DNA of 63,234 bases, from the IMG/VR virus record IMGVR_UViG_3300045988_163731, one strand, 5' to 3'. A program made the translations under genes and the position numbers. The notes beneath the pieces were generated by a model. That model was not told the origin of the DNA. It was given only the letters and a program-made list of their open reading frames with translations, and did not search any database. This DNA comes from a virus. Of the stretch, positions 1 to 63,234 are shown piece by piece (the stretch's first letter is position 1; each line of letters begins with the position of its first letter).

Positions 1-455
1 AGAAAGGTGGTATAACTGCTACTGCCTCTGCAAATATAGACAAGCAAAAGCTAAAGGTACAGAAAATTCATCATCATATAACAACAATCCGAGAGGATTA
101 TGAAAACAAAACGGTTCACGAAATAGTGAAGCAAAAACCACGCTTCATTACGGTGGAAGATTTGAATGTTAAAGGTATGATGAAGAATCGGCATCTAGCA
201 AAAGCGATAGCGGCACAGAGATTTAATCATCTGTTAGCCAAGCTAAAACGCAAAGCAGAAATAATAGGGATTGAACTTCGGGAAGTTGACAGATTCTATC
301 CAAGTTCTAAAACCTGTCACACTTGTGGACATATACATAAAGGTTTGAAACTCAAAGACAGAATGTATGCTTGTCCAAAATGTGACTATACAGCGGATAG
401 AGATTACAATGCTTCGCTTAATTTGCGGGATGCTAAAGAATATCGGGTAGCTTAA
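1..455 (+). CDS. tnpB: IS607-family TnpB (OrfB, RNA-guided RuvC nuclease), C-terminal part. The ORF enters from the window start and continues the ORF that runs off the window end.
   Basis: Frame-continuous with 62406-63234 through the 75-bp terminal overlap. Contains a CHTCGH...CPKC zinc finger and a DRDYNAS RuvC-III-like motif. Stop codon at 453-455. Confidence 0.85.
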   Translation, partial: KGGITATASANIDKQKLKVQKIHHHITTIREDYENKTVHEIVKQKPRFITVEDLNVKGMMKNRHLAKAIAAQRFNHLLAKLKRKAEIIGIELREVDRFYPSSKTCHTCGHIHKGLKLKDRMYACPKCDYTADRDYNASLNLRDAKEYRVA

Positions 456-634
456 TAACAAAAGTTTCGATATATGTACCGATGGCTAGTCGGGAACAGG
501 CTTGCCTCCTTGTTTAAAACAAGGAGTGTATTGCCAACGCCTTTGGAGTGCTACACAAACGCTAGTAGCTTGCCCCTTTGGGACGGCGAGAGCGAGCACG
601 ATGAACAAGGAATTTTTCTAAGACATATACACTT
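456..634 (+). ncRNA. Candidate TnpB omega-RNA (right-end RNA) scaffold/guide region
   Basis: About 180 nt with no ORF, immediately 3' of tnpB. Holds stable stem-loops such as CTCCTTGTT-TAAA-AACAAGGAG near 503-526. TnpB guide RNAs are known to derive from this position in IS200/605/607 elements. Confidence 0.3.
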
Positions 635-664
635 TTGTCTATGTTTTTAGTAGCAGGAACAGAA

Positions 665-1099
665 ATGAGAAAGAATTGTATTGCGGAAGTTGCTAAGGCT
701 CTCGGTTTAGAGCTGGAAGAAGTGTTTTGTATTGATGGTGATGAGCATTATTTTAGGCTTACCGATACGGGATTAGAAACAAAAAGAAATTTTGAAAGTA
801 AAGATTGGTATCTTGAAATTACTGCTACGCTAAACAGCTTGTTGATTGGAGAAAATGAAGTTATTAAGCTACCCTGGAAACCTGATAATGGTGAAATTTA
901 CTATGTTCCAGATGTTACAACAGATAAAAAATATAGTATATGGAAATGGTTCAATTTTGAGTGTGACCAGTTGCATTACCAAAGGGGAGTTGTATTTAAG
1001 ACCGCTGAGGAAGCCATTACAGTAGCAGATGAAATAATAAGCAATTGCAAAGAGAGATGGAACGTTCAAAAGATGAAATACTCTGGGAAAAGTGTATGA
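665..1099 (+). CDS. Hypothetical protein, paralog of the next gene (shares an LLIG..I.LPWKP..GE.YY.P motif)
   Basis: ORF with AGGAAC-N5-ATG. The internal ATG at 665 is preferred over 635, which has no RBS. Confidence 0.55.
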   Translation: MRKNCIAEVAKALGLELEEVFCIDGDEHYFRLTDTGLETKRNFESKDWYLEITATLNSLLIGENEVIKLPWKPDNGEIYYVPDVTTDKKYSIWKWFNFECDQLHYQRGVVFKTAEEAITVADEIISNCKERWNVQKMKYSGKSV

Positions 1100-1344
1100 G
1101 TGAAGTGCTCGAGCATCTCTTAATAGGTGCAATAGGCATTAAACGGCCTTGGAAACCCCAAGAGGGCGAAGCATATTTTATCCCATGCATAAATTATGTT
1201 GAGTCTCGCATGTCTTTAAAATTTGATTGGCATGGTTCTGATGCAGATTATAAAAGGTATAGGCTTAAAATTGTTTGCAGGACACAAGAGGAGGCTGTAG
1301 AGTTGACTAAGAAAATGATGCTGGTAGCAATAAATGAACAGTAA
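1045..1344 (+). CDS. Hypothetical protein, shorter paralog of 665-1099
   Basis: Shares the motifs LLIGAIGIKRPWKPQEGEAYFIP and EEAVEL with the upstream protein. Overlaps the upstream gene in another frame. Confidence 0.5.
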   Translation: MQREMERSKDEILWEKCMSEVLEHLLIGAIGIKRPWKPQEGEAYFIPCINYVESRMSLKFDWHGSDADYKRYRLKIVCRTQEEAVELTKKMMLVAINEQ

Positions 1345-1912
1345 GCAAAGAAGATGGTTGTTGGTCGGCCCAATCATTTTCTCTTTTGCTATGGCAATGA
1401 CAACGCCAATAATTCAAGTGTATTTCATACAACTTGTAAATCCAAATGTACTCGCAGTTTCAAATATGTTAGCAGTTGGTCTGGCAGCTGTCGTAAATAC
1501 ATCTATCACAAAAGAGAGGTTCTTGAGGTGGTATGATAAGCATTTTACATTCATCATAGTAACAGACATTTTGCTATTTGTAGTTGTATCTTGTGCCGGC
1601 ATGGAAATGGCTGCTATGAGATACATCGGCATGGCTGTGACAAACGCTATATCAACAACATTATGGGTATGCGTTATGCAAAATGCTATCAATAATACTA
1701 TTAAGGGCCAGGATTTAACGATATGGCAGAGTTTGGCTAAGAGCTATGAAATGTATGCTTCTTTAGTAGGCGGTCTAGCAATTCTACTGATTGGTGATAT
1801 ACATATTGAGCTAGCTATAGGAATACAATGCCTGGCCAATTTGTTCATGGGACTGACTGATTTGAGGGCGAGAAAGTTGTTGATGTTAAAGGGCGATGAA
1901 AAGGAGGTTTGA
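1334..1912 (+). CDS. Polytopic membrane protein, unknown function
   Basis: Several hydrophobic spans throughout. Its start overlaps the stop of the previous gene. Confidence 0.6.
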   Translation: MNSKQRRWLLVGPIIFSFAMAMTTPIIQVYFIQLVNPNVLAVSNMLAVGLAAVVNTSITKERFLRWYDKHFTFIIVTDILLFVVVSCAGMEMAAMRYIGMAVTNAISTTLWVCVMQNAINNTIKGQDLTIWQSLAKSYEMYASLVGGLAILLIGDIHIELAIGIQCLANLFMGLTDLRARKLLMLKGDEKEV

Positions 1913-1918
1913 GTATCA

Positions 1919-2128
1919 TTGACAAATAGAGAAAAGGCTATCGCTAGTCTTACGGAATGGTTTAAGTTGTTAAATAATGAGTCACTGGCATTTGCTGTTG
2001 TTGGAATACCCAATGCTGACTTTGTCTGCCAACATTGCATACATGGTACTAGCCGTGGCAAGGCTTGCAAAGCAAAAGGCACTTGTGAAGAAGGTGTTAA
2101 GCAGTGGCTAGAGCAGGAGGAGTCATGA
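1919..2128 (+). CDS. Small Cys-rich hypothetical protein (TTG start)
   Basis: GGAGG about 13 nt upstream. Contains CQHC...CKAKGTC. Confidence 0.4.
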   Translation: MTNREKAIASLTEWFKLLNNESLAFAVVGIPNADFVCQHCIHGTSRGKACKAKGTCEEGVKQWLEQEES

Positions 2129-2316
2129 TTACACATGAAGAAGCTATAAAAGCAGCGAACTTGATATTTGGATTTTGTTGCCAGCAAAAGGATTGTAAGA
2201 GTTGTCCCTTTAAGGGGAAAAGATTTTTTGTACCAGAACAGGGCTATATGACTTGTGGGCTTTATGAGGTGCCTTGTGCATGGAATCGTGTTTGGAATAA
2301 GGGGCGAAAATCATGA
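2125..2316 (+). CDS. Small Cys-rich hypothetical protein
   Basis: Strong RBS GCAGGAGGAG before the ATG at 2125. Contains CC..C..C..C. Confidence 0.5.
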   Translation: MITHEEAIKAANLIFGFCCQQKDCKSCPFKGKRFFVPEQGYMTCGLYEVPCAWNRVWNKGRKS

Positions 2317-2573
2317 AAAATTTAATTATCGGTGCATTAATTGGCATTATAGTTGGTATGCTAGGAACAGCATATGCTTCCAATATTGGTGGTAACAAAA
2401 AGATTACAATTTACACTGACGAGGAAACTAAGATACAGTACATAATTATCGAAGCTTGGGGATCATATATAGGTGAGTATAGTGTAGGAATCTGCCCTAG
2501 ATATACTTCTAATGGAAACTTGTACTATGTAGGTTCAGAGGCTGTAGAAAGGGGAGGGACATATGAAAGATAA
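2313..2573 (+). CDS. Small protein with an N-terminal transmembrane anchor
   Basis: N-terminus is LIIGALIGIIVGMLGTAYA. Its ATGA overlaps the previous stop. Confidence 0.5.
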   Translation: MKNLIIGALIGIIVGMLGTAYASNIGGNKKITIYTDEETKIQYIIIEAWGSYIGEYSVGICPRYTSNGNLYYVGSEAVERGGTYER

Positions 2574-2688
2574 AGCAAAAGAACAGGCGAGTGAACGCAC
2601 AAAGATTCTTAATGATTACAAGAATAAGAAAATCAACTCCCAGGAAGCTATCAAAAGGCTGAGGGAGCTGTGTCAAAGAAAGTAAACT

Positions 2689-2726
2689 AAATGTCTTGCT
2701 GATACCGGCAAGACATTTTTTATGCC
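2689..2726 (+). terminator. Rho-independent terminator
   Basis: Hairpin AATGTCTTGC-N9-GCAAGACATT followed by a TTTTTTAT run. Confidence 0.55.
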
Positions 2727-2805
2727 TTTTTTGTGCTGATACTACATCATTACTACACCCTTGCCAGGCGAAGAATCGTGGCATAATAAGGGTAGAGGTG
2801 ATAGA

Positions 2806-3172
2806 GATGTACGGATATACACAGCAACAGCAGGCACCTGGGCAATGGCTCATGGTGAACAGCTATCAAGATGTACAGCGGGCACTTCTGCCGATGGACG
2901 GCTCACAGATGATGTTTATGATGAAGAATGAGCCTATATTTTATATAGCAAGCATTGTAAATGGGCAGAAATGCATACAGCCGTACACTTTTCAAGAGCT
3001 GACACCGGAGAATATGCCGAAGCAGCCCCCGACAGTAGAGGAGCGTGTACAGAGCTTGGAGAGTAATCTGGCTGACATAGTAGAGCTATTGAAAGGAATG
3101 AGGGCTGATGAATCCAATATTCAAGCAAAGACAAATGAACCAGCAGGGGAACCTACAGCAGTTTCTAAATAA
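2806..3172 (+). CDS. Hypothetical protein with a C-terminal coiled-coil
   Basis: RBS GAGGTGATAGAG before the ATG at 2806. The longer 2696 start has no RBS. Confidence 0.5.
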
Positions 3173-3335
3173 TGTCAAAGACCCAAAACAGCAGGTTATG
3201 ACCATGATACAACATATGTCGCCTGATAAGCGACATATGATACATGATATGCTGCCAAAGGCCAGAGCAATGGCAGGCAGATTTGGCATAAATGACTTTG
3301 ATTCAGTGGCCACTGAAATAAATAAAATCTTATAA
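3108..3335 (+). CDS. Small hypothetical protein
   Basis: RBS-like AAGGAATGAGGG. Overlaps the 3' end of the previous gene in another frame. Confidence 0.4.
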   Translation: MNPIFKQRQMNQQGNLQQFLNNVKDPKQQVMTMIQHMSPDKRHMIHDMLPKARAMAGRFGINDFDSVATEINKIL

Positions 3336-3349
3336 AAGGAGTGATAGAA

Positions 3350-3805
3350 ATGGACGAATCTTTGATTGGCAACATCTTAGGAGGCCTGATTAATCGTGAT
3401 GGAGATAACAACAATTGTATGGGCAACGGCGGTTGGTGGATTATTCTTCTTATGATTTTTTTCTGGGGTGGCAACGGCTTTGGCGGCTGGGGCAATGCAG
3501 GAGCACAGGCAGCAATGGCTAACTATGCTACCCAGGCAGATATTACCAACGGCTTTAACTTCAATCAGTTGCAGAACGACATCAGAGGTGTAGAGCGTGG
3601 ATTGTGTGATACCGGCTATGAAAATGCCCGCCTTATCAATGGTGCTACCAATACCATTGTTGGCCAGGGGCAGAGACTCGGTGAGGCTATTGCGCAGGTT
3701 GGCTTTAATGCCCAGCAGTGCTTGATGAAATTCTTTGAGGCCTTAAAGAATTTCTGCACAAAGATTGAATTGACAAATCTTAATGCAGTAGGCACTTGTG
3801 CATAG
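3350..3805 (+). CDS. Gly/Trp-rich membrane protein (GGWWIILLMIFFWGGNGFGGWGN), unknown function
   Basis: RBS AAAGGAGTGA before the ATG at 3350. One transmembrane span flanked by glycine-rich low-complexity sequence. Confidence 0.5.
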   Translation: MDESLIGNILGGLINRDGDNNNCMGNGGWWIILLMIFFWGGNGFGGWGNAGAQAAMANYATQADITNGFNFNQLQNDIRGVERGLCDTGYENARLINGATNTIVGQGQRLGEAIAQVGFNAQQCLMKFFEALKNFCTKIELTNLNAVGTCA

Positions 3806-3937
3806 TAATATGCACTGGCAATCGGGTGAATTGCTGGAAAATCTAAGTTTACATTTTTGCTCAAATAGCTATATTGATGTATAATTAGCAATGTATAGTT
3901 AACAGAAATATCGATATACTGAGGGGGCAAATGTAAT

Positions 3938-4717
3938 ATGTTTTATGTTTACGAATGGTTTAATACTGAAAATAAAGAAATATTCTATGTTGGAAAAGGC
4001 ACACATAGACGATATAAAGTCAGAAAACATAATGAAAGATTTAATGATTACATCAAAAAATATCCAACTGATAGCAGGATTGTAAAAGAATTTCTTACTG
4101 AAGAAGAAGCATTTAAGTTCGAATATGAATATATACTAAAATTAAAGGCAAAAGGACAGTGTATATGCAATATAGACAAAGGTGGTCATGGAGGTACGAC
4201 TTCATGGTGGAATGATGAAAAGCGTTATCAATATTCAATACATAATGCTATGAAGTCAGAAATTCAAAGGAATCGCATGAAACAAAATAATCCTATGCGT
4301 AATCCTGATGTGGCTAAAAAAACTGCTAAAGCAAAAACAAAACCTGTTATTATAAACGGTAAACGATATGATGGTGTAAAAAGTGCTGCTAAGGCGTTAG
4401 GGATATGGGATATTTCCATATATAGATGGGTAAAAAGAGGCTATGATACAATGGGAAATCCTTGCTATTACGAGGGTGAAAAAGCTAAGAATTTTACCAA
4501 GCATACAACTTGTTCGAAAGCTGTACTAATAGACGATAAGAGATTCCCATCAGTAAAAGCAGCGGCAATTTATTTAGGAACATACTCAGAAAAAATTATT
4601 CGTAATATAAAAGCTGGAAAGCCAGTTTTAGGACATATTTGTAAATACGACAATCAGCAACCAAGCTGCGGGAAATCCGATAACAGTACCGCAGAAGGCT
4701 CAACGACTAACGAGTGA
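3938..4717 (+). CDS. Free-standing GIY-YIG homing endonuclease with C-terminal NUMOD-like DNA-binding repeats
   Basis: N-terminus FYVYEW...EIFYVGKG...R is a GIY-YIG motif. Repeated GKRYDGVKSAAKALGI and KRFPSVKAAAIYLG motifs follow. Confidence 0.85.
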   Translation: MFYVYEWFNTENKEIFYVGKGTHRRYKVRKHNERFNDYIKKYPTDSRIVKEFLTEEEAFKFEYEYILKLKAKGQCICNIDKGGHGGTTSWWNDEKRYQYSIHNAMKSEIQRNRMKQNNPMRNPDVAKKTAKAKTKPVIINGKRYDGVKSAAKALGIWDISIYRWVKRGYDTMGNPCYYEGEKAKNFTKHTTCSKAVLIDDKRFPSVKAAAIYLGTYSEKIIRNIKAGKPVLGHICKYDNQQPSCGKSDNSTAEGSTTNE

Positions 4718-4882
4718 GGACGGAAACCAATAATCTCGACACGAGTGCCCGACTCCTATATTTTTTAGGATGAAGATATAGTCTGAACTTATAGGAAACT
4801 ATAAGATGTATAAGATAAAGAGCTTATACGATAACACAATGGCTGCGAGACTAACCGCAATATTGACAATGTTCGTTATGAG

Positions 4883-5146
4883 ATGAGCAAGAATACTTGC
4901 GACATCACTACCAATGCTACGGCCAATACCCAGAAGATTCTTGACCGCTTGTGTCAGATGGAGGCTACAGCAAAGGATAACACCATTGCACAGCTGAGAA
5001 GTGACTTGCAGGCAGCTCAGTTGACTCTGGGCAACCATGCACAGACTCAGTCCCTTATCGGGGCTTTGAGGCCTACTCCACAACCAGCTTACATTGTGTC
5101 TAGCCCTTACGCTACTAGCTACAATGCTGGTACAACTATCATCTAA
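4883..5146 (+). CDS. Hypothetical protein
   Basis: ORF followed by a terminator. The antisense ORF 4799-5182 is judged spurious. Confidence 0.4.
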   Translation: MSKNTCDITTNATANTQKILDRLCQMEATAKDNTIAQLRSDLQAAQLTLGNHAQTQSLIGALRPTPQPAYIVSSPYATSYNAGTTII

Positions 5147-5173
5147 GAGTGCATATCCGCACCAAACTAAAGG

Positions 5174-5210
5174 CAGGAACATTGCTAAAGTGCGGTGTTC
5201 CTGTTTTTCT
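5174..5210 (+). terminator. Rho-independent terminator
   Basis: CAGGAACA-N14-TGTTCCTG followed by TTTTTCT. Confidence 0.5.
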
Positions 5211-5280
5211 ATTGTAGGGGTGTAGTGAAATGCGACACCCTATACCATTTTCCTGACGTCACGAAAAAGGAGTGATTTTC

Positions 5281-5679
5281 ATGTTAGAAGCAAATTCCCA
5301 GACATTAACAGTAACAGCGAATACAGACCTTACATTCGCAAATATCAACATTCAGACTGGTTTAACAGCAGTCTTGGACAGTGACAATGCAACTATCAGA
5401 CTGAATAGACCAGGTATATACCGTGTAGACTTTACCGCCTATGGCAGTAGCACCGCCGCAGGGACAATTGGAGCCCAGCTGTATGCCAATGATACAGCAG
5501 TCAACAGAGCTTCCAGTGTTGCCACCACCGCAGCAGGGGCACCACAGGCAATAGCTTTTTCTACTCTTGTAGCAGTTGGGAGCACCACGGCAGGCAGAAC
5601 CGCAAAGCTGAATGTAAAATACATCGGTGCAGCTGGTATCTTGAACAATGCTGATGTTATCGTGACAAAGATTGCATAA
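5281..5679 (+). CDS. BclA C-terminal-domain-like / C1q-TNF-like jelly-roll protein
   Basis: Pattern TVTANTDLTF...GIYRVDFTAYGSS...LYANDTAV...AKLNVKY resembles exosporium BclA C-terminal domains. Confidence 0.45.
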   Translation: MLEANSQTLTVTANTDLTFANINIQTGLTAVLDSDNATIRLNRPGIYRVDFTAYGSSTAAGTIGAQLYANDTAVNRASSVATTAAGAPQAIAFSTLVAVGSTTAGRTAKLNVKYIGAAGILNNADVIVTKIA

Positions 5680-5690
5680 GGGGTGATAAC

Positions 5691-6122
5691 ATGAAAGCAG
5701 AAATCAAAGAGGCTTGGCAAAGGATTCTTGCTCATCAGCTGGAGGGGATAATGCTACACAGCAAGTTAAGCACTACATATATGCTGCTAGACTGTAAGAA
5801 GCAGTCAAGGACTCATTCAGCCCACTACATTCAAGAGTGCATTGCACATCAGAATACACTTTTGTACATTGTGAGCGAATATGGCGAGGAAGTACAGCCC
5901 GCAAACCTCACAATCGAGCCTGACAAACATATCTGTATGCCTGTTCGACCACTAGAACGCCATGTAAGGCACGAAAAGGCAAGTGCCCTAGTGAATGTAT
6001 GGAAAGAGTGGGAAACCGCAACAGCGAGCTTCTACGAGGAAATGAAAGCTATTATGCCAGATTGCCCACTGATTAACAAACTTTTGAAGTCGGTCAAGTA
6101 TGAATTGGCCCACATACACTAA
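5691..6122 (+). CDS. Hypothetical protein
   Basis: ORF with an RBS (GGGGTGATAAC) before the ATG. Confidence 0.5.
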   Translation: MKAEIKEAWQRILAHQLEGIMLHSKLSTTYMLLDCKKQSRTHSAHYIQECIAHQNTLLYIVSEYGEEVQPANLTIEPDKHICMPVRPLERHVRHEKASALVNVWKEWETATASFYEEMKAIMPDCPLINKLLKSVKYELAHIH

Positions 6123-6156
6123 AAAAACAGCCCCCACCAATCAAGGTAGGGGCTGT
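6121..6156. terminator. Bidirectional terminator between convergent genes
   Basis: CAGCCCC-N14-GGGGCTG hairpin. An A-run lies upstream and a T-rich stretch downstream. Confidence 0.55.
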
Positions 6157-6160
6157 ACAA

Positions 6161-6940
6161 TTATTCTGTGATTAATGTAATATCGCCTACAAGGTCAGCT
6201 GTTTCGCTGTCAGTGCTGACACAATGGAGTATCTGACGAAATTTCTCAATAGCCTTGGCATTGTACCGGAACGACTCAACCTCTTTGTTTGAGTGCTTGG
6301 CCTTGTCGTGATACCAGGAGCCGTATTCTGCTGTTTTCAGCTTGTGAACATTAGCAAGTCTGCCGATTTTATGAGCCGACACATTAAGCATATTGCCAAT
6401 CTCAGTAGCGGTGTAGGTCTTTTCCTCAGCTTTTGGCAGGGTAACAACATCCTTTTCAGCCAAAGTGTTAGCAGCATAGGCCTTGCAAACTTGCTGATAT
6501 GTACCGCTTGAACCCTCTGCCAGCTTTGCCCAGAGTGCTGCTTCACGGACTTTTGCATTGCGTTCCATGATTGCTAACCGCTTGGTCTTGGATTCGTCCA
6601 ATGGCTTTGCGGTGTAGCTCCCAGTCTTGCGGATAGATGGCAGGACTTCATCAAATACCCAGCTCTCAAACTTCTCTGCTGCTGGCAGTTTTGAATGAGT
6701 GATAAGCCTGTACACATCGCCCTCTGGAATAAAGTTTACCTCTAGTGTACCTTTGCCCTGTGGATGAGGTATGCGGTGTTTTACAGTACACCTGCAATGT
6801 GCAGAAACAGCATCTGCTGGCCGTGCATACCCTAGCATTTTAGCAACATCACTTGCGACAAACATAATCTTGCCGTTATTGTCCCAGGTTCTTAGATTGC
6901 CGAAAACATCACTACTAAAAATTTTTAAATTTTTCTGCAT
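6161..6940 (-). CDS. Phage antirepressor, Bro-N domain plus KilA-C-like C-terminal domain
   Basis: N-terminus FSSDVFGNLRTWDNNGKIMFVASDVAKMLGY...FESWVFDEVLPSIRKTG is a canonical Bro-N domain. The C-terminal domain is shared with 39865-40806. Confidence 0.85.
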   Translation of the reverse strand: MQKNLKIFSSDVFGNLRTWDNNGKIMFVASDVAKMLGYARPADAVSAHCRCTVKHRIPHPQGKGTLEVNFIPEGDVYRLITHSKLPAAEKFESWVFDEVLPSIRKTGSYTAKPLDESKTKRLAIMERNAKVREAALWAKLAEGSSGTYQQVCKAYAANTLAEKDVVTLPKAEEKTYTATEIGNMLNVSAHKIGRLANVHKLKTAEYGSWYHDKAKHSNKEVESFRYNAKAIEKFRQILHCVSTDSETADLVGDITLITE

Positions 6941-7058
6941 GATTTAACCTCTTTTCATTGAAAAAAGGCTATACCTTATGATACAATAATTTCAAGAGGC
7001 ATAGCCTCGTGGATGGATTGTAGCATATTGTCTTTTGTTGGGGAACAGGGGCAATATG

Positions 7059-7235
7059 CTACTCGTTTATACTGGTATATACCTGCTGTATTCCCCGAAT
7101 GACGATTTCGGTTTTTGTTGTATTGAAATGTTTTGCACATTCCTCCAACATATCAGCCTCTTTTTTAGTCATTCTGATTCTAGTTTGAACCTCTCTAGGA
7201 CTTCTTGCAGGTGGTTTACCTGTTTTTGCAACCAT
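7059..7235 (-). CDS. Small ribbon-helix-helix-like DNA-binding protein, first gene of the leftward RHH-antirepressor operon
   Basis: AGGAGGTGAAAAAC-ATG on the minus strand supports the start at 7235 (MVAKTGKPPARSPREV...). The longer ORF starting at 7283 has no RBS. Confidence 0.55.
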   Translation of the reverse strand: MVAKTGKPPARSPREVQTRIRMTKKEADMLEECAKHFNTTKTEIVIRGIQQVYTSINE

Positions 7236-7447
7236 GTTTTTCACCTCCTGTTGCGTGGTTACACAAACATTATAAGAAAACATAGGGAAAGTGTCAAGGA
7301 AAATTTTCCCTAAAACTTAAAGATTGTAAAAAACAGAATTATGATTGCGTTTTTCTTAACAATCATTGCGAATTTTCAACAAATAATTTAAAGTTAATTA
7401 ATTGCTAGTTATGCTAGTGTTGGTATTATTGAACAAGGAAATGTGAT

Positions 7448-8668
7448 ATGACATATTTTATTATAGCGGTGTTGGTTGTAGCTTGTATCGTTATGCACAA
7501 CGACAAAGAGAGATGGCGAGAAGGACACCTGAAAAAACAAGATTTAATAAAAAAAGGGGAAGACTGTTATTATCAAGCGGTCGTGGACGCTAGAAAAATA
7601 AAAGATGAAACTAAAAGAGCAAAAGAACAGATATTGTTTTTAGCAAACAGAGAAGCCAATCTGATAAAGGAAGAGAACAAAAAGAAGATTGCAGATATAG
7701 AGGAAGAACGGAATTTGCTCACGGCTGCAAAAACAGCAGCTATAAAAGATTTTCCAGTGCTTGCTACAATAATAGCAGATTATGAAAATGCCAAAGACCT
7801 TGCAATTGAAAATAATCTTAGATATAAAGACAGGCCAGCGGTAAAGGCTGCTGATGAAGTCAAGAAGATTAGAGGAGAAAAAAGAATACTCATTGTAGAA
7901 AATCACGCATATAAATGGGAGCTGCTGCATTTAAAAAAGCTTTTGCCGTGGCTTGAAGATATTGAGGAAGAAGCGATAACACCAGTCCACGACTATATAA
8001 ATGCAAACTTTGCAGAAAATGATTCTGCTGGATTCTGGCTAACACCTGATGAGTATATGAGATTGCGGAGTACAGAAAAATATCAGCTTGCCCTTAAGAG
8101 ATACTGCACCCGGCATAAATCAAACCAGGAAATAGGCACCGAGTATGAGCGTTTTATAGGCTATATGTACGAAACTAAGGGATATAAGGTTGAGTTTGTA
8201 GGCATAGAAAAAGGCTTAGAGGATTTAGGAAGAGATTTGATTTGTACCAATGACAAAGAAGTTCTCATAGTGCAATGTAAATGCTGGTCGAATAAGAAGA
8301 ACAAAGTTATTCGTGAGAAATACATCAACCAATTATGCGGTACGGCTTTAATGTACAAAATAAAGCATCCAGAATGTAAAAAAACTATAAAGCCTGTGTT
8401 TGTTTCAACAGTGCCATATAGCGATATGGCAAAAGAATTTGCCAAATGCCTAAACATACAATGTATTGTTCAGCCCTTAGAGAAGTACCCAATGGTAAAA
8501 TGTAACATAAATCTCTCGACTAATGAGAAAATATACCATTTGCCATTTGACCAGCAATATGACAAATGCGTTATAAATAAAAAGCTGGGTGAATGTTATG
8601 TAATGACGGTACAAGAGGCAGAAAATAAAGGTTTTAGACGTGCCAGGCGTTGGCTCGGACATAATTAA
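7448..8668 (+). CDS. Membrane-anchored protein with a coiled-coil and an Mrr-cat-like (PD-(D/E)xK) restriction-endonuclease domain
   Basis: N-terminal TM span FIIAVLVVACIVM. The block FIGYMYETKGYKVEFVG...DLGRDLICTNDKEVLIVQCKCWS matches the Mrr catalytic motif (G.D.G.DL...VQCK). Confidence 0.65.
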   Translation: MTYFIIAVLVVACIVMHNDKERWREGHLKKQDLIKKGEDCYYQAVVDARKIKDETKRAKEQILFLANREANLIKEENKKKIADIEEERNLLTAAKTAAIKDFPVLATIIADYENAKDLAIENNLRYKDRPAVKAADEVKKIRGEKRILIVENHAYKWELLHLKKLLPWLEDIEEEAITPVHDYINANFAENDSAGFWLTPDEYMRLRSTEKYQLALKRYCTRHKSNQEIGTEYERFIGYMYETKGYKVEFVGIEKGLEDLGRDLICTNDKEVLIVQCKCWSNKKNKVIREKYINQLCGTALMYKIKHPECKKTIKPVFVSTVPYSDMAKEFAKCLNIQCIVQPLEKYPMVKCNINLSTNEKIYHLPFDQQYDKCVINKKLGECYVMTVQEAENKGFRRARRWLGHN

Positions 8669-8678
8669 CCGCACAATA

Positions 8679-8716
8679 AAACCCCTCTCTATTCCAGAGA
8701 GGGGTTGTTTTTATTT
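8679..8716. terminator. Bidirectional terminator between the convergent Mrr-like and DUF262 genes
   Basis: AACCCCTCTCT-ATTCC-AGAGAGGGGTT, with T-runs on both strands. Confidence 0.6.
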
Positions 8717-8735
8717 TGAAGCCCCCAAAAAAATG

Positions 8736-9455
8736 TTAATTTTGTTGTCTCTTCCCTTTTGCGTTTAAGATTTCAAAAATCATATTAGCTTGTTCTTTAT
8801 CTGTTGTAGATATTGACACGAATATTGTTTGAAGAACTTGATCTCTTATTGCTTTTAATATTTCTACATACTGCGACGAATATACATCTTCCCTACCACA
8901 CCATTTTGTCAAATATTTCCTAATATTTTTTTCTTCTAATTGTTCATAAAAAAACTTATACGCTTCTTCCATACGGCATTCTTCCTCACCCACCGCTTCT
9001 TGAAGATAATTCTTCTCTCTATCTTGTATATAATACGAAAAGAACGGATAATGTGATTGACTTTTTAGAATACGCACAGGCTCTCCATTATCATCTTCAG
9101 TCATTATATATCTAAACAGCTGCTTACTAAGTTTTTCTTCACCAAGCTGGCGAAATCTATCCGAAAGAGCAGAAAAAAGTATTGTAATTGTAGTCAATCG
9201 TTGTTGCCCATCAACTACTTGTATCTCCTTATCAGTCCCTTCGGCATAGTCACCTATAAATAACATAGTTCCCAAGAAATATTGACTATTAACGACCTTT
9301 CCATCCTTTATAGATAAACAACTCAACATATCTTCCAAAAACTCTTTATAATTCTTCTTATCCCATGAATATTCCCTTTGAAACCTCGGAATCAGAAATT
9401 GCCTACCTGAAACTAATACTTCTCTAATCGTCGTATCATATAGTTTTATATTCAT
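8736..9455 (-). CDS. DUF262 (ParB/Srx-like, GmrSD N-terminal type) domain protein. It lacks the DUF1524/HNH half and may be 3'-truncated.
   Basis: IPRFQREYSW...YFLGTMLF...VVDGQQRLTTITILF is the DUF262 signature. The ORF stops at ILNAKGKRQQN, inside the conserved LN.RG..L..DLIKN block as I recall it. Confidence 0.65.
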   Translation of the reverse strand: MNIKLYDTTIREVLVSGRQFLIPRFQREYSWDKKNYKEFLEDMLSCLSIKDGKVVNSQYFLGTMLFIGDYAEGTDKEIQVVDGQQRLTTITILFSALSDRFRQLGEEKLSKQLFRYIMTEDDNGEPVRILKSQSHYPFFSYYIQDREKNYLQEAVGEEECRMEEAYKFFYEQLEEKNIRKYLTKWCGREDVYSSQYVEILKAIRDQVLQTIFVSISTTDKEQANMIFEILNAKGKRQQN

Positions 9456-9526
9456 TTTTTAGTACCTCCACATTTTATTACATCATATCACAATGGGGTG
9501 GCAAATCACCACCCCTATTGCAACCA

Positions 9527-10015
9527 TCACTTCAACCTATATGAAAGTTTTTCAAACTTGCTGGAATAAGCCTCTATACATTCACATGATAAACTACCCA
9601 CGATATTGTTTATCTCTGTAATTTTCTGATTGAGATATTCAATTACACCCTCCACTGACTTCAATTCATATTCCAGGCGAAAAATCGTTTTGTGTCTACT
9701 CTCGACACGCTCGTCAATGTTAGCAATGATTTTTTCAGCATTGATTCTCTTGCCGTCCAACATATCTGACAGCCTTATAGAAAAAATTGTTGCGGCAGAG
9801 TCGTTGTATATTCCATCACGACGGCGGATTGTAATCCAATCACTGTAATTGGATTTATCTTCATAGCAGCCAATATCGGCAAAAGCCTTGCCAAACCTGC
9901 AATTATAGCACTTGCCGTCAAAGGCCTTTACGATAGCCTTTACAGGCTCGACCATATCCAGGGACTTTTTATACTCACGGATACGGACTTGTAATTTTTC
10001 TTGTTCTTTTGTCAT
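9527..10015 (-). CDS. Hypothetical protein
   Basis: ORF in the leftward early operon. Confidence 0.5.
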   Translation of the reverse strand: MTKEQEKLQVRIREYKKSLDMVEPVKAIVKAFDGKCYNCRFGKAFADIGCYEDKSNYSDWITIRRRDGIYNDSAATIFSIRLSDMLDGKRINAEKIIANIDERVESRHKTIFRLEYELKSVEGVIEYLNQKITEINNIVGSLSCECIEAYSSKFEKLSYRLK

Positions 10016-10099
10016 GGTGTAAAACCTCCTTTGATTTAGGCTGATAGCCTTTATCAGTCCTACCAGATGGCGGGTATCTGGTAGGCTAGATAAAATCTA

Positions 10100-10603
10100 T
10101 CATGCGGTTAATGCTTTACGGCCTTTGGAGGTGAAAACCTCACTTCCATGCAAATTTCTAATCTGGTCCATGTCAAGGGTTTTTCTAGTAGTCTTGACAT
10201 AATCGGCAGGCCTCCAATACCACAGCTTCTTTTTAGAAGCCCAGCGGCAGCCAACTTCCTTGATTGCGGTTTTGTTCTGGAAAGTGTTACCACTTATCCA
10301 GATCCAATCGCCGCAAACCTCCAATTCCAGCCCGTCCAGCTTCATTAACTTGTCAAGGGCTGTTCTGAACTCGTCAGACTGGAAGTCATAGCAGGTATTG
10401 GCTTTAGCTCCTCCCTGCTTGCCTCCCTTGCGGTTGCCGTCCTCGTCGAATAGGTGAGCCAAAGCCCATTCATACTCTAGGACAATTGCAACCATAACTT
10501 CATGGTCACCGCCTTTGTCTGGGTGGTTTTTAAGTACCAGCTTGTGGTAAGCCTTTTTTAATTCCTTTACATTCTGAACATCTTTGAAATACTGTAATTT
10601 CAT
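10100..10603 (-). CDS. J-domain (DnaJ-like) protein
   Basis: KELKKAYHKLVLKNHPDKGGDHE carries the HPD motif. RBS GGAGGG precedes the ATG. Confidence 0.85.
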   Translation of the reverse strand: MKLQYFKDVQNVKELKKAYHKLVLKNHPDKGGDHEVMVAIVLEYEWALAHLFDEDGNRKGGKQGGAKANTCYDFQSDEFRTALDKLMKLDGLELEVCGDWIWISGNTFQNKTAIKEVGCRWASKKKLWYWRPADYVKTTRKTLDMDQIRNLHGSEVFTSKGRKALTA

Positions 10604-10639
10604 TTTTAAACCCTCCTAAATCAATTTTGTTTATTTGTC

Positions 10640-10723
10640 CTTAACCTGCACACAGTACCAGGATAATGAAATACACGCTAACCGCTACAAATATGTAGTC
10701 TATAATCTTTTTTACTGTTTTCA
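10640..10723 (-). CDS. Possible 27-aa hydrophobic micro-protein (MKTVKKIIDYIFVAVSVYFIILVLCAG)
   Basis: GAGGAGGTGAAAGC-ATG on the minus strand. Sits between two operon genes. Confidence 0.3.
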
Positions 10724-10918
10724 TGCTTTCACCTCCTCAAGTACAGTGTCAAGCAATTGTTCCGGTGTTAAATTATTAGCCTGGCAGTAAGTTATTATTT
10801 GCCCTACCAGACGTTCAGCGTATGCTTTTTGTGTGAGCTCGTCTCTTGCTGTAGCTACTTGCATAGCTTTAGTGATAATGTCAGTGGCCACTACTCTTTT
10901 GAAATAATCTTTAGTCAT
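10721..10918 (-). CDS. Hypothetical protein, first gene of the leftward early operon
   Basis: ORF with an RBS (GGAGG) before the ATG. Confidence 0.5.
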   Translation of the reverse strand: MTKDYFKRVVATDIITKAMQVATARDELTQKAYAERLVGQIITYCQANNLTPEQLLDTVLEEVKA

Positions 10919-10970
10919 TTTGAAAACCTCCTAAATAAAATTGCTGTTTCAATAAGCAATAACGCTTATT

Positions 10971-11007
10971 TTGATTACATAGTAGCACGGTATTTTTGAC
11001 TTGTCAA
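10971..11007 (-). promoter_or_regulatory. Leftward sigma-A-type promoter (TTGACA-17-TACTAT) with an embedded TTGAC-TT-GTCAA palindrome. Copy 1 of a 37-bp repeat.
   Basis: Exact 37-mer TTGATTACATAGTAGCACGGTATTTTTGACTTGTCAA, present again at 12037-12073. Confidence 0.55.
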
Positions 11008-11041
11008 GCATTTTTTATTATAAAATAAGTTTTTTTGCTTA

Positions 11042-11070
11042 TTGAGTAAGTAGAAAATTTTTGATATAAT
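11042..11070 (+). promoter_or_regulatory. Rightward promoter TTGAGT-17-TATAAT for the small HTH regulator gene
   Basis: Read directly in the sequence: -35 at 11042-11047, -10 at 11065-11070. Confidence 0.45.
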
Positions 11071-11089
11071 TTGTATGGAGGTGTTGAAA

Positions 11090-11293
11090 ATGGATAAAAA
11101 AGAGTTTAAAAAAATGTGGCAGAAATTTTTGATAGACTCAGAAAATACTAATGCTGCCATTGCAGAGGTGGAGGGCTGCACGCCACAAACTCTAGGCAGA
11201 AAAATAAATGACGGTACTATACGACTTTTAGAAGCAGCAAGTATCTTTGAAAAATACGGCTACCGCCTGGAGTTAGTGAAAGATGAGAAGTAG
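11090..11293 (+). CDS. Small HTH DNA-binding regulator
   Basis: RBS GGAGGTG before the ATG at 11090. The helix-turn-helix is AAIAEVEGCTPQTLGRKIN. Confidence 0.55.
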   Translation: MDKKEFKKMWQKFLIDSENTNAAIAEVEGCTPQTLGRKINDGTIRLLEAASIFEKYGYRLELVKDEK

Positions 11294-11328
11294 CACCAGA
11301 ACCGGTACAATAAAAAAGGCATAAGAAA

Positions 11329-11356
11329 AGACCTGCCAAACGGCAGGCCTTTTTGA
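11329..11356. terminator. Bidirectional terminator
   Basis: CCTGCC-AAAC-GGCAGG, with an A-run before and a T-run after. Confidence 0.45.
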
Positions 11357-11366
11357 TTGTATCTTT

Positions 11367-11705
11367 TTATTCGATGTCAAGCACCCATAGAAAATTTGCT
11401 TTTGTGCAAAGTGCTTCCCCGTCCTCGTCGTAGTCTGGGAGTTCGTCTGCACATGGACCGGTACAAATCATTTTGCCGTTTTCTTCCTGGGGGCCGCATA
11501 GCTCACCTACATAATGAGATACAGTCCCAATTATATAATCCTCTATGCTAGAGGTATCCGGGCCGTCATAGTGTCCTTCTTTGATACTCTCTAAAGCGTT
11601 TTCATAATCTTCTTTTAGCTCTTTACGGCAAGCCTCTTTGCTTTCCTCGTCCAAAGCCTCCCAAACCTGCCACCAAAAGCCGAATACTTCTACTTTCTTA
11701 TCCAT
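11367..11705 (-). CDS. Acidic hypothetical protein
   Basis: ORF. Second gene of the short leftward operon driven by the 12037-12073 promoter copy. Confidence 0.5.
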   Translation of the reverse strand: MDKKVEVFGFWWQVWEALDEESKEACRKELKEDYENALESIKEGHYDGPDTSSIEDYIIGTVSHYVGELCGPQEENGKMICTGPCADELPDYDEDGEALCTKANFLWVLDIE

Positions 11706-11949
11706 GATAACTCATCCTTTCCGTCTCCTCCTCAATATCTGTAGCACCTACAGACTTGATAAAGTCTGACATTTCGTCAGACCATGTCTCACCCTCGACC
11801 GTTTCGGCCTTTATAATGGCCGGGTTATCGAAGTAAGGCCCGGCCCAACCTCCGGGATATGCTTTTGCCCAGTCATAGACTAGGGTTGTGGTATGGTAAT
11901 TGTTGCCGTACCACTCTGTACGGCATTCAAATTCAAATCTTTTTTCCAT
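11698..11949 (-). CDS. Hypothetical protein
   Basis: ORF. Its 8-nt overlap with the downstream gene suggests coupling. Confidence 0.5.
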   Translation of the reverse strand: MEKRFEFECRTEWYGNNYHTTTLVYDWAKAYPGGWAGPYFDNPAIIKAETVEGETWSDEMSDFIKSVGATDIEEETERMSYHG

Positions 11950-12036
11950 TTTATACCATCCTTTCTGCCTCCCAGATGGAGGCCTACAAGCCTATAAAAT
12001 AAACTTTAAAGCTGATTTATAAGCTATATTGTTTAT

Positions 12037-12073
12037 CTTGATTACATAGTAGCACGGTATTTTTGACTTGTCA
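12037..12073 (-). promoter_or_regulatory. Copy 2 of the 37-bp leftward promoter/operator repeat
   Basis: Identical 37-mer to 10971-11007. Confidence 0.55.
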
Positions 12074-12399
12074 ATGCTTTTTTGAAAATATTTTGATGTT
12101 CGTTTTTACCTGCATAGCTACAAAGTCAGATGTAGCAAAGGATTGATGGATATATAAAAACATAAAAAAAGAACACAAAAGTATAGACAAAAAAGCTATT
12201 TTAAGGTATAATATTTGTATAGTGATATAGTATATGCAAAGGTCTGGAGAGTGTGCCAGGCCTTTTCTTTTGTCCTTTTACAAATAATTCATTGTACAAA
12301 TTTAATGATTTTTGCTGTATAAATAGAACAAAGATAAAAAATATCCCGACTTAATACAAAAACTATCAAATAATTTGTATAATGACTTAGAAATATAGT

Positions 12400-12840
12400 G
12401 CCATCTGGGGCATGAAAGCATATATAAAGACTATATAGTATATGCGTGTATGTGCTTACATGCGTATGTGACAAAGGAAAGCACTTGAGCCAGCTCACAA
12501 AAGCTATGTATATCATATAGAAGTAAAGCAGCATTGGAGCCATAAAAGGTATGGAGAGCTGAAAGCAAGTGCCAGATGAAAGCATAGGTAAATGCATAGA
12601 GTATATATGTTCGTGCCTATATATCATCATAAAGGTACATAAGTAGATATAAAAGATAGATACCAGGGCATAAGATAGCATATAAAGCCAGATACATAGT
12701 ACAGTGCTATAAAGTCTATAAAGAAGTATAGATATATAGTAAGGATATATCAGTGTAAAGATATTACTATCATTGATATATATCATCAGTATCATAGTAA
12801 AGCACTGTTAGTGATATTGCATTAAAGTCCTGCTATTATC
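12400..12840. repeat. Strand-biased, purine-rich low-complexity tract (ATAG/AAAG/GCATA-rich) with no credible ORF
   Basis: The top strand has almost no C or T runs. The only ORF (12289-12795, minus strand) translates to I/Y/L/S low-complexity sequence. Confidence 0.5.
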
Positions 12841-13213
12841 AATGACATCATAGAGAAGTTTGAGCATTGCCGGTGACATCATAGAGAATCTTTTGGGCTA
12901 TCTAAACAAACTATCCGAAAATCTATTCCTTTTTAATCTGATAGACAAGGATATTCATTATTGTTAATTCAAAAGTATAAATTATTGAAATGAAAGCAAA
13001 GTAGCAAATCTGGAGCTTATTTAAAAGGAAGATAGATGCATAGAACACACTATATAATTTAATGGATATGTTCTGCTATTTTGTCCACCTGCTGCAAACT
13101 GTCAAAAAGTCAAACAATATAATGGTAGATTTTGCCAATGCTGAACGGATTCAATCCATTGATATGACTAGGCTAGAGGGCTTTTCTCTTTACCTCCTAT
13201 AACTGTCAATTAT

Positions 13214-13292
13214 CGGATGTAATAGGCGCGTAGGCAGGCGTGGCGCGCTCGTGTGTAGGCGCGGTCGCTCGCCCCCAGGCGCGTAGTTAATT
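13214..13292. other. GC-rich island with reiterated (T)AGGCGCG motifs. Candidate terminase recognition (cos/pac) site upstream of terS.
   Basis: TAGGCGCGTAGGCAGGCGTGGCGCGCTCGTGTGTAGGCGCGGTCGCTCGCCCCCAGGCGCGTAG sits in an otherwise AT-rich 1.4-kb non-coding region, about 200 bp before terS. Confidence 0.35.
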
Positions 13293-13487
13293 GTTGTTCT
13301 AATAATGTCATATACACATAAAAAACAGGGGGTAGGGGGTGGGGTAGGGACTACCTATATTTACCCCTGTCATTTACCCTATGGAGTCCCCCTCTCGCAC
13401 AAAATATGCAAAATTATAAACTTTGCTTCCATAAAAAACACTAAAGTCAAAAAGATAAATGGAAAGCAAGCAAAGGAGGTGATTTAA

Positions 13488-14042
13488 GTGGCGTTGCTAA
13501 ATGATATGAATTTGGAACTAGGAGTAAATGGCCTAAAGAAAAATGGAGTCATGCCTGAACCAGAGCGAGCTAAAAAAGTTTACGGATTGACTTATAAGAA
13601 GTATCTGTTTTGTAAGTACTATCACGAAACACAGAACGCCACACGGGCAGCAGAAATGGCTGGCTACAAAGGAACCTCCAGAACGGCATTAGGAGTTAAG
13701 GGGAGTAAGCTACTTGACGAAAAGGGCGTATCTGACTACCTGACACATTTGGAAAGCATACAGGAAGCAAAGATGGCTAAAAATGGTATATATAGTCTGT
13801 CCATGACAGAGGTATTTGATATGTATGTAGACTTAGCTCAAAGCACTGAGAATGACAGTGTAAAGAGAGCTGCGTTGGCTGATATGACAAAGATACTAGG
13901 CGGATTTGCTCCAAAGGAAGTGAATATCACCCAGGACATAAATATCAGCAATCAGTTACAGGAAGCTAGGCAGAGGCAGATAGAGTACGCTCACAAGCGC
14001 CTAGCGATGAACACAATAGATGTAAAGGCAAGGGAGTGTTAG
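13488..14042 (+). CDS. terS: Terminase small subunit (Terminase_2/P27-type), GTG start
   Basis: LTYKKYLFCKYYHETQNATRAAEMAGYKGTSRTALGVKGSKLL matches the terS family signature. RBS AAAGGAGGTGA. Confidence 0.85.
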   Translation: MALLNDMNLELGVNGLKKNGVMPEPERAKKVYGLTYKKYLFCKYYHETQNATRAAEMAGYKGTSRTALGVKGSKLLDEKGVSDYLTHLESIQEAKMAKNGIYSLSMTEVFDMYVDLAQSTENDSVKRAALADMTKILGGFAPKEVNITQDINISNQLQEARQRQIEYAHKRLAMNTIDVKAREC

Positions 14043-14262
14043 GCTGCTGTTGTGCGCCAGTGACCTAACATTTTTTAAGGCGGGTAACACCGCCTTTTTA
14101 TATGTCTGCTATGAGGTAATGGCCTTATAGTAGGCTGAGTTTTTCATAATCCTCCTTTTCTTTTATTAGCGGTGTGTCTTTATGGCATACCGCCTTTTTT
14201 ATGGGCGATTCCAGAGTGTGTTGGTGCAACTCCAACTAGCCCTATTATTACGAGGTGAGCAC

Positions 14263-16743
14263 ATGAGTAATCCACAAAGTGAATTAGTAGAGTTCTTGGC
14301 ACAATTTACCCACGACCCATTAGGATTTGTGTATTCCTGCTTTCCTTGGGGTAAGGATGAATTGGCGAATTACAAAGGTCCCGATGCCTGGCAGATTGAG
14401 ATACTTGAAAAGCTAGGTAAAGGCCTCATAAATATTGAAGAAGCAATAAGGCTGGCTGTGGCATCAGGTCATGGGATTGGAAAGGCCAGTACAGATGTTC
14501 TGATTATTGATACGCCTAATGGCAAGCAAAGATGGGGCGATTTAAAAGTAGGTGACTATGTATTTGGGGCTGATGGCAAGCCAGTAAAAATAATTGGCAC
14601 TAGAAAATATAAAGCCATACCTTTCTACAGGGTAACGTTTGATGATGATAGCTATTGCGAGGTTTCCAGCGGCCACTTGTGGAACGTAAAGAACCGCAAT
14701 GACAGGAGAACTGGTAAAGGCTGGCGAACTCTTTCCACTTTGGAAATAGTTGAGGCTGGGGTGCTTCGCAAATCAGGTTACAAGCCTAATGGTGAACAAC
14801 ATTGGGCAAAACAATGGGAGATACCAATACAGGGTGCAGCAGAATTTCCACACAAGGAAACTTTGCTACACCCTTATTTATTAGGGGTATGGTTAGGAGA
14901 TGGCAGCAGAGAACAGCCTACCTACACAAAGCCGTATCCAGAAATTAGGAATAAACTAAAAGCCCTTGGATATAGTGTTAAGCTCTGTAAAGATGACAAA
15001 CGAAACTACATAAAAGGCATAAAACATTTGCTTGTAGATAAGGTGTTTTCCTGCCGTAGCTTTAATCGTTATATCCCTGACGAATACAAATACAACGATG
15101 TTGCTAGTCGTAAAGAGCTGCTATGCGGCTTGCTTGATACTGATGGAGAGATAAACAAAAAAAGTTCTATTCTCTATTCCACCACCAGCAAGCAGTTAGC
15201 AGAAGATGTCCTGTGGTTGGTTCGTTCATTAGGTGGTAAAGCCCAATTGCAGCCAACTGACAAGCAGGGCTGGTACTATGACGACAACCGCAATAGGGTA
15301 AATTGTAGGTTTTGTTATCGCATAACAATGACTTTGCCATTTAACCCTTTCTCAATAAAACATCGCAAGGAAAGGTACAAGCCTAATATTGAGGATAGAT
15401 ACCGCAAGAGGTTCATTGCTTCTATTGAGCCAATAGGCAATGCCGATGGAATGTGCATTACAGTCGATAAGCCTGATGGTTTGTATCTGACTAACGACTT
15501 CATAGTGACTCATAATTCCTGCTTGGTTTCATGGATAGTTCTATGGGCTGTATCTACGCATGAGGATACTAGAGGCATTGTTACAGCCAATACAGAGACA
15601 CAGCTAAGGTCTAAGACTTGGCCAGAGGTGTCTAAGTGGTATCGTATGTTTATAGGCCGTGAGCTGTTTGAGATAACAGCTACAGCCATCTTTTCTGCTG
15701 ATAAAGAGCATGAAAAGACTTGGCGGATAGACGCTATCCCTTGGAGCAAGGAAAACCCCGAGGCATTTGCTGGACTTCATAACCAGGGCAAAAGGATACT
15801 TGTTATCTTCGACGAGGCTTCCGCCATTATCGACGATATATGGGAAGTTACCGAGGGTGCTATGACTGACGCCCACACTGAAATAATCTGGTGTGCTTTC
15901 GGGAATCCTACCCGTAATACTGGCAGGTTCTATGAGTGCTTCCATAGTAAGCACCGCACATGGGATACAAAACAGATTGATTCCAGAACGGTAGCCATTT
16001 CTAACAAAAAGGTACTTAACCAATGGGTAGCGGAATATGGCGAGGATTCTGACTTCGTAAAGGTCAGAGTACGCGGATTGTTCCCAGATGCAGCTGCCAA
16101 TCAGCTGATACCTAGAGGTGTGGTGCAGGAAGCTAGGGAAAGACGACCTGAGAAGAAGCAGTACTCCTTTTCTCCAGTAATCATCGGTGTGGACCCTGCA
16201 TGGACAGGGCAGGATATGTTGGCTATTGTAATGAGGCAGGGGATATATTCTCATGTTTTAAAAACTCTCACAAAGAACGACAATGACCTTGCTGTAGCCA
16301 GAATGATAGCAGGTTTCCAAGACCAATACGGAGCTAGTGCTGTGTTCATAGATATGGGCTATGGTACAGGTATTTACTCTGCCGGCAAGGATATGGGGCG
16401 TGATAATTGGCGTATTGTTCAGTTTGGTGGTAAATCAGACAAAGAAGAATACGTCAACAAGCGTGCTGAAATGTGGTTCGCTATGAAAGAGTGGTTGGTT
16501 AATGGTGGCTGCATTGATAATGAAGCATTAGCTGACGAGCTGGTAGCTCCAGAGGCTTTTGTTAATCGCTATGGTAAACACCAGTTGGAAAGTAAAGACG
16601 ATATGAAGCGCCGTGGCGTACAATCCCCGAATATGGCGGATGCCTTGGCATTGACCTTTGCTTTCCCTGTGCAGAGCGGTTGGAGTCATAAATATAAGAA
16701 ATATAGAAAAGCTGGCAAGATAGCCAAATGGGGTGCACTGTAG
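14263..16743 (+). CDS. terL: Terminase large subunit, interrupted by an in-frame intein in the Walker-A loop
   Basis: RBS GAGGTGAG before the ATG at 14263. Walker-A ASGHGIGK is split from SCLVSWIVLW by about 344 aa. The downstream nuclease region is typical of terL. Confidence 0.9.
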   Translation: MSNPQSELVEFLAQFTHDPLGFVYSCFPWGKDELANYKGPDAWQIEILEKLGKGLINIEEAIRLAVASGHGIGKASTDVLIIDTPNGKQRWGDLKVGDYVFGADGKPVKIIGTRKYKAIPFYRVTFDDDSYCEVSSGHLWNVKNRNDRRTGKGWRTLSTLEIVEAGVLRKSGYKPNGEQHWAKQWEIPIQGAAEFPHKETLLHPYLLGVWLGDGSREQPTYTKPYPEIRNKLKALGYSVKLCKDDKRNYIKGIKHLLVDKVFSCRSFNRYIPDEYKYNDVASRKELLCGLLDTDGEINKKSSILYSTTSKQLAEDVLWLVRSLGGKAQLQPTDKQGWYYDDNRNRVNCRFCYRITMTLPFNPFSIKHRKERYKPNIEDRYRKRFIASIEPIGNADGMCITVDKPDGLYLTNDFIVTHNSCLVSWIVLWAVSTHEDTRGIVTANTETQLRSKTWPEVSKWYRMFIGRELFEITATAIFSADKEHEKTWRIDAIPWSKENPEAFAGLHNQGKRILVIFDEASAIIDDIWEVTEGAMTDAHTEIIWCAFGNPTRNTGRFYECFHSKHRTWDTKQIDSRTVAISNKKVLNQWVAEYGEDSDFVKVRVRGLFPDAAANQLIPRGVVQEARERRPEKKQYSFSPVIIGVDPAWTGQDMLAIVMRQGIYSHVLKTLTKNDNDLAVARMIAGFQDQYGASAVFIDMGYGTGIYSAGKDMGRDNWRIVQFGGKSDKEEYVNKRAEMWFAMKEWLVNGGCIDNEALADELVAPEAFVNRYGKHQLESKDDMKRRGVQSPNMADALALTFAFPVQSGWSHKYKKYRKAGKIAKWGAL
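14485..15516 (+). mobile_element. LAGLIDADG homing-endonuclease intein inside terL (N-terminal boundary approximate)
   Basis: Ends with ...IVTHN followed by S(+1). Two LAGLIDADG motifs: LLGVWLGDGS and LLCGLLDTDGE. Block-A-like STDVLIIDTPNG at the start. Confidence 0.8.
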
Positions 16744-16757
16744 AGAGGAGGAGAGCT

Positions 16758-18956
16758 ATGGAGATAACAGAGGGGTTAGAGATTCTGCAAGGCAGTATAA
16801 AGCAGCCTAGACAGGAAGTGTCTCTAAAAACCCTAAAGAAAAAGGAAAAAGAAAAAATCATGGCTGCTTACAAGCGAAGTCGTGATTCTGCGGAGAAATT
16901 CTATCAAGGCTCAATAGAGCCGTCCTTGATACGGAGGAAGAAAATCTATGACGCTCCCAAAGAATTTTTCAGAAAGAAGTTTCCAAAAATATCTGAGTTA
17001 TCCGATTGGATTAGCCGTGATGTTAAGACCACCATAGATTGGATGTTACCATCTATCATGGAAGTTTTTATTGGCACCGACGACCCTTGCGATATTAAAG
17101 GGCAGTCACTACAGGATGATATAGCAGCCAAAAAGCTACAGTCCATTGTGAAGTACCAGATAAACAAAAAGAATGACTATTTCAGATTCCTCTATTCTTT
17201 CATCAAAGAGGGATTGATTACTAACCTGGGAGTGGCCAAAGTTTACTGGGAGCGGGACGAGACCAGAAATGAAATGGAAGTCATGGTGGATAGTTCCAAT
17301 CTGGACCAATTCTTACAGCTGGAGCAGATGGGGAAAATCGAAATCAAGGAAATGACTATCATAGATGGGCTTGCAGCTATCATTAAGTATGATGAAATAA
17401 AGACTCATTTTAATAACCCTGTTATTGAGAACATGAGTCCGTCAGAACTTCGCTTCACTCCCGATGGGCACACCTTGGCTGAAAGCAAATTTGTAGCCCA
17501 GCGCAAAATGGTCAAAGGAAGCTACCTGAAAAGCAAAGAGCTAGAGGGTGTGTTTCAAGATGTTGATAAAGCCATTAAGGAAGCTGACGACCGCAAGCGT
17601 ACAGGCTACGACCAGTACACCAATAAGTATTTTGATTCCTATGGCAATTTCCTAAACGATGATGATAATGCTTCTAAGGACTTAGTTCTCTATGAGGCAT
17701 ATCTTGATGTTGACTACAACAATGATGGAATATTGGAAAAGGTCATTGTTCATGCTGTTGGCGATGTGCCAATCGCAATACAAGAAAACACCTTTAGAAG
17801 TGTTCCGTTCTTTATCTTTGCCCCTGAGCCTGACCCATATATCCCGTATGGAGAGACTTCATATGCTGATACCTTGGAACAGTTACAGGATTTGAAAACT
17901 GTGCTGATAAGGCAGGTTATCATTGCGGTGGCCAAGAATAATCGACCACAGATGTTCGTTGCAGAACATAAGGTAGACACTGACGCTCTCATTGATGGTG
18001 ATGAGCTTATACCCGTAAGGGACGGGAGTCCAGCGGAGGCTGTCATGTACAGCCCACATATTCCTCTGGACCCTATCACAATGACTCTTGTACAGTACGC
18101 ACAGAATGACATTGAAAGTCAGAGTGGCAGTACAAGGTATAATCAGGGACTTGACTCAAACAGCCTAAACAAAACCGCAAGTGGTATCAACGCTGTAATG
18201 GGTGCTGCTGACAAGAAAATGAAGCTGATAGCACGTATCTTTGCCGAATGTGCATGGGTGCCTATTATCAAGCATATCATTAAGCTGGACCAGCAATTCT
18301 TGGACCCTTATCAGCAGTTTAGGCTAAATGATGAAATGGTCAATATCTCCCCAGAGGAGCTAGATATTGACTATGACTTGGTTGTTAATACAGGCCAGGG
18401 CGCCGCCACAAAAGAAGCCCAAATGAATTATTTAATCATGATAATGCAGCAGCTTTATCCTGCCTTGCAGAATATGGGTGTTGCTACTGAAAAATCATGG
18501 TATGAGACGGCTAAGGACCTGTTGGAGAAAATGGGAATCCGCAATGTGCAGAATTATCTCATTGACCCAGATAGCGACCAGTGGAAGCAGGCACAGGTAC
18601 AGAAACAGCAGGCAGCAGAGCAGGCTGAACAGAAACAGCTTGATACTATGCTAATGCTCCAAAAGGTTAAATTGGAATCTGAATTGCAGAGACAGTCAAT
18701 ACCTCGCATGAATATGACCTCTAATTATAGGGATTTGCCTGTAGAAGCCAAGCAAAGCTATATAGACCAATACTTAAAAGAAAGAGTCCCTGAACCTGAT
18801 ATTTGGGTAAAGGAATTGATGGATGTGTTAGGAGGAAGTTATGCCAAGAGGAATAGCACGCTCCCGAACGGAGCAAAAGAAAGAGAACCTCGCCAAGGTC
18901 AAGAAAGCGGGGCAGGCAGAGGAACTGTTAGCAATGTTATCAGAACTCAAAGCTGA
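16758..18956 (+). CDS. Portal protein (assignment based on position and size)
   Basis: About 730 aa, immediately after terL. RBS GAGAGGAGGAG before the ATG at 16758. C-terminal Q-rich helical region. Confidence 0.6.
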   Translation: MEITEGLEILQGSIKQPRQEVSLKTLKKKEKEKIMAAYKRSRDSAEKFYQGSIEPSLIRRKKIYDAPKEFFRKKFPKISELSDWISRDVKTTIDWMLPSIMEVFIGTDDPCDIKGQSLQDDIAAKKLQSIVKYQINKKNDYFRFLYSFIKEGLITNLGVAKVYWERDETRNEMEVMVDSSNLDQFLQLEQMGKIEIKEMTIIDGLAAIIKYDEIKTHFNNPVIENMSPSELRFTPDGHTLAESKFVAQRKMVKGSYLKSKELEGVFQDVDKAIKEADDRKRTGYDQYTNKYFDSYGNFLNDDDNASKDLVLYEAYLDVDYNNDGILEKVIVHAVGDVPIAIQENTFRSVPFFIFAPEPDPYIPYGETSYADTLEQLQDLKTVLIRQVIIAVAKNNRPQMFVAEHKVDTDALIDGDELIPVRDGSPAEAVMYSPHIPLDPITMTLVQYAQNDIESQSGSTRYNQGLDSNSLNKTASGINAVMGAADKKMKLIARIFAECAWVPIIKHIIKLDQQFLDPYQQFRLNDEMVNISPEELDIDYDLVVNTGQGAATKEAQMNYLIMIMQQLYPALQNMGVATEKSWYETAKDLLEKMGIRNVQNYLIDPDSDQWKQAQVQKQQAAEQAEQKQLDTMLMLQKVKLESELQRQSIPRMNMTSNYRDLPVEAKQSYIDQYLKERVPEPDIWVKELMDVLGGSYAKRNSTLPNGAKEREPRQGQESGAGRGTVSNVIRTQS

Positions 18957-19119
18957 TATTGAGAGGCGGATTTTGAGCCAGATAGCTAAACAGCCAGTGT
19001 GTGACCTTGAAAGTATTCAGTATGAATACAAGGCTTGTCACATGATAATGGATATGCTTCATTCCACTGTGGTTGCTGGTAAGCTGGCTGAGGATAAGTT
19101 AAAGAAAGAGGAGGAGTAA
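18841..19119 (+). CDS. Small coiled-coil protein overlapping the portal 3' end
   Basis: Strong RBS TTAGGAGGAAGTT before the ATG. Confidence 0.4.
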   Translation: MPRGIARSRTEQKKENLAKVKKAGQAEELLAMLSELKADIERRILSQIAKQPVCDLESIQYEYKACHMIMDMLHSTVVAGKLAEDKLKKEEE

Positions 19120-19122
19120 AAC

Positions 19123-20181
19123 ATGGGAGACGAAATGACAGTTAATACCGATGTAACACCAAAGGAAGCACCGGCAACAGAGCCTACTCCAGAGGCTGGT
19201 GGCGAAAGCCATGTTGAAAGCCATGATGATGGTGGTACAAAGTTCACATTTTCAGTTGATGAAAACGGAAATCGTTCTTTGAGCTTGGGAGAGGATAAAC
19301 CTACTGAGCCAGAGGTGCCACAGGAGAGCAATGAACCTGCGGACAATCCACCACAGGAAAATCTTACAGAACCAGCCGTACAGCCTTATGAGAATATGGA
19401 GCAGGTTGTTCAGGCTGCGGGTGCAGGCAATCTTGACCCAGCCAGGCTGACACAAGAACAGCAGCAGTCTATTATTGCTTTACAGCAGAGACAGCAGATG
19501 GAACAACAGCGGCAGCAGTTCATGGCTCAACAGCAGGCGGCAGCCGAGCAGGCACGTCAGCAGGCATTTAGTCAGCTGGCAGTACAGGCCAAAGCGGCTG
19601 CAATGCAGGAGCTAGGCATTAGTGATGATGATTTGACCAATGCTGACTTTATGGAAGATGGTGCTGAGAAAAAGACTAAATTCGAGGCTCTCTACAACAA
19701 GAAGTTGTTAGAGGGGCAGTACAATTACATTCAGAATGAGGTTGTACAGCAGCAGAGAATGGAGGCCTACAATCAGGGCGTTAATGAAATCCAGAGCTTC
19801 TGTGCCGATGAGCGGGTAAAGAATCCTCACTTCCAGCAGACAATTCAGCTGATGGAAACGGCTAAAAATACCATGCCATACAATGTGGCTGCTAAAATCT
19901 TTGCTGCGGAGCATAATATTCAGAATGGAGTATTGACACCTAACGACATTGCGACATTCCGTCAGTATTATGACCACTGCAAAAAGCTGGCCTATCAGAA
20001 TGCTGCTAATGTGACCACCAAGCCAAAGCCTACCGCAAGCGTTCCAAATGTTGAGCGCGCCGGCACCACACAGAACAATGCCGATGTACCACATCTCAAC
20101 ACGGTTAATCTTAGAAGTATGAATCAGTATCAGCGAGATAAAGTTATGCAAAACTATATTTCACAGCTGATAAGTAAATAA
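19123..20181 (+). CDS. Scaffolding protein (acidic N-terminus, Q/A-rich coiled-coil)
   Basis: Composition and position directly upstream of the major capsid gene. Confidence 0.6.
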   Translation: MGDEMTVNTDVTPKEAPATEPTPEAGGESHVESHDDGGTKFTFSVDENGNRSLSLGEDKPTEPEVPQESNEPADNPPQENLTEPAVQPYENMEQVVQAAGAGNLDPARLTQEQQQSIIALQQRQQMEQQRQQFMAQQQAAAEQARQQAFSQLAVQAKAAAMQELGISDDDLTNADFMEDGAEKKTKFEALYNKKLLEGQYNYIQNEVVQQQRMEAYNQGVNEIQSFCADERVKNPHFQQTIQLMETAKNTMPYNVAAKIFAAEHNIQNGVLTPNDIATFRQYYDHCKKLAYQNAANVTTKPKPTASVPNVERAGTTQNNADVPHLNTVNLRSMNQYQRDKVMQNYISQLISK

Positions 20182-20199
20182 TTAATTTTTAGAAAGGAT

Positions 20200-21396
20200 G
20201 TGCATAAAATGCCTATTCCAGAGAAAACAACTTCCCAGTCTGCCTCTTATTTGGCACAGGGTAGCTTGGAACGTGATATGTCAGAGGTGATTACGAACAT
20301 CAGCCCTGCCGATACCCCGTTCCTGTCCAATTTACCTGTTTATGATGAAGCCTACGAAATGAAGATTGAGTGGCAGACTGATGAACTATTGCCACCGGGC
20401 AAGAACCAGCGACCAGAGTTTGATGAGTACAAATTCCCAATGGCTGCTGGTGTTGGTCGTTTACACAATTTCTGTCAGATTATGGCTCAGAGCTGCAAGG
20501 TATCTGATGTAATGCAGAAGGCCCGCAAGACCTACAAGCCTAAAACTGATGAGCTTTCTCGTCAGATTACCAACTACAGCAAGAAACTTGCTTTTGATAT
20601 GGAGTACGCCATTATGAGCAATGCAGAGGCTCATGCAGAAGCTGGCAGCACTCTTGCTATGATGGGTGGTATTCCATACTTTATGAAAGAGGAACTGTTA
20701 GACGTTACATTGTCCACAACTGACGGCAGTGTTACGACCACACAGAAACATGGCTTGTCAACTGGTTCTTGGGTAATGCTCAAAGGAACTAAGCTGCCAA
20801 AGGAACTTACAGCAGGTCAGCGTTATTATGTTCGTTTAGACGATACAACGCCTGATACTAAGTTCACTCTGTTTAACAGCTTGCAGGACGCTGTAGAAAA
20901 GACTAATGGTATTTCTACTCTGACTGACGCTGGCACAGCAGTTAAAGTGTTAATCAACAATGTTGTGGACGCTGGCAATGCCAAGTTCACACTTGATATG
21001 ATTGACGACGCTATGGAGCTGGCTTACTATCGTGGTGGTCACCCTACACAGATTTGGCTTAACCCTACACAGAAGCGCCGGTTTAGCACCCTTGCACGTG
21101 AACTTCATACAGTAAACCGAAATCAGACTGACAAGAAGATTTCTGATGTGACAGATGTCTATGAATCTGATTTTGGTGTGCTGGAAGCAAAGTCCCACCT
21201 CAATTGCTCTGATGATAAGATTTTCCTTATGGACCCGTCTTATTGGGGCTTGCGGTATTTCACTAGACCACATCTGATTCCTAATAGCGAATTGGCCAAG
21301 ACAGGCTCTTATGAGAAGTTTGTTATTACTTCCACTTTGAGTCTACAGGCTTCTCAGCCTCTTGCCTCTGCTGTTATCAATAATGTAGCACGCTGA
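20200..21396 (+). CDS. Major capsid protein (by position and size)
   Basis: About 395 aa after the scaffold gene. A strong terminator follows. Confidence 0.6.
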   Translation: MHKMPIPEKTTSQSASYLAQGSLERDMSEVITNISPADTPFLSNLPVYDEAYEMKIEWQTDELLPPGKNQRPEFDEYKFPMAAGVGRLHNFCQIMAQSCKVSDVMQKARKTYKPKTDELSRQITNYSKKLAFDMEYAIMSNAEAHAEAGSTLAMMGGIPYFMKEELLDVTLSTTDGSVTTTQKHGLSTGSWVMLKGTKLPKELTAGQRYYVRLDDTTPDTKFTLFNSLQDAVEKTNGISTLTDAGTAVKVLINNVVDAGNAKFTLDMIDDAMELAYYRGGHPTQIWLNPTQKRRFSTLARELHTVNRNQTDKKISDVTDVYESDFGVLEAKSHLNCSDDKIFLMDPSYWGLRYFTRPHLIPNSELAKTGSYEKFVITSTLSLQASQPLASAVINNVAR

Positions 21397-21417
21397 TTTT
21401 TTCTTTTCCGGTACATA

Positions 21418-21455
21418 GGAATAGCCCCTTTTTATTAGGGGCTATTTTTATTTTA
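21418..21455 (+). terminator. Rho-independent terminator after the capsid gene
   Basis: AATAGCCCC-TTTTTATTA-GGGGCTATT followed by TTTATTTT. Confidence 0.6.
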
Positions 21456-21469
21456 TGGAGGTGAGACGA

Positions 21470-21781
21470 ATGATTACAAAGCAGGAAGTTGATATTGACG
21501 GAGACAAAATAAGACTGCGAAATACTTTTGATATTGCTGCGGCAAAGGAAGCAGCACACGAGGCCACACAGGAGGGAGATAGCCGTAAGGCTACTTATAA
21601 ATGCATGGGTTACATACCGCCTGAAATGTGGCAGTATGACCCGTGGCTTATACAAGCACGCAAGGCACAGATAGCCGGAGATAGACAGGAATATGCTGAT
21701 TTGCTGCGGAGATTTTTTGATGTGCACAAAGCTCTTAGAGTCACACAAAAAAAGCATTACTTTAATGGGGTGAAATTATGA
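21470..21781 (+). CDS. Hypothetical virion-module protein
   Basis: RBS GGAGGTGA before the ATG at 21470. Confidence 0.5.
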   Translation: MITKQEVDIDGDKIRLRNTFDIAAAKEAAHEATQEGDSRKATYKCMGYIPPEMWQYDPWLIQARKAQIAGDRQEYADLLRRFFDVHKALRVTQKKHYFNGVKL

Positions 21782-22368
21782 TTGCGGTAAAGAATATTTT
21801 CAAGCAGATTCGTATTGACCTCAAAGATATTAATGAGGTTCAGTATTCTGACTGGGATTTAGAAAATGCCATGAACAAAGCTATACGGCTTATGGCCAAC
21901 CACTACTCCATGCATAATACCGACTTTCTGACAAAGTCTATTTTGATTTGTGATACCCCAACCAAACAGCATTTTGCTCCACCTATCAGCGAGCAAATAG
22001 CAGAGAGACTGCACAGCAGTTCATTGCCGGAGGATTTTGTTTCCATAGTGAAAGTTATTCGCCCGGATGGTTATGAATTGCATCCGTCAACAGGCCATTT
22101 GGATGAGCGGAAATATCTTATCTATCGTGGTTGCATTTTTACCCTGGGACCGGTATTGCTGTTCTACAGTTACACACTACCAAATTACAGCAAAGACGAT
22201 ACCGTTGACTTGCCTGTACCATTCTTTGATTTTATCGTGGAGGCCACAAAGATTGTGCTGACTGAAAACTTTTCAGCATTGACAGAATTTATCAATGATA
22301 ATGCAGAGAAGATGATTCCAGCTAGGCGGCTGACAAATGCTAGAGTGCGTTTGCCTTGGAGGGTTTAG
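21778..22368 (+). CDS. Hypothetical head-tail joining-region protein
   Basis: ORF. Its ATGA overlaps the previous stop. Confidence 0.5.
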   Translation: MIAVKNIFKQIRIDLKDINEVQYSDWDLENAMNKAIRLMANHYSMHNTDFLTKSILICDTPTKQHFAPPISEQIAERLHSSSLPEDFVSIVKVIRPDGYELHPSTGHLDERKYLIYRGCIFTLGPVLLFYSYTLPNYSKDDTVDLPVPFFDFIVEATKIVLTENFSALTEFINDNAEKMIPARRLTNARVRLPWRV

Positions 22369-22370
22369 CC

Positions 22371-22859
22371 ATGTTAGTAAGTGAAGCAATGAAACGGATT
22401 CGTTACCGGATTAACGATGATTCTGACACAGGCTACCTTGACGATGTGCTGATAAATTACATTAACGACTCAATCAAGTATTTGTCCCATGCTTTGATAG
22501 CAAGGAACGACCCGATATTGATTAATGAGTTAAGAGTCAGTAAAAACATCGAAAACAAAGTGCCGGATAACTTTGTTAGATTTGCAGGCGGTTTCCCTGT
22601 TGTCAAGAAAGGCAAAAGGTTTTTCCTGGCTGATGATGAAAGTGATTATGTAAACACAAAATACTTCTCTATTCCTCGTGAGGTGGTCTCTGATAGCGAT
22701 GAATTGCCATTCGAGGGTAACGATACCTACCATGCAATTATCATCGACCTAGCGGTAATATATGCCCTCAATCAGCATGAATTTAACGTTGAAAGAGATA
22801 CTGCTATGAGACAGGAACTGGAACAGATTGTTACGCAAGCATTAGGGACGGTGGGCTAA
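22371..22859 (+). CDS. Hypothetical head-tail joining-region protein
   Basis: RBS GGAGGG before the ATG at 22371. Confidence 0.5.
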   Translation: MLVSEAMKRIRYRINDDSDTGYLDDVLINYINDSIKYLSHALIARNDPILINELRVSKNIENKVPDNFVRFAGGFPVVKKGKRFFLADDESDYVNTKYFSIPREVVSDSDELPFEGNDTYHAIIIDLAVIYALNQHEFNVERDTAMRQELEQIVTQALGTVG

Positions 22860-24512
22860 ATGAATTTAAGTTCTAAACACCAACAGAATATTGTTTCTTA
22901 TGGCGATTTCACAGGTGGCTTAAATACCACCACAGTACCAGATATGATTGCTGATAATCAGATGGCTGACTGCGTGAACATGGAGTTCAACCGCACCACA
23001 GGTGCACTACAGACCTGCTGCGGTACTGCTACAGTGTTCCAATGCCCTGACAATATTACCATAGACAAATTGTTTTATGATGAGGTAAACAATGTATTCC
23101 TGTTTACTGATAAGAACACAAAGGCCGTTTATAAAAGTTGCCTTGTAGACATGAGCGGAACTCACATCTATGACAGGGAAAAGGTCGGTTCATTGTCTGG
23201 GAATAAGTCTCCTACAGCTGTTATGTGGGATAATGGCTTGATTATTGCCAGCGGTGGCAGGCTACAGTATTGGAATGGTACGGAGCTGACCACCATAAGA
23301 ATTACCTTTGAGGACGAACAGAATGTTTATCAGTGGGAACAGGTAGAGTCATTGCCTGAAAATACAGTAGCCAATGACTTTTCCCTGGAAACTAATTATA
23401 CCAAAGATGTAAGTTACGTTCGATATAACAATAAGTATTACAAATGCAAAGAAACACACACATCAATTTCTGATTCCCCATCCAAGTGTAATGGTGTGTT
23501 TATTAAGAATGGACGCATTTACACATGGTATGAATACAGATTGCAATGCTCATGTGTGGGCGATATGCGTGGCTGGTACGATGTCAGCAGCGATGATTCT
23601 ACTTCTAAATGGGTTGATATTGGTTATAAAGAGGGCGAGCGGGAGCAGGCATACATTGCTGGTGCCTGTGCATTGTCCTCTGATATTGTAATTATTAAGA
23701 ATGATGGCAAGGTTTATAGACTTGCAGGGGACTACCCCGATTGGACACTGAAAGAAATAGCACGTAATATAACGTGTCTTAACCCACAGTGTTTTACAGC
23801 TGTGCAGGACGGAGTGTTCATAGTTGGCCGTGAGGGTATGTTCTTCCTACAGACCACAGTTGACTATGGCGATGTAAGACCGGCCAATATAGCAAATGGC
23901 ATACTTTCCCTACTATCTACCCTCTCGGTAGAAACAAGCTGGGTAAAGTTTCTGCCAGCATTAAATCAGATTTGGATAGCAGGTTATGAGAATAGATTTA
24001 TTTGCTATGACCTGTCATTCAAAGCATTTTTTCAAAGAAAATTCTATTCCGCTGTAAACGATGTCTGCCCTTACAAGGACTATTTCATGTTGACCAGGGC
24101 ACACAAAGTTGTAGAGCTTTTTGCAGGGATTTACCTTGACGAAAAGTATTCCGAGGACGAAAGCAAGATGGAATGGGCAATGACGGCCAAGAGCCATACT
24201 TCCTTTTATGATTTCTTACTTAAAAGGATTCGTATTACCTATGCGCCTTTGCTGGACGAGTTCGATAGGGCGCAGATGATAACAGCGGAAAACAAAATAA
24301 AGATTGACTTAAAAGAGGCCAACGAAAAGGCTTCTAGGATATATGCAGATGATACCCCTATCATGGAGGACACACGGAATTTGTTCCCAATGAATACACA
24401 GTTTGCCACAAAGTGGCTGGTGTATAGGAAGAATATGTTTGGTGTAGGCTTAGAGGGTGAGGGGTCAGCTGTATTAATAAACCGCATTGATATGGCGGTA
24501 GCAGAGGTATAA
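22860..24512 (+). CDS. Putative tail/virion structural protein
   Basis: 550-aa ORF in the late operon. Confidence 0.45.
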   Translation: MNLSSKHQQNIVSYGDFTGGLNTTTVPDMIADNQMADCVNMEFNRTTGALQTCCGTATVFQCPDNITIDKLFYDEVNNVFLFTDKNTKAVYKSCLVDMSGTHIYDREKVGSLSGNKSPTAVMWDNGLIIASGGRLQYWNGTELTTIRITFEDEQNVYQWEQVESLPENTVANDFSLETNYTKDVSYVRYNNKYYKCKETHTSISDSPSKCNGVFIKNGRIYTWYEYRLQCSCVGDMRGWYDVSSDDSTSKWVDIGYKEGEREQAYIAGACALSSDIVIIKNDGKVYRLAGDYPDWTLKEIARNITCLNPQCFTAVQDGVFIVGREGMFFLQTTVDYGDVRPANIANGILSLLSTLSVETSWVKFLPALNQIWIAGYENRFICYDLSFKAFFQRKFYSAVNDVCPYKDYFMLTRAHKVVELFAGIYLDEKYSEDESKMEWAMTAKSHTSFYDFLLKRIRITYAPLLDEFDRAQMITAENKIKIDLKEANEKASRIYADDTPIMEDTRNLFPMNTQFATKWLVYRKNMFGVGLEGEGSAVLINRIDMAVAEV

Positions 24513-24520
24513 GGAGTGAT

Positions 24521-26464
24521 TTGATGGCAGTAACATTATCTTCTACAGCAAATGGCACATTGAGTAGTGACCTGCTCATAAGCGGTACGCTGAAAATAAC
24601 AGGAGCATTAAATGATGGCACAGAGTCATTAGCGGTATCATTGTATAATGACAATACAGGAGCCACATTTACAGCCTCTGCCCACACCTACAGCAACAGC
24701 CAGACAGTGACTTATTCTTATGCCAATGGCTCCACCATGTCTATTAACCTCAATACTGGCGCATGGGTGTATCAGAGAATTAATAGCGAGGTTGGCAATG
24801 ATAAATACAAATATGTATTTACATTTACCTGGACAGATGGTAACGGCACGCAGACTAATGTGTTGAATGTTGAAACCAAAGAAAACATCACGATTAATGA
24901 ATTTTCTGCCAATGCCCTAGACGACCTCGATGAAACCATTACCGGTAAATGTGATGTGGATATTATTAAGCCAGCAGGGCTAAAGGCAGCCGTTGAAGTT
25001 ACCGCAAACAGTACTAATATGAGCGGTGAGGAAAAGGAAATCACAACTGCTACAGATGTGCTTACCTGGACTTTGCTAGATGATACTGTTTTCACGCTGG
25101 ACTTAGGTAACAAGAAGTTTACCTGCACCAGAAAGGCCGATAACATTGGCGATATGAAGTCTGATGTTTATAGCATAAAAGTATCAATAGGCACTGTAAA
25201 TGCACAGCTAGGCATTATCTCTAATGTGGGATTTCCACCAGATATACAGGACTTCTCTACAGGGAAAGTGTCTGATACGGATACCACCATAAAAGGAACT
25301 TTCAATGCTACCAACATGGATAATTCTGCTGCTAGAGTAACAGTAATTCATAATGGCTATTTGCAGTCAGCAGAAAACAAAGACTATGCTGACACAATGG
25401 AGTGGACCTACAAAGACGGCACCAAGTTTACCTTGAACCCAAAGGATAAGACGTGGACTTACGATAGAGCACAGGCTGACACAACAGACCTACAGCCGGA
25501 TATTTATGTTTTTGAAATTGACATATCCAGCAGATACGGCAAGGATACTGCCACGCTGAATGTTACCACAGACATACCTAAAGCAGAAATTGTTTCTTTC
25601 GTAGCAGAGAATATTGGCGATGATGAGAACCTTATCAACGGAACATTGGAATATACCATGCCTTCCATAGTTCATAACCCAACTATCCGCATTGATGTGA
25701 CAGTTAATGGTATTGCTTATGTTACTACACCATTGCCGATAACTGACCAGGCATTATCCTTTGAATATAGCAATGGTGCAAAGCTGGTAGTCAATCCTGC
25801 TAGCCACACATTCACATACACAAGGGATAGTAATGAGGTAGGCAACAATGAGCCTGACAGCTATGCGTTTGAATTGTCTATAGCGGTAAATGGGCAGACT
25901 ACTACCCAGACTGCTACATCAAAGAGTATGGCTGGCCAAAGAGTTTATGACTATGAGCCTGCCTATCCTGTCAATGTAGCACCTGGCAGTGTTGAACGGC
26001 AAAATACAGCATGGCCAAAGTATGTCATGGAAATTCAGCGAATCTACAGACAGTTCAACGAGAACTTGAACTATTACGAAGCTCTAGCGAACGAGCTAAA
26101 GAAGCAGGTTGCAGAGCTGAAAACCTATGTAGATAATAGGTTCACTGATTATGATAAGACTTTGGATGCTGCGGTAAAGAAACTATCCGCTATCCGTGTT
26201 AAAGCTATTACCGGTGTCGCATATCATGGCGACACAATCCCAGTCCCAGATGGCTCAAAACGTGAGAATTGCGTGTGTCTTGTCAGCTTAAAAGAATGGT
26301 CAAATACACACTCTGACAATAAATATACTTACGATATGTATATTTGGGTAGACCCAAACGGAGTGCTTACTTGTTATACTAAAACTTCTGGCCGTAATGG
26401 CTCAGGAGGTACTTACCCAGGCTGGGCAAATTATCTCGTTATAGATGTTACAACATTAATTTGA
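24521..26464 (+). CDS. Putative tail fibre / host-recognition protein with four tandem beta-sandwich-like repeats of about 110 aa and a C-terminal coiled-coil
   Basis: Repeats end in TVTYSYANGSTMSINLNTGAWVYQR, TDVLTWTLLDDTVFTLDLGNKKFTCTR, TMEWTYKDGTKFTLNPKDKTWTYDR and ALSFEYSNGAKLVVNPASHTFTYTR. Each repeat carries a PD.Y.F block. Confidence 0.5.
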   Translation: MMAVTLSSTANGTLSSDLLISGTLKITGALNDGTESLAVSLYNDNTGATFTASAHTYSNSQTVTYSYANGSTMSINLNTGAWVYQRINSEVGNDKYKYVFTFTWTDGNGTQTNVLNVETKENITINEFSANALDDLDETITGKCDVDIIKPAGLKAAVEVTANSTNMSGEEKEITTATDVLTWTLLDDTVFTLDLGNKKFTCTRKADNIGDMKSDVYSIKVSIGTVNAQLGIISNVGFPPDIQDFSTGKVSDTDTTIKGTFNATNMDNSAARVTVIHNGYLQSAENKDYADTMEWTYKDGTKFTLNPKDKTWTYDRAQADTTDLQPDIYVFEIDISSRYGKDTATLNVTTDIPKAEIVSFVAENIGDDENLINGTLEYTMPSIVHNPTIRIDVTVNGIAYVTTPLPITDQALSFEYSNGAKLVVNPASHTFTYTRDSNEVGNNEPDSYAFELSIAVNGQTTTQTATSKSMAGQRVYDYEPAYPVNVAPGSVERQNTAWPKYVMEIQRIYRQFNENLNYYEALANELKKQVAELKTYVDNRFTDYDKTLDAAVKKLSAIRVKAITGVAYHGDTIPVPDGSKRENCVCLVSLKEWSNTHSDNKYTYDMYIWVDPNGVLTCYTKTSGRNGSGGTYPGWANYLVIDVTTLI

Positions 26465-26475
26465 GGGCACTTCAT

Positions 26476-26889
26476 ATGAGCAAAACATTAGAAGAATACA
26501 TACAAATGTATGAAAAACACACAGGTGAGAAGTTTCAGTTTAACACTGGCTTCTCATTTTTTTATGAGCCAGAACATGGCTTGTGCGAATACAAAATTGA
26601 GGATACAGGCCTTTACTTTTGGCAGATGTGTGGTGACTTAAAGTATTGGGTTGACATTGGTTATAAGGTGTGCCAGCAGTTTGAATTATCATCAATGTCT
26701 GCCTATATCCTGCGGAAGCCTAAACCTTTCATCAGGGCATTGGGATTCAAAATAGAGAGTGAGGAGTGCAAGGATAGGTACAGGCGGTATCACTGCATAA
26801 ATAAAGCAGGCGAGAAGCTGACCGCTACCCAATATGGGAAGAAGTATATTTTTGTTTGGCAGATTCGAGGTGACCAAAACAATGAATGA
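26476..26889 (+). CDS. Hypothetical protein
   Basis: ORF in the late operon. Confidence 0.4.
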   Translation: MSKTLEEYIQMYEKHTGEKFQFNTGFSFFYEPEHGLCEYKIEDTGLYFWQMCGDLKYWVDIGYKVCQQFELSSMSAYILRKPKPFIRALGFKIESEECKDRYRRYHCINKAGEKLTATQYGKKYIFVWQIRGDQNNE

Positions 26890-27577
26890 TTTTAAATTCG
26901 ACCTCCAACTATTCGGCGGAGGAGGTGGTGGCAAAGGCGGTGGAGGAGGTTCTTCTTCTTCATCTTCTTATACGCCTAGTGCACAAGAATTGCAGATAAT
27001 GGAGTACATGAAAGATAATGCCACTAATGCTCAAACTGGCATTACTTCTATGCTTAATCAGTTTAACACAGGAGTAAAAAGCGATGCTTTCAACAATCTG
27101 CTGGGCCAATCAAGTGGCATGATTCAAAGTGGACAGAACACTTATGGTGACTTGCTAAATGGCAAATTACCAACGGCTTACACAGAGAACATGGCTGACG
27201 CTATAAAGTCAGGAGTCAACAGTACAGTAGGTTCTAATATTACCAGTCTTGCTAATCGAGGGGTGCTGAACAGCTCTGTAACTAACAAGGCACTTAATGA
27301 TGTAGAGGGCAATGTAGCAAATGCAATGGCTCAAAACTACAACCAGAATGTCAGCCAGCTTGGCAACTTGGCAGGTCAGCAGATTCAGGCTGCTACAGCA
27401 GGTTATCAGCCATACAGTACCTTGGCTCAATTGGCACAGGGACAGGCTAATACCTTTATTAACAGCCCTGTTAGTGCTTTGCGTGGCAGTGGTACGACTA
27501 AATCTAGTCAGAATAGCGACCCAGGCTTAATGGGTACGATTGGTATGGGCATGAAGATTGCCTCTTTGTTTGCATGA
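26882..27577 (+). CDS. Low-complexity (G/S/N/Q-rich) putative internal virion protein
   Basis: RBS GAGGTGA before the ATG at 26882. Sequence MNDFKFDLQLFGGGGGG. Confidence 0.45.
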   Translation: MNDFKFDLQLFGGGGGGKGGGGGSSSSSSYTPSAQELQIMEYMKDNATNAQTGITSMLNQFNTGVKSDAFNNLLGQSSGMIQSGQNTYGDLLNGKLPTAYTENMADAIKSGVNSTVGSNITSLANRGVLNSSVTNKALNDVEGNVANAMAQNYNQNVSQLGNLAGQQIQAATAGYQPYSTLAQLAQGQANTFINSPVSALRGSGTTKSSQNSDPGLMGTIGMGMKIASLFA

Positions 27578-27593
27578 TAGGAGTGATATAAAT

Positions 27594-28463
27594 ATGAATG
27601 GTTGGGACATGTTCTATGATGGCGCAACTTCATTAGGCGGTAGAATTGCTGAAAATAAAAGAGAGGGTGAGCTTACCGCTGCGTTGCGCAAATTATTTGG
27701 TATGGATAAAAACAGTGGTAACGCCGCTGGCAACAATACGGCAACTAATGATAGTAATGGCAAGATAGACTACGACAATGCTATTGTTAATGGCTTCAAT
27801 CAGTTTACTGCTAATTCCGACAGTCCTTTTACACGGATGATGAGAGCAAATAGTGATGGTACTATTTACAATGTCGACCCAAATTCAGGGACAAAGCTAC
27901 AGGCAACACAGGCTTCTCCATACAATGCTAGTGCAGATTATGGTGTAGACCTTAACAATCCGTATTCTATGGCTATCATGAACGCCAAGAATGATTATGC
28001 TAGAGCACAGAAGCTAGGCGATGAAGCTGCCATGCTCCGTGCTAATGCTGCGGCTGAACAGGCAAGACAGCAGGCACAGGCAGCAGGACTACCACTCCAA
28101 TCTTTCTTGGCAACTAACAATGCCGATTATAACCAAGCAATTGCTATGCAAGATCAGCTAAGAGCAGCACAGGTGGCAGGTAATCAGGGGTTCAGCTATC
28201 AGGATTTGGCAAATGGCAAACTGCTGAATCCGCAAATGACCAATCCAACACAAGGAGTAGTCGAGCAGGCACCTACCAATGCAGGGACAGCACCGGCTAC
28301 CGCTGCCAAGGGTGTTATGACTCCAACAGTGGGCAACCAGCAGACTGTTCAGACACCAACAGCACCTAACACCTACGACATTCAGGCGGGGTGGAACTTG
28401 ATAAAGAACAGACAGAATGGCGGTAGTGCAAATCCTTTTCAGCTGGGGGTCAGGGGGTTTTAA
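27594..28463 (+). CDS. N/Q/A-rich putative internal virion protein
   Basis: RBS TAGGAGTGA before the ATG at 27594. Confidence 0.45.
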   Translation: MNGWDMFYDGATSLGGRIAENKREGELTAALRKLFGMDKNSGNAAGNNTATNDSNGKIDYDNAIVNGFNQFTANSDSPFTRMMRANSDGTIYNVDPNSGTKLQATQASPYNASADYGVDLNNPYSMAIMNAKNDYARAQKLGDEAAMLRANAAAEQARQQAQAAGLPLQSFLATNNADYNQAIAMQDQLRAAQVAGNQGFSYQDLANGKLLNPQMTNPTQGVVEQAPTNAGTAPATAAKGVMTPTVGNQQTVQTPTAPNTYDIQAGWNLIKNRQNGGSANPFQLGVRGF

Positions 28464-28498
28464 ACCCTCTCGACCCCAACTATAAGGCAAAGCTCATT

Positions 28499-29311
28499 TT
28501 GTCATTAAAGGATAAAGGCTTCTCTTATGCTGCCATAGACAAGGCATTGCAATTGTCTGGAGTAGACAGTCAGATTGCTTCTGCCCAAAAGGCTCAATAT
28601 CAGAATATATTCCTTAACGCCATGAGGCAGGGCGATTGGGGTAGCGCTGGCATGGCACTTGCTAATCTGGCAGGGATAGACAAGGCGGGTGCTTCAATGC
28701 TGGGAGCTTACTATCCGTCCTATAAGGATAACTGGGTAGAGGGCAATAAGCGTCAGGACGCTAAAACTAACTTCGGCTATCAGCAACGAATGGCAAAACA
28801 GAAGCATATCTATGGGCAGGAAGATATGCGAACGAAAGCTCAACTGCAAACTATGGCGAATGCTAAAATATTGCAGGATAAAGCCGCTATTGAACAAAAT
28901 GCCAAGCTGGCTTATGCAAAACAGTTGATTAGCATGGGTGTTCCACAGGAACAGGTAATGGCTATGTTGACTGGTGGGGCTAGAAAAACATCAACATCAT
29001 CGTCTGGCGGTAGAGCTAACAAAAATGAGACATATATTGACAATAGTGGCATGGTTCATTATGACAAAGACACTGATAAAGAAATGAGCACCATGCAGGA
29101 CGAGATTAATGGGCTCCAGTACGATATTAAACAGATACAGGGACCTGACGACCCACTCAGAGCAAGCACTGGTGATAAGCACGCAGAATTGCTAAAGAAG
29201 CTGGAGCTTCTACGTCCAAAAATAACAGATGATGATTATCGGACTATGTATGAAACTCTTTATGCACTAAATCAGCAAAGAGACTTAAATTCCGGCTTTA
29301 ATGCAAAATAA
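28499..29311 (+). CDS. Hypothetical virion protein (TTG start, uncertain)
   Basis: ORF directly upstream of the giant gene. Confidence 0.4.
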   Translation: MSLKDKGFSYAAIDKALQLSGVDSQIASAQKAQYQNIFLNAMRQGDWGSAGMALANLAGIDKAGASMLGAYYPSYKDNWVEGNKRQDAKTNFGYQQRMAKQKHIYGQEDMRTKAQLQTMANAKILQDKAAIEQNAKLAYAKQLISMGVPQEQVMAMLTGGARKTSTSSSGGRANKNETYIDNSGMVHYDKDTDKEMSTMQDEINGLQYDIKQIQGPDDPLRASTGDKHAELLKKLELLRPKITDDDYRTMYETLYALNQQRDLNSGFNAK

Positions 29312-29323
29312 GGAGGAAAGTTT

Positions 29324-32300
29324 ATGGCATACTCTAAATATGGTTTATCATTCAAAAATTTTACAGATAGTTATGGTGAATGGGAAGCTAATGGCGGTGT
29401 AGAACAGGCCAACAAAGCCATAGATTTTAAGAATCTACAAAACAATAGCTTTAATGTGCGTGGTTTACCAGGAGGCACTTTTGGCCAATCAGTAATAGAT
29501 AGTGCTCTTGGAGCAGCAGGCAATATTGATGATTTTCTTGGTGGGCCAACAGGACTTGGAGATTATGCCAATAACTATGTCACTGCACAGGAAATGGCTA
29601 TGGGCGAAAAGCCTGAAGCTGATTTCTCTTGGGACTATCTTATAAATGGCCTACCTCGTGATACCGGTAATCTGATAGGCTCTGGAATTGGTTTGGCTGC
29701 ACCTATCGCAGCTGCAACATTGGCAGCACCATTTGTTGGCGTTGGTGCTACTGCTGCTGGTATAGGTGGTGCACTTGCTGGAGCTGGACTGGAGTCTATG
29801 GCTGAGGGTGGTCAAAAAATGCGTGATTCCTTAGCCAATGGTGACTCTCTGGAAACAGCGCAGGATAAAGCAAGGACTGTAGCAGGCGAAAATATGGCGT
29901 TGCTTGCGCCTACAAACATTTTAGGACTGGGAGCGTTAAAGAAAGTAGGGCAGGGATTAAAGACTGCATATAATGGCGGTAAAGCCGTCTCTGCTACTGG
30001 TGGTGCATTAGCAAACTATCCTAAGTTATCACAGGCAGTTGACTTTGCAAAAGGTGCTGGCTGGGCAGGCCTTGGAGCGATGAACGAAGGTGCACAGGAA
30101 GCATGGCAGCAGGGTATTCAAGACAGCGTTGAGCCTGATACTGATTGGGGCATTTTGCCTTGGAATTGGAACGACGAACAGACAGAGGCTTTTGAATCCA
30201 CTATTGGGCCTACAGCTCTTATGGCTGGTGCTGGCGGTGGTGCTAGATTGGCAGCCCGAAAGCTGGGAATGTCTGATGTGCCACAGGTTGATACAGCTCC
30301 ACAGGTTAACAACAACCTCTTCGGTGCTGGCACTGCTGAAATTTCCACACAGGGAGCTGATATTGACGAGCAGGTAGCACACTTGAAAGACGGGTATCAG
30401 TCTGTTATTCCACAGGTTGCAGGTGTGCTGGTTAATGACTTTGGCATTGAGGGTGCTCAAATCTCTAGTGGTTTTAGAACCCGTGAACACAACAGGGAAG
30501 TAGGCGGTGTAGAGAACTCCAACCATGTTGGCGATGGTGAACATGGCGACGCTTTGGACATTGTTCTGCCTGATGGTGTTTCTGCTGAAACAGCAGAAGC
30601 AATCAAACAGAGATTTGAGAACAGTGGTGTATTTGACGAGGTATTGTTCCATGACGCTGGCAGTGGCTACCACCTGCATTTAGGCGGACTGAAAACAGAT
30701 AACATCGGCAACAGCTATGGCTCTTACTCCGGTGATGCTGATGTGGATTCTGCTATCAATGAAATGGCTGAGAAGTACAATCTTGACCCTGCACTATTGG
30801 CAGCAATAGCAGAGCAGGAAAGCGGATTCAATCAGTCTGCACAGTCAGGGGCAGGCGCAATGGGCATTATGCAGTTAATGCCTGACACTGCCGAGGGGCT
30901 AGGAGTGGACCCTAGCGACCTCCGAGGCAACTTAGAGGGTGGAGCAAAATATCTCCGTCAGATGTTGGATAAGTACGATGGTGATGTAGAAAAGGCCCTT
31001 GCTGCTTACAATGCTGGCCCTGGTAGTCTTGATAGCGTAAATGGGGATATTTCCCAGCTGTCAGGTGAAACACAGAAGTATATTCCCTCTGTCATGGAGC
31101 GGTATAATAAGTTCAAAAACAAATCAGGCGGTGGCATTAGCAGTAGTGGCAATATCCTTGATTGGGACTCTACCAATGAGGACTTTTCCAAGCTGGACTT
31201 CTTCCCTAAAGATGGTGAGCAGTCACAGGGGACAGTCAATGAGTTCCTTGAAAACCTTGCCAAGCTGGAGGAAAGTGACGATAAGGCCACCAAGGAAAAG
31301 GGCAGACAGGCACAGGATATTCTACAGCAGTATGGTGATGATACTGAAAAGCTGACAGAAAAGGCTAAGGAATTAGGCTATCAGCAGATAGTAGACCCAG
31401 CAGAGGTACATGGCCGTATTCCTATGAGGCGCATTGTGTCTACAGCTCTGGACAAGGGGCAGGTAACATTTGCCACCAAAAAGGCTGCTGATATTTTCGC
31501 TTCTTCTCCTATCGGCCAGACTATGGAACGGCAGGGGAAAACATTTAAGGTTACTGACAATTTCAAGATGAATGAGCAGGTCAACGCTATTAGTCAGCAG
31601 GTTTATTCTGACAATACAGCTAGGACCAAAACTGTCAAAAATGGTGTTATGGCGGATGCTGCGGCTGCAAATAGAGAACTAAATGGGCAGGCAAGACCTC
31701 CTATCCAGCAAAACGATTCTGTGCTTACTGATGAGGATAGGGGTAGACTCATCAGTGTTATGCCTAATCTGCCACCACAGGTACAACAGCAAATACAGGA
31801 AGCTCTTGCTGAGAACGACATAAAGTCTGTACGCCAGTTGCTTGATGAAGCGACTAATAGCACACCTCTAAACGCTGAAACAGATATTGAAAAAGCAAAA
31901 GCTATAACGAGAGCCTTACTGCAAAATCCAGAAGCAACAACCAGCTGGGACGGCAACGGGGCTGTTAGAACTGCTGCTATAGAGGGATTTATCAACAGCA
32001 ATAATTTAGATGGACTGAATCGTGCTAACAAATACATGGCTCAAAACCTGCGTGACAAAGGCATCAACCCGCTGGAGGTATTGAATCAGAATATAGAAAA
32101 GCCAAACACTTTACCAGCTGTGCAGGGGGAGCGTATGCCATCTACCGATGTACAGCGTGAAGAACCTGCCATTGAGGGAACAGTGGAAGATACTGTCATT
32201 ACTCCTCCGTATAATGGCAATGAGGTAAAAGTTAATAAAGGCGAGCATAACTACTATAAGTGGTTAAGACAAAATGGCTTTGCCCAGCAGGATAGGGCAC

Positions 32301-35300
32301 CAGAAGGCGCACCACAGCTAGCAGAAAACAAAGAATCCACTGGCACGAATAGTGAAAATCAGACCAATTCCCCAACAAGCAAAAATACTGAAATAGAACT
32401 TGCAGATGGATATTCAACTGAATCTGGCAAACCTCTTAATGAAGCAAATGAGCGAGAGTTCATTGTGAAACCTGATGGGAGCAAGGATTTTGGTGAGATT
32501 TCAAGCGATATTTCAGAAGCTACTCATGGTGCGTTAAAATCAGCTCCTATACGGCTACAAGTAGGCAATGAAGTTTTTGGGTATATTCATCTGCTTAAAC
32601 ATGCTAGCCAAATGAAACAAAAAGGATATGATGTGATGGGTTACATCAATCATATCCTAAATAATTTCAATCAAATATACAGCCAGCAAAGTGATAAAAA
32701 GCCAAACCGTTTTGTATTATATTGCAAAGATGATTCAAAAGGCTTTATGCCTATAGACTTGGAATTTGAAAAAGGAAGCGATGATTACTATACGATAGTA
32801 TCTGCAATGCCACATAGAGCAAAAATAAAAGGAACATTGCTCTATGATGGGAGTGCAAATCCATCTATCGCTACCACCGGCGATACCCTTCTTGCAGAGG
32901 CTGACAATAAAGGTGGAGTCAGCAACACTGCGAACACGCATGGGAAGAACAATGTTCCTTCTTCTACCTCTACTATACCACAGAATCAGGATAAGGGCAA
33001 TGAAAATCCTAATGCTTCTAATGAGCCAATGCGTAAGGAACTTATAGAGCAGGCTGCTGCCAATGAAGATACCTGGGTAAATAGCAAGAAAAGCGAGCTT
33101 CACCTTGAAGATGATAACGATACTGTTGTCAAACTCACTCCACAGGAACTGAAATATTATCAAGACTTGATAAAAAAAGGTGTGGTAGCAAAGCCTGAAC
33201 TGTACGAGGAAGCCCAAGAAGATGTTGGCGAAATGGACGACAATGTGGAGATGTCTAAAGAGCAAAAGCAACTCTATGACGAAAGTAGCGACGATAGGGA
33301 TATGCCAAGTGTTGAAGATGAGGCAGAACCTACAGCTGATGAACCACGCACTAAATATAGTAGGGAGAAAAGTCCTGTTGACAAAAAAAAGCCTACTCAC
33401 CATAATGTAGAGTGTAGGGATGTAAAGGAACAAGCGAAACGTTATGTCCAGAGCAGACTTGATAACGGTGCATTAAAAACACTCAAACCGACTGATGATG
33501 TAAATACTGCTATTGAAAAGATTATTGCTCCTATAAAAAGGGAAGTTGATAATCAAGCTGCTAGGTATTTAGAAACTGGCCATGAGCCAGAATATTATCA
33601 GGCTCGTTTAAATATGATTAATTATTACAAGCAACTTGTTGATGAAATAAGGAGGGATTTCAATGCAGGTGATAGACAGTCTGATGTCTACGGACGAGTT
33701 ATTAACGATACTTGGTTCAAACAATCCGCAGGAGAGGGAAGCAACCTCCGAAAAAGTGTTCAAAAGAGAAATGCAGAGATTGAAACACGAGAAGATGAAA
33801 ACTCAGGAGTAAATTCATCCTCTGCAAAAACGGGCAAGACATATGAGAATTATAACCCTAAAACACAAAAGGTATTAGATATGATGTATAAGCACTCTTC
33901 ACGTGATAAGAGTGCTTTTTCTATTGAGCCTATAAATCCACATTCTGCCGAAGCTCAAAAGGAGAACGGCAACAGCAACACTGAACTTGATAGGTTGCCA
34001 AAGGTGCCTATTGCCAAGCTCCGCCAGAGCGAGCAAAGGATTGTCAGATTTGGTAAAGCTATTGGTGTGCCTGTCCATTTTGTTGAGTCAAACGAAACGA
34101 CTAATCGTGGTGTATTCACCCACAATGGTGAAATCTTCATTAACCGCAAGGCAACGGTTCCAGCTCATTCTATCTTTGTACATGAGTTTGTGCATTGGCT
34201 AAAGGCCAGCCCTGAAAATGCTGGTGCATATGATGTGCTTCATGCGTGCTTGGAGAACTCTAGCGGGCTTTTCAATGAGGCACGAATCAATAAGTATCGG
34301 AATAAAATTTTCGATGGCAATAAGATGACTGACGAGGAAATAGTGGAGGAGATTATCTGCGACGCTATGACACAAACCGAGTCAGCCGAAAAGTTAATGC
34401 GTGCTGTTAATAATGTTGATGGTAGCCTTGTCACTAGGATTGCTGGCTGTCTAAAGGCTATGTGGGATAAGTTCTGCGAGTACATGAATTTCAAGCAGCA
34501 TAAAATGAGCAATGAACAGCAGCTGCCAAATGAGTTATCAGTAGCAGAGTTCCAGAGAGCTGATACAGCTTTCAACAAAATTCTGATGAATCTGAAAAAC
34601 GATAATGGCGAGCCTGTATTCCATCGGGTAGGCACAGAGCTTTTGCTGCGTGACAACAACGCAAAGCCTGCAGATACATACCAGCTAAACCCTATCAGCT
34701 ATACTTATGCAGTTGCATACTCCAAGGAAAATAAGGACAATAAGCCTATTGATGAAAAGGCAAAAAACATTCAAAATGAGTATGAGGAGTTATCCGATGA
34801 AGATAAAAAAATCATTGATGACAAAGTGCAAAAACGGCTAGCTGTATTTCAGAATACAGTAGCTGAGAAGATAAGGCAGTCATTCTTAGAACGCTTTACT
34901 GACAGTGATAAGAATTTATCGATTCAGGAATTAAAGAACGATAGTAGAGAACGTGAATGTTTACGAGTATTGTATGAACAATCAAGTAGATATAGTGGCA
35001 AGGTAAGTAATTATAAGGAAGCCCTCCATACATTAGTACCGTGGTATGATACCAATGGGAAAAGTAGGGACCAATTAGTAGAGGATTATAATAGGTTTAA
35101 ACGGCTAGCAGAGGAGATGTTGAATTATGGAACATACACCTTTACCGAACTCTGTAGACAATTTTGCGGACGCGGCAGAGATAATGTTATTAAAAATTCT
35201 GGAAGAAATGTCGAATCAGACCGCGACCTCGAACGCAGAACAAAAGCAACCAAAGGCTTAAGGCAACTGTTCTTAGAGCAGGAGCTAAATAATCTAAAAC

Positions 35301-38300
35301 GTGACAAGCACTCTGAACAGGGTGCTTTTTCTAATGGCAACAAATATTCCCGTGGTGTTGACCTTAGCCCATCGACTGATGGTGTGGCTATTGCTGCCAG
35401 AGCCAACAATAATCTTGTGGCCAACATGAAAGGCATTGTCAAAAAGGCAAATGCCAAGTTTAATCCATTCCACCATGAGGAGCTGGAAAACCTGCGTATT
35501 GATAAGCGTGACGAGAAGAAAGACCTTAACCTTATTGAGTATCAGTTTGTTTCCCCGACCAGGGAGAGCAAGAAGTACAAAGTTATCCAGCCGTTTGTTA
35601 TGAAAGGCAAGCAGGCTATGGCCAAGCAGGAAAAGCTAAGGTTCGAGTTCAATGAGGGCATGAACGAACTTGATAGGCTGCTAGGCTGGCGAGAGGGATT
35701 CCATCGGAATGACCCTAAGTTCAAAGAGCGAAAGGAAGCCCTGAACGAAATACTGTTAAAGGGCGACCTAGAGAGAAAGAATTTCACCAATAAAGAATTA
35801 ATTGAGGCTGGCTATGACGCTGAAACCATCAAGGGCTACCGCAAAATGAGAGCACTCCTGGATAAGGCTTGGAAACTTGCCAATGACATCAAGTCAAGAA
35901 TCAAGTATCAGAGCATAACCAGCTCCACCCTGCGCCGTGCCGAGGCTGATTTTGCAGACTTAAAGGATAAGAACCCATTTGCTGAAATCATCAGCAAGGT
36001 ACACAATCCTGATGGAACTGTGACCATTAACTACAAGGCACCTCATGTAAGGCGTGTGGCAAAGCAGACTGTGCTGCCATCCGAGCTGGAAAACCTCCGC
36101 AAGAACAAAGATGTTCACATTGTGGAAACCACCCAGAGCCTAAAGGGGACTACACAGGTAACTTACTATCAGCGTGAAGCAGGCATGGGCAAATTAGAGG
36201 GATATATCCCTCATATCTTCCACGGCTGGTATGTCTGCAAGGTAGACAAGGACGGCAAGGCCATTGTAGACAAGGACGGCAATGTAGCTATGGATAATAT
36301 CATGACTACAGCCAATTCCCTGTCAGAAGCAGCCAAGCTAGGGCGTGAGCTTGCCAAGGAAAACCCTAACGCTAACTATCGTGTTGTTCCACAGACGTTC
36401 AGCGCACCTGGGGCACAAGAACAGGCTATTGTCATGGGTGACTTTGACTATGCCAAGATAGTAGGCAAAGTGGCTGACTCTATGTCCATGAGTATAACTG
36501 ACGCTCAGGCAATGCTTGATAACACTGTCAAGATGAAAAATCGTGGCAGGTTCTATGGCTATGCTAAACAGCGTAAGGGCTTCAAGGGATTCGAGCAGAA
36601 TGTTTACCTTGCCACTATGAAGTATTTCAACCAGACTGCACGCTATGCAGCTATGGACTCTTTCAAGAGGGATTCCATTAGTATGTATAACCGCATTTTT
36701 GGAGCCTTTGACGATGAGAATGTAACAAAGAGAAGTGCTATGGCCAAGTGGACCAAGCAGTATATCAGTGATATGAATGGTACTCCAACTTGGATTGAGA
36801 AGATGATAAATAACACCTTGCACAATTTCGGGTTGGGCGAGGAGAGAGCAGGGGGCAGACCTGCCTTGTGGTTACAGCAAAAAATCTTCACATATCCTAT
36901 GACCATTCTAAAGCTGGGTGTATTTAACCCGTCCTCTGCCCTGCTGAACCTCACACAGCTCTTTAACCTTTATGGAGCTATGGGAGAAAAGGTACTTAGC
37001 CCACAGGCCTACCAGCGACTCCTACACAAAGGATTTGCTGATACATTCAGGGCAATGAACAATAAGGATAGTGAGCTGGGCAAGTTGCTATGGAAAGACC
37101 TTGGCCTTGATTACCAGATTGGCATGGATATAGCCTCTGGTTATTCCAATGCAGAGGTCAACAACCTTGCTTCCCTGCGAGGTTTTGCAGGTCGTTTGGC
37201 TGGCAAGTCTATGTATTTGTTCAGACAGACCGATGCCTTTGCCAGAGGTGTTACCTTACTGACAGCCTATAACAAGGCGTTAGACGAGGGTAAGAGCAAA
37301 GCAGAGGCCATTGAGTATGCCAAGGAGATAAACGACAAGGTAAACTTTGATGGCTCTGTTGCCGACGAGCCTACCATATTCAGAGCACTTGGCCCAATAT
37401 CCAAGGTTTTCTTGCAGTTCAAAAAATACCCTGTTAAGCAGTTAGAATTGTTCCAGGACTTCTACCTTGATGGCAGGGAACTTGGACTCAACCGCAAGCA
37501 GTCATGGATGCGAATGGCGAAATACATGGCACCATATATGGCAATGTCAGGCATGATGGGTATTCCGTTTGTCAGCCTAGCTAACGGATTGTTCTCCTAC
37601 CTTACAGGTATTTTTATCGGTGATGATGATTGGGATTGGGAGAAGAAAATTAAACAGTTCATGATTACGGAGTTTGGCGAGGACTGTCCTTTGACTCAGT
37701 GGTGGTTGTATGGTGCAGGTTCTTTCATTGGGCTAAACCTTGGCAGCCGTGTAGGTGTTGGCGATTTCTTAGGCTCCGACTCTTACAACTCCGCTGACGG
37801 ATTGGCTGGCCTTGCGTGGAATCAGACCACTCTTGGCTCCACTGTTAATCAGGTGCTAAAGCAGATGTCTTACCGCAATTATGCGGAAGCTCTAAAGGCT
37901 GTTAATCCTACTATGGGTAACATCGTACAGGCATACAAGGGCGAGGTTAGAACCACTAGAGGCCGTATGAAGTATCAGTATCAGAATATGGCTGAAAGAA
38001 TGTGGCGGGCCATTGGCTTTACTCCACTCAATGAAACTTTGGCTGGCGACCTTGCAAGCAATGAGTATGCTGAAAAGCAGGAGCAGACCAAGGCAAAGCA
38101 GGAAGCTGTAGATGATTTCTTAGCAAATCCAAGCAGTGAAAATGCTGACAGACTGAATGAGCTGGGTGTTACTCCAAAATCCTTGGAGAATGAATCAGCC
38201 AGACGGACAATGAACCGCCATCAGCTGAATGAGTTAGCTAAGGAAAAGGAAGCAGCAAAGAAAAAGAAGAAACCAAAGACATACTCTGCCAGCGATTACT

Positions 38301-38317
38301 TAAAAGCTGTGCAATAA
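29324..38317 (+). CDS. Giant (2997 aa) multidomain virion-associated protein. Carries a Gly-rich hydrophobic N-terminus, a Peptidase_M15-like domain, an SLT lytic-transglycosylase domain, and a central HExxH zincin-like motif.
   Basis: RBS AAGGAGGAAAG before the ATG. The M15 motifs are SGFRTREHN...HVGDGEHGDALDIV. The SLT motif is AIAEQESGFNQSAQSGAGAMGIMQLMPDTA. The zincin motif is IFVHEFVHWL. The ORF is unbroken. Confidence 0.8.
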   Translation: MAYSKYGLSFKNFTDSYGEWEANGGVEQANKAIDFKNLQNNSFNVRGLPGGTFGQSVIDSALGAAGNIDDFLGGPTGLGDYANNYVTAQEMAMGEKPEADFSWDYLINGLPRDTGNLIGSGIGLAAPIAAATLAAPFVGVGATAAGIGGALAGAGLESMAEGGQKMRDSLANGDSLETAQDKARTVAGENMALLAPTNILGLGALKKVGQGLKTAYNGGKAVSATGGALANYPKLSQAVDFAKGAGWAGLGAMNEGAQEAWQQGIQDSVEPDTDWGILPWNWNDEQTEAFESTIGPTALMAGAGGGARLAARKLGMSDVPQVDTAPQVNNNLFGAGTAEISTQGADIDEQVAHLKDGYQSVIPQVAGVLVNDFGIEGAQISSGFRTREHNREVGGVENSNHVGDGEHGDALDIVLPDGVSAETAEAIKQRFENSGVFDEVLFHDAGSGYHLHLGGLKTDNIGNSYGSYSGDADVDSAINEMAEKYNLDPALLAAIAEQESGFNQSAQSGAGAMGIMQLMPDTAEGLGVDPSDLRGNLEGGAKYLRQMLDKYDGDVEKALAAYNAGPGSLDSVNGDISQLSGETQKYIPSVMERYNKFKNKSGGGISSSGNILDWDSTNEDFSKLDFFPKDGEQSQGTVNEFLENLAKLEESDDKATKEKGRQAQDILQQYGDDTEKLTEKAKELGYQQIVDPAEVHGRIPMRRIVSTALDKGQVTFATKKAADIFASSPIGQTMERQGKTFKVTDNFKMNEQVNAISQQVYSDNTARTKTVKNGVMADAAAANRELNGQARPPIQQNDSVLTDEDRGRLISVMPNLPPQVQQQIQEALAENDIKSVRQLLDEATNSTPLNAETDIEKAKAITRALLQNPEATTSWDGNGAVRTAAIEGFINSNNLDGLNRANKYMAQNLRDKGINPLEVLNQNIEKPNTLPAVQGERMPSTDVQREEPAIEGTVEDTVITPPYNGNEVKVNKGEHNYYKWLRQNGFAQQDRAPEGAPQLAENKESTGTNSENQTNSPTSKNTEIELADGYSTESGKPLNEANEREFIVKPDGSKDFGEISSDISEATHGALKSAPIRLQVGNEVFGYIHLLKHASQMKQKGYDVMGYINHILNNFNQIYSQQSDKKPNRFVLYCKDDSKGFMPIDLEFEKGSDDYYTIVSAMPHRAKIKGTLLYDGSANPSIATTGDTLLAEADNKGGVSNTANTHGKNNVPSSTSTIPQNQDKGNENPNASNEPMRKELIEQAAANEDTWVNSKKSELHLEDDNDTVVKLTPQELKYYQDLIKKGVVAKPELYEEAQEDVGEMDDNVEMSKEQKQLYDESSDDRDMPSVEDEAEPTADEPRTKYSREKSPVDKKKPTHHNVECRDVKEQAKRYVQSRLDNGALKTLKPTDDVNTAIEKIIAPIKREVDNQAARYLETGHEPEYYQARLNMINYYKQLVDEIRRDFNAGDRQSDVYGRVINDTWFKQSAGEGSNLRKSVQKRNAEIETREDENSGVNSSSAKTGKTYENYNPKTQKVLDMMYKHSSRDKSAFSIEPINPHSAEAQKENGNSNTELDRLPKVPIAKLRQSEQRIVRFGKAIGVPVHFVESNETTNRGVFTHNGEIFINRKATVPAHSIFVHEFVHWLKASPENAGAYDVLHACLENSSGLFNEARINKYRNKIFDGNKMTDEEIVEEIICDAMTQTESAEKLMRAVNNVDGSLVTRIAGCLKAMWDKFCEYMNFKQHKMSNEQQLPNELSVAEFQRADTAFNKILMNLKNDNGEPVFHRVGTELLLRDNNAKPADTYQLNPISYTYAVAYSKENKDNKPIDEKAKNIQNEYEELSDEDKKIIDDKVQKRLAVFQNTVAEKIRQSFLERFTDSDKNLSIQELKNDSRERECLRVLYEQSSRYSGKVSNYKEALHTLVPWYDTNGKSRDQLVEDYNRFKRLAEEMLNYGTYTFTELCRQFCGRGRDNVIKNSGRNVESDRDLERRTKATKGLRQLFLEQELNNLKRDKHSEQGAFSNGNKYSRGVDLSPSTDGVAIAARANNNLVANMKGIVKKANAKFNPFHHEELENLRIDKRDEKKDLNLIEYQFVSPTRESKKYKVIQPFVMKGKQAMAKQEKLRFEFNEGMNELDRLLGWREGFHRNDPKFKERKEALNEILLKGDLERKNFTNKELIEAGYDAETIKGYRKMRALLDKAWKLANDIKSRIKYQSITSSTLRRAEADFADLKDKNPFAEIISKVHNPDGTVTINYKAPHVRRVAKQTVLPSELENLRKNKDVHIVETTQSLKGTTQVTYYQREAGMGKLEGYIPHIFHGWYVCKVDKDGKAIVDKDGNVAMDNIMTTANSLSEAAKLGRELAKENPNANYRVVPQTFSAPGAQEQAIVMGDFDYAKIVGKVADSMSMSITDAQAMLDNTVKMKNRGRFYGYAKQRKGFKGFEQNVYLATMKYFNQTARYAAMDSFKRDSISMYNRIFGAFDDENVTKRSAMAKWTKQYISDMNGTPTWIEKMINNTLHNFGLGEERAGGRPALWLQQKIFTYPMTILKLGVFNPSSALLNLTQLFNLYGAMGEKVLSPQAYQRLLHKGFADTFRAMNNKDSELGKLLWKDLGLDYQIGMDIASGYSNAEVNNLASLRGFAGRLAGKSMYLFRQTDAFARGVTLLTAYNKALDEGKSKAEAIEYAKEINDKVNFDGSVADEPTIFRALGPISKVFLQFKKYPVKQLELFQDFYLDGRELGLNRKQSWMRMAKYMAPYMAMSGMMGIPFVSLANGLFSYLTGIFIGDDDWDWEKKIKQFMITEFGEDCPLTQWWLYGAGSFIGLNLGSRVGVGDFLGSDSYNSADGLAGLAWNQTTLGSTVNQVLKQMSYRNYAEALKAVNPTMGNIVQAYKGEVRTTRGRMKYQYQNMAERMWRAIGFTPLNETLAGDLASNEYAEKQEQTKAKQEAVDDFLANPSSENADRLNELGVTPKSLENESARRTMNRHQLNELAKEKEAAKKKKKPKTYSASDYLKAVQ

Positions 38318-38319
38318 AA

Positions 38320-38356
38320 AAGAGGGCTAGGAGAAATCCTAGCCCTTTATTTTTAT
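38320..38356. terminator. Strong bidirectional terminator at the end of the late operon
   Basis: AGGGCTAGGA-GAAA-TCCTAGCCCT, with TTATTTTTAT after it and AAAAA before it. Confidence 0.65.
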
Positions 38357-38724
38357 GAAATTTTTACTTTTCTATTTAGTTCCATGTAGCAGAACTTCCA
38401 TTGGCTGCCATCTTGCAGAGGGAATCTTAACTCACTGACCGCATTTACGACCACGGTATGTATGATGGGATAGAGCTGCAAAGTCATTTTGCTAACAGAT
38501 AGCAGTTTGATGATTTGATTGTTTTTACAATTCAGCATACCAGGAGAATTAAGAAGTTCTTTAAACATATTCATAGTGAACAAAAATGATAGTGGCAATA
38601 CACACATTCCTAGAAAAAAACTAGATGTTATGTTTTGCGTTCGCTGGTAGGCCTTTAAAAAACCAGCTATGTAGATTGCTACAACAATCAGCAAAGCAAG
38701 ATACACGCAAACTTCTTTCAACAT
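38353..38724 (-). CDS. Membrane protein (about 3 TM spans), unknown function
   Basis: Minus-strand RBS AAAAGGAGGGGTTGAG-ATG supports the start at 38724. Overlaps the upstream gene by 4 nt. Confidence 0.5.
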   Translation of the reverse strand: MLKEVCVYLALLIVVAIYIAGFLKAYQRTQNITSSFFLGMCVLPLSFLFTMNMFKELLNSPGMLNCKNNQIIKLLSVSKMTLQLYPIIHTVVVNAVSELRFPLQDGSQWKFCYMELNRKVKIS

Positions 38725-38725
38725 C

Positions 38726-39223
38726 TCAACCCCTCCTTTTAAAATCATTCATGCCACAATCTGGCAACATCCAATCTACCACACTTAACAACACGGCACT
38801 TCCTAGCCATCGCCATATGTTCTGTATGGGAATATCTTTCAATGAAAAACCTATGAACGCTTCTGATGTACTTATTGTCATTGTAGAAACATTTATTTGT
38901 AATATGCCAAACAAACCCATTACAGCAAAGATACACCACAGACCAGAAACTACTAACTCAGTATAGCGTATCTTCTGTCTTATCGGTGTGAGTGGAGTTA
39001 ATTTTAGGCAGTCTATAAACAGAGGAAAGACAAACAGAAAAATTCCCACAAACAATCCGTCCCCAACATTTAAGGCAAGCACTAGCCAGCTCAATGTAGT
39101 GAGAACTACCCTCAACCCTAAATGTGCTATCAGGTTGGGCTGGTCATGCGCTGTTAATGGATTCCGCCTATACTTGCAGCCATCATAAAATTCACAATAC
39201 CTATCTATTTCACTCAACCACAT
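38726..39223 (-). CDS. Polytopic membrane protein, unknown function
   Basis: Hydrophobic spans throughout. Translationally coupled to the 38353-38724 gene. Confidence 0.5.
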   Translation of the reverse strand: MWLSEIDRYCEFYDGCKYRRNPLTAHDQPNLIAHLGLRVVLTTLSWLVLALNVGDGLFVGIFLFVFPLFIDCLKLTPLTPIRQKIRYTELVVSGLWCIFAVMGLFGILQINVSTMTISTSEAFIGFSLKDIPIQNIWRWLGSAVLLSVVDWMLPDCGMNDFKRRG

Positions 39224-39519
39224 TCACCGCCTATTCACAATCATTTTACCATACTTGGGCTTTTTTGCAAACAAAAAGAACCCTGCCGTCTGATACAGGG
39301 TTCTTCTTGCTTGCTATTCATTTTAGAGAGTTCAGCCATTGCGTGGCAATTAACTACTCTTTTATTATACATCAAGTATTTCAAAAATGCAAATATTATT
39401 TTATTGCTACTTATGCTATTTATGTTCAATTAATTATTTTGATATTTAATTGCTAGTTTTAAAAGTTTTGTTCATTAGAAATGTAGAAAAAATAATTTAG
39501 GATTTGAGAAAATTTTCCT

Positions 39520-39555
39520 TGACTTTTGTCGATAAAATTATTAATATGATTATGT
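39520..39555 (+). promoter_or_regulatory. Promoter TTGACT-17-TAATAT upstream of the RHH gene
   Basis: Read directly in the sequence. A TTAATTGCTAGTT motif lies 65 bp upstream. Confidence 0.4.
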
Positions 39556-39575
39556 CGACCGAAAGTGAGGTGAAA

Positions 39576-39746
39576 AATGTTGGCAAAAAAAATTGGTCGC
39601 CCAGTCGTTGGGCAACCCAAACCAATAAAGCTGACTGTACGAGTAACGGAACAGGCTTTACAGGCATTAGATACATATTGTACTAAACATAATTTATCTC
39701 GTGCTGATGGCGTACGGTTAGCCCTTAACGACTTGCGAAACAAATA
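39576..39746 (+). CDS. Small ribbon-helix-helix-like protein (57 aa), paralogous in type to 7059-7235
   Basis: RBS AAGTGAGGTG before the ATG at 39576. Product is MLAKKIGRPVVGQPKPIKLTVRVTEQALQALDTYCTKHNLSRADGVRLALNDLRNK. Confidence 0.5.
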
Positions 39747-39864
39747 AAGAAGTTCGCCCCTCCGACCAAGAACGAGCGAACTTCACAAGAAAGGAAAAGA
39801 ATACTTTCCTCAAATCTATTTTATCATGAGGTCAGTATTCTTTCAATAAGAAAGGAAAACTGCA

Positions 39865-40806
39865 ATGACAAATATTTTAAACCATGATAATGTAAAACCT
39901 GTAGTAGCTGTAGCCACTGAATACATTGTTGATTACCATCAGGCTGATAGAGCTGTATTGAATCAATTAGTTACCAGCAGTCAGATAGTAGCGTTTTATT
40001 TCAATAAACAGCACAAGCATGTACTTCGAGCAATAGACAATATCATTGCTGAATTTTCAGCGATGACCTCAGAAAACATCAAAGCCCAAAATTGGGCTTT
40101 GACCTCTATGTTCTATACAGCTTCGTACAAGACAGGCACAGGCAAACGCTATCCAATGTACTTTATGAACAGGGATGGATTCTCTCTGCTGGCAATGGGC
40201 TTCACCGGGAAGAAAGCCTTGGAATGGAAGATACGGTATATCCAGGCTTTCAATGAAATGGAAAGGAAGCTGAAAGAACAGGGTATGCTCAAAAATGAGC
40301 ATACCCCTAAACATTCCTCGGCTAACAGCAAGGCTCCCGATGTCGCTCCACCAGAGGTACTGGCACAGGCCAGAGCCAAGACCATGTTAATGAACGCAAG
40401 GACTAGACAGGCAAAGCTATGGAAAACATTAGCTGACGAATCCACAGGAACCTACAGGGAGATTTGCAAAGTGTATGCTGCCAATATCCTAGCAGGGAAA
40501 GAAGTATTGCCACTACCCAAGCCACCCCAAAAGACAATGACTGCAACGGAGCTGGGAGAGGCAACTGGGCTGACTGCAATGAATGTAGGCCTGCTGGCTA
40601 ATAAGTACAATCTAAAAACTGCCGCCTTTGGCCAGTGGGTGTACGATACATTGAAAAATGGCAGGCAGGTAGAATCGTTCAGATACTATGAGTCTGCCAT
40701 ACCGGTAATCAAGGAAATAGCAGAGGCAGAGAGAAAGAATAAAAAGCTGGTAATTAAGACGCCCCTAGCGGAGCTTTTAGGGGATATTATCATATTCACT
40801 AAATGA
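39865..40806 (+). CDS. Phage regulatory protein Rha (N-terminal) with an antirepressor C-terminal domain
   Basis: KRYPMYFMNRDGFSLLAMGFTGKKALEWKIRYIQAFNEME is the Rha signature. The C-terminal half aligns with the C-terminus of 6161-6940. Confidence 0.85.
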   Translation: MTNILNHDNVKPVVAVATEYIVDYHQADRAVLNQLVTSSQIVAFYFNKQHKHVLRAIDNIIAEFSAMTSENIKAQNWALTSMFYTASYKTGTGKRYPMYFMNRDGFSLLAMGFTGKKALEWKIRYIQAFNEMERKLKEQGMLKNEHTPKHSSANSKAPDVAPPEVLAQARAKTMLMNARTRQAKLWKTLADESTGTYREICKVYAANILAGKEVLPLPKPPQKTMTATELGEATGLTAMNVGLLANKYNLKTAAFGQWVYDTLKNGRQVESFRYYESAIPVIKEIAEAERKNKKLVIKTPLAELLGDIIIFTK

Positions 40807-41055
40807 TTGTATGGCCTACAGTCTTTACCCCGCTTGTAGGGGCTGTAGGCCTAAATCAGGGCAAAGAAAAACAACCTGCTCTCGGATACTCGAACTAAAG
40901 AAGAACAGGTTGCTTTTCTCTCACGTAGCCCTAATGGGAATAGACTTTTGAAGAAACGTACCGAAAAAAATTTAAGGGATAATTCTCTTTTATTATAGCA
41001 AAACTAGCAATTAATTTCAAGAGTTTTATTTGCTAATATTGCTAAAGTTGAACAA

Positions 41056-41367
41056 TTATTGTCCAAACATTTTCTTTGACATTAATTCAAACTGCTGGAG
41101 AATAGGCTTCCATTGCTCCATGTGGGAATCTATCAGGCCTTTCATGAATTGGTTTACGGATACATTGTTAATCTTTGCCAGCTGCTTTATGGCTTCGATT
41201 TGTTCCTCTGGGACAATAAGGTGAAGATGTTTTAACTCTACATCTGGGTTGTCAGGTTTCCTGCCTCTTTTCTTTGGCTCCTCCAGCTTGGGTTTTGTGA
41301 TTATATCCTTGGCAGCCTCTTTGTAAACATCAAAAGGGCTAGCAACTTTACTAAAATCTTTCGCCAT
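41056..41367 (-). CDS. ParG-like RHH partition/centromere-binding protein
   Basis: C-terminal RHH HLIVPEEQIEAIKQLAKINNVSVNQFMKGLI. Start codon overlaps the parA stop. RBS GGAGGTAG. Confidence 0.65.
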   Translation of the reverse strand: MAKDFSKVASPFDVYKEAAKDIITKPKLEEPKKRGRKPDNPDVELKHLHLIVPEEQIEAIKQLAKINNVSVNQFMKGLIDSHMEQWKPILQQFELMSKKMFGQ

Positions 41368-42167
41368 TATTCTACCTCCGTTTCAGGCTCTTGATAGTTG
41401 AAGATTTCTTGTATCAAACTCAGGTAGTCTTTAGCAGCATTGCTGTTTTTATCGTAAGAGAAAATATCCTTAACACTGGCTTGGGCTTCCTTAATGGCTA
41501 CATTTTCTCTGATACCTGTTTCAAAAACTTTTGTTTTCATTTTCGTGGCAGCACTCTTAAAGAGTTTGTTCATATCCTGTGCAATGCGGGTGCGCTCATT
41601 GTAGCGTGTCATTATTATGCCCGCTATCCTCAACCTGGAGTTGCAGTATTCCCTGACTGACTCAACGGTAGCATACAGCTGACTCACACCTTGCAGACTC
41701 AGAATGTCGGCCTGTGCAGGAATGATTACCCTGTCTGCTGCGGTCAGCGCATTTGCTGTCAGAGTCCCCAGGGCAGGTGGGGTGTCTATTATGATGAAGT
41801 CATACTCCTTGGCTTTACTGCTACCTTTAATGGCCTCCTGTAGCTTATATGACCTGCTTATAGGGTCTGTCAGTCTGCCATCAATGGAAGCAAGAAACAT
41901 GGAGGCAGGAACAATGTCATACTTCTCTAACTGCTGGATTCCCTCAAACAGCCTTGCCTCACCAACAAGGCACTCCAATATGGTAACGACATCAGCATTC
42001 TGAGTGTCAGTTACAGCGCCACATACTTGTGATAGATTACTCTGTGGGTCCAGGTCTAAAAGAAGAACCCTCTTTCCGTAATAGTCCCAAAGCCCAGCGG
42101 CCAGATTTTGAGCGGTGGTGGATTTTCCTACTCCTCCCTTTTGGTTAGCGATGGCGAAAACCTGCAT
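41367..42167 (-). CDS. parA: ParA/Soj-type partition ATPase
   Basis: Deviant Walker A NQKGGVGKSTT, plus LLLDLDPQ. Confidence 0.9.
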   Translation of the reverse strand: MQVFAIANQKGGVGKSTTAQNLAAGLWDYYGKRVLLLDLDPQSNLSQVCGAVTDTQNADVVTILECLVGEARLFEGIQQLEKYDIVPASMFLASIDGRLTDPISRSYKLQEAIKGSSKAKEYDFIIIDTPPALGTLTANALTAADRVIIPAQADILSLQGVSQLYATVESVREYCNSRLRIAGIIMTRYNERTRIAQDMNKLFKSAATKMKTKVFETGIRENVAIKEAQASVKDIFSYDKNSNAAKDYLSLIQEIFNYQEPETEVE

Positions 42168-42242
42168 GATAATACCCCTTTCAAAAAATTTTTTAAAAAT
42201 TTCTCCAAAACATTTATACAGAAAATACTTTCCAAACTGAAC

Positions 42243-42260
42243 ATAACTAGCATAACTAGC
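42243..42260. repeat. Tandem ATAACTAGC x2 (TAGCA-core sites) about 75 bp upstream of parA. Candidate partition operator/centromere site.
   Basis: Reverse complement GCTAGTTATGCTAGT recurs at 7405-7419. Core spacing is 9 bp. Confidence 0.5.
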
Positions 42261-42689
42261 AGCTTGGGAATGTTGGTATTTATGAATATTCTATACTATT
42301 ATTACATGAATAGCAACAAAAAACTCATGCTAGTTATGAATTAATTGTTCAATAATAGCATGAGTAACAATAATAGCAATAGTAGCAGTTTTTATTATTT
42401 CTATTCCTTGAATAAGTTGTTGTGTTGACAAGTTTCCAGAGATGTAGTATTATGTCTGTAAAAGTTCTTTGAAAATAAAAAAGAGCAGGTCTTGTATGAG
42501 ATGCCAATCTCATACAAGCCTTAGAGTACGATTGCACCATAATCATACACCAAGTTTTCCTGCATATCTTTATGTAGGAATTATAACATAAAAGGTCAGC
42601 GTTGGTCAATCGTACCAGCGCTTTTTTAGTGGAACAATTTAAATAAATTTCAAATAATAAAGTATAAACCAAAAAGATTAATAAGTAAG

Positions 42690-43230
42690 CATTTTGGTTG
42701 TTTGGCGGCGGTTCAGATTATTGTTAGTTTTCTTGACCGTTTGCGACAAGTGGAGAGCGACCACTATAAAAAGGCAGTCTAATCCAGCTCATGCAGAGAA
42801 TGGATTCGTCTTAACGCGATTGTCTTATGTTTGTGTTGCGTTACGGCGTCAGCAGGTAAAGAGTACCAAGCCTGTGTTAAGCCTAAGTCTTGGTATCAGG
42901 ATAAGCTGTTAGCAATAGCAGCGTGGCAAAAGGGAACGGGGGTATCGTCAGGGCCAGCACCATACTAACCAAGGCTGGGGAGGTACATCAGATAAGCGAA
43001 AGCCAAGCAGTCAGACGCTCGATAACGACTGTAGAACGATGTATGATAAGTCACAAACAGAAACACGGATACTCAAACGACGGGGCATTTTATATACTCT
43101 AGTTCCATGTTTAGGCAGACTTTCTTACGCTTGTCGTAGGAGTAGTCTGTCCAAAAGCCGTTGCTCTCACTCCGAAGCATTTTATATACTCTACAACTCC
43201 GAAGTCAACTCTATTCGTTAAAGTTTTTTT
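42690..43230 (+). ncRNA. Candidate structured non-coding RNA region (function unknown)
   Basis: About 540 bp with GC visibly above the neighbouring sequence. Internal 17-bp direct repeat GCATTTTATATACTCTA (about 43084 and 43173). Several hairpins. Only short R-rich ORFs that look spurious. Confidence 0.25.
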
Positions 43231-43264
43231 AATAGCTTGGCTCAATATTTCAGAATGAGTATAT

Positions 43265-43307
43265 ACTACATATAGTGTTTAATGGATAAAGGAATACTAT
43301 ATGTAGT
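43265..43307. promoter_or_regulatory. Perfect 12-bp inverted repeat ACTACATATAGT / ACTATATGTAGT with a 19-bp spacer, upstream of the lysis cassette
   Basis: Read directly in the sequence. Confidence 0.35.
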
Positions 43308-43512
43308 GGTTAATTTAATTAGTTAATTTTAATATGAGTAGTTAAGAATGATACGCATTATCTTCATTGTGTTAATATAAAACATTTGATATAATATAAT
43401 TGCGCACATAAATGAATAAGACCAGCCGTATTTGAAGCCTAACGCGCTCCCCAGATACGGCATGTCTTGTTTGTATATGTGCTTTTTTTATTATCTTTTT
43501 TGGAGGTGGCAC

Positions 43513-43773
43513 ATGGAGAATGAGGACGTCAGGGCTGAAATTCAAGAGATAAAAGAACAACTGATTCAGATTAGGACGATGCTTGAAATTTTAAACAAGC
43601 AGTTCGGTGAGAATCAGCCAAGGCTGGCGTATCTTGAACGTGAAACCGAGAGGCAGAAGGATAGTTTGAAGCAGGCCCACCATAGGATAGATGAGGTGAA
43701 CACCAGAACTTATTGGCTTATCGGTGCCTGCATTACACTGTTGGGTATTTTTGTTAGTGCATTTGTGAGGTGA
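43513..43773 (+). CDS. XhlA-like lysis-associated protein (coiled-coil plus C-terminal TM)
   Basis: RBS GGAGGTGG before the ATG at 43513. C-terminal TM span YWLIGACITLLGIFVSAFV. Confidence 0.55.
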   Translation: MENEDVRAEIQEIKEQLIQIRTMLEILNKQFGENQPRLAYLERETERQKDSLKQAHHRIDEVNTRTYWLIGACITLLGIFVSAFVR

Positions 43774-43779
43774 TTGCTT

Positions 43780-44061
43780 ATGGAGAAATTAAAACAGCTG
43801 TTTACGGCTATTCAGACAAAACAGATTGGGGTACTTGTAACAGTTATGATGGTATTCCTGGCACTGGTAATGTTTAGCTGGCTTATTGGCTTCTGGGCCA
43901 ATGGACTGTGTGGAGCGAAGTTTGATTTGGGTAGCTGTTGGCAGGGGATTTCTGCAGTAGTAGCAGGCATGACAGGTGTAGCTGCCTTGGCTGGCACAAA
44001 GTATGCCCGATACTATCTTGATAGCAAGTATAATTCTGGTGACGGGGAACGACCAGAGTGA
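43780..44061 (+). CDS. Holin-like protein (two TM spans)
   Basis: RBS GTGAGGTGA before the ATG at 43780. Two hydrophobic helices. Confidence 0.6.
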   Translation: MEKLKQLFTAIQTKQIGVLVTVMMVFLALVMFSWLIGFWANGLCGAKFDLGSCWQGISAVVAGMTGVAALAGTKYARYYLDSKYNSGDGERPE

Positions 44062-44079
44062 TTATTAGGAGGTAATATT

Positions 44080-44516
44080 ATGCAGAAGTATATTGGTGTA
44101 GAAAGATTTGAAGCAAGACCTATGACACTCGGCGATTATAATACTTATCGTGGCTGGCAGATGAAAATCCTGCCGACGAGGGATACCTTATAAAGTATCG
44201 TGGCGGCTATGAAAACTGGTGTTCCAAAGAGCATTTCGAAAAATCCTGTGTTGCGGAAGATGATTCTCCATTGATGGCCACAGTATTCAACATGAAGAGC
44301 CCCGATTATAAGAAACGTTTTGAAGCTGAGTACCGTCAGCTAGAAATTCGCTATGAGAGATTGAAGAAGATGTGTGAAAAGTGGGATGCAGGGGAGCTGG
44401 ATTTCACGCCTACATGTCCGAGAGCCACTTACGATAAGCAGATGGCAGCTATGGTTGACTATTTGAGTGTTTTGGAAGTGCGGGCACATTACGAAGATAT
44501 TGATTTGCAGGAGTGA
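44080..44516 (+). pseudogene. Gene split over two frames (44080-44193 and 44142/44271-44516). Either a frameshifted single gene or two small genes.
   Basis: The frame-0 continuation ...ENPADEGYLIKYRGGYENWCSKEHFEKS is open from 44142 with no ATG until 44271, and follows MQKYIGVERFEARPMTLGDYNTYRGW at a -1 offset. Confidence 0.3.
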
Positions 44517-45010
44517 TTGATATGCAGAGAGCAAAGATTATTGAAACTGATTTGAACTTTAGAGGGCTTGATAACCGCAGGGTGACTGATATGATTGTCA
44601 TTCATCATACGGGCAACCCGACTGATGATGATTTGTCTGCTCATGAAATACATGAGAGCCACAGGGCACAGGGGTGGGCTGGTATCGGCTATCACTACGT
44701 TGTGCGGAAAGATGGCAGCATTGAGAGAGGTCGTCCACATTGGACGATTGGTGCTCATGCTGTTGGCGAAAATTCTCATACTATTGGTATCCATGTGAGC
44801 GGTAACTTTGAAGTTGGTCAGCCAACTGACAAGCAGATTGAGGCATTGGCCATGTTGCTGGGGACTATCTGCTATGAGTACCAGCTCCCCATCGACGGCG
44901 ACCATGTAGTAGGACATCGTGATTTGATGGCTACTGCCTGCCCTGGTGAAAATCTGTACAACATTTTGCAGACTGTACGAGGCAAGGCTATTTGGTATCA
45001 GCAGAATTAA
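44513..45010 (+). CDS. Endolysin, N-acetylmuramoyl-L-alanine amidase (Amidase_2/PGRP fold)
   Basis: DMIVIHHTGNP...GIGYHYVV...GAHAVGENSHTIGIH...DGDHVVGHRDL...ACPG carries the zinc-amidase motifs. Confidence 0.9.
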   Translation: MIDMQRAKIIETDLNFRGLDNRRVTDMIVIHHTGNPTDDDLSAHEIHESHRAQGWAGIGYHYVVRKDGSIERGRPHWTIGAHAVGENSHTIGIHVSGNFEVGQPTDKQIEALAMLLGTICYEYQLPIDGDHVVGHRDLMATACPGENLYNILQTVRGKAIWYQQN

Positions 45011-45020
45011 GGAGAGCACA

Positions 45021-45632
45021 ATGCAGAAAATAAAGGATTGGATTTTAAATAACAAATATAAAACAGCCCAGATTATTACCGCTGTAATCCTGATTGTTCT
45101 GCTTGTATTTTTTGTGGTTAAGGCTTGGGAGGCGCACACAACCAAGCCTGTAACTACAATCCCACAGCAACAGGCGGAAACACCGGCAGGAGTTGAAAAG
45201 GCTGCCAGCAATGCTCACATCAAGCTGGATAGCGGGCAGACTAAGCAGGTGTCGGAAACTATCAGGGAAATCAGGGTGACTGAAAAGGAACCGGTATATA
45301 TAATCCAGACAACAGGTGACAAAGCTCAGGAGGCTTCTGAAAAGGCCAGTAAGCAGGAAAAGGCAGACTTCTCTATAGTCACTGATAAAGACCACCCAGA
45401 CGAGGCCGTAGAGCTTGACAAGTTGGATAAGAACACGACTGTTAATCTGAATCAGTATAATGTTCAGGCTTACAAGAAGCACATCAATACAATAGAGTAT
45501 TACCCTGCTGAAAAGATTGTTGGATATACCCACCAATGGAAAATCAGCAAAAGCGGAAAATATATGGGCGTTGGCGTCGATTATGATACGGACGACCAGC
45601 GTATAATGGCGAAAGTGACATATTCTTGGTGA
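45021..45632 (+). CDS. Membrane-anchored protein after the endolysin gene (possible lysis accessory)
   Basis: RBS GGAGAG before the ATG at 45021. TM span IITAVILIVLLVFFVV. Confidence 0.45.
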   Translation: MQKIKDWILNNKYKTAQIITAVILIVLLVFFVVKAWEAHTTKPVTTIPQQQAETPAGVEKAASNAHIKLDSGQTKQVSETIREIRVTEKEPVYIIQTTGDKAQEASEKASKQEKADFSIVTDKDHPDEAVELDKLDKNTTVNLNQYNVQAYKKHINTIEYYPAEKIVGYTHQWKISKSGKYMGVGVDYDTDDQRIMAKVTYSW

Positions 45633-45732
45633 GCTGATTTGCCTAGAAGTGTAACGATATAGATAATTTGTTCGGCAAAATATTGTCAAAAGGAACATAT
45701 AATCTGAACAAATTTACTAAATATATATTTGT

Positions 45733-45954
45733 TGCTATTATTGCTATTTCTGATTATCAAGAACATGAAAATCAATGTTAGCATAACTATCATAATTATC
45801 AAGATTATAGAATATAATTTATTTATCATTTATATCATGACTAGCATTGTTAACATGATTAGCATGAATATCAATGTTATCAATAATAGCATAAAATATA
45901 ATAATGAAAATAAGAACATAATTACCGATATTAGCATGATTAGCAAGTTTAGCA
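45733..45954. repeat. Iteron-like array of at least 10 TAGCA (and TGCTA) core sites, all in a 9-bp register. Candidate centromere (parS) or origin.
   Basis: TGCTA cores at 45733 and 45742. TAGCA cores at 45779, 45842, 45860, 45887, 45932, 45941 and 45950. Every inter-site distance is a multiple of 9. Confidence 0.7.
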
Positions 45955-45983
45955 TAATTACCAAAGAACGGAGGTGATATTTT

Positions 45984-46724
45984 ATGAGTTTTACAAAAGA
46001 TACACTTGGCACTACGGAATCTGTCGGCGGTGTAAGTCTGTTTGAATCCCTACGCTCTAACCAAAATGCCAGCGGAAGCTACAGTGGATTAATGTCTGCT
46101 GGTGACAAAGCTAAGCTGGATGGGATTGAGGAGGGAGCGAATAAATACATCCATCCTGATTCTCTGGCAGAAGTCGGAACATATATGCAGGTTGTTACTG
46201 ACGAACAAGGACATGTAGTTGGCGGCAGGCTGTTACAAGACAGTATGTTAGCTGATTATAGAATAGTGGATGCATATATTACCGATAACAAAGAGATTGT
46301 ACTTGGAGCTAAAAGGCTTAGGCCGCAAATGCCAGGTGAAAATATAAGCTGGAAGCAGGTTGTCGAAAGACCAAATACAATTGCGGGATATGGTATTAAA
46401 GATGCATATATAGCGGAAAGACTGACAGGAACTATTAATGAGAAAAACCTTCCAGCAAGACTGCAAATAGAGCTTGCTGGTCAGCAGTATGCGGATGGTA
46501 TCGATGCTAAGGTTGAAGCCTTAAAGACAATATCTTATGAAAACTTTAGATATCTGTTTGACGAGATGAAAAATATGGCAGATACGATTGCATTGTTAGC
46601 GAAACAGCTCAGCAATATGCAGAGCAAGTTAGATAATATGAGCGGTTCAGGGGGTTCAGGAGGGACATGCCAATGCACCGATGAAGATGTACAAGACACA
46701 GATGTTGACCAGATATTTAACTAA
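45984..46724 (+). CDS. Tail-fibre protein (contains an LMSAGDKAKLDGIE fibre motif)
   Basis: RBS GGAGGTGA before the ATG. The SA.DK.KLD motif is typical of phage tail fibres. Confidence 0.5.
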   Translation: MSFTKDTLGTTESVGGVSLFESLRSNQNASGSYSGLMSAGDKAKLDGIEEGANKYIHPDSLAEVGTYMQVVTDEQGHVVGGRLLQDSMLADYRIVDAYITDNKEIVLGAKRLRPQMPGENISWKQVVERPNTIAGYGIKDAYIAERLTGTINEKNLPARLQIELAGQQYADGIDAKVEALKTISYENFRYLFDEMKNMADTIALLAKQLSNMQSKLDNMSGSGGSGGTCQCTDEDVQDTDVDQIFN

Positions 46725-46770
46725 ATCTGGCTTATCATAATAATTTATTTTTTTCAAGGAGGACAATAAT

Positions 46771-47340
46771 ATGTCTATTTCAAAAAACACTCTACTTACA
46801 ACTCTCAAGAAAATGCGTCAGAAGCAGGATGTCAATTATGCGGTTGCTGTTGAAAAGCTGACACAGGCTACAGATGGCTTTATTGCGAGCTACGCTGTAA
46901 AGCAGAATGGTGTGCAGGTAGGCGAAACCATTAATATTCCTAAGGACTATTTGGTAAAGTCCGCTGCTATCAAAGAGGCAACCAACACCGATGTTCCATA
47001 TACTGGTGCCAAAAAGGGCGATAAGTATATTGATTTTATTATCAATACTACCGATGGTGCAGGCAATGAATCTCATGTTTATCTGGCAGTAAATGATTTG
47101 GTTGATACTTATACTGGCGGCGAAGGCATTGTTGTAGGTGCGGATAACGCTATCAAAGTGAGCATTGATACAGCAAATGCAAATGGACTGGCTGTAGGTG
47201 CTGCTGGTGTGTCCCTGGCTGTCGCTACTGCGTCTGCTGCGGGAGCAATGAGCGCTGCGGATAAGACTGCCTTGGACAATCTTGCAGCAAATAGCGATGA
47301 GCAGGTTACTAATGAGGACATTAATGGTATCTTTGCGTAA
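46771..47340 (+). CDS. Tail-fibre-associated protein (shares the MSAADKTALDNL motif with the upstream gene)
   Basis: RBS AAGGAGGA before the ATG. A/G-rich C-terminus. Confidence 0.5.
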   Translation: MSISKNTLLTTLKKMRQKQDVNYAVAVEKLTQATDGFIASYAVKQNGVQVGETINIPKDYLVKSAAIKEATNTDVPYTGAKKGDKYIDFIINTTDGAGNESHVYLAVNDLVDTYTGGEGIVVGADNAIKVSIDTANANGLAVGAAGVSLAVATASAAGAMSAADKTALDNLAANSDEQVTNEDINGIFA

Positions 47341-47410
47341 GTAAGATTTATGCTGCCATCTGGCAATGGCTAGGTGGCAGCATAAAAACTTAAAAGATAA
47401 AGAGGTTTTT

Positions 47411-47656
47411 ATGGCTATAACTAAAAAAACTTTATTAAAAACCTTATCAACTTTTCTTCGTGAAGTTGATGAAAGGTATTTTGGCACCGATTCAGTAGCC
47501 ACATCAGTTACAGTTTCAAAACGGGTGCCAACAAACCCCAAAAGCCACTGGGGTAGGCTGGGTGATACTACAGAAGGCGAACTGTTTACAAATTTATTGG
47601 CAGTGTCACAAAGTGCTCCAACTACTCAAAATACAATATGGATAAAGTTCATATAG
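47411..47656 (+). CDS. Small hypothetical protein
   Basis: ATG at 47411 (MAITKK...). Confidence 0.35.
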   Translation: MAITKKTLLKTLSTFLREVDERYFGTDSVATSVTVSKRVPTNPKSHWGRLGDTTEGELFTNLLAVSQSAPTTQNTIWIKFI

Positions 47657-47672
47657 AAAGAAGGAATGTTTT

Positions 47673-48542
47673 ATGTCAACTGATGCAAGTATTATTGGCG
47701 TTGAAAAAGGCCAATACAATGTACCGACAAAAGAAGCTGGTAAATATGTAACTGTTCACTGGGAAACAGAGGTAGGCCAGCTTACAGACCTCACAGGTAT
47801 TTCTCATAACGGCATCTACCGGGGTAAAGACCTGACTAACTATTATGCCAGCGGGGAAATGTCCAAGGCTATCGCAAATGGCAGCTTTAAGGATATCTAT
47901 ATCGGTGACTATATCACCAAGAATATCGTTGTTGGCGGTACTACCTATCAGGTTAAGTGGGAAGTTGCTGATATAGATTACTTCTATAAGTCCGGTGATG
48001 CTTCTTGTGATACTCACCATGTAGTCCTGCTTCCATCAAAGGCTGTGTTTGTTAATATTAAGATGAATGATACCGACACCACTAAAGGCGGCTATGCAGG
48101 CAGCAAAATGTGGAAAGAAACCATTCCTGCTGTTGTTACCGGTATCAAGGCCGCGTTTGGTGCAGACCATGTGGTAAAGCATAGAGAATTGCTGACTATC
48201 AAAGTTTCTGCCACTGCTCAGTCTGTTGCTGGAGCTGGTTGGACTGGCAGTAGTACAGGACAGGCTTGGGCTGATGTAGAAGCTAACATTCCGACTGAGC
48301 CTATGGTTTATGGCGGTACTGTATTTGGTTCTAGTGGATATGATGTTGGAAGTGGCGGGAAACAGTTTGCTATCTTCAGATTCAAGAAGGACTGTTATCC
48401 TGATAGAATGTGGTTTTGGCTTAGAGCGGTGGCTTCGGCGTCTAGGTTCTGCCGCGTCAGCGCTAGTGGCTTTGCGAGCTCCCACGATGCTTCTATTTCG
48501 AACTCCTCTGGCGGCTGTCGCCCGTATTTCCTGTTCCGCTAA
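47673..48542 (+). CDS. DGR target protein (putative receptor-binding protein) with a C-terminal variable region
   Basis: Its 3' 100 bp is the VR. RBS AAGGAATG before the ATG. The C-terminus RAVASASRFCRVSASGFASSHDASISNSSGGCRPY corresponds to TR-encoded IAVASASRFCNVSENGNANYNDASNSNSSGGCRP. Confidence 0.8.
   Translation: MSTDASIIGVEKGQYNVPTKEAGKYVTVHWETEVGQLTDLTGISHNGIYRGKDLTNYYASGEMSKAIANGSFKDIYIGDYITKNIVVGGTTYQVKWEVADIDYFYKSGDASCDTHHVVLLPSKAVFVNIKMNDTDTTKGGYAGSKMWKETIPAVVTGIKAAFGADHVVKHRELLTIKVSATAQSVAGAGWTGSSTGQAWADVEANIPTEPMVYGGTVFGSSGYDVGSGGKQFAIFRFKKDCYPDRMWFWLRAVASASRFCRVSASGFASSHDASISNSSGGCRPYFLFR
48425..48524 (+). repeat. DGR variable repeat (VR)
   Basis: 100 bp, 88% identical to 49059-49158. 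All 12 mismatches lie opposite TR adenines. A GC hairpin GTCGCCCC-CTTC-GTGGGGCGAC follows 24 bp downstream. Confidence 0.85.
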
Positions 48543-48596
48543 CCTTGTCGTCGCCCCCTTCGTGGGGCGACATAATCGCCATTTTTAGGAGGTAAA

Positions 48597-49037
48597 ATGT
48601 CAGTATTAGCGAGAAATAGAAGTCTGTCGAAATTGGAGTTCTATACGACAGCTATAACTTTACGCAGAAAAATTACCAGAGAGCTTTTGATTAATTTTCA
48701 TATTAAGAAAAAGAATCAGGAGCTTGATGAATACTCAATTTGGCTGCTATCAAAACTTCGCGAGTCAATTTATGACATAATGCATGATATTGTACTTAAC
48801 ATCACGCGTGCGTATACAATCTGGGCTACAAGCCGTGCTGAAGCAGACGAAAGAAGGATAGCTCAGGACAGGGCTATTGCAGGGTGCGAAAGCATACTAA
48901 AAGAGCTGGAATTTGCTTATCAGGTACTGCCAGTAAGTGTTGAAAGGTATATGGTTTATGTAGAACTGGTTGAGAAAGAAATCGCCCTCATTAAAGGCTG
49001 GCGAAAATCAGACAACAAACGATATAAAAATTTATAA
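48597..49037 (+). CDS. avd: DGR accessory variability determinant (Avd-like small basic helical protein)
   Basis: 146-aa basic protein between the target gene and TR, the canonical Avd position. RBS AGGAGG before the ATG. Confidence 0.65.
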   Translation: MSVLARNRSLSKLEFYTTAITLRRKITRELLINFHIKKKNQELDEYSIWLLSKLRESIYDIMHDIVLNITRAYTIWATSRAEADERRIAQDRAIAGCESILKELEFAYQVLPVSVERYMVYVELVEKEIALIKGWRKSDNKRYKNL

Positions 49038-49058
49038 TTCTATAGGGTATCAGCTAAT

Positions 49059-49158
49059 AGCGGTGGCTTCGGCGTCTAGGTTCTGCAACGTCAGCGAAAA
49101 TGGCAATGCGAACTACAACGATGCTTCTAATTCGAACTCCTCTGGCGGCTGTCGCCCG
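49059..49158 (+). repeat. DGR template repeat (TR)
   Basis: Intergenic copy of the VR. Its AAC codons read as Asn in the VR frame. Confidence 0.85.
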
Positions 49159-49296
49159 CTTCTCATATCAGTCTACTCATAGACACATAACAGGGAATGA
49201 GCGGATATCCTTCCTTTAAAAGGTAAATAACAGTTGTGTGCAGTCCGTCTAAGGGCGCTGATTGCATATGCACAGCTATCCCCTAGGGGTTGATTA

Positions 49297-50490
49297 ATGA
49301 GAGATTTTACAAATGCAAATAGCTTGATGAGTGCCTACGAGCGTGTCAGAAAAACCAGCGGTTGGAAGGAAAGCACACAGCGGTATGGGCTTAATCTTTT
49401 GCGTGAAACCTACTGGTTACAGAAGGCTTTGCGGGAAAGAAACTACGCACAGCATGAGTGCAATACTTTCAAACTATGTGAAAGAGGTCATCTGAGGTTG
49501 GTAAAGGCTTTAGTCACAAGAGATATGGTTATGCAGCACTCTCTTTGCGATACGGTGCTTGTGCCAGAACTGCTAAAGTACATCATTCACGATAACGGCG
49601 CTAGCATAAAGGGCAAAGGCATTAGCTTTACAAGAAGGCGTTTTGAGCAACACCTTCGCTGGCATTATCGAAGATATAGTACCGAGGGGTATATTTTGAA
49701 AATTGACTTCAGGAAATATTTCGATAACATCCAGCATGGTATCTTGAAAAAGCTGATAGCCGAAAAGATACATAATGAAGATGTACAGTATGTATTGAAT
49801 GAAATTTTCAAAGCTAATGAGGTTGATGTCTCATACACTGATGACACGGACATTTTGCAAAAAGTGTTCAGTTCACTCGAGCAAGAAAAAATTGATACAG
49901 CGCTGCTTACCGGTAAAAGATTTATGCCTAAATCCTTAGGTATAGGTTCTCCGGTATCGCAGATTGCAGGTATCTTCTTTCCTTACAAAATAGACAATTT
50001 TTGTAAAACAGTTAAAGGCATTCATTGTTATGATGCATATATGGATGACAGAATTGTGATTCATAAGTCAAAAGAATTTTTGTGGAACTTGCTTGAAGAA
50101 ATAAAGGTACTTGCAGAAAAGCAGGGTATCACAATTCATCAAGATAAAACACAGATTATTAAGCTGTCCCATGGATTCACATTTCTAAAAACTAAATATA
50201 TTCTTACAGAAACCGGCAAAATAGTTAAGAAAATACCCCGCGATGTTGTTACAGTTGAGAGAAGAAAGCTCAAAAAGCTGGCCACACTGGTAGTATCGGG
50301 GGCTATGAGTCGGGAAAAATTCATTACACAGTATAAGTCGTGGAAAGGAGATAAGCAGAGATACTATAACGCTTATCATACTTTGAAAAATATGGATAAA
50401 ATTTTTAGGAGGCTACTAAAATGGATAACGCAACAAGAGAAACTATTAGACGCAAGCAGCAGGAAATCATCGACCTCATCGGAGAGCTGA
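49297..50490 (+). CDS. DGR reverse transcriptase
   Basis: YMDD box (CYDAYMDDRIVIH), DGR-type LGIGSPVSQIAGIFF motif, and ILKIDFRKYFDNI (RT motif 2). Confidence 0.9.
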   Translation: MRDFTNANSLMSAYERVRKTSGWKESTQRYGLNLLRETYWLQKALRERNYAQHECNTFKLCERGHLRLVKALVTRDMVMQHSLCDTVLVPELLKYIIHDNGASIKGKGISFTRRRFEQHLRWHYRRYSTEGYILKIDFRKYFDNIQHGILKKLIAEKIHNEDVQYVLNEIFKANEVDVSYTDDTDILQKVFSSLEQEKIDTALLTGKRFMPKSLGIGSPVSQIAGIFFPYKIDNFCKTVKGIHCYDAYMDDRIVIHKSKEFLWNLLEEIKVLAEKQGITIHQDKTQIIKLSHGFTFLKTKYILTETGKIVKKIPRDVVTVERRKLKKLATLVVSGAMSREKFITQYKSWKGDKQRYYNAYHTLKNMDKIFRRLLKWITQQEKLLDASSRKSSTSSES

Positions 50491-50666
50491 CAAGCCCCGT
50501 TTCTAAAATAGGTGATTATCGTGTAATCAAGTGCTATGAAGCCACTCTTTCTGGTGCCAAGACTATGCCTTATGACACTTCGACTCTTCTGGCAGAGCGT
50601 CAGAAGGTGCGGGACAAGATTAATGCCCTGCAGGCCGAGGTTGCTCAGCTTGAAGCTGAGCAGTGA
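50421..50666 (+). CDS. Small coiled-coil protein
   Basis: Strong RBS TTAGGAGG before the ATG. Overlaps the RT 3' end in another frame. Confidence 0.4.
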   Translation: MDNATRETIRRKQQEIIDLIGELTSPVSKIGDYRVIKCYEATLSGAKTMPYDTSTLLAERQKVRDKINALQAEVAQLEAEQ

Positions 50667-50825
50667 TACAGGTGAAGATTATGCAGCATGATTTTCAGAA
50701 GATTAAGCAGAAAACTGACTTGCAGCTGCAAGAAGAGTTGAGCGTAAGAACCAATGAAGAGCTGATTGAAATGAACATCCGGCTGTTGAGATTGCTTAGT
50801 CTATATGTAATAAGGAGTGATGGTT

Positions 50826-51104
50826 ATGGACAGGCGGTATGATTTAGGGAAGCTGGGGACAGTTTTAGCTGTACTGACTAACAGGGTGACAAAGGATATG
50901 CGGTGTGTATTGGCGGTTGGCATTATGACTCTTGTGGTCAGCTTAATAACTATGGTGATGGTGCTATACATGGCAACGAATGAGTACCGTGCTGGCGCCT
51001 GCATAGTAGGCACTACGGCTATTACTAGCATATGCAAAACAGCTAAGGCAAAGGCAGGTGCACGCGTAGAGTATGCCAAGCATACAATAGATTGTGTGGT
51101 GTAA
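50826..51104 (+). CDS. Small membrane protein
   Basis: RBS AAGGAGTGA before the ATG at 50826. TM spans present. Confidence 0.4.
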   Translation: MDRRYDLGKLGTVLAVLTNRVTKDMRCVLAVGIMTLVVSLITMVMVLYMATNEYRAGACIVGTTAITSICKTAKAKAGARVEYAKHTIDCVV

Positions 51105-51107
51105 GCT

Positions 51108-51356
51108 ATGTTGTGGCACAGAAAACTGGCTAAGAAATTTCTCAATGAGTCAACTCTCACGGACTTCTGGGACATTGTTAAGGAAGCCAAAATCACAACG
51201 CTAGATATGGAGATATTGGATGCCGTATTCATTGATGGCAAAAGTATGGTGCAGGTTTCGATGGAGCAGGGGTATTCTGTGGAAAAAGTAAAAACCACAT
51301 TGCAGCGTGGCTATGACAAGGTGTATCGTGCGCTGGAAAAGCATAATAAGCTATAA
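51108..51356 (+). CDS. Sigma-70 region-4-like small transcription factor (candidate late-gene activator)
   Basis: LDMEILDAVFIDGKSMVQVSMEQGYSVEKVKTTLQRGYDKV reads as an HTH of sigma region-4 type. Confidence 0.5.
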   Translation: MLWHRKLAKKFLNESTLTDFWDIVKEAKITTLDMEILDAVFIDGKSMVQVSMEQGYSVEKVKTTLQRGYDKVYRALEKHNKL

Positions 51357-51364
51357 GTACATTA

Positions 51365-51400
51365 AAAAAGAGACTCCCATTGCAGAGCCTCTTTTTTGTT
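51365..51400. terminator. Bidirectional terminator
   Basis: AAGAGACTC-N9-GAGCCTCTT followed by TTTTTGTT. Confidence 0.45.
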
Positions 51401-51408
51401 ACAAAATA

Positions 51409-51801
51409 TTATTTCATCAAAAAATAAATTAATATAATTATACCTACTGTTATGAAAAAATATTTAGCACAGCTTCCTGTAGATGATGATATTTTTTTAT
51501 GTGCATAAACTGCCCATTCTTCACGACAACCCATCATTCGGTAGTGCATTTCTCCGATGTTTAACAATAACATATTAGCACTCTGTGTGCTAATACCCAT
51601 TTCTGTAAATAATGCACCTGCTTCTTCTCTTAGGGCGAGTAATTCTTGCTTTTCTGATGGCGGGACAATTTTTAATAAATTTCTAATATCTTCTTTCTCC
51701 ATGCCTGCCATCAGAAGATAGATTTTAGGAACTGTGATATTAAGATTGTTTTCGCCACCTATAGATACAGGCTCCATATCCCATTCAAACATTCCTGCCA
51801 A
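51409..51801 (-). CDS. Hypothetical protein with a C-terminal TM
   Basis: ORF. Confidence 0.4.
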   Translation of the reverse strand: MAGMFEWDMEPVSIGGENNLNITVPKIYLLMAGMEKEDIRNLLKIVPPSEKQELLALREEAGALFTEMGISTQSANMLLLNIGEMHYRMMGCREEWAVYAHKKISSSTGSCAKYFFITVGIIILIYFLMK

Positions 51802-51841
51802 TTCCTTTCTTATCTAATGATTTATGCTGAAATATATTATT

Positions 51842-52204
51842 TTAAGAGTTTTTATTTCTTCCTAGCCGTGGGTGGAACTGTAACATTATAGCTCGTACCA
51901 TCTTCTTACCGCAGTACTCTATATGACTTTTTCGCCTATTAGTGTTTAGCAATGGTAGGCCGATGAATACAAATGCTATATCGTTAATATGATTTGCATT
52001 ATTGGTTGACAGTGACAACACAATTCCAGTAATTCTCAGCTTGTCCCAACACAACGCTTGGTCGGTGTCAGCTATTATGGTTCCCGTAGTTAGGTATTGT
52101 GTAGTTATTGCACTTCTATAATCCTGCTCTGGGATAATGTGCCTTGCATGGAAGCTCATTAACATCAGAGGGAGGACTAAGAAAATGGTCAACCGTTTTC
52201 TCAT
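51842..52204 (-). CDS. Secreted protein or lipoprotein candidate
   Basis: N-terminal signal-like MRKRLTIFLVLPLMLMSFHA. Confidence 0.4.
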   Translation of the reverse strand: MRKRLTIFLVLPLMLMSFHARHIIPEQDYRSAITTQYLTTGTIIADTDQALCWDKLRITGIVLSLSTNNANHINDIAFVFIGLPLLNTNRRKSHIEYCGKKMVRAIMLQFHPRLGRNKNS

Positions 52205-52370
52205 GTGTGCTCCTTACTCGGCAGTAATGATGATAACATCGCCGACAAGCTCGACAATGTCCTCTGTGGTTTCAATGTTCTTACCCACGGGTTTATCCTC
52301 CACAATATATATTTCACCTGCTGCGTTGTCCTTTCATCAGCACAGATTGAATTGGGTGATGGCTATGTGG

Positions 52371-53051
52371 TTATTTGGAAACAGTATGCCCTAAACCTAT
52401 ACCGCCATTTCTAACGGCTTCTTCATAAGTTAGGGTAATGATGTCCCGAATCCTATCCTGTTGTTGCTTAGTGAGCTTGGCTATTTTCCCAGGCTCATTT
52501 ATTGTGCCAGTCATTTCTATATGGCTGATTTTCTTTAGAAATGCTGGGTTGTCTTTAAAGAGGACTTCCAGCAGATTGTAAGATGGAGTGTCTTTATCGT
52601 CTTCAATATTTTGAGCTGCCATTATGCTAAGAGGGTCAACCTGTAGAATCTCAGATAGTTTCTCTATCTTATCTCTACGCATATTGCAGCCTTCCCCAGA
52701 TTCCCAGCAGGACACAGTTGCTTCTGTGACACCTGCATAATCAGCAACCTCTTTTTGAGTTAATCCTAAGTGCAGGCGGCGCTCTTTTATAAATTTAGCC
52801 ATTTCCGAAAAATCCGTTGCCCCCATCAAAACAGCGGGTGTAGTGTGCAATGCTTCGGCAATTTTATATAGCTTTATTTGTTTTGGTACATATTTACCTT
52901 TTAAATATTCGCTTAATGTACCTCCACTTATGCCTGTGGCACGTGATAAGTCTACAGCTCTCAGTCCTGCCCTATCCATATAGCGTTTTAGTCGTGCGGC
53001 AAATTCTTTATTATAAGTAGCACGGTCTTTCACAATAACACCGCCTTTCAT
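52371..53051 (-). CDS. CI-like repressor with two tandem XRE-type HTH domains and no S24 peptidase domain
   Basis: Two HTH_3-like blocks: GLRAVDLSRATGISGGTLSEYLKG and GLTQKEVADYAGVTEATVSCWESG. Divergent from a Cro-like gene. Confidence 0.7.
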   Translation of the reverse strand: MKGGVIVKDRATYNKEFAARLKRYMDRAGLRAVDLSRATGISGGTLSEYLKGKYVPKQIKLYKIAEALHTTPAVLMGATDFSEMAKFIKERRLHLGLTQKEVADYAGVTEATVSCWESGEGCNMRRDKIEKLSEILQVDPLSIMAAQNIEDDKDTPSYNLLEVLFKDNPAFLKKISHIEMTGTINEPGKIAKLTKQQQDRIRDIITLTYEEAVRNGGIGLGHTVSK

Positions 53052-53137
53052 GTATACATATATTATACATAAAAATTATGAAAAAGTACATTAAAAATTT
53101 GGAAAACCATAACTTAAATGTTTGTAAAAAAATAATC

Positions 53138-53166
53138 TTGCATAAAAGCTCAAAATGAGTTATAAT
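53138..53166 (+). promoter_or_regulatory. Rightward promoter TTGCAT-17-TATAAT in the repressor/cro intergenic region
   Basis: Read directly in the sequence. Confidence 0.45.
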
Positions 53167-53228
53167 AAAACTCGGAAATACGAAGAAAACAAAATCCGTT
53201 TCCCAAAAAATAAGAAAGGATTAAGACT

Positions 53229-53468
53229 ATGGAATTTGATTACAGCAAACTCCGAGGACGAATTAGAGAGATTCTAGGTTCAGAAGCAAATTTTTGTGAT
53301 AGAATGCCACTAACTCGCTCCTCAGTAAGCCTAAAGTTAAATGGCAAAGTGGAATTTACTCAAAGCGAAATTGCAGCTGCAATGGAAGTTCTTAAACTAC
53401 CTAAGAGCGCAATAGGCGACTATTTTTTTAAAGAAAAACTTCGGAAAACAGAGGAAGTAAAAATCTGA
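53229..53468 (+). CDS. Cro-like small XRE-family HTH protein
   Basis: MPLTRSSVSLKLNGKVEFTQSEI; divergent from the repressor gene. Confidence 0.65.
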   Translation: MEFDYSKLRGRIREILGSEANFCDRMPLTRSSVSLKLNGKVEFTQSEIAAAMEVLKLPKSAIGDYFFKEKLRKTEEVKI

Positions 53469-53485
53469 AAACAAAGGAGGCTAGT

Positions 53486-54292
53486 ATGAATTTAGTAGTT
53501 ATTGAACACGCAGGAGAGCGTGTGCTAACAACAGAACAGTTGGCAGAGGTTTATGAATGTGATGTAAAACGCATATCGGAAAACTTCAAACGCAATGAAG
53601 ATAGATTCGTTGAAAATAAACATTATTTCAAACTAACAGGGGACTCACTTAAAGTATTCAAGGCTTCATTAGGTAATCAGCAAATTGCGGAAAACCTAAA
53701 ATTTGCTCCTACAATCTATCTTTGGACTCGTCGAGGAGCTTCCAGACATTGCAAGATGTTAGGTACAGATAAAGCGTGGGAAATGTTTGACCGGCTGGAG
53801 GAAACATATTTCAATCCAAAACCTAAACAGTTGACACTAACAGAGCAGATGGCTCAGGGCTTGTTGGCTGCCAAGGAACTATTAGAGGTCAAGAACAAGC
53901 AGGTCAAAGAACTTACAGAAACTTGCTCCCAGCAACAACAGGTGATTGGCGAGCTAAAGCCAAAGGCTGATTATGTTGACAAGATTCTGAAAAGCGATTC
54001 CCTAGTAACCATTACACAGATTGCCAAGGACTATGGCATGAGCGGTCAGGGAATGAACAAAGTGCTTCACGACCTGCATATCATCTACAGCTGTAATAAG
54101 CAGTGGCTTTTGTACAGTCAACATCAGGCCAAGGGATATACATTCTCTGAAACAGTGGATATTCCCAGAGAGGACGGGACTACCAAGGTTGTGATGAACA
54201 CCAAGTGGACACAAAAGGGCAGGTTGTTCTTGTATGAAACCTTGAAGAAACGAAACCTGCTTCCGCTGATTGAGAGAAAAGAACAGGAGTAG
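53486..54292 (+). CDS. Antirepressor with an ORF6N N-terminal domain and a KilA-C-like C-terminal domain
   Basis: ERVLTTEQLAEVYECDVKRISENFKRNEDRFVENKHYFKL matches ORF6N. ITQIAKDYGMSGQGMNKVLHDLHII matches KilA-C. Confidence 0.8.
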   Translation: MNLVVIEHAGERVLTTEQLAEVYECDVKRISENFKRNEDRFVENKHYFKLTGDSLKVFKASLGNQQIAENLKFAPTIYLWTRRGASRHCKMLGTDKAWEMFDRLEETYFNPKPKQLTLTEQMAQGLLAAKELLEVKNKQVKELTETCSQQQQVIGELKPKADYVDKILKSDSLVTITQIAKDYGMSGQGMNKVLHDLHIIYSCNKQWLLYSQHQAKGYTFSETVDIPREDGTTKVVMNTKWTQKGRLFLYETLKKRNLLPLIERKEQE

Positions 54293-54295
54293 AAG

Positions 54296-54502
54296 ATGGC
54301 AGAGATAAAGAAAGCAAGAATCCTATACAGCAATATGTGGATAGGGTTCACAGAAGATAAAAGGAACATTGCAGGGGCTTTCAAAAGTATCTGTGATGGT
54401 TTATCCGAGGCAAACAACTTGGGATACTACCGAGGATATTTGGCAGAGATAGCTGCTAAGTTAGGATTGTTCTTGGAAGATGGTGAGAAGCATGACGGAT
54501 AA
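54296..54502 (+). CDS. Hypothetical protein
   Basis: ORF with an RBS (GGAG) before the ATG. Confidence 0.4.
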   Translation: MAEIKKARILYSNMWIGFTEDKRNIAGAFKSICDGLSEANNLGYYRGYLAEIAAKLGLFLEDGEKHDG

Positions 54503-54665
54503 GGTATGGAATGTCCTCTCAACAAAAGAGAGGGTGGCAATCAAGCGCAAAGTCATATCTGATAGACGAAAGGTAGAGGTTTTTGATTTCGTAAGAGATT
54601 GCTTACTTATTATTGGCTATTTCATTATAGTTGGCTTAGCCTGTGGATTTGGAGGGAAGCCATGA
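54492..54665 (+). CDS. Small membrane protein
   Basis: ORF with a C-terminal TM span. Confidence 0.3.
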   Translation: MTDKVWNVLSTKERVAIKRKVISDRRKVEVFDFVRDCLLIIGYFIIVGLACGFGGKP

Positions 54666-54781
54666 GATATTTACAGATAAAAGCCTGTGAGCGAAAGAAA
54701 ACAATGAATGTTGATTTGCTGGCTGTGTTCTTGGGGGGCTGTGTATTAGGCTTCCTGGCTGGTGTTTACATCTGGGGGTAA
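54662..54781 (+). CDS. Small membrane protein
   Basis: GGAGGG before the ATG. Hydrophobic C-terminus. Confidence 0.3.
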   Translation: MRYLQIKACERKKTMNVDLLAVFLGGCVLGFLAGVYIWG

Positions 54782-54786
54782 ATAAA

Positions 54787-55302
54787 ATGGAAACACTTTA
54801 TGAGATTAACGCAAGATATAACGCTGCAATTCAGATGCATGAAGATGGGGTCAGCGAGCTGGTTGATACCGAGACTGGCGAGATAATTCCCATTGAGGAT
54901 TGGCTGGCAGCGTTGCAAATGTCTAAAGAGGAAAAGATAGACAACACTATCAAGTACCTGAAAAACTGCAAAGCATTTTGTGAAGCTGCCAAGGCTGAGG
55001 TCGAGGTCTTAGAGGAACGCATTGCTAAAAAAGCAAAGAAAGCAGAGCATTTAGAAAAGTACCTGCTTTCACAGCTGGGTGATACAAAGAAGATTGAAAC
55101 CCCGCTGTACTGCTTAAAGGTGCGTACTAGCAAGAGGACGATTGTGCCGAAAGATGAAAAGTTTATTCGAGAGCTGCCACATAAGTATTGGAATGAGAAA
55201 ACCACTGTGGCTGCCGATAAGAAAGCTATCAAGAAAGCATTGGAAAGCGGTGTAGAGCTGGCAGGGTGCTCCATTGTAGAGAACAAAACCTTGTCATACT
55301 AA
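54787..55302 (+). CDS. Sipho_Gp157-family protein
   Basis: About 170 aa, coiled-coil, directly upstream of an AAA_24 ATPase. This is the classic arrangement. Confidence 0.6.
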   Translation: METLYEINARYNAAIQMHEDGVSELVDTETGEIIPIEDWLAALQMSKEEKIDNTIKYLKNCKAFCEAAKAEVEVLEERIAKKAKKAEHLEKYLLSQLGDTKKIETPLYCLKVRTSKRTIVPKDEKFIRELPHKYWNEKTTVAADKKAIKKALESGVELAGCSIVENKTLSY

Positions 55303-55321
55303 AAGGAGGAACAAATTAAGA

Positions 55322-55993
55322 ATGTCAAGAGGAATATTAGTAATGGGGGAGAGTGGTTCTGGCAAGACAACAAGCCTGAGAACCCTTAACCCTGAAACAA
55401 CTTTTATTATTGAGTGTGACGGCAAGGGCCTGAGCTGGCGGGGTTGGAAAAACCAGTACGCCAAGGCCAAGAAGAATTATTTCGAGACTGACAATGCCCC
55501 GATGATAGAGGACTTGCTGGACAGGATTAATTCTGGCTTGCCAAATATCAAGGTAGTAGTAATAGACACTCTTAACATGATTATGGTGAATGATGAAATT
55601 CGCCGTATGAAAGAGAGGGGCTATGACAAGTGGGCAGATTTGGCTACTTGTATTTGGGGGTTGATTGATACAGCCCACAACCTGCGTGACGACCTGACTG
55701 TAGTGTGTATGGCACACACACAGACGGAAAGGGACGATTCGGGCTATCAGTTTACCAGAATGAAAACTTCTGGTAAGAAGCTGGACAAGCTGTGTGTAGA
55801 GAGTAAGTTCTCCACGGTACTGTTATCTAAGTGCCTTGACGGAGAGTATATCTTTGAAACGCAAGCGGATAAGAGTACAGCAAAAAGCCCTATGGGCTGC
55901 TTCGAAAAACAAATTCCTAATGACATGGATTTTGTCATTAGGAAAATGAATGAATATGAATATGGAGAATGTGAAAGCGAGGAAAAGAAATGA
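55322..55993 (+). CDS. AAA_24 / Sak4-like RecA-type recombination ATPase
   Basis: Walker A ILVMGESGSGKTT. Walker B VVVIDTLN. Confidence 0.8.
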   Translation: MSRGILVMGESGSGKTTSLRTLNPETTFIIECDGKGLSWRGWKNQYAKAKKNYFETDNAPMIEDLLDRINSGLPNIKVVVIDTLNMIMVNDEIRRMKERGYDKWADLATCIWGLIDTAHNLRDDLTVVCMAHTQTERDDSGYQFTRMKTSGKKLDKLCVESKFSTVLLSKCLDGEYIFETQADKSTAKSPMGCFEKQIPNDMDFVIRKMNEYEYGECESEEKK

Positions 55994-56580
55994 TTGAAAG
56001 ACCTAATGATTGGAATGAAGCCCCAGCAATTATTGGCGGTGCTAGAACCCTGCCAGCAGGCAATTATAAGTGCAAGATTGTAAATGTGGAAGATTCTCTT
56101 TCCAAGGCTGGCAATAAGATGTTAAAGATTTTTTTTGACATTGATGAGGGCGATTATGCAGGTATCTACATGGATAGATACCTCAGTGATAAAAAAAGTA
56201 ATGAGGGAGCAAATTATCCAAGTGCTGGAGTATATTACCAGCTCCTGGGAGAGGGACAGACTGGCAGATTGAAAGGCCTTGTGCAGTGTCTTGAAATGTC
56301 TAACCCAGCATTTAAGTGGAATTGGGATGAACATGCAATGGAGGGCTGTGTATTCGCTGGTCAGTTCCGTGAGGAAGAATATTTCAATCAGAAAGATGAG
56401 CGGAGAACTTCCACTAGACTGGTGTATATTCATCCTCTGGAAGAGCTGGCCAACCTCGATGTACTGCCAGCGAAGCAGGCTAGCAAGGCAGGTGCACCAC
56501 GAACCAGCGCAGATGCAGAACGACAGCTCGAGTCCATTTTTGGTGGGCCTGCTGCTCCACCTGAACAGATTCCATTCTAA
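55990..56580 (+). CDS. DUF669-like protein (ssDNA-binding candidate)
   Basis: Position in the Gp157-AAA_24-DUF669 triad. Confidence 0.55.
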   Translation: MIERPNDWNEAPAIIGGARTLPAGNYKCKIVNVEDSLSKAGNKMLKIFFDIDEGDYAGIYMDRYLSDKKSNEGANYPSAGVYYQLLGEGQTGRLKGLVQCLEMSNPAFKWNWDEHAMEGCVFAGQFREEEYFNQKDERRTSTRLVYIHPLEELANLDVLPAKQASKAGAPRTSADAERQLESIFGGPAAPPEQIPF

Positions 56581-57248
56581 TGTTACTCAGTGGCAGGGTG
56601 ATTGGTGCCAAGGGTGGAAACATATTTGTTTCTATCCCTGTCACCGACACCCAAAAGGAACAAATAGCAACCACTTCAAGGCCTGATGTGGTGGTTGAGT
56701 TTGAGGACGGCAGGCAGATAACAGTCAAGCAAAGGAAAAAAATCTATGTGCTGATAAAGTGCATAGCGGATTGGCAGGGGTACACTCCTACAGAGGTAAC
56801 AAAGGAACTGTTGAAATATGAGTTCATTTCCTCACCGATTAGGGAAGCTATTTCCTCTGACGATTCCTTTTCCTTGTCAGACTGTGATAGAACGACTGCA
56901 AGGCTGTTTATAACGTGGCTCATAGAGTTCTGCTTAACACATGATATACCATGTGGAGAACCGCTCTGGAAGCTCTGTGAGGATATTGAGAAGTATATGT
57001 GGGTGTGTGCAGTAACAAAGCATTGTGCAGTGTGTGGCAAAAAAGCAGAGCTGCACCACTATGACACTGTAGGCACCGGCAGAAACAGAAAAGAGATTTG
57101 TCACATCGGCATGAGGTGTTTACCTCTTTGCAGAGAGCACCATATCCAGATACACAATATCGGGCGCGATGAATTTTGCAAGAGATACATTCTGAAGCCG
57201 ATAAAGATAGACGAACAAATAGCACAAGCATATAAGTTAAAGGGGTGA
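56580..57248 (+). CDS. Cys/His-rich putative HNH-like nuclease / zinc-finger protein
   Basis: CAVCGKK...HHYD...CH...C..C.EHH cluster. Confidence 0.4.
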   Translation: MLLSGRVIGAKGGNIFVSIPVTDTQKEQIATTSRPDVVVEFEDGRQITVKQRKKIYVLIKCIADWQGYTPTEVTKELLKYEFISSPIREAISSDDSFSLSDCDRTTARLFITWLIEFCLTHDIPCGEPLWKLCEDIEKYMWVCAVTKHCAVCGKKAELHHYDTVGTGRNRKEICHIGMRCLPLCREHHIQIHNIGRDEFCKRYILKPIKIDEQIAQAYKLKG

Positions 57249-57252
57249 GAAC

Positions 57253-57798
57253 GTGATATTCAAGCTGAGTGAAAAGAACAATGGGAAAATCGTTACAGAT
57301 GGAAAAGTTAGTCTAAAGGCTAAGGGGCTTTATTTCTTCTTAATGCATTTGGATTTAGAAAAGGATTACTCAATAGAGGCCATTGCTTCGTGCAATAAAG
57401 GCACTAGCGAAACAATCAGAACCGCAATTAATGAGCTGCGAGATTTGAGCTATATAGAGACTTTCGCAGGAAACTCCCGCAATAAAAAAGCGATGAGTTC
57501 TATTCCATATTATGAGGTTATAAGCCACCTGAACAAAGTCTGTGACAGAGAGTTCAAGTGGCAGTCGGAAGCTACCAGGCGATTAATTCGAGCCAGATGG
57601 AAAGAGGGCTATAGACTGGACGACTTCAAAAAAGTTATTGATGTTATGTATGCCGAATGGCACAACACTAACTTTGAAAAGTATCTAAGACCAGAGACTT
57701 TGTTTAGGGCAACTAAGTTCGAGTCGTATTTAAACAGAGATAGTTCCAAGATAAATAAGATACAGAATACTGAGAAACTGGCGGGGACATACTTATGA
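57253..57798 (+). CDS. DnaD-like phage replisome organiser (Phg_2220_C-type C-terminus), GTG start
   Basis: VIDVMYAEWHNTNFEKYLRPETLFRATKFESYLN matches the conserved phage C-terminal domain. Confidence 0.7.
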   Translation: MIFKLSEKNNGKIVTDGKVSLKAKGLYFFLMHLDLEKDYSIEAIASCNKGTSETIRTAINELRDLSYIETFAGNSRNKKAMSSIPYYEVISHLNKVCDREFKWQSEATRRLIRARWKEGYRLDDFKKVIDVMYAEWHNTNFEKYLRPETLFRATKFESYLNRDSSKINKIQNTEKLAGTYL

Positions 57799-58598
57799 CA
57801 GATAAAGATGATTTGGAGCGAAAGCTCATGGTAGATTATCTCCAAACAAGGGCAAAATACTTCAATGAGGATGTAGGCAACTTGGACAAGGTAGATGGCT
57901 ATGACTGCCCCAAATGCAAAAACAAAGGGGCTATAGCGGTGCTGGGCGAGCATGATAATAAGTTTGCCTTGGATATAGTCATGTGTGACTGTACCAAGAT
58001 TAGAAAAACAATCCAGCTTATGAAACAGAGCGGGCTGGAAGAAATGCTAAAGAAATACAAGCTGGAGGAGTTCGAAACCGACGAGGCTTGGCAGAAAACC
58101 ATCAAAGCAAAAGCTATGGGATTCCTGCAAGTGCCTGTGGGAATGTTCTTTATCGGCGGGCAGAGTGGCTGCGGTAAAACATTTATCTGTACAGCCATTG
58201 CCAGGAAGTTGCTATATGAGGGACGGGAGCTGCGCTATGAGATATGGCGGGAAATGTCAACACAGCTCAAAAAGAATATCGGTGACAAAGAGTACACCGA
58301 CCTGATTGACCAGATAAAAAAGGTTGACATTCTGTATATTGACGACTTCCTAAAAGTTCCTGTTGGTGATGAAATAGGCAGGCCGAGTCAAGCGGATTTG
58401 TCACTTGCCCTGGAGATAATCAATTACCGGTACAACAACAAGCTGGTAACACTCATATCAAGCGAGTGGACCAGCAATGAAATTATAGGTTTTGACGAGG
58501 CTTTAGGCAGTCGGATATGTGAAATGGCTGGCAAGTCAAACCTTAATATCCGACGGGACAGAAACAAAAACATGAGAATGAGGGCTATGGAATTATGA
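57795..58598 (+). CDS. DnaC/IstB-like helicase loader ATPase
   Basis: Walker A GGQSGCGKT. Walker B DILYIDDF. Confidence 0.85.
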   Translation: MTDKDDLERKLMVDYLQTRAKYFNEDVGNLDKVDGYDCPKCKNKGAIAVLGEHDNKFALDIVMCDCTKIRKTIQLMKQSGLEEMLKKYKLEEFETDEAWQKTIKAKAMGFLQVPVGMFFIGGQSGCGKTFICTAIARKLLYEGRELRYEIWREMSTQLKKNIGDKEYTDLIDQIKKVDILYIDDFLKVPVGDEIGRPSQADLSLALEIINYRYNNKLVTLISSEWTSNEIIGFDEALGSRICEMAGKSNLNIRRDRNKNMRMRAMEL

Positions 58599-58999
58599 AG
58601 TACCACAACAAAAAGGTAGAGTATGGTGGCAGGCTGTTTGACAGCAAGGCCGAGGCAGATTTCTACAGGTTTTTACTAGAAAAGGTAAAGCTGGTTGAGG
58701 TAATATGTCAGCCTACCGTAGAGTTGCAGCCATCTTTTAAAAAGGATGGAAAAACAGTTAGAGCCATTACCTACACCCCTGATTTCTTCGTTAAGTTCGC
58801 TAACGGCAAAGAAGTTTATGTGGATGTAAAGGGCATGAGTACCCAGCAGGGGGAGCTAAAGCGGAAAATCTGGTGGTACAAATACCCTGACAAGAAATTG
58901 ATATGGGTGGCCACATCAAAGAAATATAGCCTTAGTGGCTGGATTGAATGGGGCTGTTTACATAAGCAGCGGAGGCTGAACAGAAAGGCGAAGAAATGA
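58595..58999 (+). CDS. DUF1064-family protein
   Basis: KYHNKKVEYGGRLFDSKAEADFYRFL...YTPDFFV matches DUF1064. Confidence 0.6.
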   Translation: MKYHNKKVEYGGRLFDSKAEADFYRFLLEKVKLVEVICQPTVELQPSFKKDGKTVRAITYTPDFFVKFANGKEVYVDVKGMSTQQGELKRKIWWYKYPDKKLIWVATSKKYSLSGWIEWGCLHKQRRLNRKAKK

Positions 59000-59193
59000 C
59001 AAGATTGGAAGAAGCAAGTCACGATGTAGCCGAATATATAAGCACATTATCAGAGTATGGTATGACAAAAGTTATGTGCGCTATCTCTTACCCAGGTAAA
59101 TGCTTGTTTTGTAAATGGGCAGAGAATGAAGAAAAGTGCTTAAAGAGTCGGTGTGAGGACGGGATAAAGGCATATTTGGAGGCTGACGAATGA
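58996..59193 (+). CDS. Small Cys-containing hypothetical protein
   Basis: ORF; ATGA overlap with the upstream gene. Confidence 0.4.
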   Translation: MTRLEEASHDVAEYISTLSEYGMTKVMCAISYPGKCLFCKWAENEEKCLKSRCEDGIKAYLEADE

Positions 59194-59912
59194 GTGCAGC
59201 AAGAAAAAAACGGCGGGCAAAAGAAAAGGCTGTAGATAAGGCTATCAAAAAAACTGTTGTACCTGTTGCTAAAGCCAAGGCGGCTGCTCAAATGCTTTTC
59301 AAAATGAATGAGGGCAGAATTAAGCGGTATTGTGAGTGCCGTGTGTTACCCGCCATAGCATTTACAATGCATAGGCGTTTTGGCTGGGGAGCAAAAAAGA
59401 TTGGCAGAATGGCTCTGAAAATAGAGTGGTTCATCAAAGAGTATATAGAGGCTGGGATAAAAGACAAGCGAGTGTATATAACGGTTCCGTGGCTATGGGA
59501 CGGACTAAACGAGGAGTGCAAAATAAACTACATTCCTAGAGAAGTCAACCAAGAGCCAAAAGATGAATCGGATTGCAGGTCATGGCTGGATATTCACGCT
59601 AAGCAGTGTTCAATAAACTGCTTGGAATATTTGGAATGTATATGGCTTTGGATTTTACACACTGAATTTGGGTTTGGTCACAAAAGAATCTTGCAAGCCA
59701 GAGAGGAAATCAGCAAAATCAACCCACTGGAAGTTCCCATCAAAATGATTTACGACATGATGGACATCGTGGAGAAGCTAAAGGCTGCCACAGAAGAAGA
59801 AAAGATAAGATTTACTACTCTACGTGAGGACCTAGAGAAAATGGACATTACTCATAACGGATTTGAGGAAGGTCTGGTGCTTGCGTTTAAAAAGCAAAGA
59901 AAGGGGACATAA
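59190..59912 (+). CDS. Hypothetical protein
   Basis: ORF; ATGA overlap with the upstream gene. Confidence 0.5.
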   Translation: MSAARKKRRAKEKAVDKAIKKTVVPVAKAKAAAQMLFKMNEGRIKRYCECRVLPAIAFTMHRRFGWGAKKIGRMALKIEWFIKEYIEAGIKDKRVYITVPWLWDGLNEECKINYIPREVNQEPKDESDCRSWLDIHAKQCSINCLEYLECIWLWILHTEFGFGHKRILQAREEISKINPLEVPIKMIYDMMDIVEKLKAATEEEKIRFTTLREDLEKMDITHNGFEEGLVLAFKKQRKGT

Positions 59913-60212
59913 ATGTTAAGTGTATATAGAAAAGGTACTAGAAGATATTTTCTAGCTAGAATCATTGAGGAACACGATAATATAACAAGTTCAAAGTTTG
60001 CTATCTGCTACAGCAACAATGCTGACAATACCAAAGCAAAATGCACTGTCAAGATGATAAATGAGGCTTATGGGGATTTGCAAAAGGCTCAGGAAAAGCT
60101 GGATGAGCGGGCAGATTCTCACGGTTGGTCATGGACAGGGGAAAACAAAACAATGCCCCAGTACAAATTGGTGTACAAGGCTGGTAAAACAGTGTTTGCG
60201 CTGGAGGAATAG
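59913..60212 (+). CDS. Hypothetical protein
   Basis: ORF. Confidence 0.4.
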   Translation: MLSVYRKGTRRYFLARIIEEHDNITSSKFAICYSNNADNTKAKCTVKMINEAYGDLQKAQEKLDERADSHGWSWTGENKTMPQYKLVYKAGKTVFALEE

Positions 60213-60688
60213 TGATGGCAGAAAATGTAACGATACCCCATTTTACTTATGTAAGGGATATGTTTTCTAATTACCTTGCTATAAAAAAAGCTGTGCAGGA
60301 GTACCGGCAGGACGCTGGCACAGCAAAGGAAATGTCGCAGCAGTCTCTCAGTAAAACCGACAAGATTCCTATGAAGCAGGTAGAAGCGGAAGCCTTTAAA
60401 GAAATGTTGCCGGTGCCAGCCGTAAGACTCCCTGACGGGACGAAGATTAGCAATCCTGAACGATGGATTGATGTTGTCAATAGTGCATTGAATCACATTA
60501 CAGACAATAACCATAGAGCAGCTATTGCAATGTGGATAATGCATTTCCGTATTGCTGCAATCCTTGAAGAAACAAAAATGAACAAAGCTTTGTTCTATGT
60601 CTTGAAAAGCAGGGTGATTGATTGTGGTGTGGTTCTGGCATACCAAAGGGGGCTGTTGAAAGTTGAGCGCACGAATAAGCCCATGTAA
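60212..60688 (+). CDS. Hypothetical protein
   Basis: ORF. Confidence 0.45.
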   Translation: MMAENVTIPHFTYVRDMFSNYLAIKKAVQEYRQDAGTAKEMSQQSLSKTDKIPMKQVEAEAFKEMLPVPAVRLPDGTKISNPERWIDVVNSALNHITDNNHRAAIAMWIMHFRIAAILEETKMNKALFYVLKSRVIDCGVVLAYQRGLLKVERTNKPM

Positions 60689-60872
60689 AGACTGTGAAAG
60701 CAGGGAAGTAGGCTGCCATGCAGGGTGTGGAAGCTATCTCACATGGCGTGCTGATTTAGACTGTACGATAGCAGAGAAAGCACGCCAGGCAGAGATTAAC
60801 AGTTGGACCGCAACAAGAGCCAAGACGACAGATGAGTGGTTCAGAATCCGTCACATAACATATTATGTTTAG
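60663..60872 (+). CDS. Small Cys-rich hypothetical protein
   Basis: CKDCESREVGCHAGCGSY. Confidence 0.35.
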   Translation: MSARISPCKDCESREVGCHAGCGSYLTWRADLDCTIAEKARQAEINSWTATRAKTTDEWFRIRHITYYV

Positions 60873-60895
60873 CATATTGAGGAGGAACACAATAA

Positions 60896-61201
60896 ATGAT
60901 TCAGTTATCAGAAAATTGGAGATTAACAGCAGATGAAGTACAGTTCATCTTACAGAAGAAGAACATCAGAAAACAATCTGATGGCGGGGCAGAAGAAGTG
61001 TGGGTGAACAAATACTATTATCCCACATTGCAGATGGCATTGCTGGCATACATGACAAAGCAGACCAGAGCCAAGGTGAGAAACTACCAGCCTGATGAAC
61101 TCCGTGAGATTGTAGACCACGTCGATAGCGTGTATGAGAAGCTGGCTAAATTGGCTGGGGAATGGCAGAGAAACATTGAGAGAGGTACAGAAAATGAGTG
61201 A
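60896..61201 (+). CDS. Hypothetical protein
   Basis: RBS GAGGAGG before the ATG. Confidence 0.45.
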   Translation: MIQLSENWRLTADEVQFILQKKNIRKQSDGGAEEVWVNKYYYPTLQMALLAYMTKQTRAKVRNYQPDELREIVDHVDSVYEKLAKLAGEWQRNIERGTENE

Positions 61202-61535
61202 TTATGAAAAGAGCAGAGATTTCATTTTAGAGAAGCTGGATGAGCGTACTTTGTTGGAACAGCTTGCAGAAGAAGCCAGCGAATTATCCCAGGCAGCATT
61301 AAAGCTAATTAGAGCCAAGGGACTGAACAATAATAATACTCCCGTCGGAGAGCAGGAGGCTATGTTATCACTTGCTTTAGAATATATGGATTTACTTATG
61401 GTCTATAGTATGCTACTAGAAAAGGATAGGAAAATTCTTAGAATCACAAAAGCCAATTCTATATTACCAGAGAAAGATATGGAAAACTATTTCAAGTGGA
61501 ATAGGTGGGCTGAACGGCTGGGATATGAGGATTAA
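61194..61535 (+). CDS. MazG-like all-alpha NTP pyrophosphohydrolase (tentative)
   Basis: LAEEASELSQAALKLIR...EAMLSLALEYMDLL resembles the MazG family. RBS GAGAGAGG. Confidence 0.4.
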   Translation: MSDYEKSRDFILEKLDERTLLEQLAEEASELSQAALKLIRAKGLNNNNTPVGEQEAMLSLALEYMDLLMVYSMLLEKDRKILRITKANSILPEKDMENYFKWNRWAERLGYED

Positions 61536-61804
61536 CCATGATAGACAGAACGGCAAAAATAAAAATCATACAGCTAAAAAATATAGTTATTGCAAAAACG
61601 CAACGGCATTAAAGCTAAAGCTTATTACTGTGATTGTGATTTTGATGTAGCAAAAACAATAAAAAGGGCTATTGATTATCTCACAATGGCAGAAGATTTC
61701 AAAGCTGTGCGTGAAGTTATCGGTTGAGGAGGAGATATTAAGTAACTGATTTTATAGATAAATATGTATATTGGTGATATAATGTGTCTATGGAGGTTAG
61801 AGCC

Positions 61805-62452
61805 ATGAACACATCAAATATTACTAATTACAAGCCTAAAGAATTTGCAGAGCTTCTCAATGTCACAGTCAAGACACTTCAACGCTGGGACAGGGAGAAA
61901 ACGCTTGTAGCAAACAGAACCCCCACAAATAGACGATATTACACCTACGACCAGTATCTACAGTTCAAAGGCATTGGCAAAGATGCTGATTCTAGAAAGG
62001 TAGTCATTTACGCACGGGTGTCAACTAGAAATCAGACAGATGACCTTGAGAATCAAGTGGATTTTCTTCAACAGTATGTCAACGCCAAAGGTCTTATAGC
62101 TGATGATATTATCAGAGATTATGGCAGTGGTTTGAACTACAACCGAAAGAAATGGAATCAGCTTCTAAGCGAAGTTATGGAAAACAAAATCAAGATGATT
62201 CTCGTATCTCACAAGGATAGATTTGTCCGCTTCGGCTTTGACTGGTTTGAGAAATTCTGCAACAAGTTCAATGTAGAGATAGTAGTCGTCAAAAATGAGA
62301 AACTGTCTCCACACGAAGAGCTTGTGCAGGATATAGTAAGTATTCTTCATGTATTTTCATGTAGGCTGTATGGCTTACGAAAATACAAAAAACAGATTGA
62401 GGGGGATGAGACTATTGCTAAAGGCGTTCAAAACGGAGATAGCCCCAACTGA
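61805..62452 (+). CDS. tnpA: IS607-family TnpA (MerR-like HTH plus serine recombinase)
   Basis: VVIYARVSTRNQTDDLENQ carries the catalytic Ser. N-terminal HTH FAELLNVTVKTLQRWDRE. GGAGG RBS before the ATG at 61805, with TGGTGATATAAT as an extended -10. Confidence 0.85.
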   Translation: MNTSNITNYKPKEFAELLNVTVKTLQRWDREKTLVANRTPTNRRYYTYDQYLQFKGIGKDADSRKVVIYARVSTRNQTDDLENQVDFLQQYVNAKGLIADDIIRDYGSGLNYNRKKWNQLLSEVMENKIKMILVSHKDRFVRFGFDWFEKFCNKFNVEIVVVKNEKLSPHEELVQDIVSILHVFSCRLYGLRKYKKQIEGDETIAKGVQNGDSPN

Positions 62453-63234
62453 AGTACAGAAAACCAAAATCATTCGTTCTATCGGTGTGGCTAGATTTCT
62501 GTATAACCAATATATCGCCTACAATCTCCGTCTGTATAAGATGTATCAGCGTGGCATACTTGACGAAAAACAGAAACGTTTTGTTACTGCCAACGATTTT
62601 GACAAGTATGTTAATCATAAGCTGAAAAAGGAACTGCCATGGATTGCCCAGTGCGGTTCTAAGGCACGTAAGAAAGCCTTGGTAAACGCTGAACAGGCAT
62701 TTCGGCGGTTCTTCTCTGGTACGTCTGGGTTTCCGAACTTCAAAAAGAAAGCGAATCAGGACGTAAAGCTGTATTTTCCCAAGAATAATAATGGCGACTG
62801 GACAATATGGCGACATAAACTAATGATACCTACGCTAAAACAAGTCAGGCTTAAAGAGTTTGGCTATTTGCCTGTGGGTGCTAAAGTCACCAATGGTACA
62901 GTATCTTATGTGGCTGGACGGTTTTATGTCTCCGTTGTGGTGGATATTGACGAAAAATCCAAGTATAACAAGGATTTGGAAGCATCGTATCATACGGTGA
63001 CGGATGGTGTGGGCATAGATTTAGGCGTGAAAGACCTTGCTATTGTCAGTGATGGCAAAGCTTTTAAAAATATTAATAAGGGTTCAAAGGTCAAACGACT
63101 GGAGAAACGGCTTCGTAGAGAGCAGAGGCGACTTAGCCGTAAATATGAGTTTAGAAAAAAGAAAGGTGGTATAACTGCTACTGCCTCTGCAAATATAGAC
63201 AAGCAAAAGCTAAAGGTACAGAAAATTCATCATC
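62406..63234 (+). CDS. tnpB: IS607-family TnpB, N-terminal part (ORF open to the window end, continues at 1-455)
   Basis: MRLLLKAFKTEIAPTEVQKTKIIRSIGVARFLYNQ is the classic TnpB N-terminus. Overlaps the tnpA 3' end. Confidence 0.85.
   Translation, partial: MRLLLKAFKTEIAPTEVQKTKIIRSIGVARFLYNQYIAYNLRLYKMYQRGILDEKQKRFVTANDFDKYVNHKLKKELPWIAQCGSKARKKALVNAEQAFRRFFSGTSGFPNFKKKANQDVKLYFPKNNNGDWTIWRHKLMIPTLKQVRLKEFGYLPVGAKVTNGTVSYVAGRFYVSVVVDIDEKSKYNKDLEASYHTVTDGVGIDLGVKDLAIVSDGKAFKNINKGSKVKRLEKRLRREQRRLSRKYEFRKKKGGITATASANIDKQKLKVQKIHH
63160..63234. repeat. 75-bp terminal redundancy identical to bases 1-75 (circular assembly overlap)
   Basis: Exact match read directly in the sequence. Confidence 0.95.

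Follow-up and report, generated by a model that had tools for sequence, protein, structure and literature searches.

An intact IS607-family insertion sequence across the ends of a linearised tailed-phage genome

Both ends of the viral DNA analysed here, a stretch of 63,234 nucleotides (the window), lie within transposon genes. The question raised by this locus is whether the two ends hold separate remnants or one element that was cut when the sequence was assembled. A circularly permuted tnpA-tnpB element had been proposed in a first-pass annotation. We put the probability at about 90% that the window represents a circularly closed tailed-phage genome of 63,159 bp, opened at an arbitrary point within a single intact IS607-family insertion sequence (IS) of 2,084 bp. 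Among the phage genes of the window are those for terminase, portal, major head protein and tail lysin. No deposited phage has a portal protein more than 28% identical to this one, which leaves no annotated relative to help in reading the locus, and a megablast search with both IS flanks gave no match among INPHARED phage records.

Positions 63160-63234 are exactly identical to positions 1-75, as had been noted previously, and this is the sole suffix/prefix overlap in the range of 10-2000 nt. An exact match of 75 nt is far beyond chance. The two copies are placed as follows.

1..75, unstranded: terminal overlap copy 1; a 153-nt exact patch ends on its right side at 75/76
63160..63234, unstranded: terminal overlap copy 2, inside tnpB (codons 252-277), exactly identical to 1-75

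Removal of one copy gives the circular unit of 63,159 bp. The overlap is a signature of assembly closure rather than a biological repeat, and other assemblies traverse its sequence one time only. ENA contig ERZ1749337 NODE_1, which is cut elsewhere, and Logan contig SRR1761762_2218 are 100% identical to the window across the junction, the stretches of 100% identity that span it measuring 10.4 kb (L217) and 6.3 kb (L219). The confirming contigs are independent as assemblies, while their samples perhaps are not, possibly having reads or a cohort in common with the source of the window. The length of ERZ1749337 NODE_1 is 63,214 bp, or 63,159 + 55, which by arithmetic only corresponds to a 55-nt closure.

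The first-pass annotation had itself raised the caveat that the overlap might be an assembly artefact of a repeat. On such a reading the two ends would come from different IS copies (e.g. one on a host chromosome) and the molecule would not be closed at this point. The IS is indeed a multicopy repeat in these metagenomes. Furthermore, the right window end falls exactly where a 153-nt patch of exact identity (63082..75) between the window IS and a ∼80%-identical chromosomal IS lineage stops; Logan contig L220 starts at 63082, the other border of the patch, and in ERZ1749225 NODE_65, a contig of the same phage, the assembly switches between IS lineages inside it. This reading is, however, scarcely credible and already largely refuted, given the identity of the junction in two other assemblies cut elsewhere, the direct joining of the left and right flanks in an IS-free sibling (below), the synteny kept across the IS site in the relatives L001 and L004, and the collinearity of the joined tnpB with full-length copies found elsewhere. 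The caveat thus holds for the position of the break, which was set by the repeat (the patch border at 75 equals 63234), but not for the closure, which stands. The contig break is not biological. More generally, IS paralogues in a metagenome set the cut points of circular phage contigs, and cointegrate-like chimeras are possible.

NODE_65 could also be taken at face value, as a phage that in at least one sample had entered a bacterial chromosome when its own IS recombined with a homologous chromosomal IS. The expected arrangement, fliW - IS - phage - IS - epimerase-like gene, is exactly that of this 65,966-bp contig (319 + 63,159 + 2,089 + 399 bp), in which the IS copies are reciprocal hybrids, each changing from one lineage to the other inside the 153-nt patch. 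A scan of ORFs turned up no integrase among them, and the phage has a ParA-like gene. Nevertheless, the same contig is expected from a de Bruijn assembler that passes the loop once through a common node. The host flanks amount to only about 320 and 400 bp, the contig has the phage's coverage (153x), and identity between the two IS lineages is no more than about 80% outside the patch. We consider integration improbable in this instance. It is conceivable, though unlikely, that the IS acts as a homology patch for chromosomal cointegration of an apparently integrase-less phage, as in the structure of NODE_65.

On the circular unit the two ends of the window combine into a single element, whose coding parts are listed here.

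61732..63159 joined to 1..656, plus strand: whole IS, 2,084 bp, with tnpA, tnpB and reRNA
61805..62452, plus strand: tnpA, 215-aa serine recombinase; MerR-type HTH at residues 9-57, resolvase catalytic domain at 66-192, nucleophile S73
62406..63234, plus strand: tnpB 5' part; RuvC-I D205 at 63018-63020
76..455, plus strand: tnpB 3' part; RuvC-II E304 at 156-158, RuvC-III D386 at 402-404, TAA at 453-455

Retranslation of the rotated contig gave a tnpB frame of 402 aa that opens with the ATG at 62406, crosses the junction and closes with the TAA at 453-455, in agreement with the continuation through 1-455 and the length of about 402 aa that had been predicted. Gene callers on other assemblies preferred an alternative start, the TTG at 62415, which gives 399 aa. 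The tnpB start overlaps tnpA by 47 nt on the same strand.

The two TnpA domains correspond to Pfam MerR_1 (residues 9-57) and Resolvase (66-192). Against the NF033518 equivalog model "IS607 family transposase" the protein scored 223.6 bits, with a cut-off of 110. Its catalytic domain aligns to the ISC1904, ISC1926 and IS1535 TnpA structures, and Ser-73, in the motif YARVS, aligns with the YARVSS of 3ILX. This score, the full-length ORFs and the complete set of catalytic residues uphold the earlier description of an intact IS607-family tnpA-tnpB element. As TnpA is a serine recombinase, membership of the IS200/IS605 group, which has a Y1 HUH transposase, was ruled out.

TnpB matches the Pfam families HTH_OrfB_IS605, OrfB_IS605 and Cas12f1-like_TNB, and passes the NCBIfam model guided_TnpB with 265.8 bits (cut-off 100). 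The closest comparison is with ISFba1 TnpB (PDB 8IAZ), to which it is 54% identical (E = 1e-114). Alignment to 8IAZ located the RuvC triad at D205/E304/D386 and the zinc finger at C357/C360/C376/C379, so the zinc finger and RuvC-III are intact, as previously claimed. The triad aligns to ISFba1 D194, E290 and position 371, the last being Ala in the 8IAZ chain, which we take to be a D371A mutant. The score of TnpB lies below the cut-offs of both NCBIfam IS607_TnpB (NF038280; 157.6 bits versus 350) and IS200_TnpB (NF038281; 262.9 bits versus 425). These two are NCBIfam "exception" models; only the general guided_TnpB passed among the TnpB models, so that TnpA, the reRNA and the TAM are what place the element in its family. 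A nuclease-dead TnpB derivative of the TldR type was also considered and ruled out, since the RuvC triad is intact and tnpA is present.

The ends of the element were fixed by comparison with an IS-free copy of the same phage, a check that the first-pass annotation had proposed for defining the exact ends and the target site. This sibling, L226 (ENA ERZ1748966), has flanks 99.98% and 99.95% identical to those of the window. It was found by exact-protein look-up in ENA and Logan assemblies with a 113-aa version of the ORF upstream of the IS; the same look-up with a 133-aa version gave no match, and exact-pattern scans of IMG/VR and JGI metagenomes for the predicted vacant site and the right-end flank junction found none, the phage being absent from those collections. 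The features of the two ends are as follows (a slash marks the junction).

61727..61731, plus strand: TAM/target AGGAG; phage DNA, not part of the IS, serving as well as Shine-Dalgarno sequence for the phage gene downstream
61732..61804, plus strand: left end (LE); boundary from the IS-free sibling and about 20 other copies
61754-61771: LE subterminal repeat ATAGATAAATATGTATAT, inverted relative to 625-642 in the right end
61755-61783, plus strand: promoter-like site TAGATA-17-TGaTATAAT, from a promoter scan, in LE
61785-61791: TGTCTAT in LE, followed at 61792-61796 by the tnpA Shine-Dalgarno sequence GGAGG
613..656, plus strand: right end (RE), terminus TTTTTAGTAGCAG, confirmed by the IS-free sibling
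621-625 and 636-640: RE hairpin/inverted repeat, AGACA and TGTCT
655..656, plus strand: inferred crossover dinucleotide AG; the same AG is at 61730-61731, and one copy is the target's
Junction strings: LE GGTTGAGGAG/GAGATATT; RE TAGTAGCAG/GAACAGAA; vacant GGTTGAGGAG/GAACAGAA

The vacant site in L226 reads GGTTGAGGAG/GAACAGAAATG, or equally GGTTGAGGAG/GAACAGAAATGAG. At the occupied site, AGGAG is followed by the element, from GAGATATT to TAGTAGCAG, and then by GAACAG, whereas in the sibling GGTTGAGGAG is followed directly by GAACAG. Insertion was accompanied by neither target duplication nor loss of flanking DNA, and comparison with the sibling showed no duplication beyond the AG. The left limit is consequently 61732 and not 61700, where the element had previously been taken to begin. 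Similarity among more than 20 copies in unrelated contexts ends at the same two positions; at the right end, conservation stops at 656 (24 copies) and the sequence beyond is unrelated.

The left-end flank is AGGAG in 16 of 21 independent copies and GGGAG in a further 4 of the 21. AGGAG is the experimentally determined TAM of the RAGATH-18 IS607 TnpB class (Ren et al. 2024, PMC11061315), found in 18 of 22 strains of the class, with GAGGG given as an alternative TAM in the same paper. In the window its first base, A61727, doubles as the final base of the TGA stop of the upstream ORF. The last five nucleotides of RE, AGCAG, are one base off the TAM. No dinucleotide other than AG recurs at both the LE and the RE junction in all copies. 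The GG terminus and insertion rule of most IS607 members is not followed at these ends, where the junction dinucleotide is AG and RE finishes in GCAG; use of GG by most members is not strictly defining (PMC13565253). GG does occur within the AGGAG target, and the AGGAG TAM ends in AG, which fits an AG core.

Two other placements of the ends were rejected. A left end at 61727, with AGGAGG inside the IS, implies a vacant site GGTTGAG/GAACAG that does not fit L001 or L004; it was dropped because AGGAG is the TAM of the class (PMC11061315), and the IS-free sibling disproved it. The heptamer TGTCTATG, present at both ends and frequent in the window, was ruled out as a junction marker, as copies are conserved past TGTCTATG to 656.

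The phages with and without the IS differ by 3 SNPs over 8.3 kb of flank, from which it follows that the insertion or excision event was very recent. The direction of the event bears on whether L226 is an ancestor. It could instead be a revertant, produced by precise TnpA excision and having escaped TnpB homing: excision of the IS607 type is scarless (bioRxiv 10.1101/2023.11.20.567912), and the vacant site is a perfect donor joint. The more distant L230, L232 and L004 have the same uninterrupted junction, which fits either direction. The data in fact fit both directions equally, the three flank SNPs being uninformative without an outgroup, and we hold reversion to be the somewhat less likely history.

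Downstream of tnpB, the IS has a RAGATH-18-type reRNA scaffold that extends to its right end; neither this reRNA nor the AGGAG TAM figured in the first-pass annotation.

456..656, plus strand: reRNA (omega RNA) scaffold; conserved 5' flank beginning near 462, additional hairpin around 498-535, RAGATH-18 at 540-612, 3' flank at 613-656
657..676, plus strand: predicted guide/target GAACAGAAATGAGAAAGAAT, within which lies the start codon, at 665-667, of the next phage gene

The segment 540-612 matches the full Rfam model RF03064 (RAGATH-18) on the plus strand with 67.1 bits (gathering score 44.9) and is the only Rfam match in the window. No intron family reached its gathering score anywhere in the window, and thus an IStron reading was not upheld. 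An alignment of 17 reRNA copies contains nine pairs with compensatory changes. The layout of 5' flank, RAGATH-18, 3' flank and variable guide is that described for the class (PMC11061315), to which the hairpin at about 498-535 is a lineage-specific extra. A long-range pairing of about 470-478 with about 622-630, suggested by a single-sequence MFE fold, is not claimed because aligned variants break it without compensation. The guide start at 657 was set by the end of conservation and by the vacant site, and the guide length of 20 nt was taken from PMC11061315. The predicted guide sequence is unique in the window. The IS-free sibling L226 matches it at 20 of 20 positions, preceded by AGGAG, relatives of the L001 type at 19/20, and L230/L232 at 17/20.

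The IS lies between an upstream replication module, comprising an SSB-like protein, DnaD- and DnaC-like loaders, a Holliday-junction resolvase and a replication initiation protein, and a downstream block of small genes of unknown function. The gene content of both sides agrees with the placement between a replication module and an accessory operon given in the first-pass annotation. Its immediate neighbours are listed here.

61538..61727, plus strand: upstream small phage ORF, 62 aa in relative L001, frameshifted here
665..1099, plus strand: downstream phage gene, 144 aa, unknown function; first in an array of small paralogues

The frameshift in the upstream ORF is due to one extra A in the run at 61594-61598. 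A pattern search of IMG/VR for the downstream 144-aa protein detected no relative. The IS is situated directly after AGGAG and 8 nt 5' of the ATG of the downstream gene, and the vacant site in the IS-free copy therefore shows that the insertion separates the start codon of that gene from its Shine-Dalgarno sequence. The Shine-Dalgarno sequence has thereby been split off, and RE together with the flank recreates CAGGAAC. The TAM of the IS class equals the Shine-Dalgarno consensus. Among the insertions examined for the class, 18 of 24 lie between a Shine-Dalgarno sequence and a start codon, and the AGGAG TAM/target may make the whole class home to Shine-Dalgarno sequences.

The closest characterized elements are ISFba1 and the other RAGATH-18 IS607 elements (PMC11061315; 8IAZ), which occur mainly in gut Firmicutes (PMC11061315). 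They have in common with the phage IS the order tnpA, tnpB, RAGATH-18, a TnpB of about 390-400 aa with the same triad positions, the reRNA layout and the TAM 5'-AGGAG. The present copy differs in belonging to a Selenomonadaceae lineage and in being phage-carried. It also has the extra hairpin of about 38 nt in the 5' flank, a 3' flank of 44 nt as against 64 nt in ISFba1 and sister lineages, and a complete second CxxC of the zinc finger (CPKC), which is C-SC in ISFba1. The founding members IS607 (Helicobacter pylori) and IS1535 (Mycobacterium tuberculosis) likewise have a MerR-like HTH followed by a resolvase domain, a tnpB that overlaps tnpA, no DDE-type terminal inverted repeats and no target-site duplication. 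However, they insert at GG and not at AGGAG with an AG core, and their reRNAs are not of the RAGATH-18 type (Ren et al., PMC11061315). ISDra2 TnpB (IS200/IS605), to whose structures 8H1J and 8BF8 TnpB also matches (E about 1e-40), is similarly an RNA-guided RuvC nuclease with a guide from the DNA flanking the right end. Its partner, in contrast, is a Y1 HUH transposase acting on ssDNA hairpins rather than a serine recombinase, its TAM is TTGAT, and its omega RNA is different.

A mechanism for the phage IS can be proposed from CboIStron TnpA_S and ISFba1 TnpB, the present homologues being 54% identical (TnpB) or more distant (TnpA); the TnpA_S mechanism, the TAM-target donor joint and homing are documented in bioRxiv 10.1101/2023.11.20.567912 and PMC13565253. 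In the Clostridium botulinum IStron CboIStron, of the IS607 family (Zedaveinyte et al., bioRxiv 10.1101/2023.11.20.567912), the serine recombinase TnpA releases a dsDNA circle by exchange between identical core dinucleotides and leaves a donor joint next to the TAM and guide-matching target, and TnpB cuts the vacant site so that the element is retained. All of this would apply here as well, with the differences that the phage IS has no group I intron, that its TAM is AGGAG and not TGGG, and that its core is AG and not GG. Specifically, the promoter-like site in LE would drive transcription of tnpA, tnpB and the reRNA, and the last ∼20 nt of the reRNA would be read from the flanking phage DNA. 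TnpA would excise the IS as a dsDNA circle by exchanging the AG dinucleotides of the two junctions. The predicted circle junction, TAGTAGCAG/GAGATATT, would be joined at AG as GCAG/GAGATATT, and the circle could re-insert at another AGGAG. Excision would recreate AGGAG followed by GAACAGAAATGAGAAAGAAT, and phage copies with this vacant site would be cut by the TnpB-reRNA complex through the TAM and the guide match. Recombinational repair from an IS-bearing copy would then restore or spread the IS. The occupied site would be protected from TnpB because the right end finishes in AGCAG, one base from the TAM.

An immobile IS would fit some of the observations. All IS-bearing assemblies of the phage have the IS at the same site, the phage showed neither a circle junction nor a second site of insertion, and tnpA pseudogenes make up 30% in the class (Ren et al., PMC11061315). 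The IS would then be a dead passenger or a domesticated remnant, its TnpB and reRNA idle or serving a phage function unrelated to transposon maintenance. We judge this highly unlikely. Both ORFs are full length with every catalytic residue present, and in its ends, its TAM and the geometry of its guide the IS is exactly like an active element. Several bacterial genomes carry an identical TnpA, which occurs on at least 1000 contigs (in GenBank as DAG81718.1), and the event that separates the two forms of the phage is very recent.

Copies 99.5% identical to the whole IS are found in Anaerovibrio lipolyticus An883, in a Selenomonas MAG and in another viral contig; in these copies TnpA is identical and TnpB differs at four residues. 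We infer that the IS was recently acquired from Selenomonadaceae (Anaerovibrio/Selenomonas), and Selenomonadaceae are therefore the likely host group.

The element is of a known kind that is well resolved here, and it adds no change to knowledge of how such elements work. For annotation, the contig is to be read as a complete closed phage genome and the ORFs split by its ends as one intact IS, not two truncated genes. The pair of phages with and without the IS documents a natural IS607/TnpB insertion to the exact base. The IS-free version circulates in the same kind of samples and carries the AGGAG TAM with a perfect 20-nt guide match. This recalls the phage homing endonucleases (T4 Seg/Mob, I-TevI), whose site is likewise intact only in element-free sibling phages, a situation that predicts biased inheritance on co-infection (PMC13565253); the phage IS would differ from them in relying on an RNA guide for recognition and in bringing along a transposase on the mobile unit, homing itself being a proposal. 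It is conceivable, though unlikely, that the phage-borne IS works among sibling phages as a gene drive or a weapon guided by RNA. If so, the TnpB-reRNA complex of the IS-bearing phage would on co-infection cut its siblings and either convert them to the IS-bearing form or exclude them, an RNA-guided analogue of the marker exclusion by T4 Seg/Mob. With a near-identical pair of phages and a perfect vacant target, "non-restorative homing" between co-infecting phages is directly testable in principle.

Bases 63160-63234, the final 75 of the window, match bases 1-75 at every position, as the first-pass annotation had claimed, and no other suffix/prefix overlap of 10-2000 nt was found in the window. 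Removal of one copy of the overlap leaves a circular unit of 63,159 bp. Joining the ends and retranslating gave two overlapping genes, including the tnpB frame of about 402 aa that had been claimed to run across the ends:

61805-62452, + strand: tnpA, a 215-aa ORF just upstream of tnpB, which it overlaps by 47 nt
62406 (ATG) across the junction to 453-455 (TAA), + strand: tnpB, 402 aa

The check named beforehand was whether the overlap might be a repeat artefact. Two assemblies that span the junction at 100% identity to the window argue against this, namely ENA ERZ1749337 NODE_1 (over 10,435 bp, with the IS in mid-contig and a total length of 63,214 bp, or 63,159 + 55) and Logan SRR1761762_2218 (over 6,274 bp). 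So do an IS-free sibling phage (ENA ERZ1748966 NODE_101), in which the flanks are joined directly, and the more distant relatives L001, L004, and L230, in which synteny across the site is retained.

The overlap is a sign of closure, at a position set by a metagenomic repeat. An exact patch of 153 nt (63082..75) is common to two IS lineages, that of the phage and that in ERZ1749225 NODE_65; its right border is the exact window end and its left border the exact start of a Logan contig (L220). The repetition of this patch in the second lineage accounts for the position at which the contig was cut. That the patch is common to both lineages follows from the hybrid IS copies in NODE_65 (65,966 bp): the first is ∼80% identical to the phage copy up to window position 63081 and 100% identical beyond it, and the terminal one is 100% identical up to position 75 and ∼80% beyond. 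The first 319 nt of NODE_65 are part of a fliW-like gene, and a methylmalonyl-CoA-epimerase-like gene follows the terminal IS copy. The contig (start L218, end L227) therefore reads fliW fragment, hybrid IS, whole phage, reciprocal hybrid IS, epimerase-like gene, with lengths that sum exactly (319 + 63,159 + 2,089 + 399). This contig is an artefact of loop traversal by the assembler through the 153-nt patch or else a real cointegrate of the phage in a chromosome, formed by IS homology.

In TnpA a MerR-type HTH (residues 9-57) precedes a resolvase catalytic domain (residues 66-192), and the protein scores 223.6 bits with the NCBIfam equivalog "IS607 family transposase" (cut-off 110). The catalytic domain can be aligned to the solved TnpA domains of ISC1904, ISC1926, and IS1535, with S73 as the nucleophile (YARVS). 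The exact protein is present in at least 1000 contigs and is found in GenBank as the Caudoviricetes protein DAG81718.1. An IS200/IS605 element is ruled out, the transposase being a serine recombinase.

TnpB contains HTH_OrfB_IS605, OrfB_IS605, and Cas12f1-like_TNB domains. It scores 265.8 bits with the NCBIfam model "RNA-guided endonuclease TnpB family" (cut-off 100) and falls under the cut-offs of the narrower IS607_TnpB and IS200_TnpB exception models. The nearest solved structure is ISFba1 TnpB (PDB 8IAZ; E = 1e-114, 54% identity). Alignment to 8IAZ showed that the RuvC triad (D205, E304, and D386) and the zinc finger (C357/C360/C376/C379) are intact, in agreement with the annotated zinc finger and RuvC-III. 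A nuclease-dead TnpB derivative is ruled out. The equivalog match and the intact catalytic residues bear out the claim of an intact IS607-family tnpA-tnpB element.

A 28-nt stretch within tnpB (16-43, equal to 63175-63202) is 75% complementary to 635-662, which comprises the right-end terminus and the first 6 nt of the flank. Both stretches contain ATAGACAA/TTGTCTAT, and that in tnpB falls within the 153-nt patch. This complementarity could be due to chance, to an internal TnpA site, or to pairing between mRNA and reRNA.

A RAGATH-18 RNA lies at 540-612 on the + strand, 85 nt past the tnpB stop codon (67.1 bits; gathering score 44.9), and is the sole Rfam family at gathering score anywhere in the window. 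RAGATH-18 adjoins the TnpBs of IS607 and not those of other IS families, and in the TnpB-bound reRNA RAGATH-18 stands between 5' and 3' flanks, after which comes a guide read from the DNA next to the element, with an optimal length of 20 nt (PMC11061315). Seventeen non-identical copies were aligned from the tnpB stop codon to the right end. In their consensus fold 9 pairs show compensatory changes, most of them in the stems of RAGATH-18 and in a small 3'-flank hairpin. Relative to sister lineages, the window copy has an additional 5'-flank hairpin of ∼38 nt (∼498-535). Its 3' flank (613-656) measures 44 nt, as against 65 nt in some sister lineages and the 64 nt reported for ISFba1 (PMC11061315). 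The scaffold is modular across the sister IS lineages compared (L147, L149, L150, L152, L154, and L058), with the ∼38-nt hairpin present or absent and a 3' flank of 44 or 65 nt.

Copies of the element were collected by a TnpB-based scan, taking one genome per species. Those with 99.5% identity over 2,089 bp are on a 2,092-bp contig of Anaerovibrio lipolyticus An883, in a MAG of an uncultured Selenomonas, and on one contig in IMG/VR; some 20 more copies at 74-88% come from Selenomonas, Anaerovibrio, Megamonas, Phascolarctobacterium, Megasphaera, and others. Similarity to the window ends at the same two points in every copy, on the right after ...TTTTTAGTAGCAG (window 656) and on the left just upstream of AGGAG (61727-61731), which precedes GAGATATTAAGTAACTG. 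Two copies, L138 and L158 (99.5% and 88% identical to that of the window), have the same right flank (TCGACGATTCCTTACCGCG...) and different left flanks, which suggests inter-IS recombination or assembly chimeras in those genomes.

The comparison with an IS-free relative that the first-pass annotation had proposed became possible through exact-protein look-ups in ENA and Logan assemblies. ERZ1748966 NODE_101 (61,088 bp) is an IS-free version of this phage, with identities of 99.98% over window 57194-61733 and 99.95% over 652-4460. Its vacant site, GTTATCGGTTGAGGAG|GAACAGAAATGAGAAAGAATTG, defines the target and both ends: the insertion is exactly 61732..63159 + 1..656 (2,084 bp). The annotated presence of the element thus held, but its left limit moves from 61700 to 61732. 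An assignment of AGGAGG to the element was dropped; AGGAG is the target-adjacent motif (TAM) of the class (PMC11061315), and the vacant site then settled that AGGAG is the target. Neither a target duplication nor lost flanking DNA was found on comparison with the vacant site.

The junctions are ambiguous by the 2 bp AG (61730-61731 and 655-656), with G as a third ambiguous base in the window copy. Because no other dinucleotide is present at both junctions throughout the copies, crossover is inferred to take place at AG; GG is used by most IS607 members (PMC13565253). The right-end terminus, AGCAG, differs from the TAM by one base. In ISFba1 every single-base TAM change abolishes cleavage (PMC11061315), so the occupied site would escape cutting. 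The predicted guide, GAACAGAAATGAGAAAGAAT, is unique within the window. The AGGAG-preceded site of the IS-free sibling matches it 20/20, that of L001-type relatives 19/20, and that of the relatives L230 and L232 17/20. The TAM was AGGAG in 18 of 22 strains and GAGGG in the others in the class description (PMC11061315).

The element is an IS607-family member of the RAGATH-18/AGGAG class characterised in 2024. Every testable defining feature was found, bar the GG rule, which is not universal. An IStron is ruled out, no intron having been found.

The target AGGAG is the Shine-Dalgarno (SD) sequence of a 144-aa gene whose ATG lies at 665, 8 nt past the right end, and its first A is the last base of the TGA stop codon of the upstream ORF. 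An ORF of at least 60 aa has its start codon 4-12 nt past the right end in 18 of 24 independent insertions, as against 109 of 402 other AGGAG sites (27%) in the same flanking DNA (binomial p = 1.4e-6). The SD-proximal position is typical of the lineage. The excess beyond the TAM effect reflects either target choice or the survival of harmless insertions. No paper among those searched ties IS607 to Shine-Dalgarno targeting, which is not proof of novelty.

The upstream ORF (61538-61727) is 62 aa long in L001; in the window its frame is shifted by one additional A in the run at 61594-61598, and this sequence recurs in the assemblies that are 100% identical and in the IS-free sibling. At this intergenic position some relatives carry a 312-aa gene (L001 2181-3134; also L228, L231, L233, and L234), between GGTTGAG and GAGGAGGAACAGAAATG, whose product contains CxxxCxxC and matches Radical_SAM below threshold. 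Because these relatives hold this radical-SAM-like gene there, the SD region is a recurrent insertion point for different cargo.

A strong promoter-like site lies within the left end at 61755-61783 (TAGATA-17-TATAAT, TG upstream of TATAAT; 10/12 matches), and no terminator-like site was found between tnpA and the downstream phage gene. By analogy with TnpA_S of the Clostridium botulinum CboIStron and with ISFba1 TnpB (PMC11061315; bioRxiv 10.1101/2023.11.20.567912; PMC13565253), TnpA would synapse both element ends, with subterminal repeats (61754-61771 and 625-642) and TGTCTAT motifs as candidate binding sites. Strand exchange at AG would release a circle, to be inserted at another AGGAG. The tnpB transcript would yield reRNA whose last ∼20 nt are GAACAGAAATGAGAAAGAAT; TnpB-reRNA would cut AGGAG-flanked copies of GAACAGAAATGAGAAAGAAT, and repair from an IS-bearing genome would restore the element. 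Many replicating copies per cell, or co-infecting siblings, are conjectured substrates in the phage.

The genes of the window are those of a tailed phage, among them a large terminase, a portal, a major head protein, and a single ORF of 2,997 aa (29324-38317) with a lytic transglycosylase domain at residues ∼470-616, presumably a tail protein or one ejected from the virion. The annotated place of the IS between replication module and accessory genes was confirmed. Upstream are genes for SSB-like, replication-initiation/DnaD-like, and DnaC-like loader proteins, a Holliday-junction resolvase, and a replication initiation protein. On the downstream side come small genes that match no PHROG or Pfam family, several of them paralogous, then a GIY-YIG endonuclease. 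The paralogue array (window 665-1344; L004 6324-7940; L001 3131-3967) varies in copy number among relatives, and its members share N-terminal M..EVA..LG.EL.E.F and central LPWKP motifs. The free-standing GIY-YIG homing-endonuclease gene (3938-4717) and a GmrSD_N restriction-endonuclease N-terminal-domain gene (8736-9455, - strand) are further selfish or defence-type cargo. A complete diversity-generating retroelement occupies 47673-50490:

48412-48524: variable repeat, at the 3' end of ORF 47673-48542
48597-49037: Avd-sized ORF
49046-49158: template repeat, 86% identical to the variable repeat
49297-50490: reverse transcriptase

All 16 internal mismatches between the repeats fall at template adenines. 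The phage also encodes a ParA-type ATPase (41367-42167, - strand), a double-HTH CI-like repressor (52371-53051, - strand), and two anti-repressors (39865-40806 and 53486-54292). No integrase was found among the ∼45 ORFs scanned, and the phage may persist as an episome in the manner of a plasmid.

The element is an ordinary one of known kind, now precisely resolved. Worth keeping are the natural pair of IS-bearing and IS-free phages, in which the vacant site matches TAM and guide perfectly, the pattern of insertion close to SD sequences, and what the case teaches about IS paralogues and contig ends.
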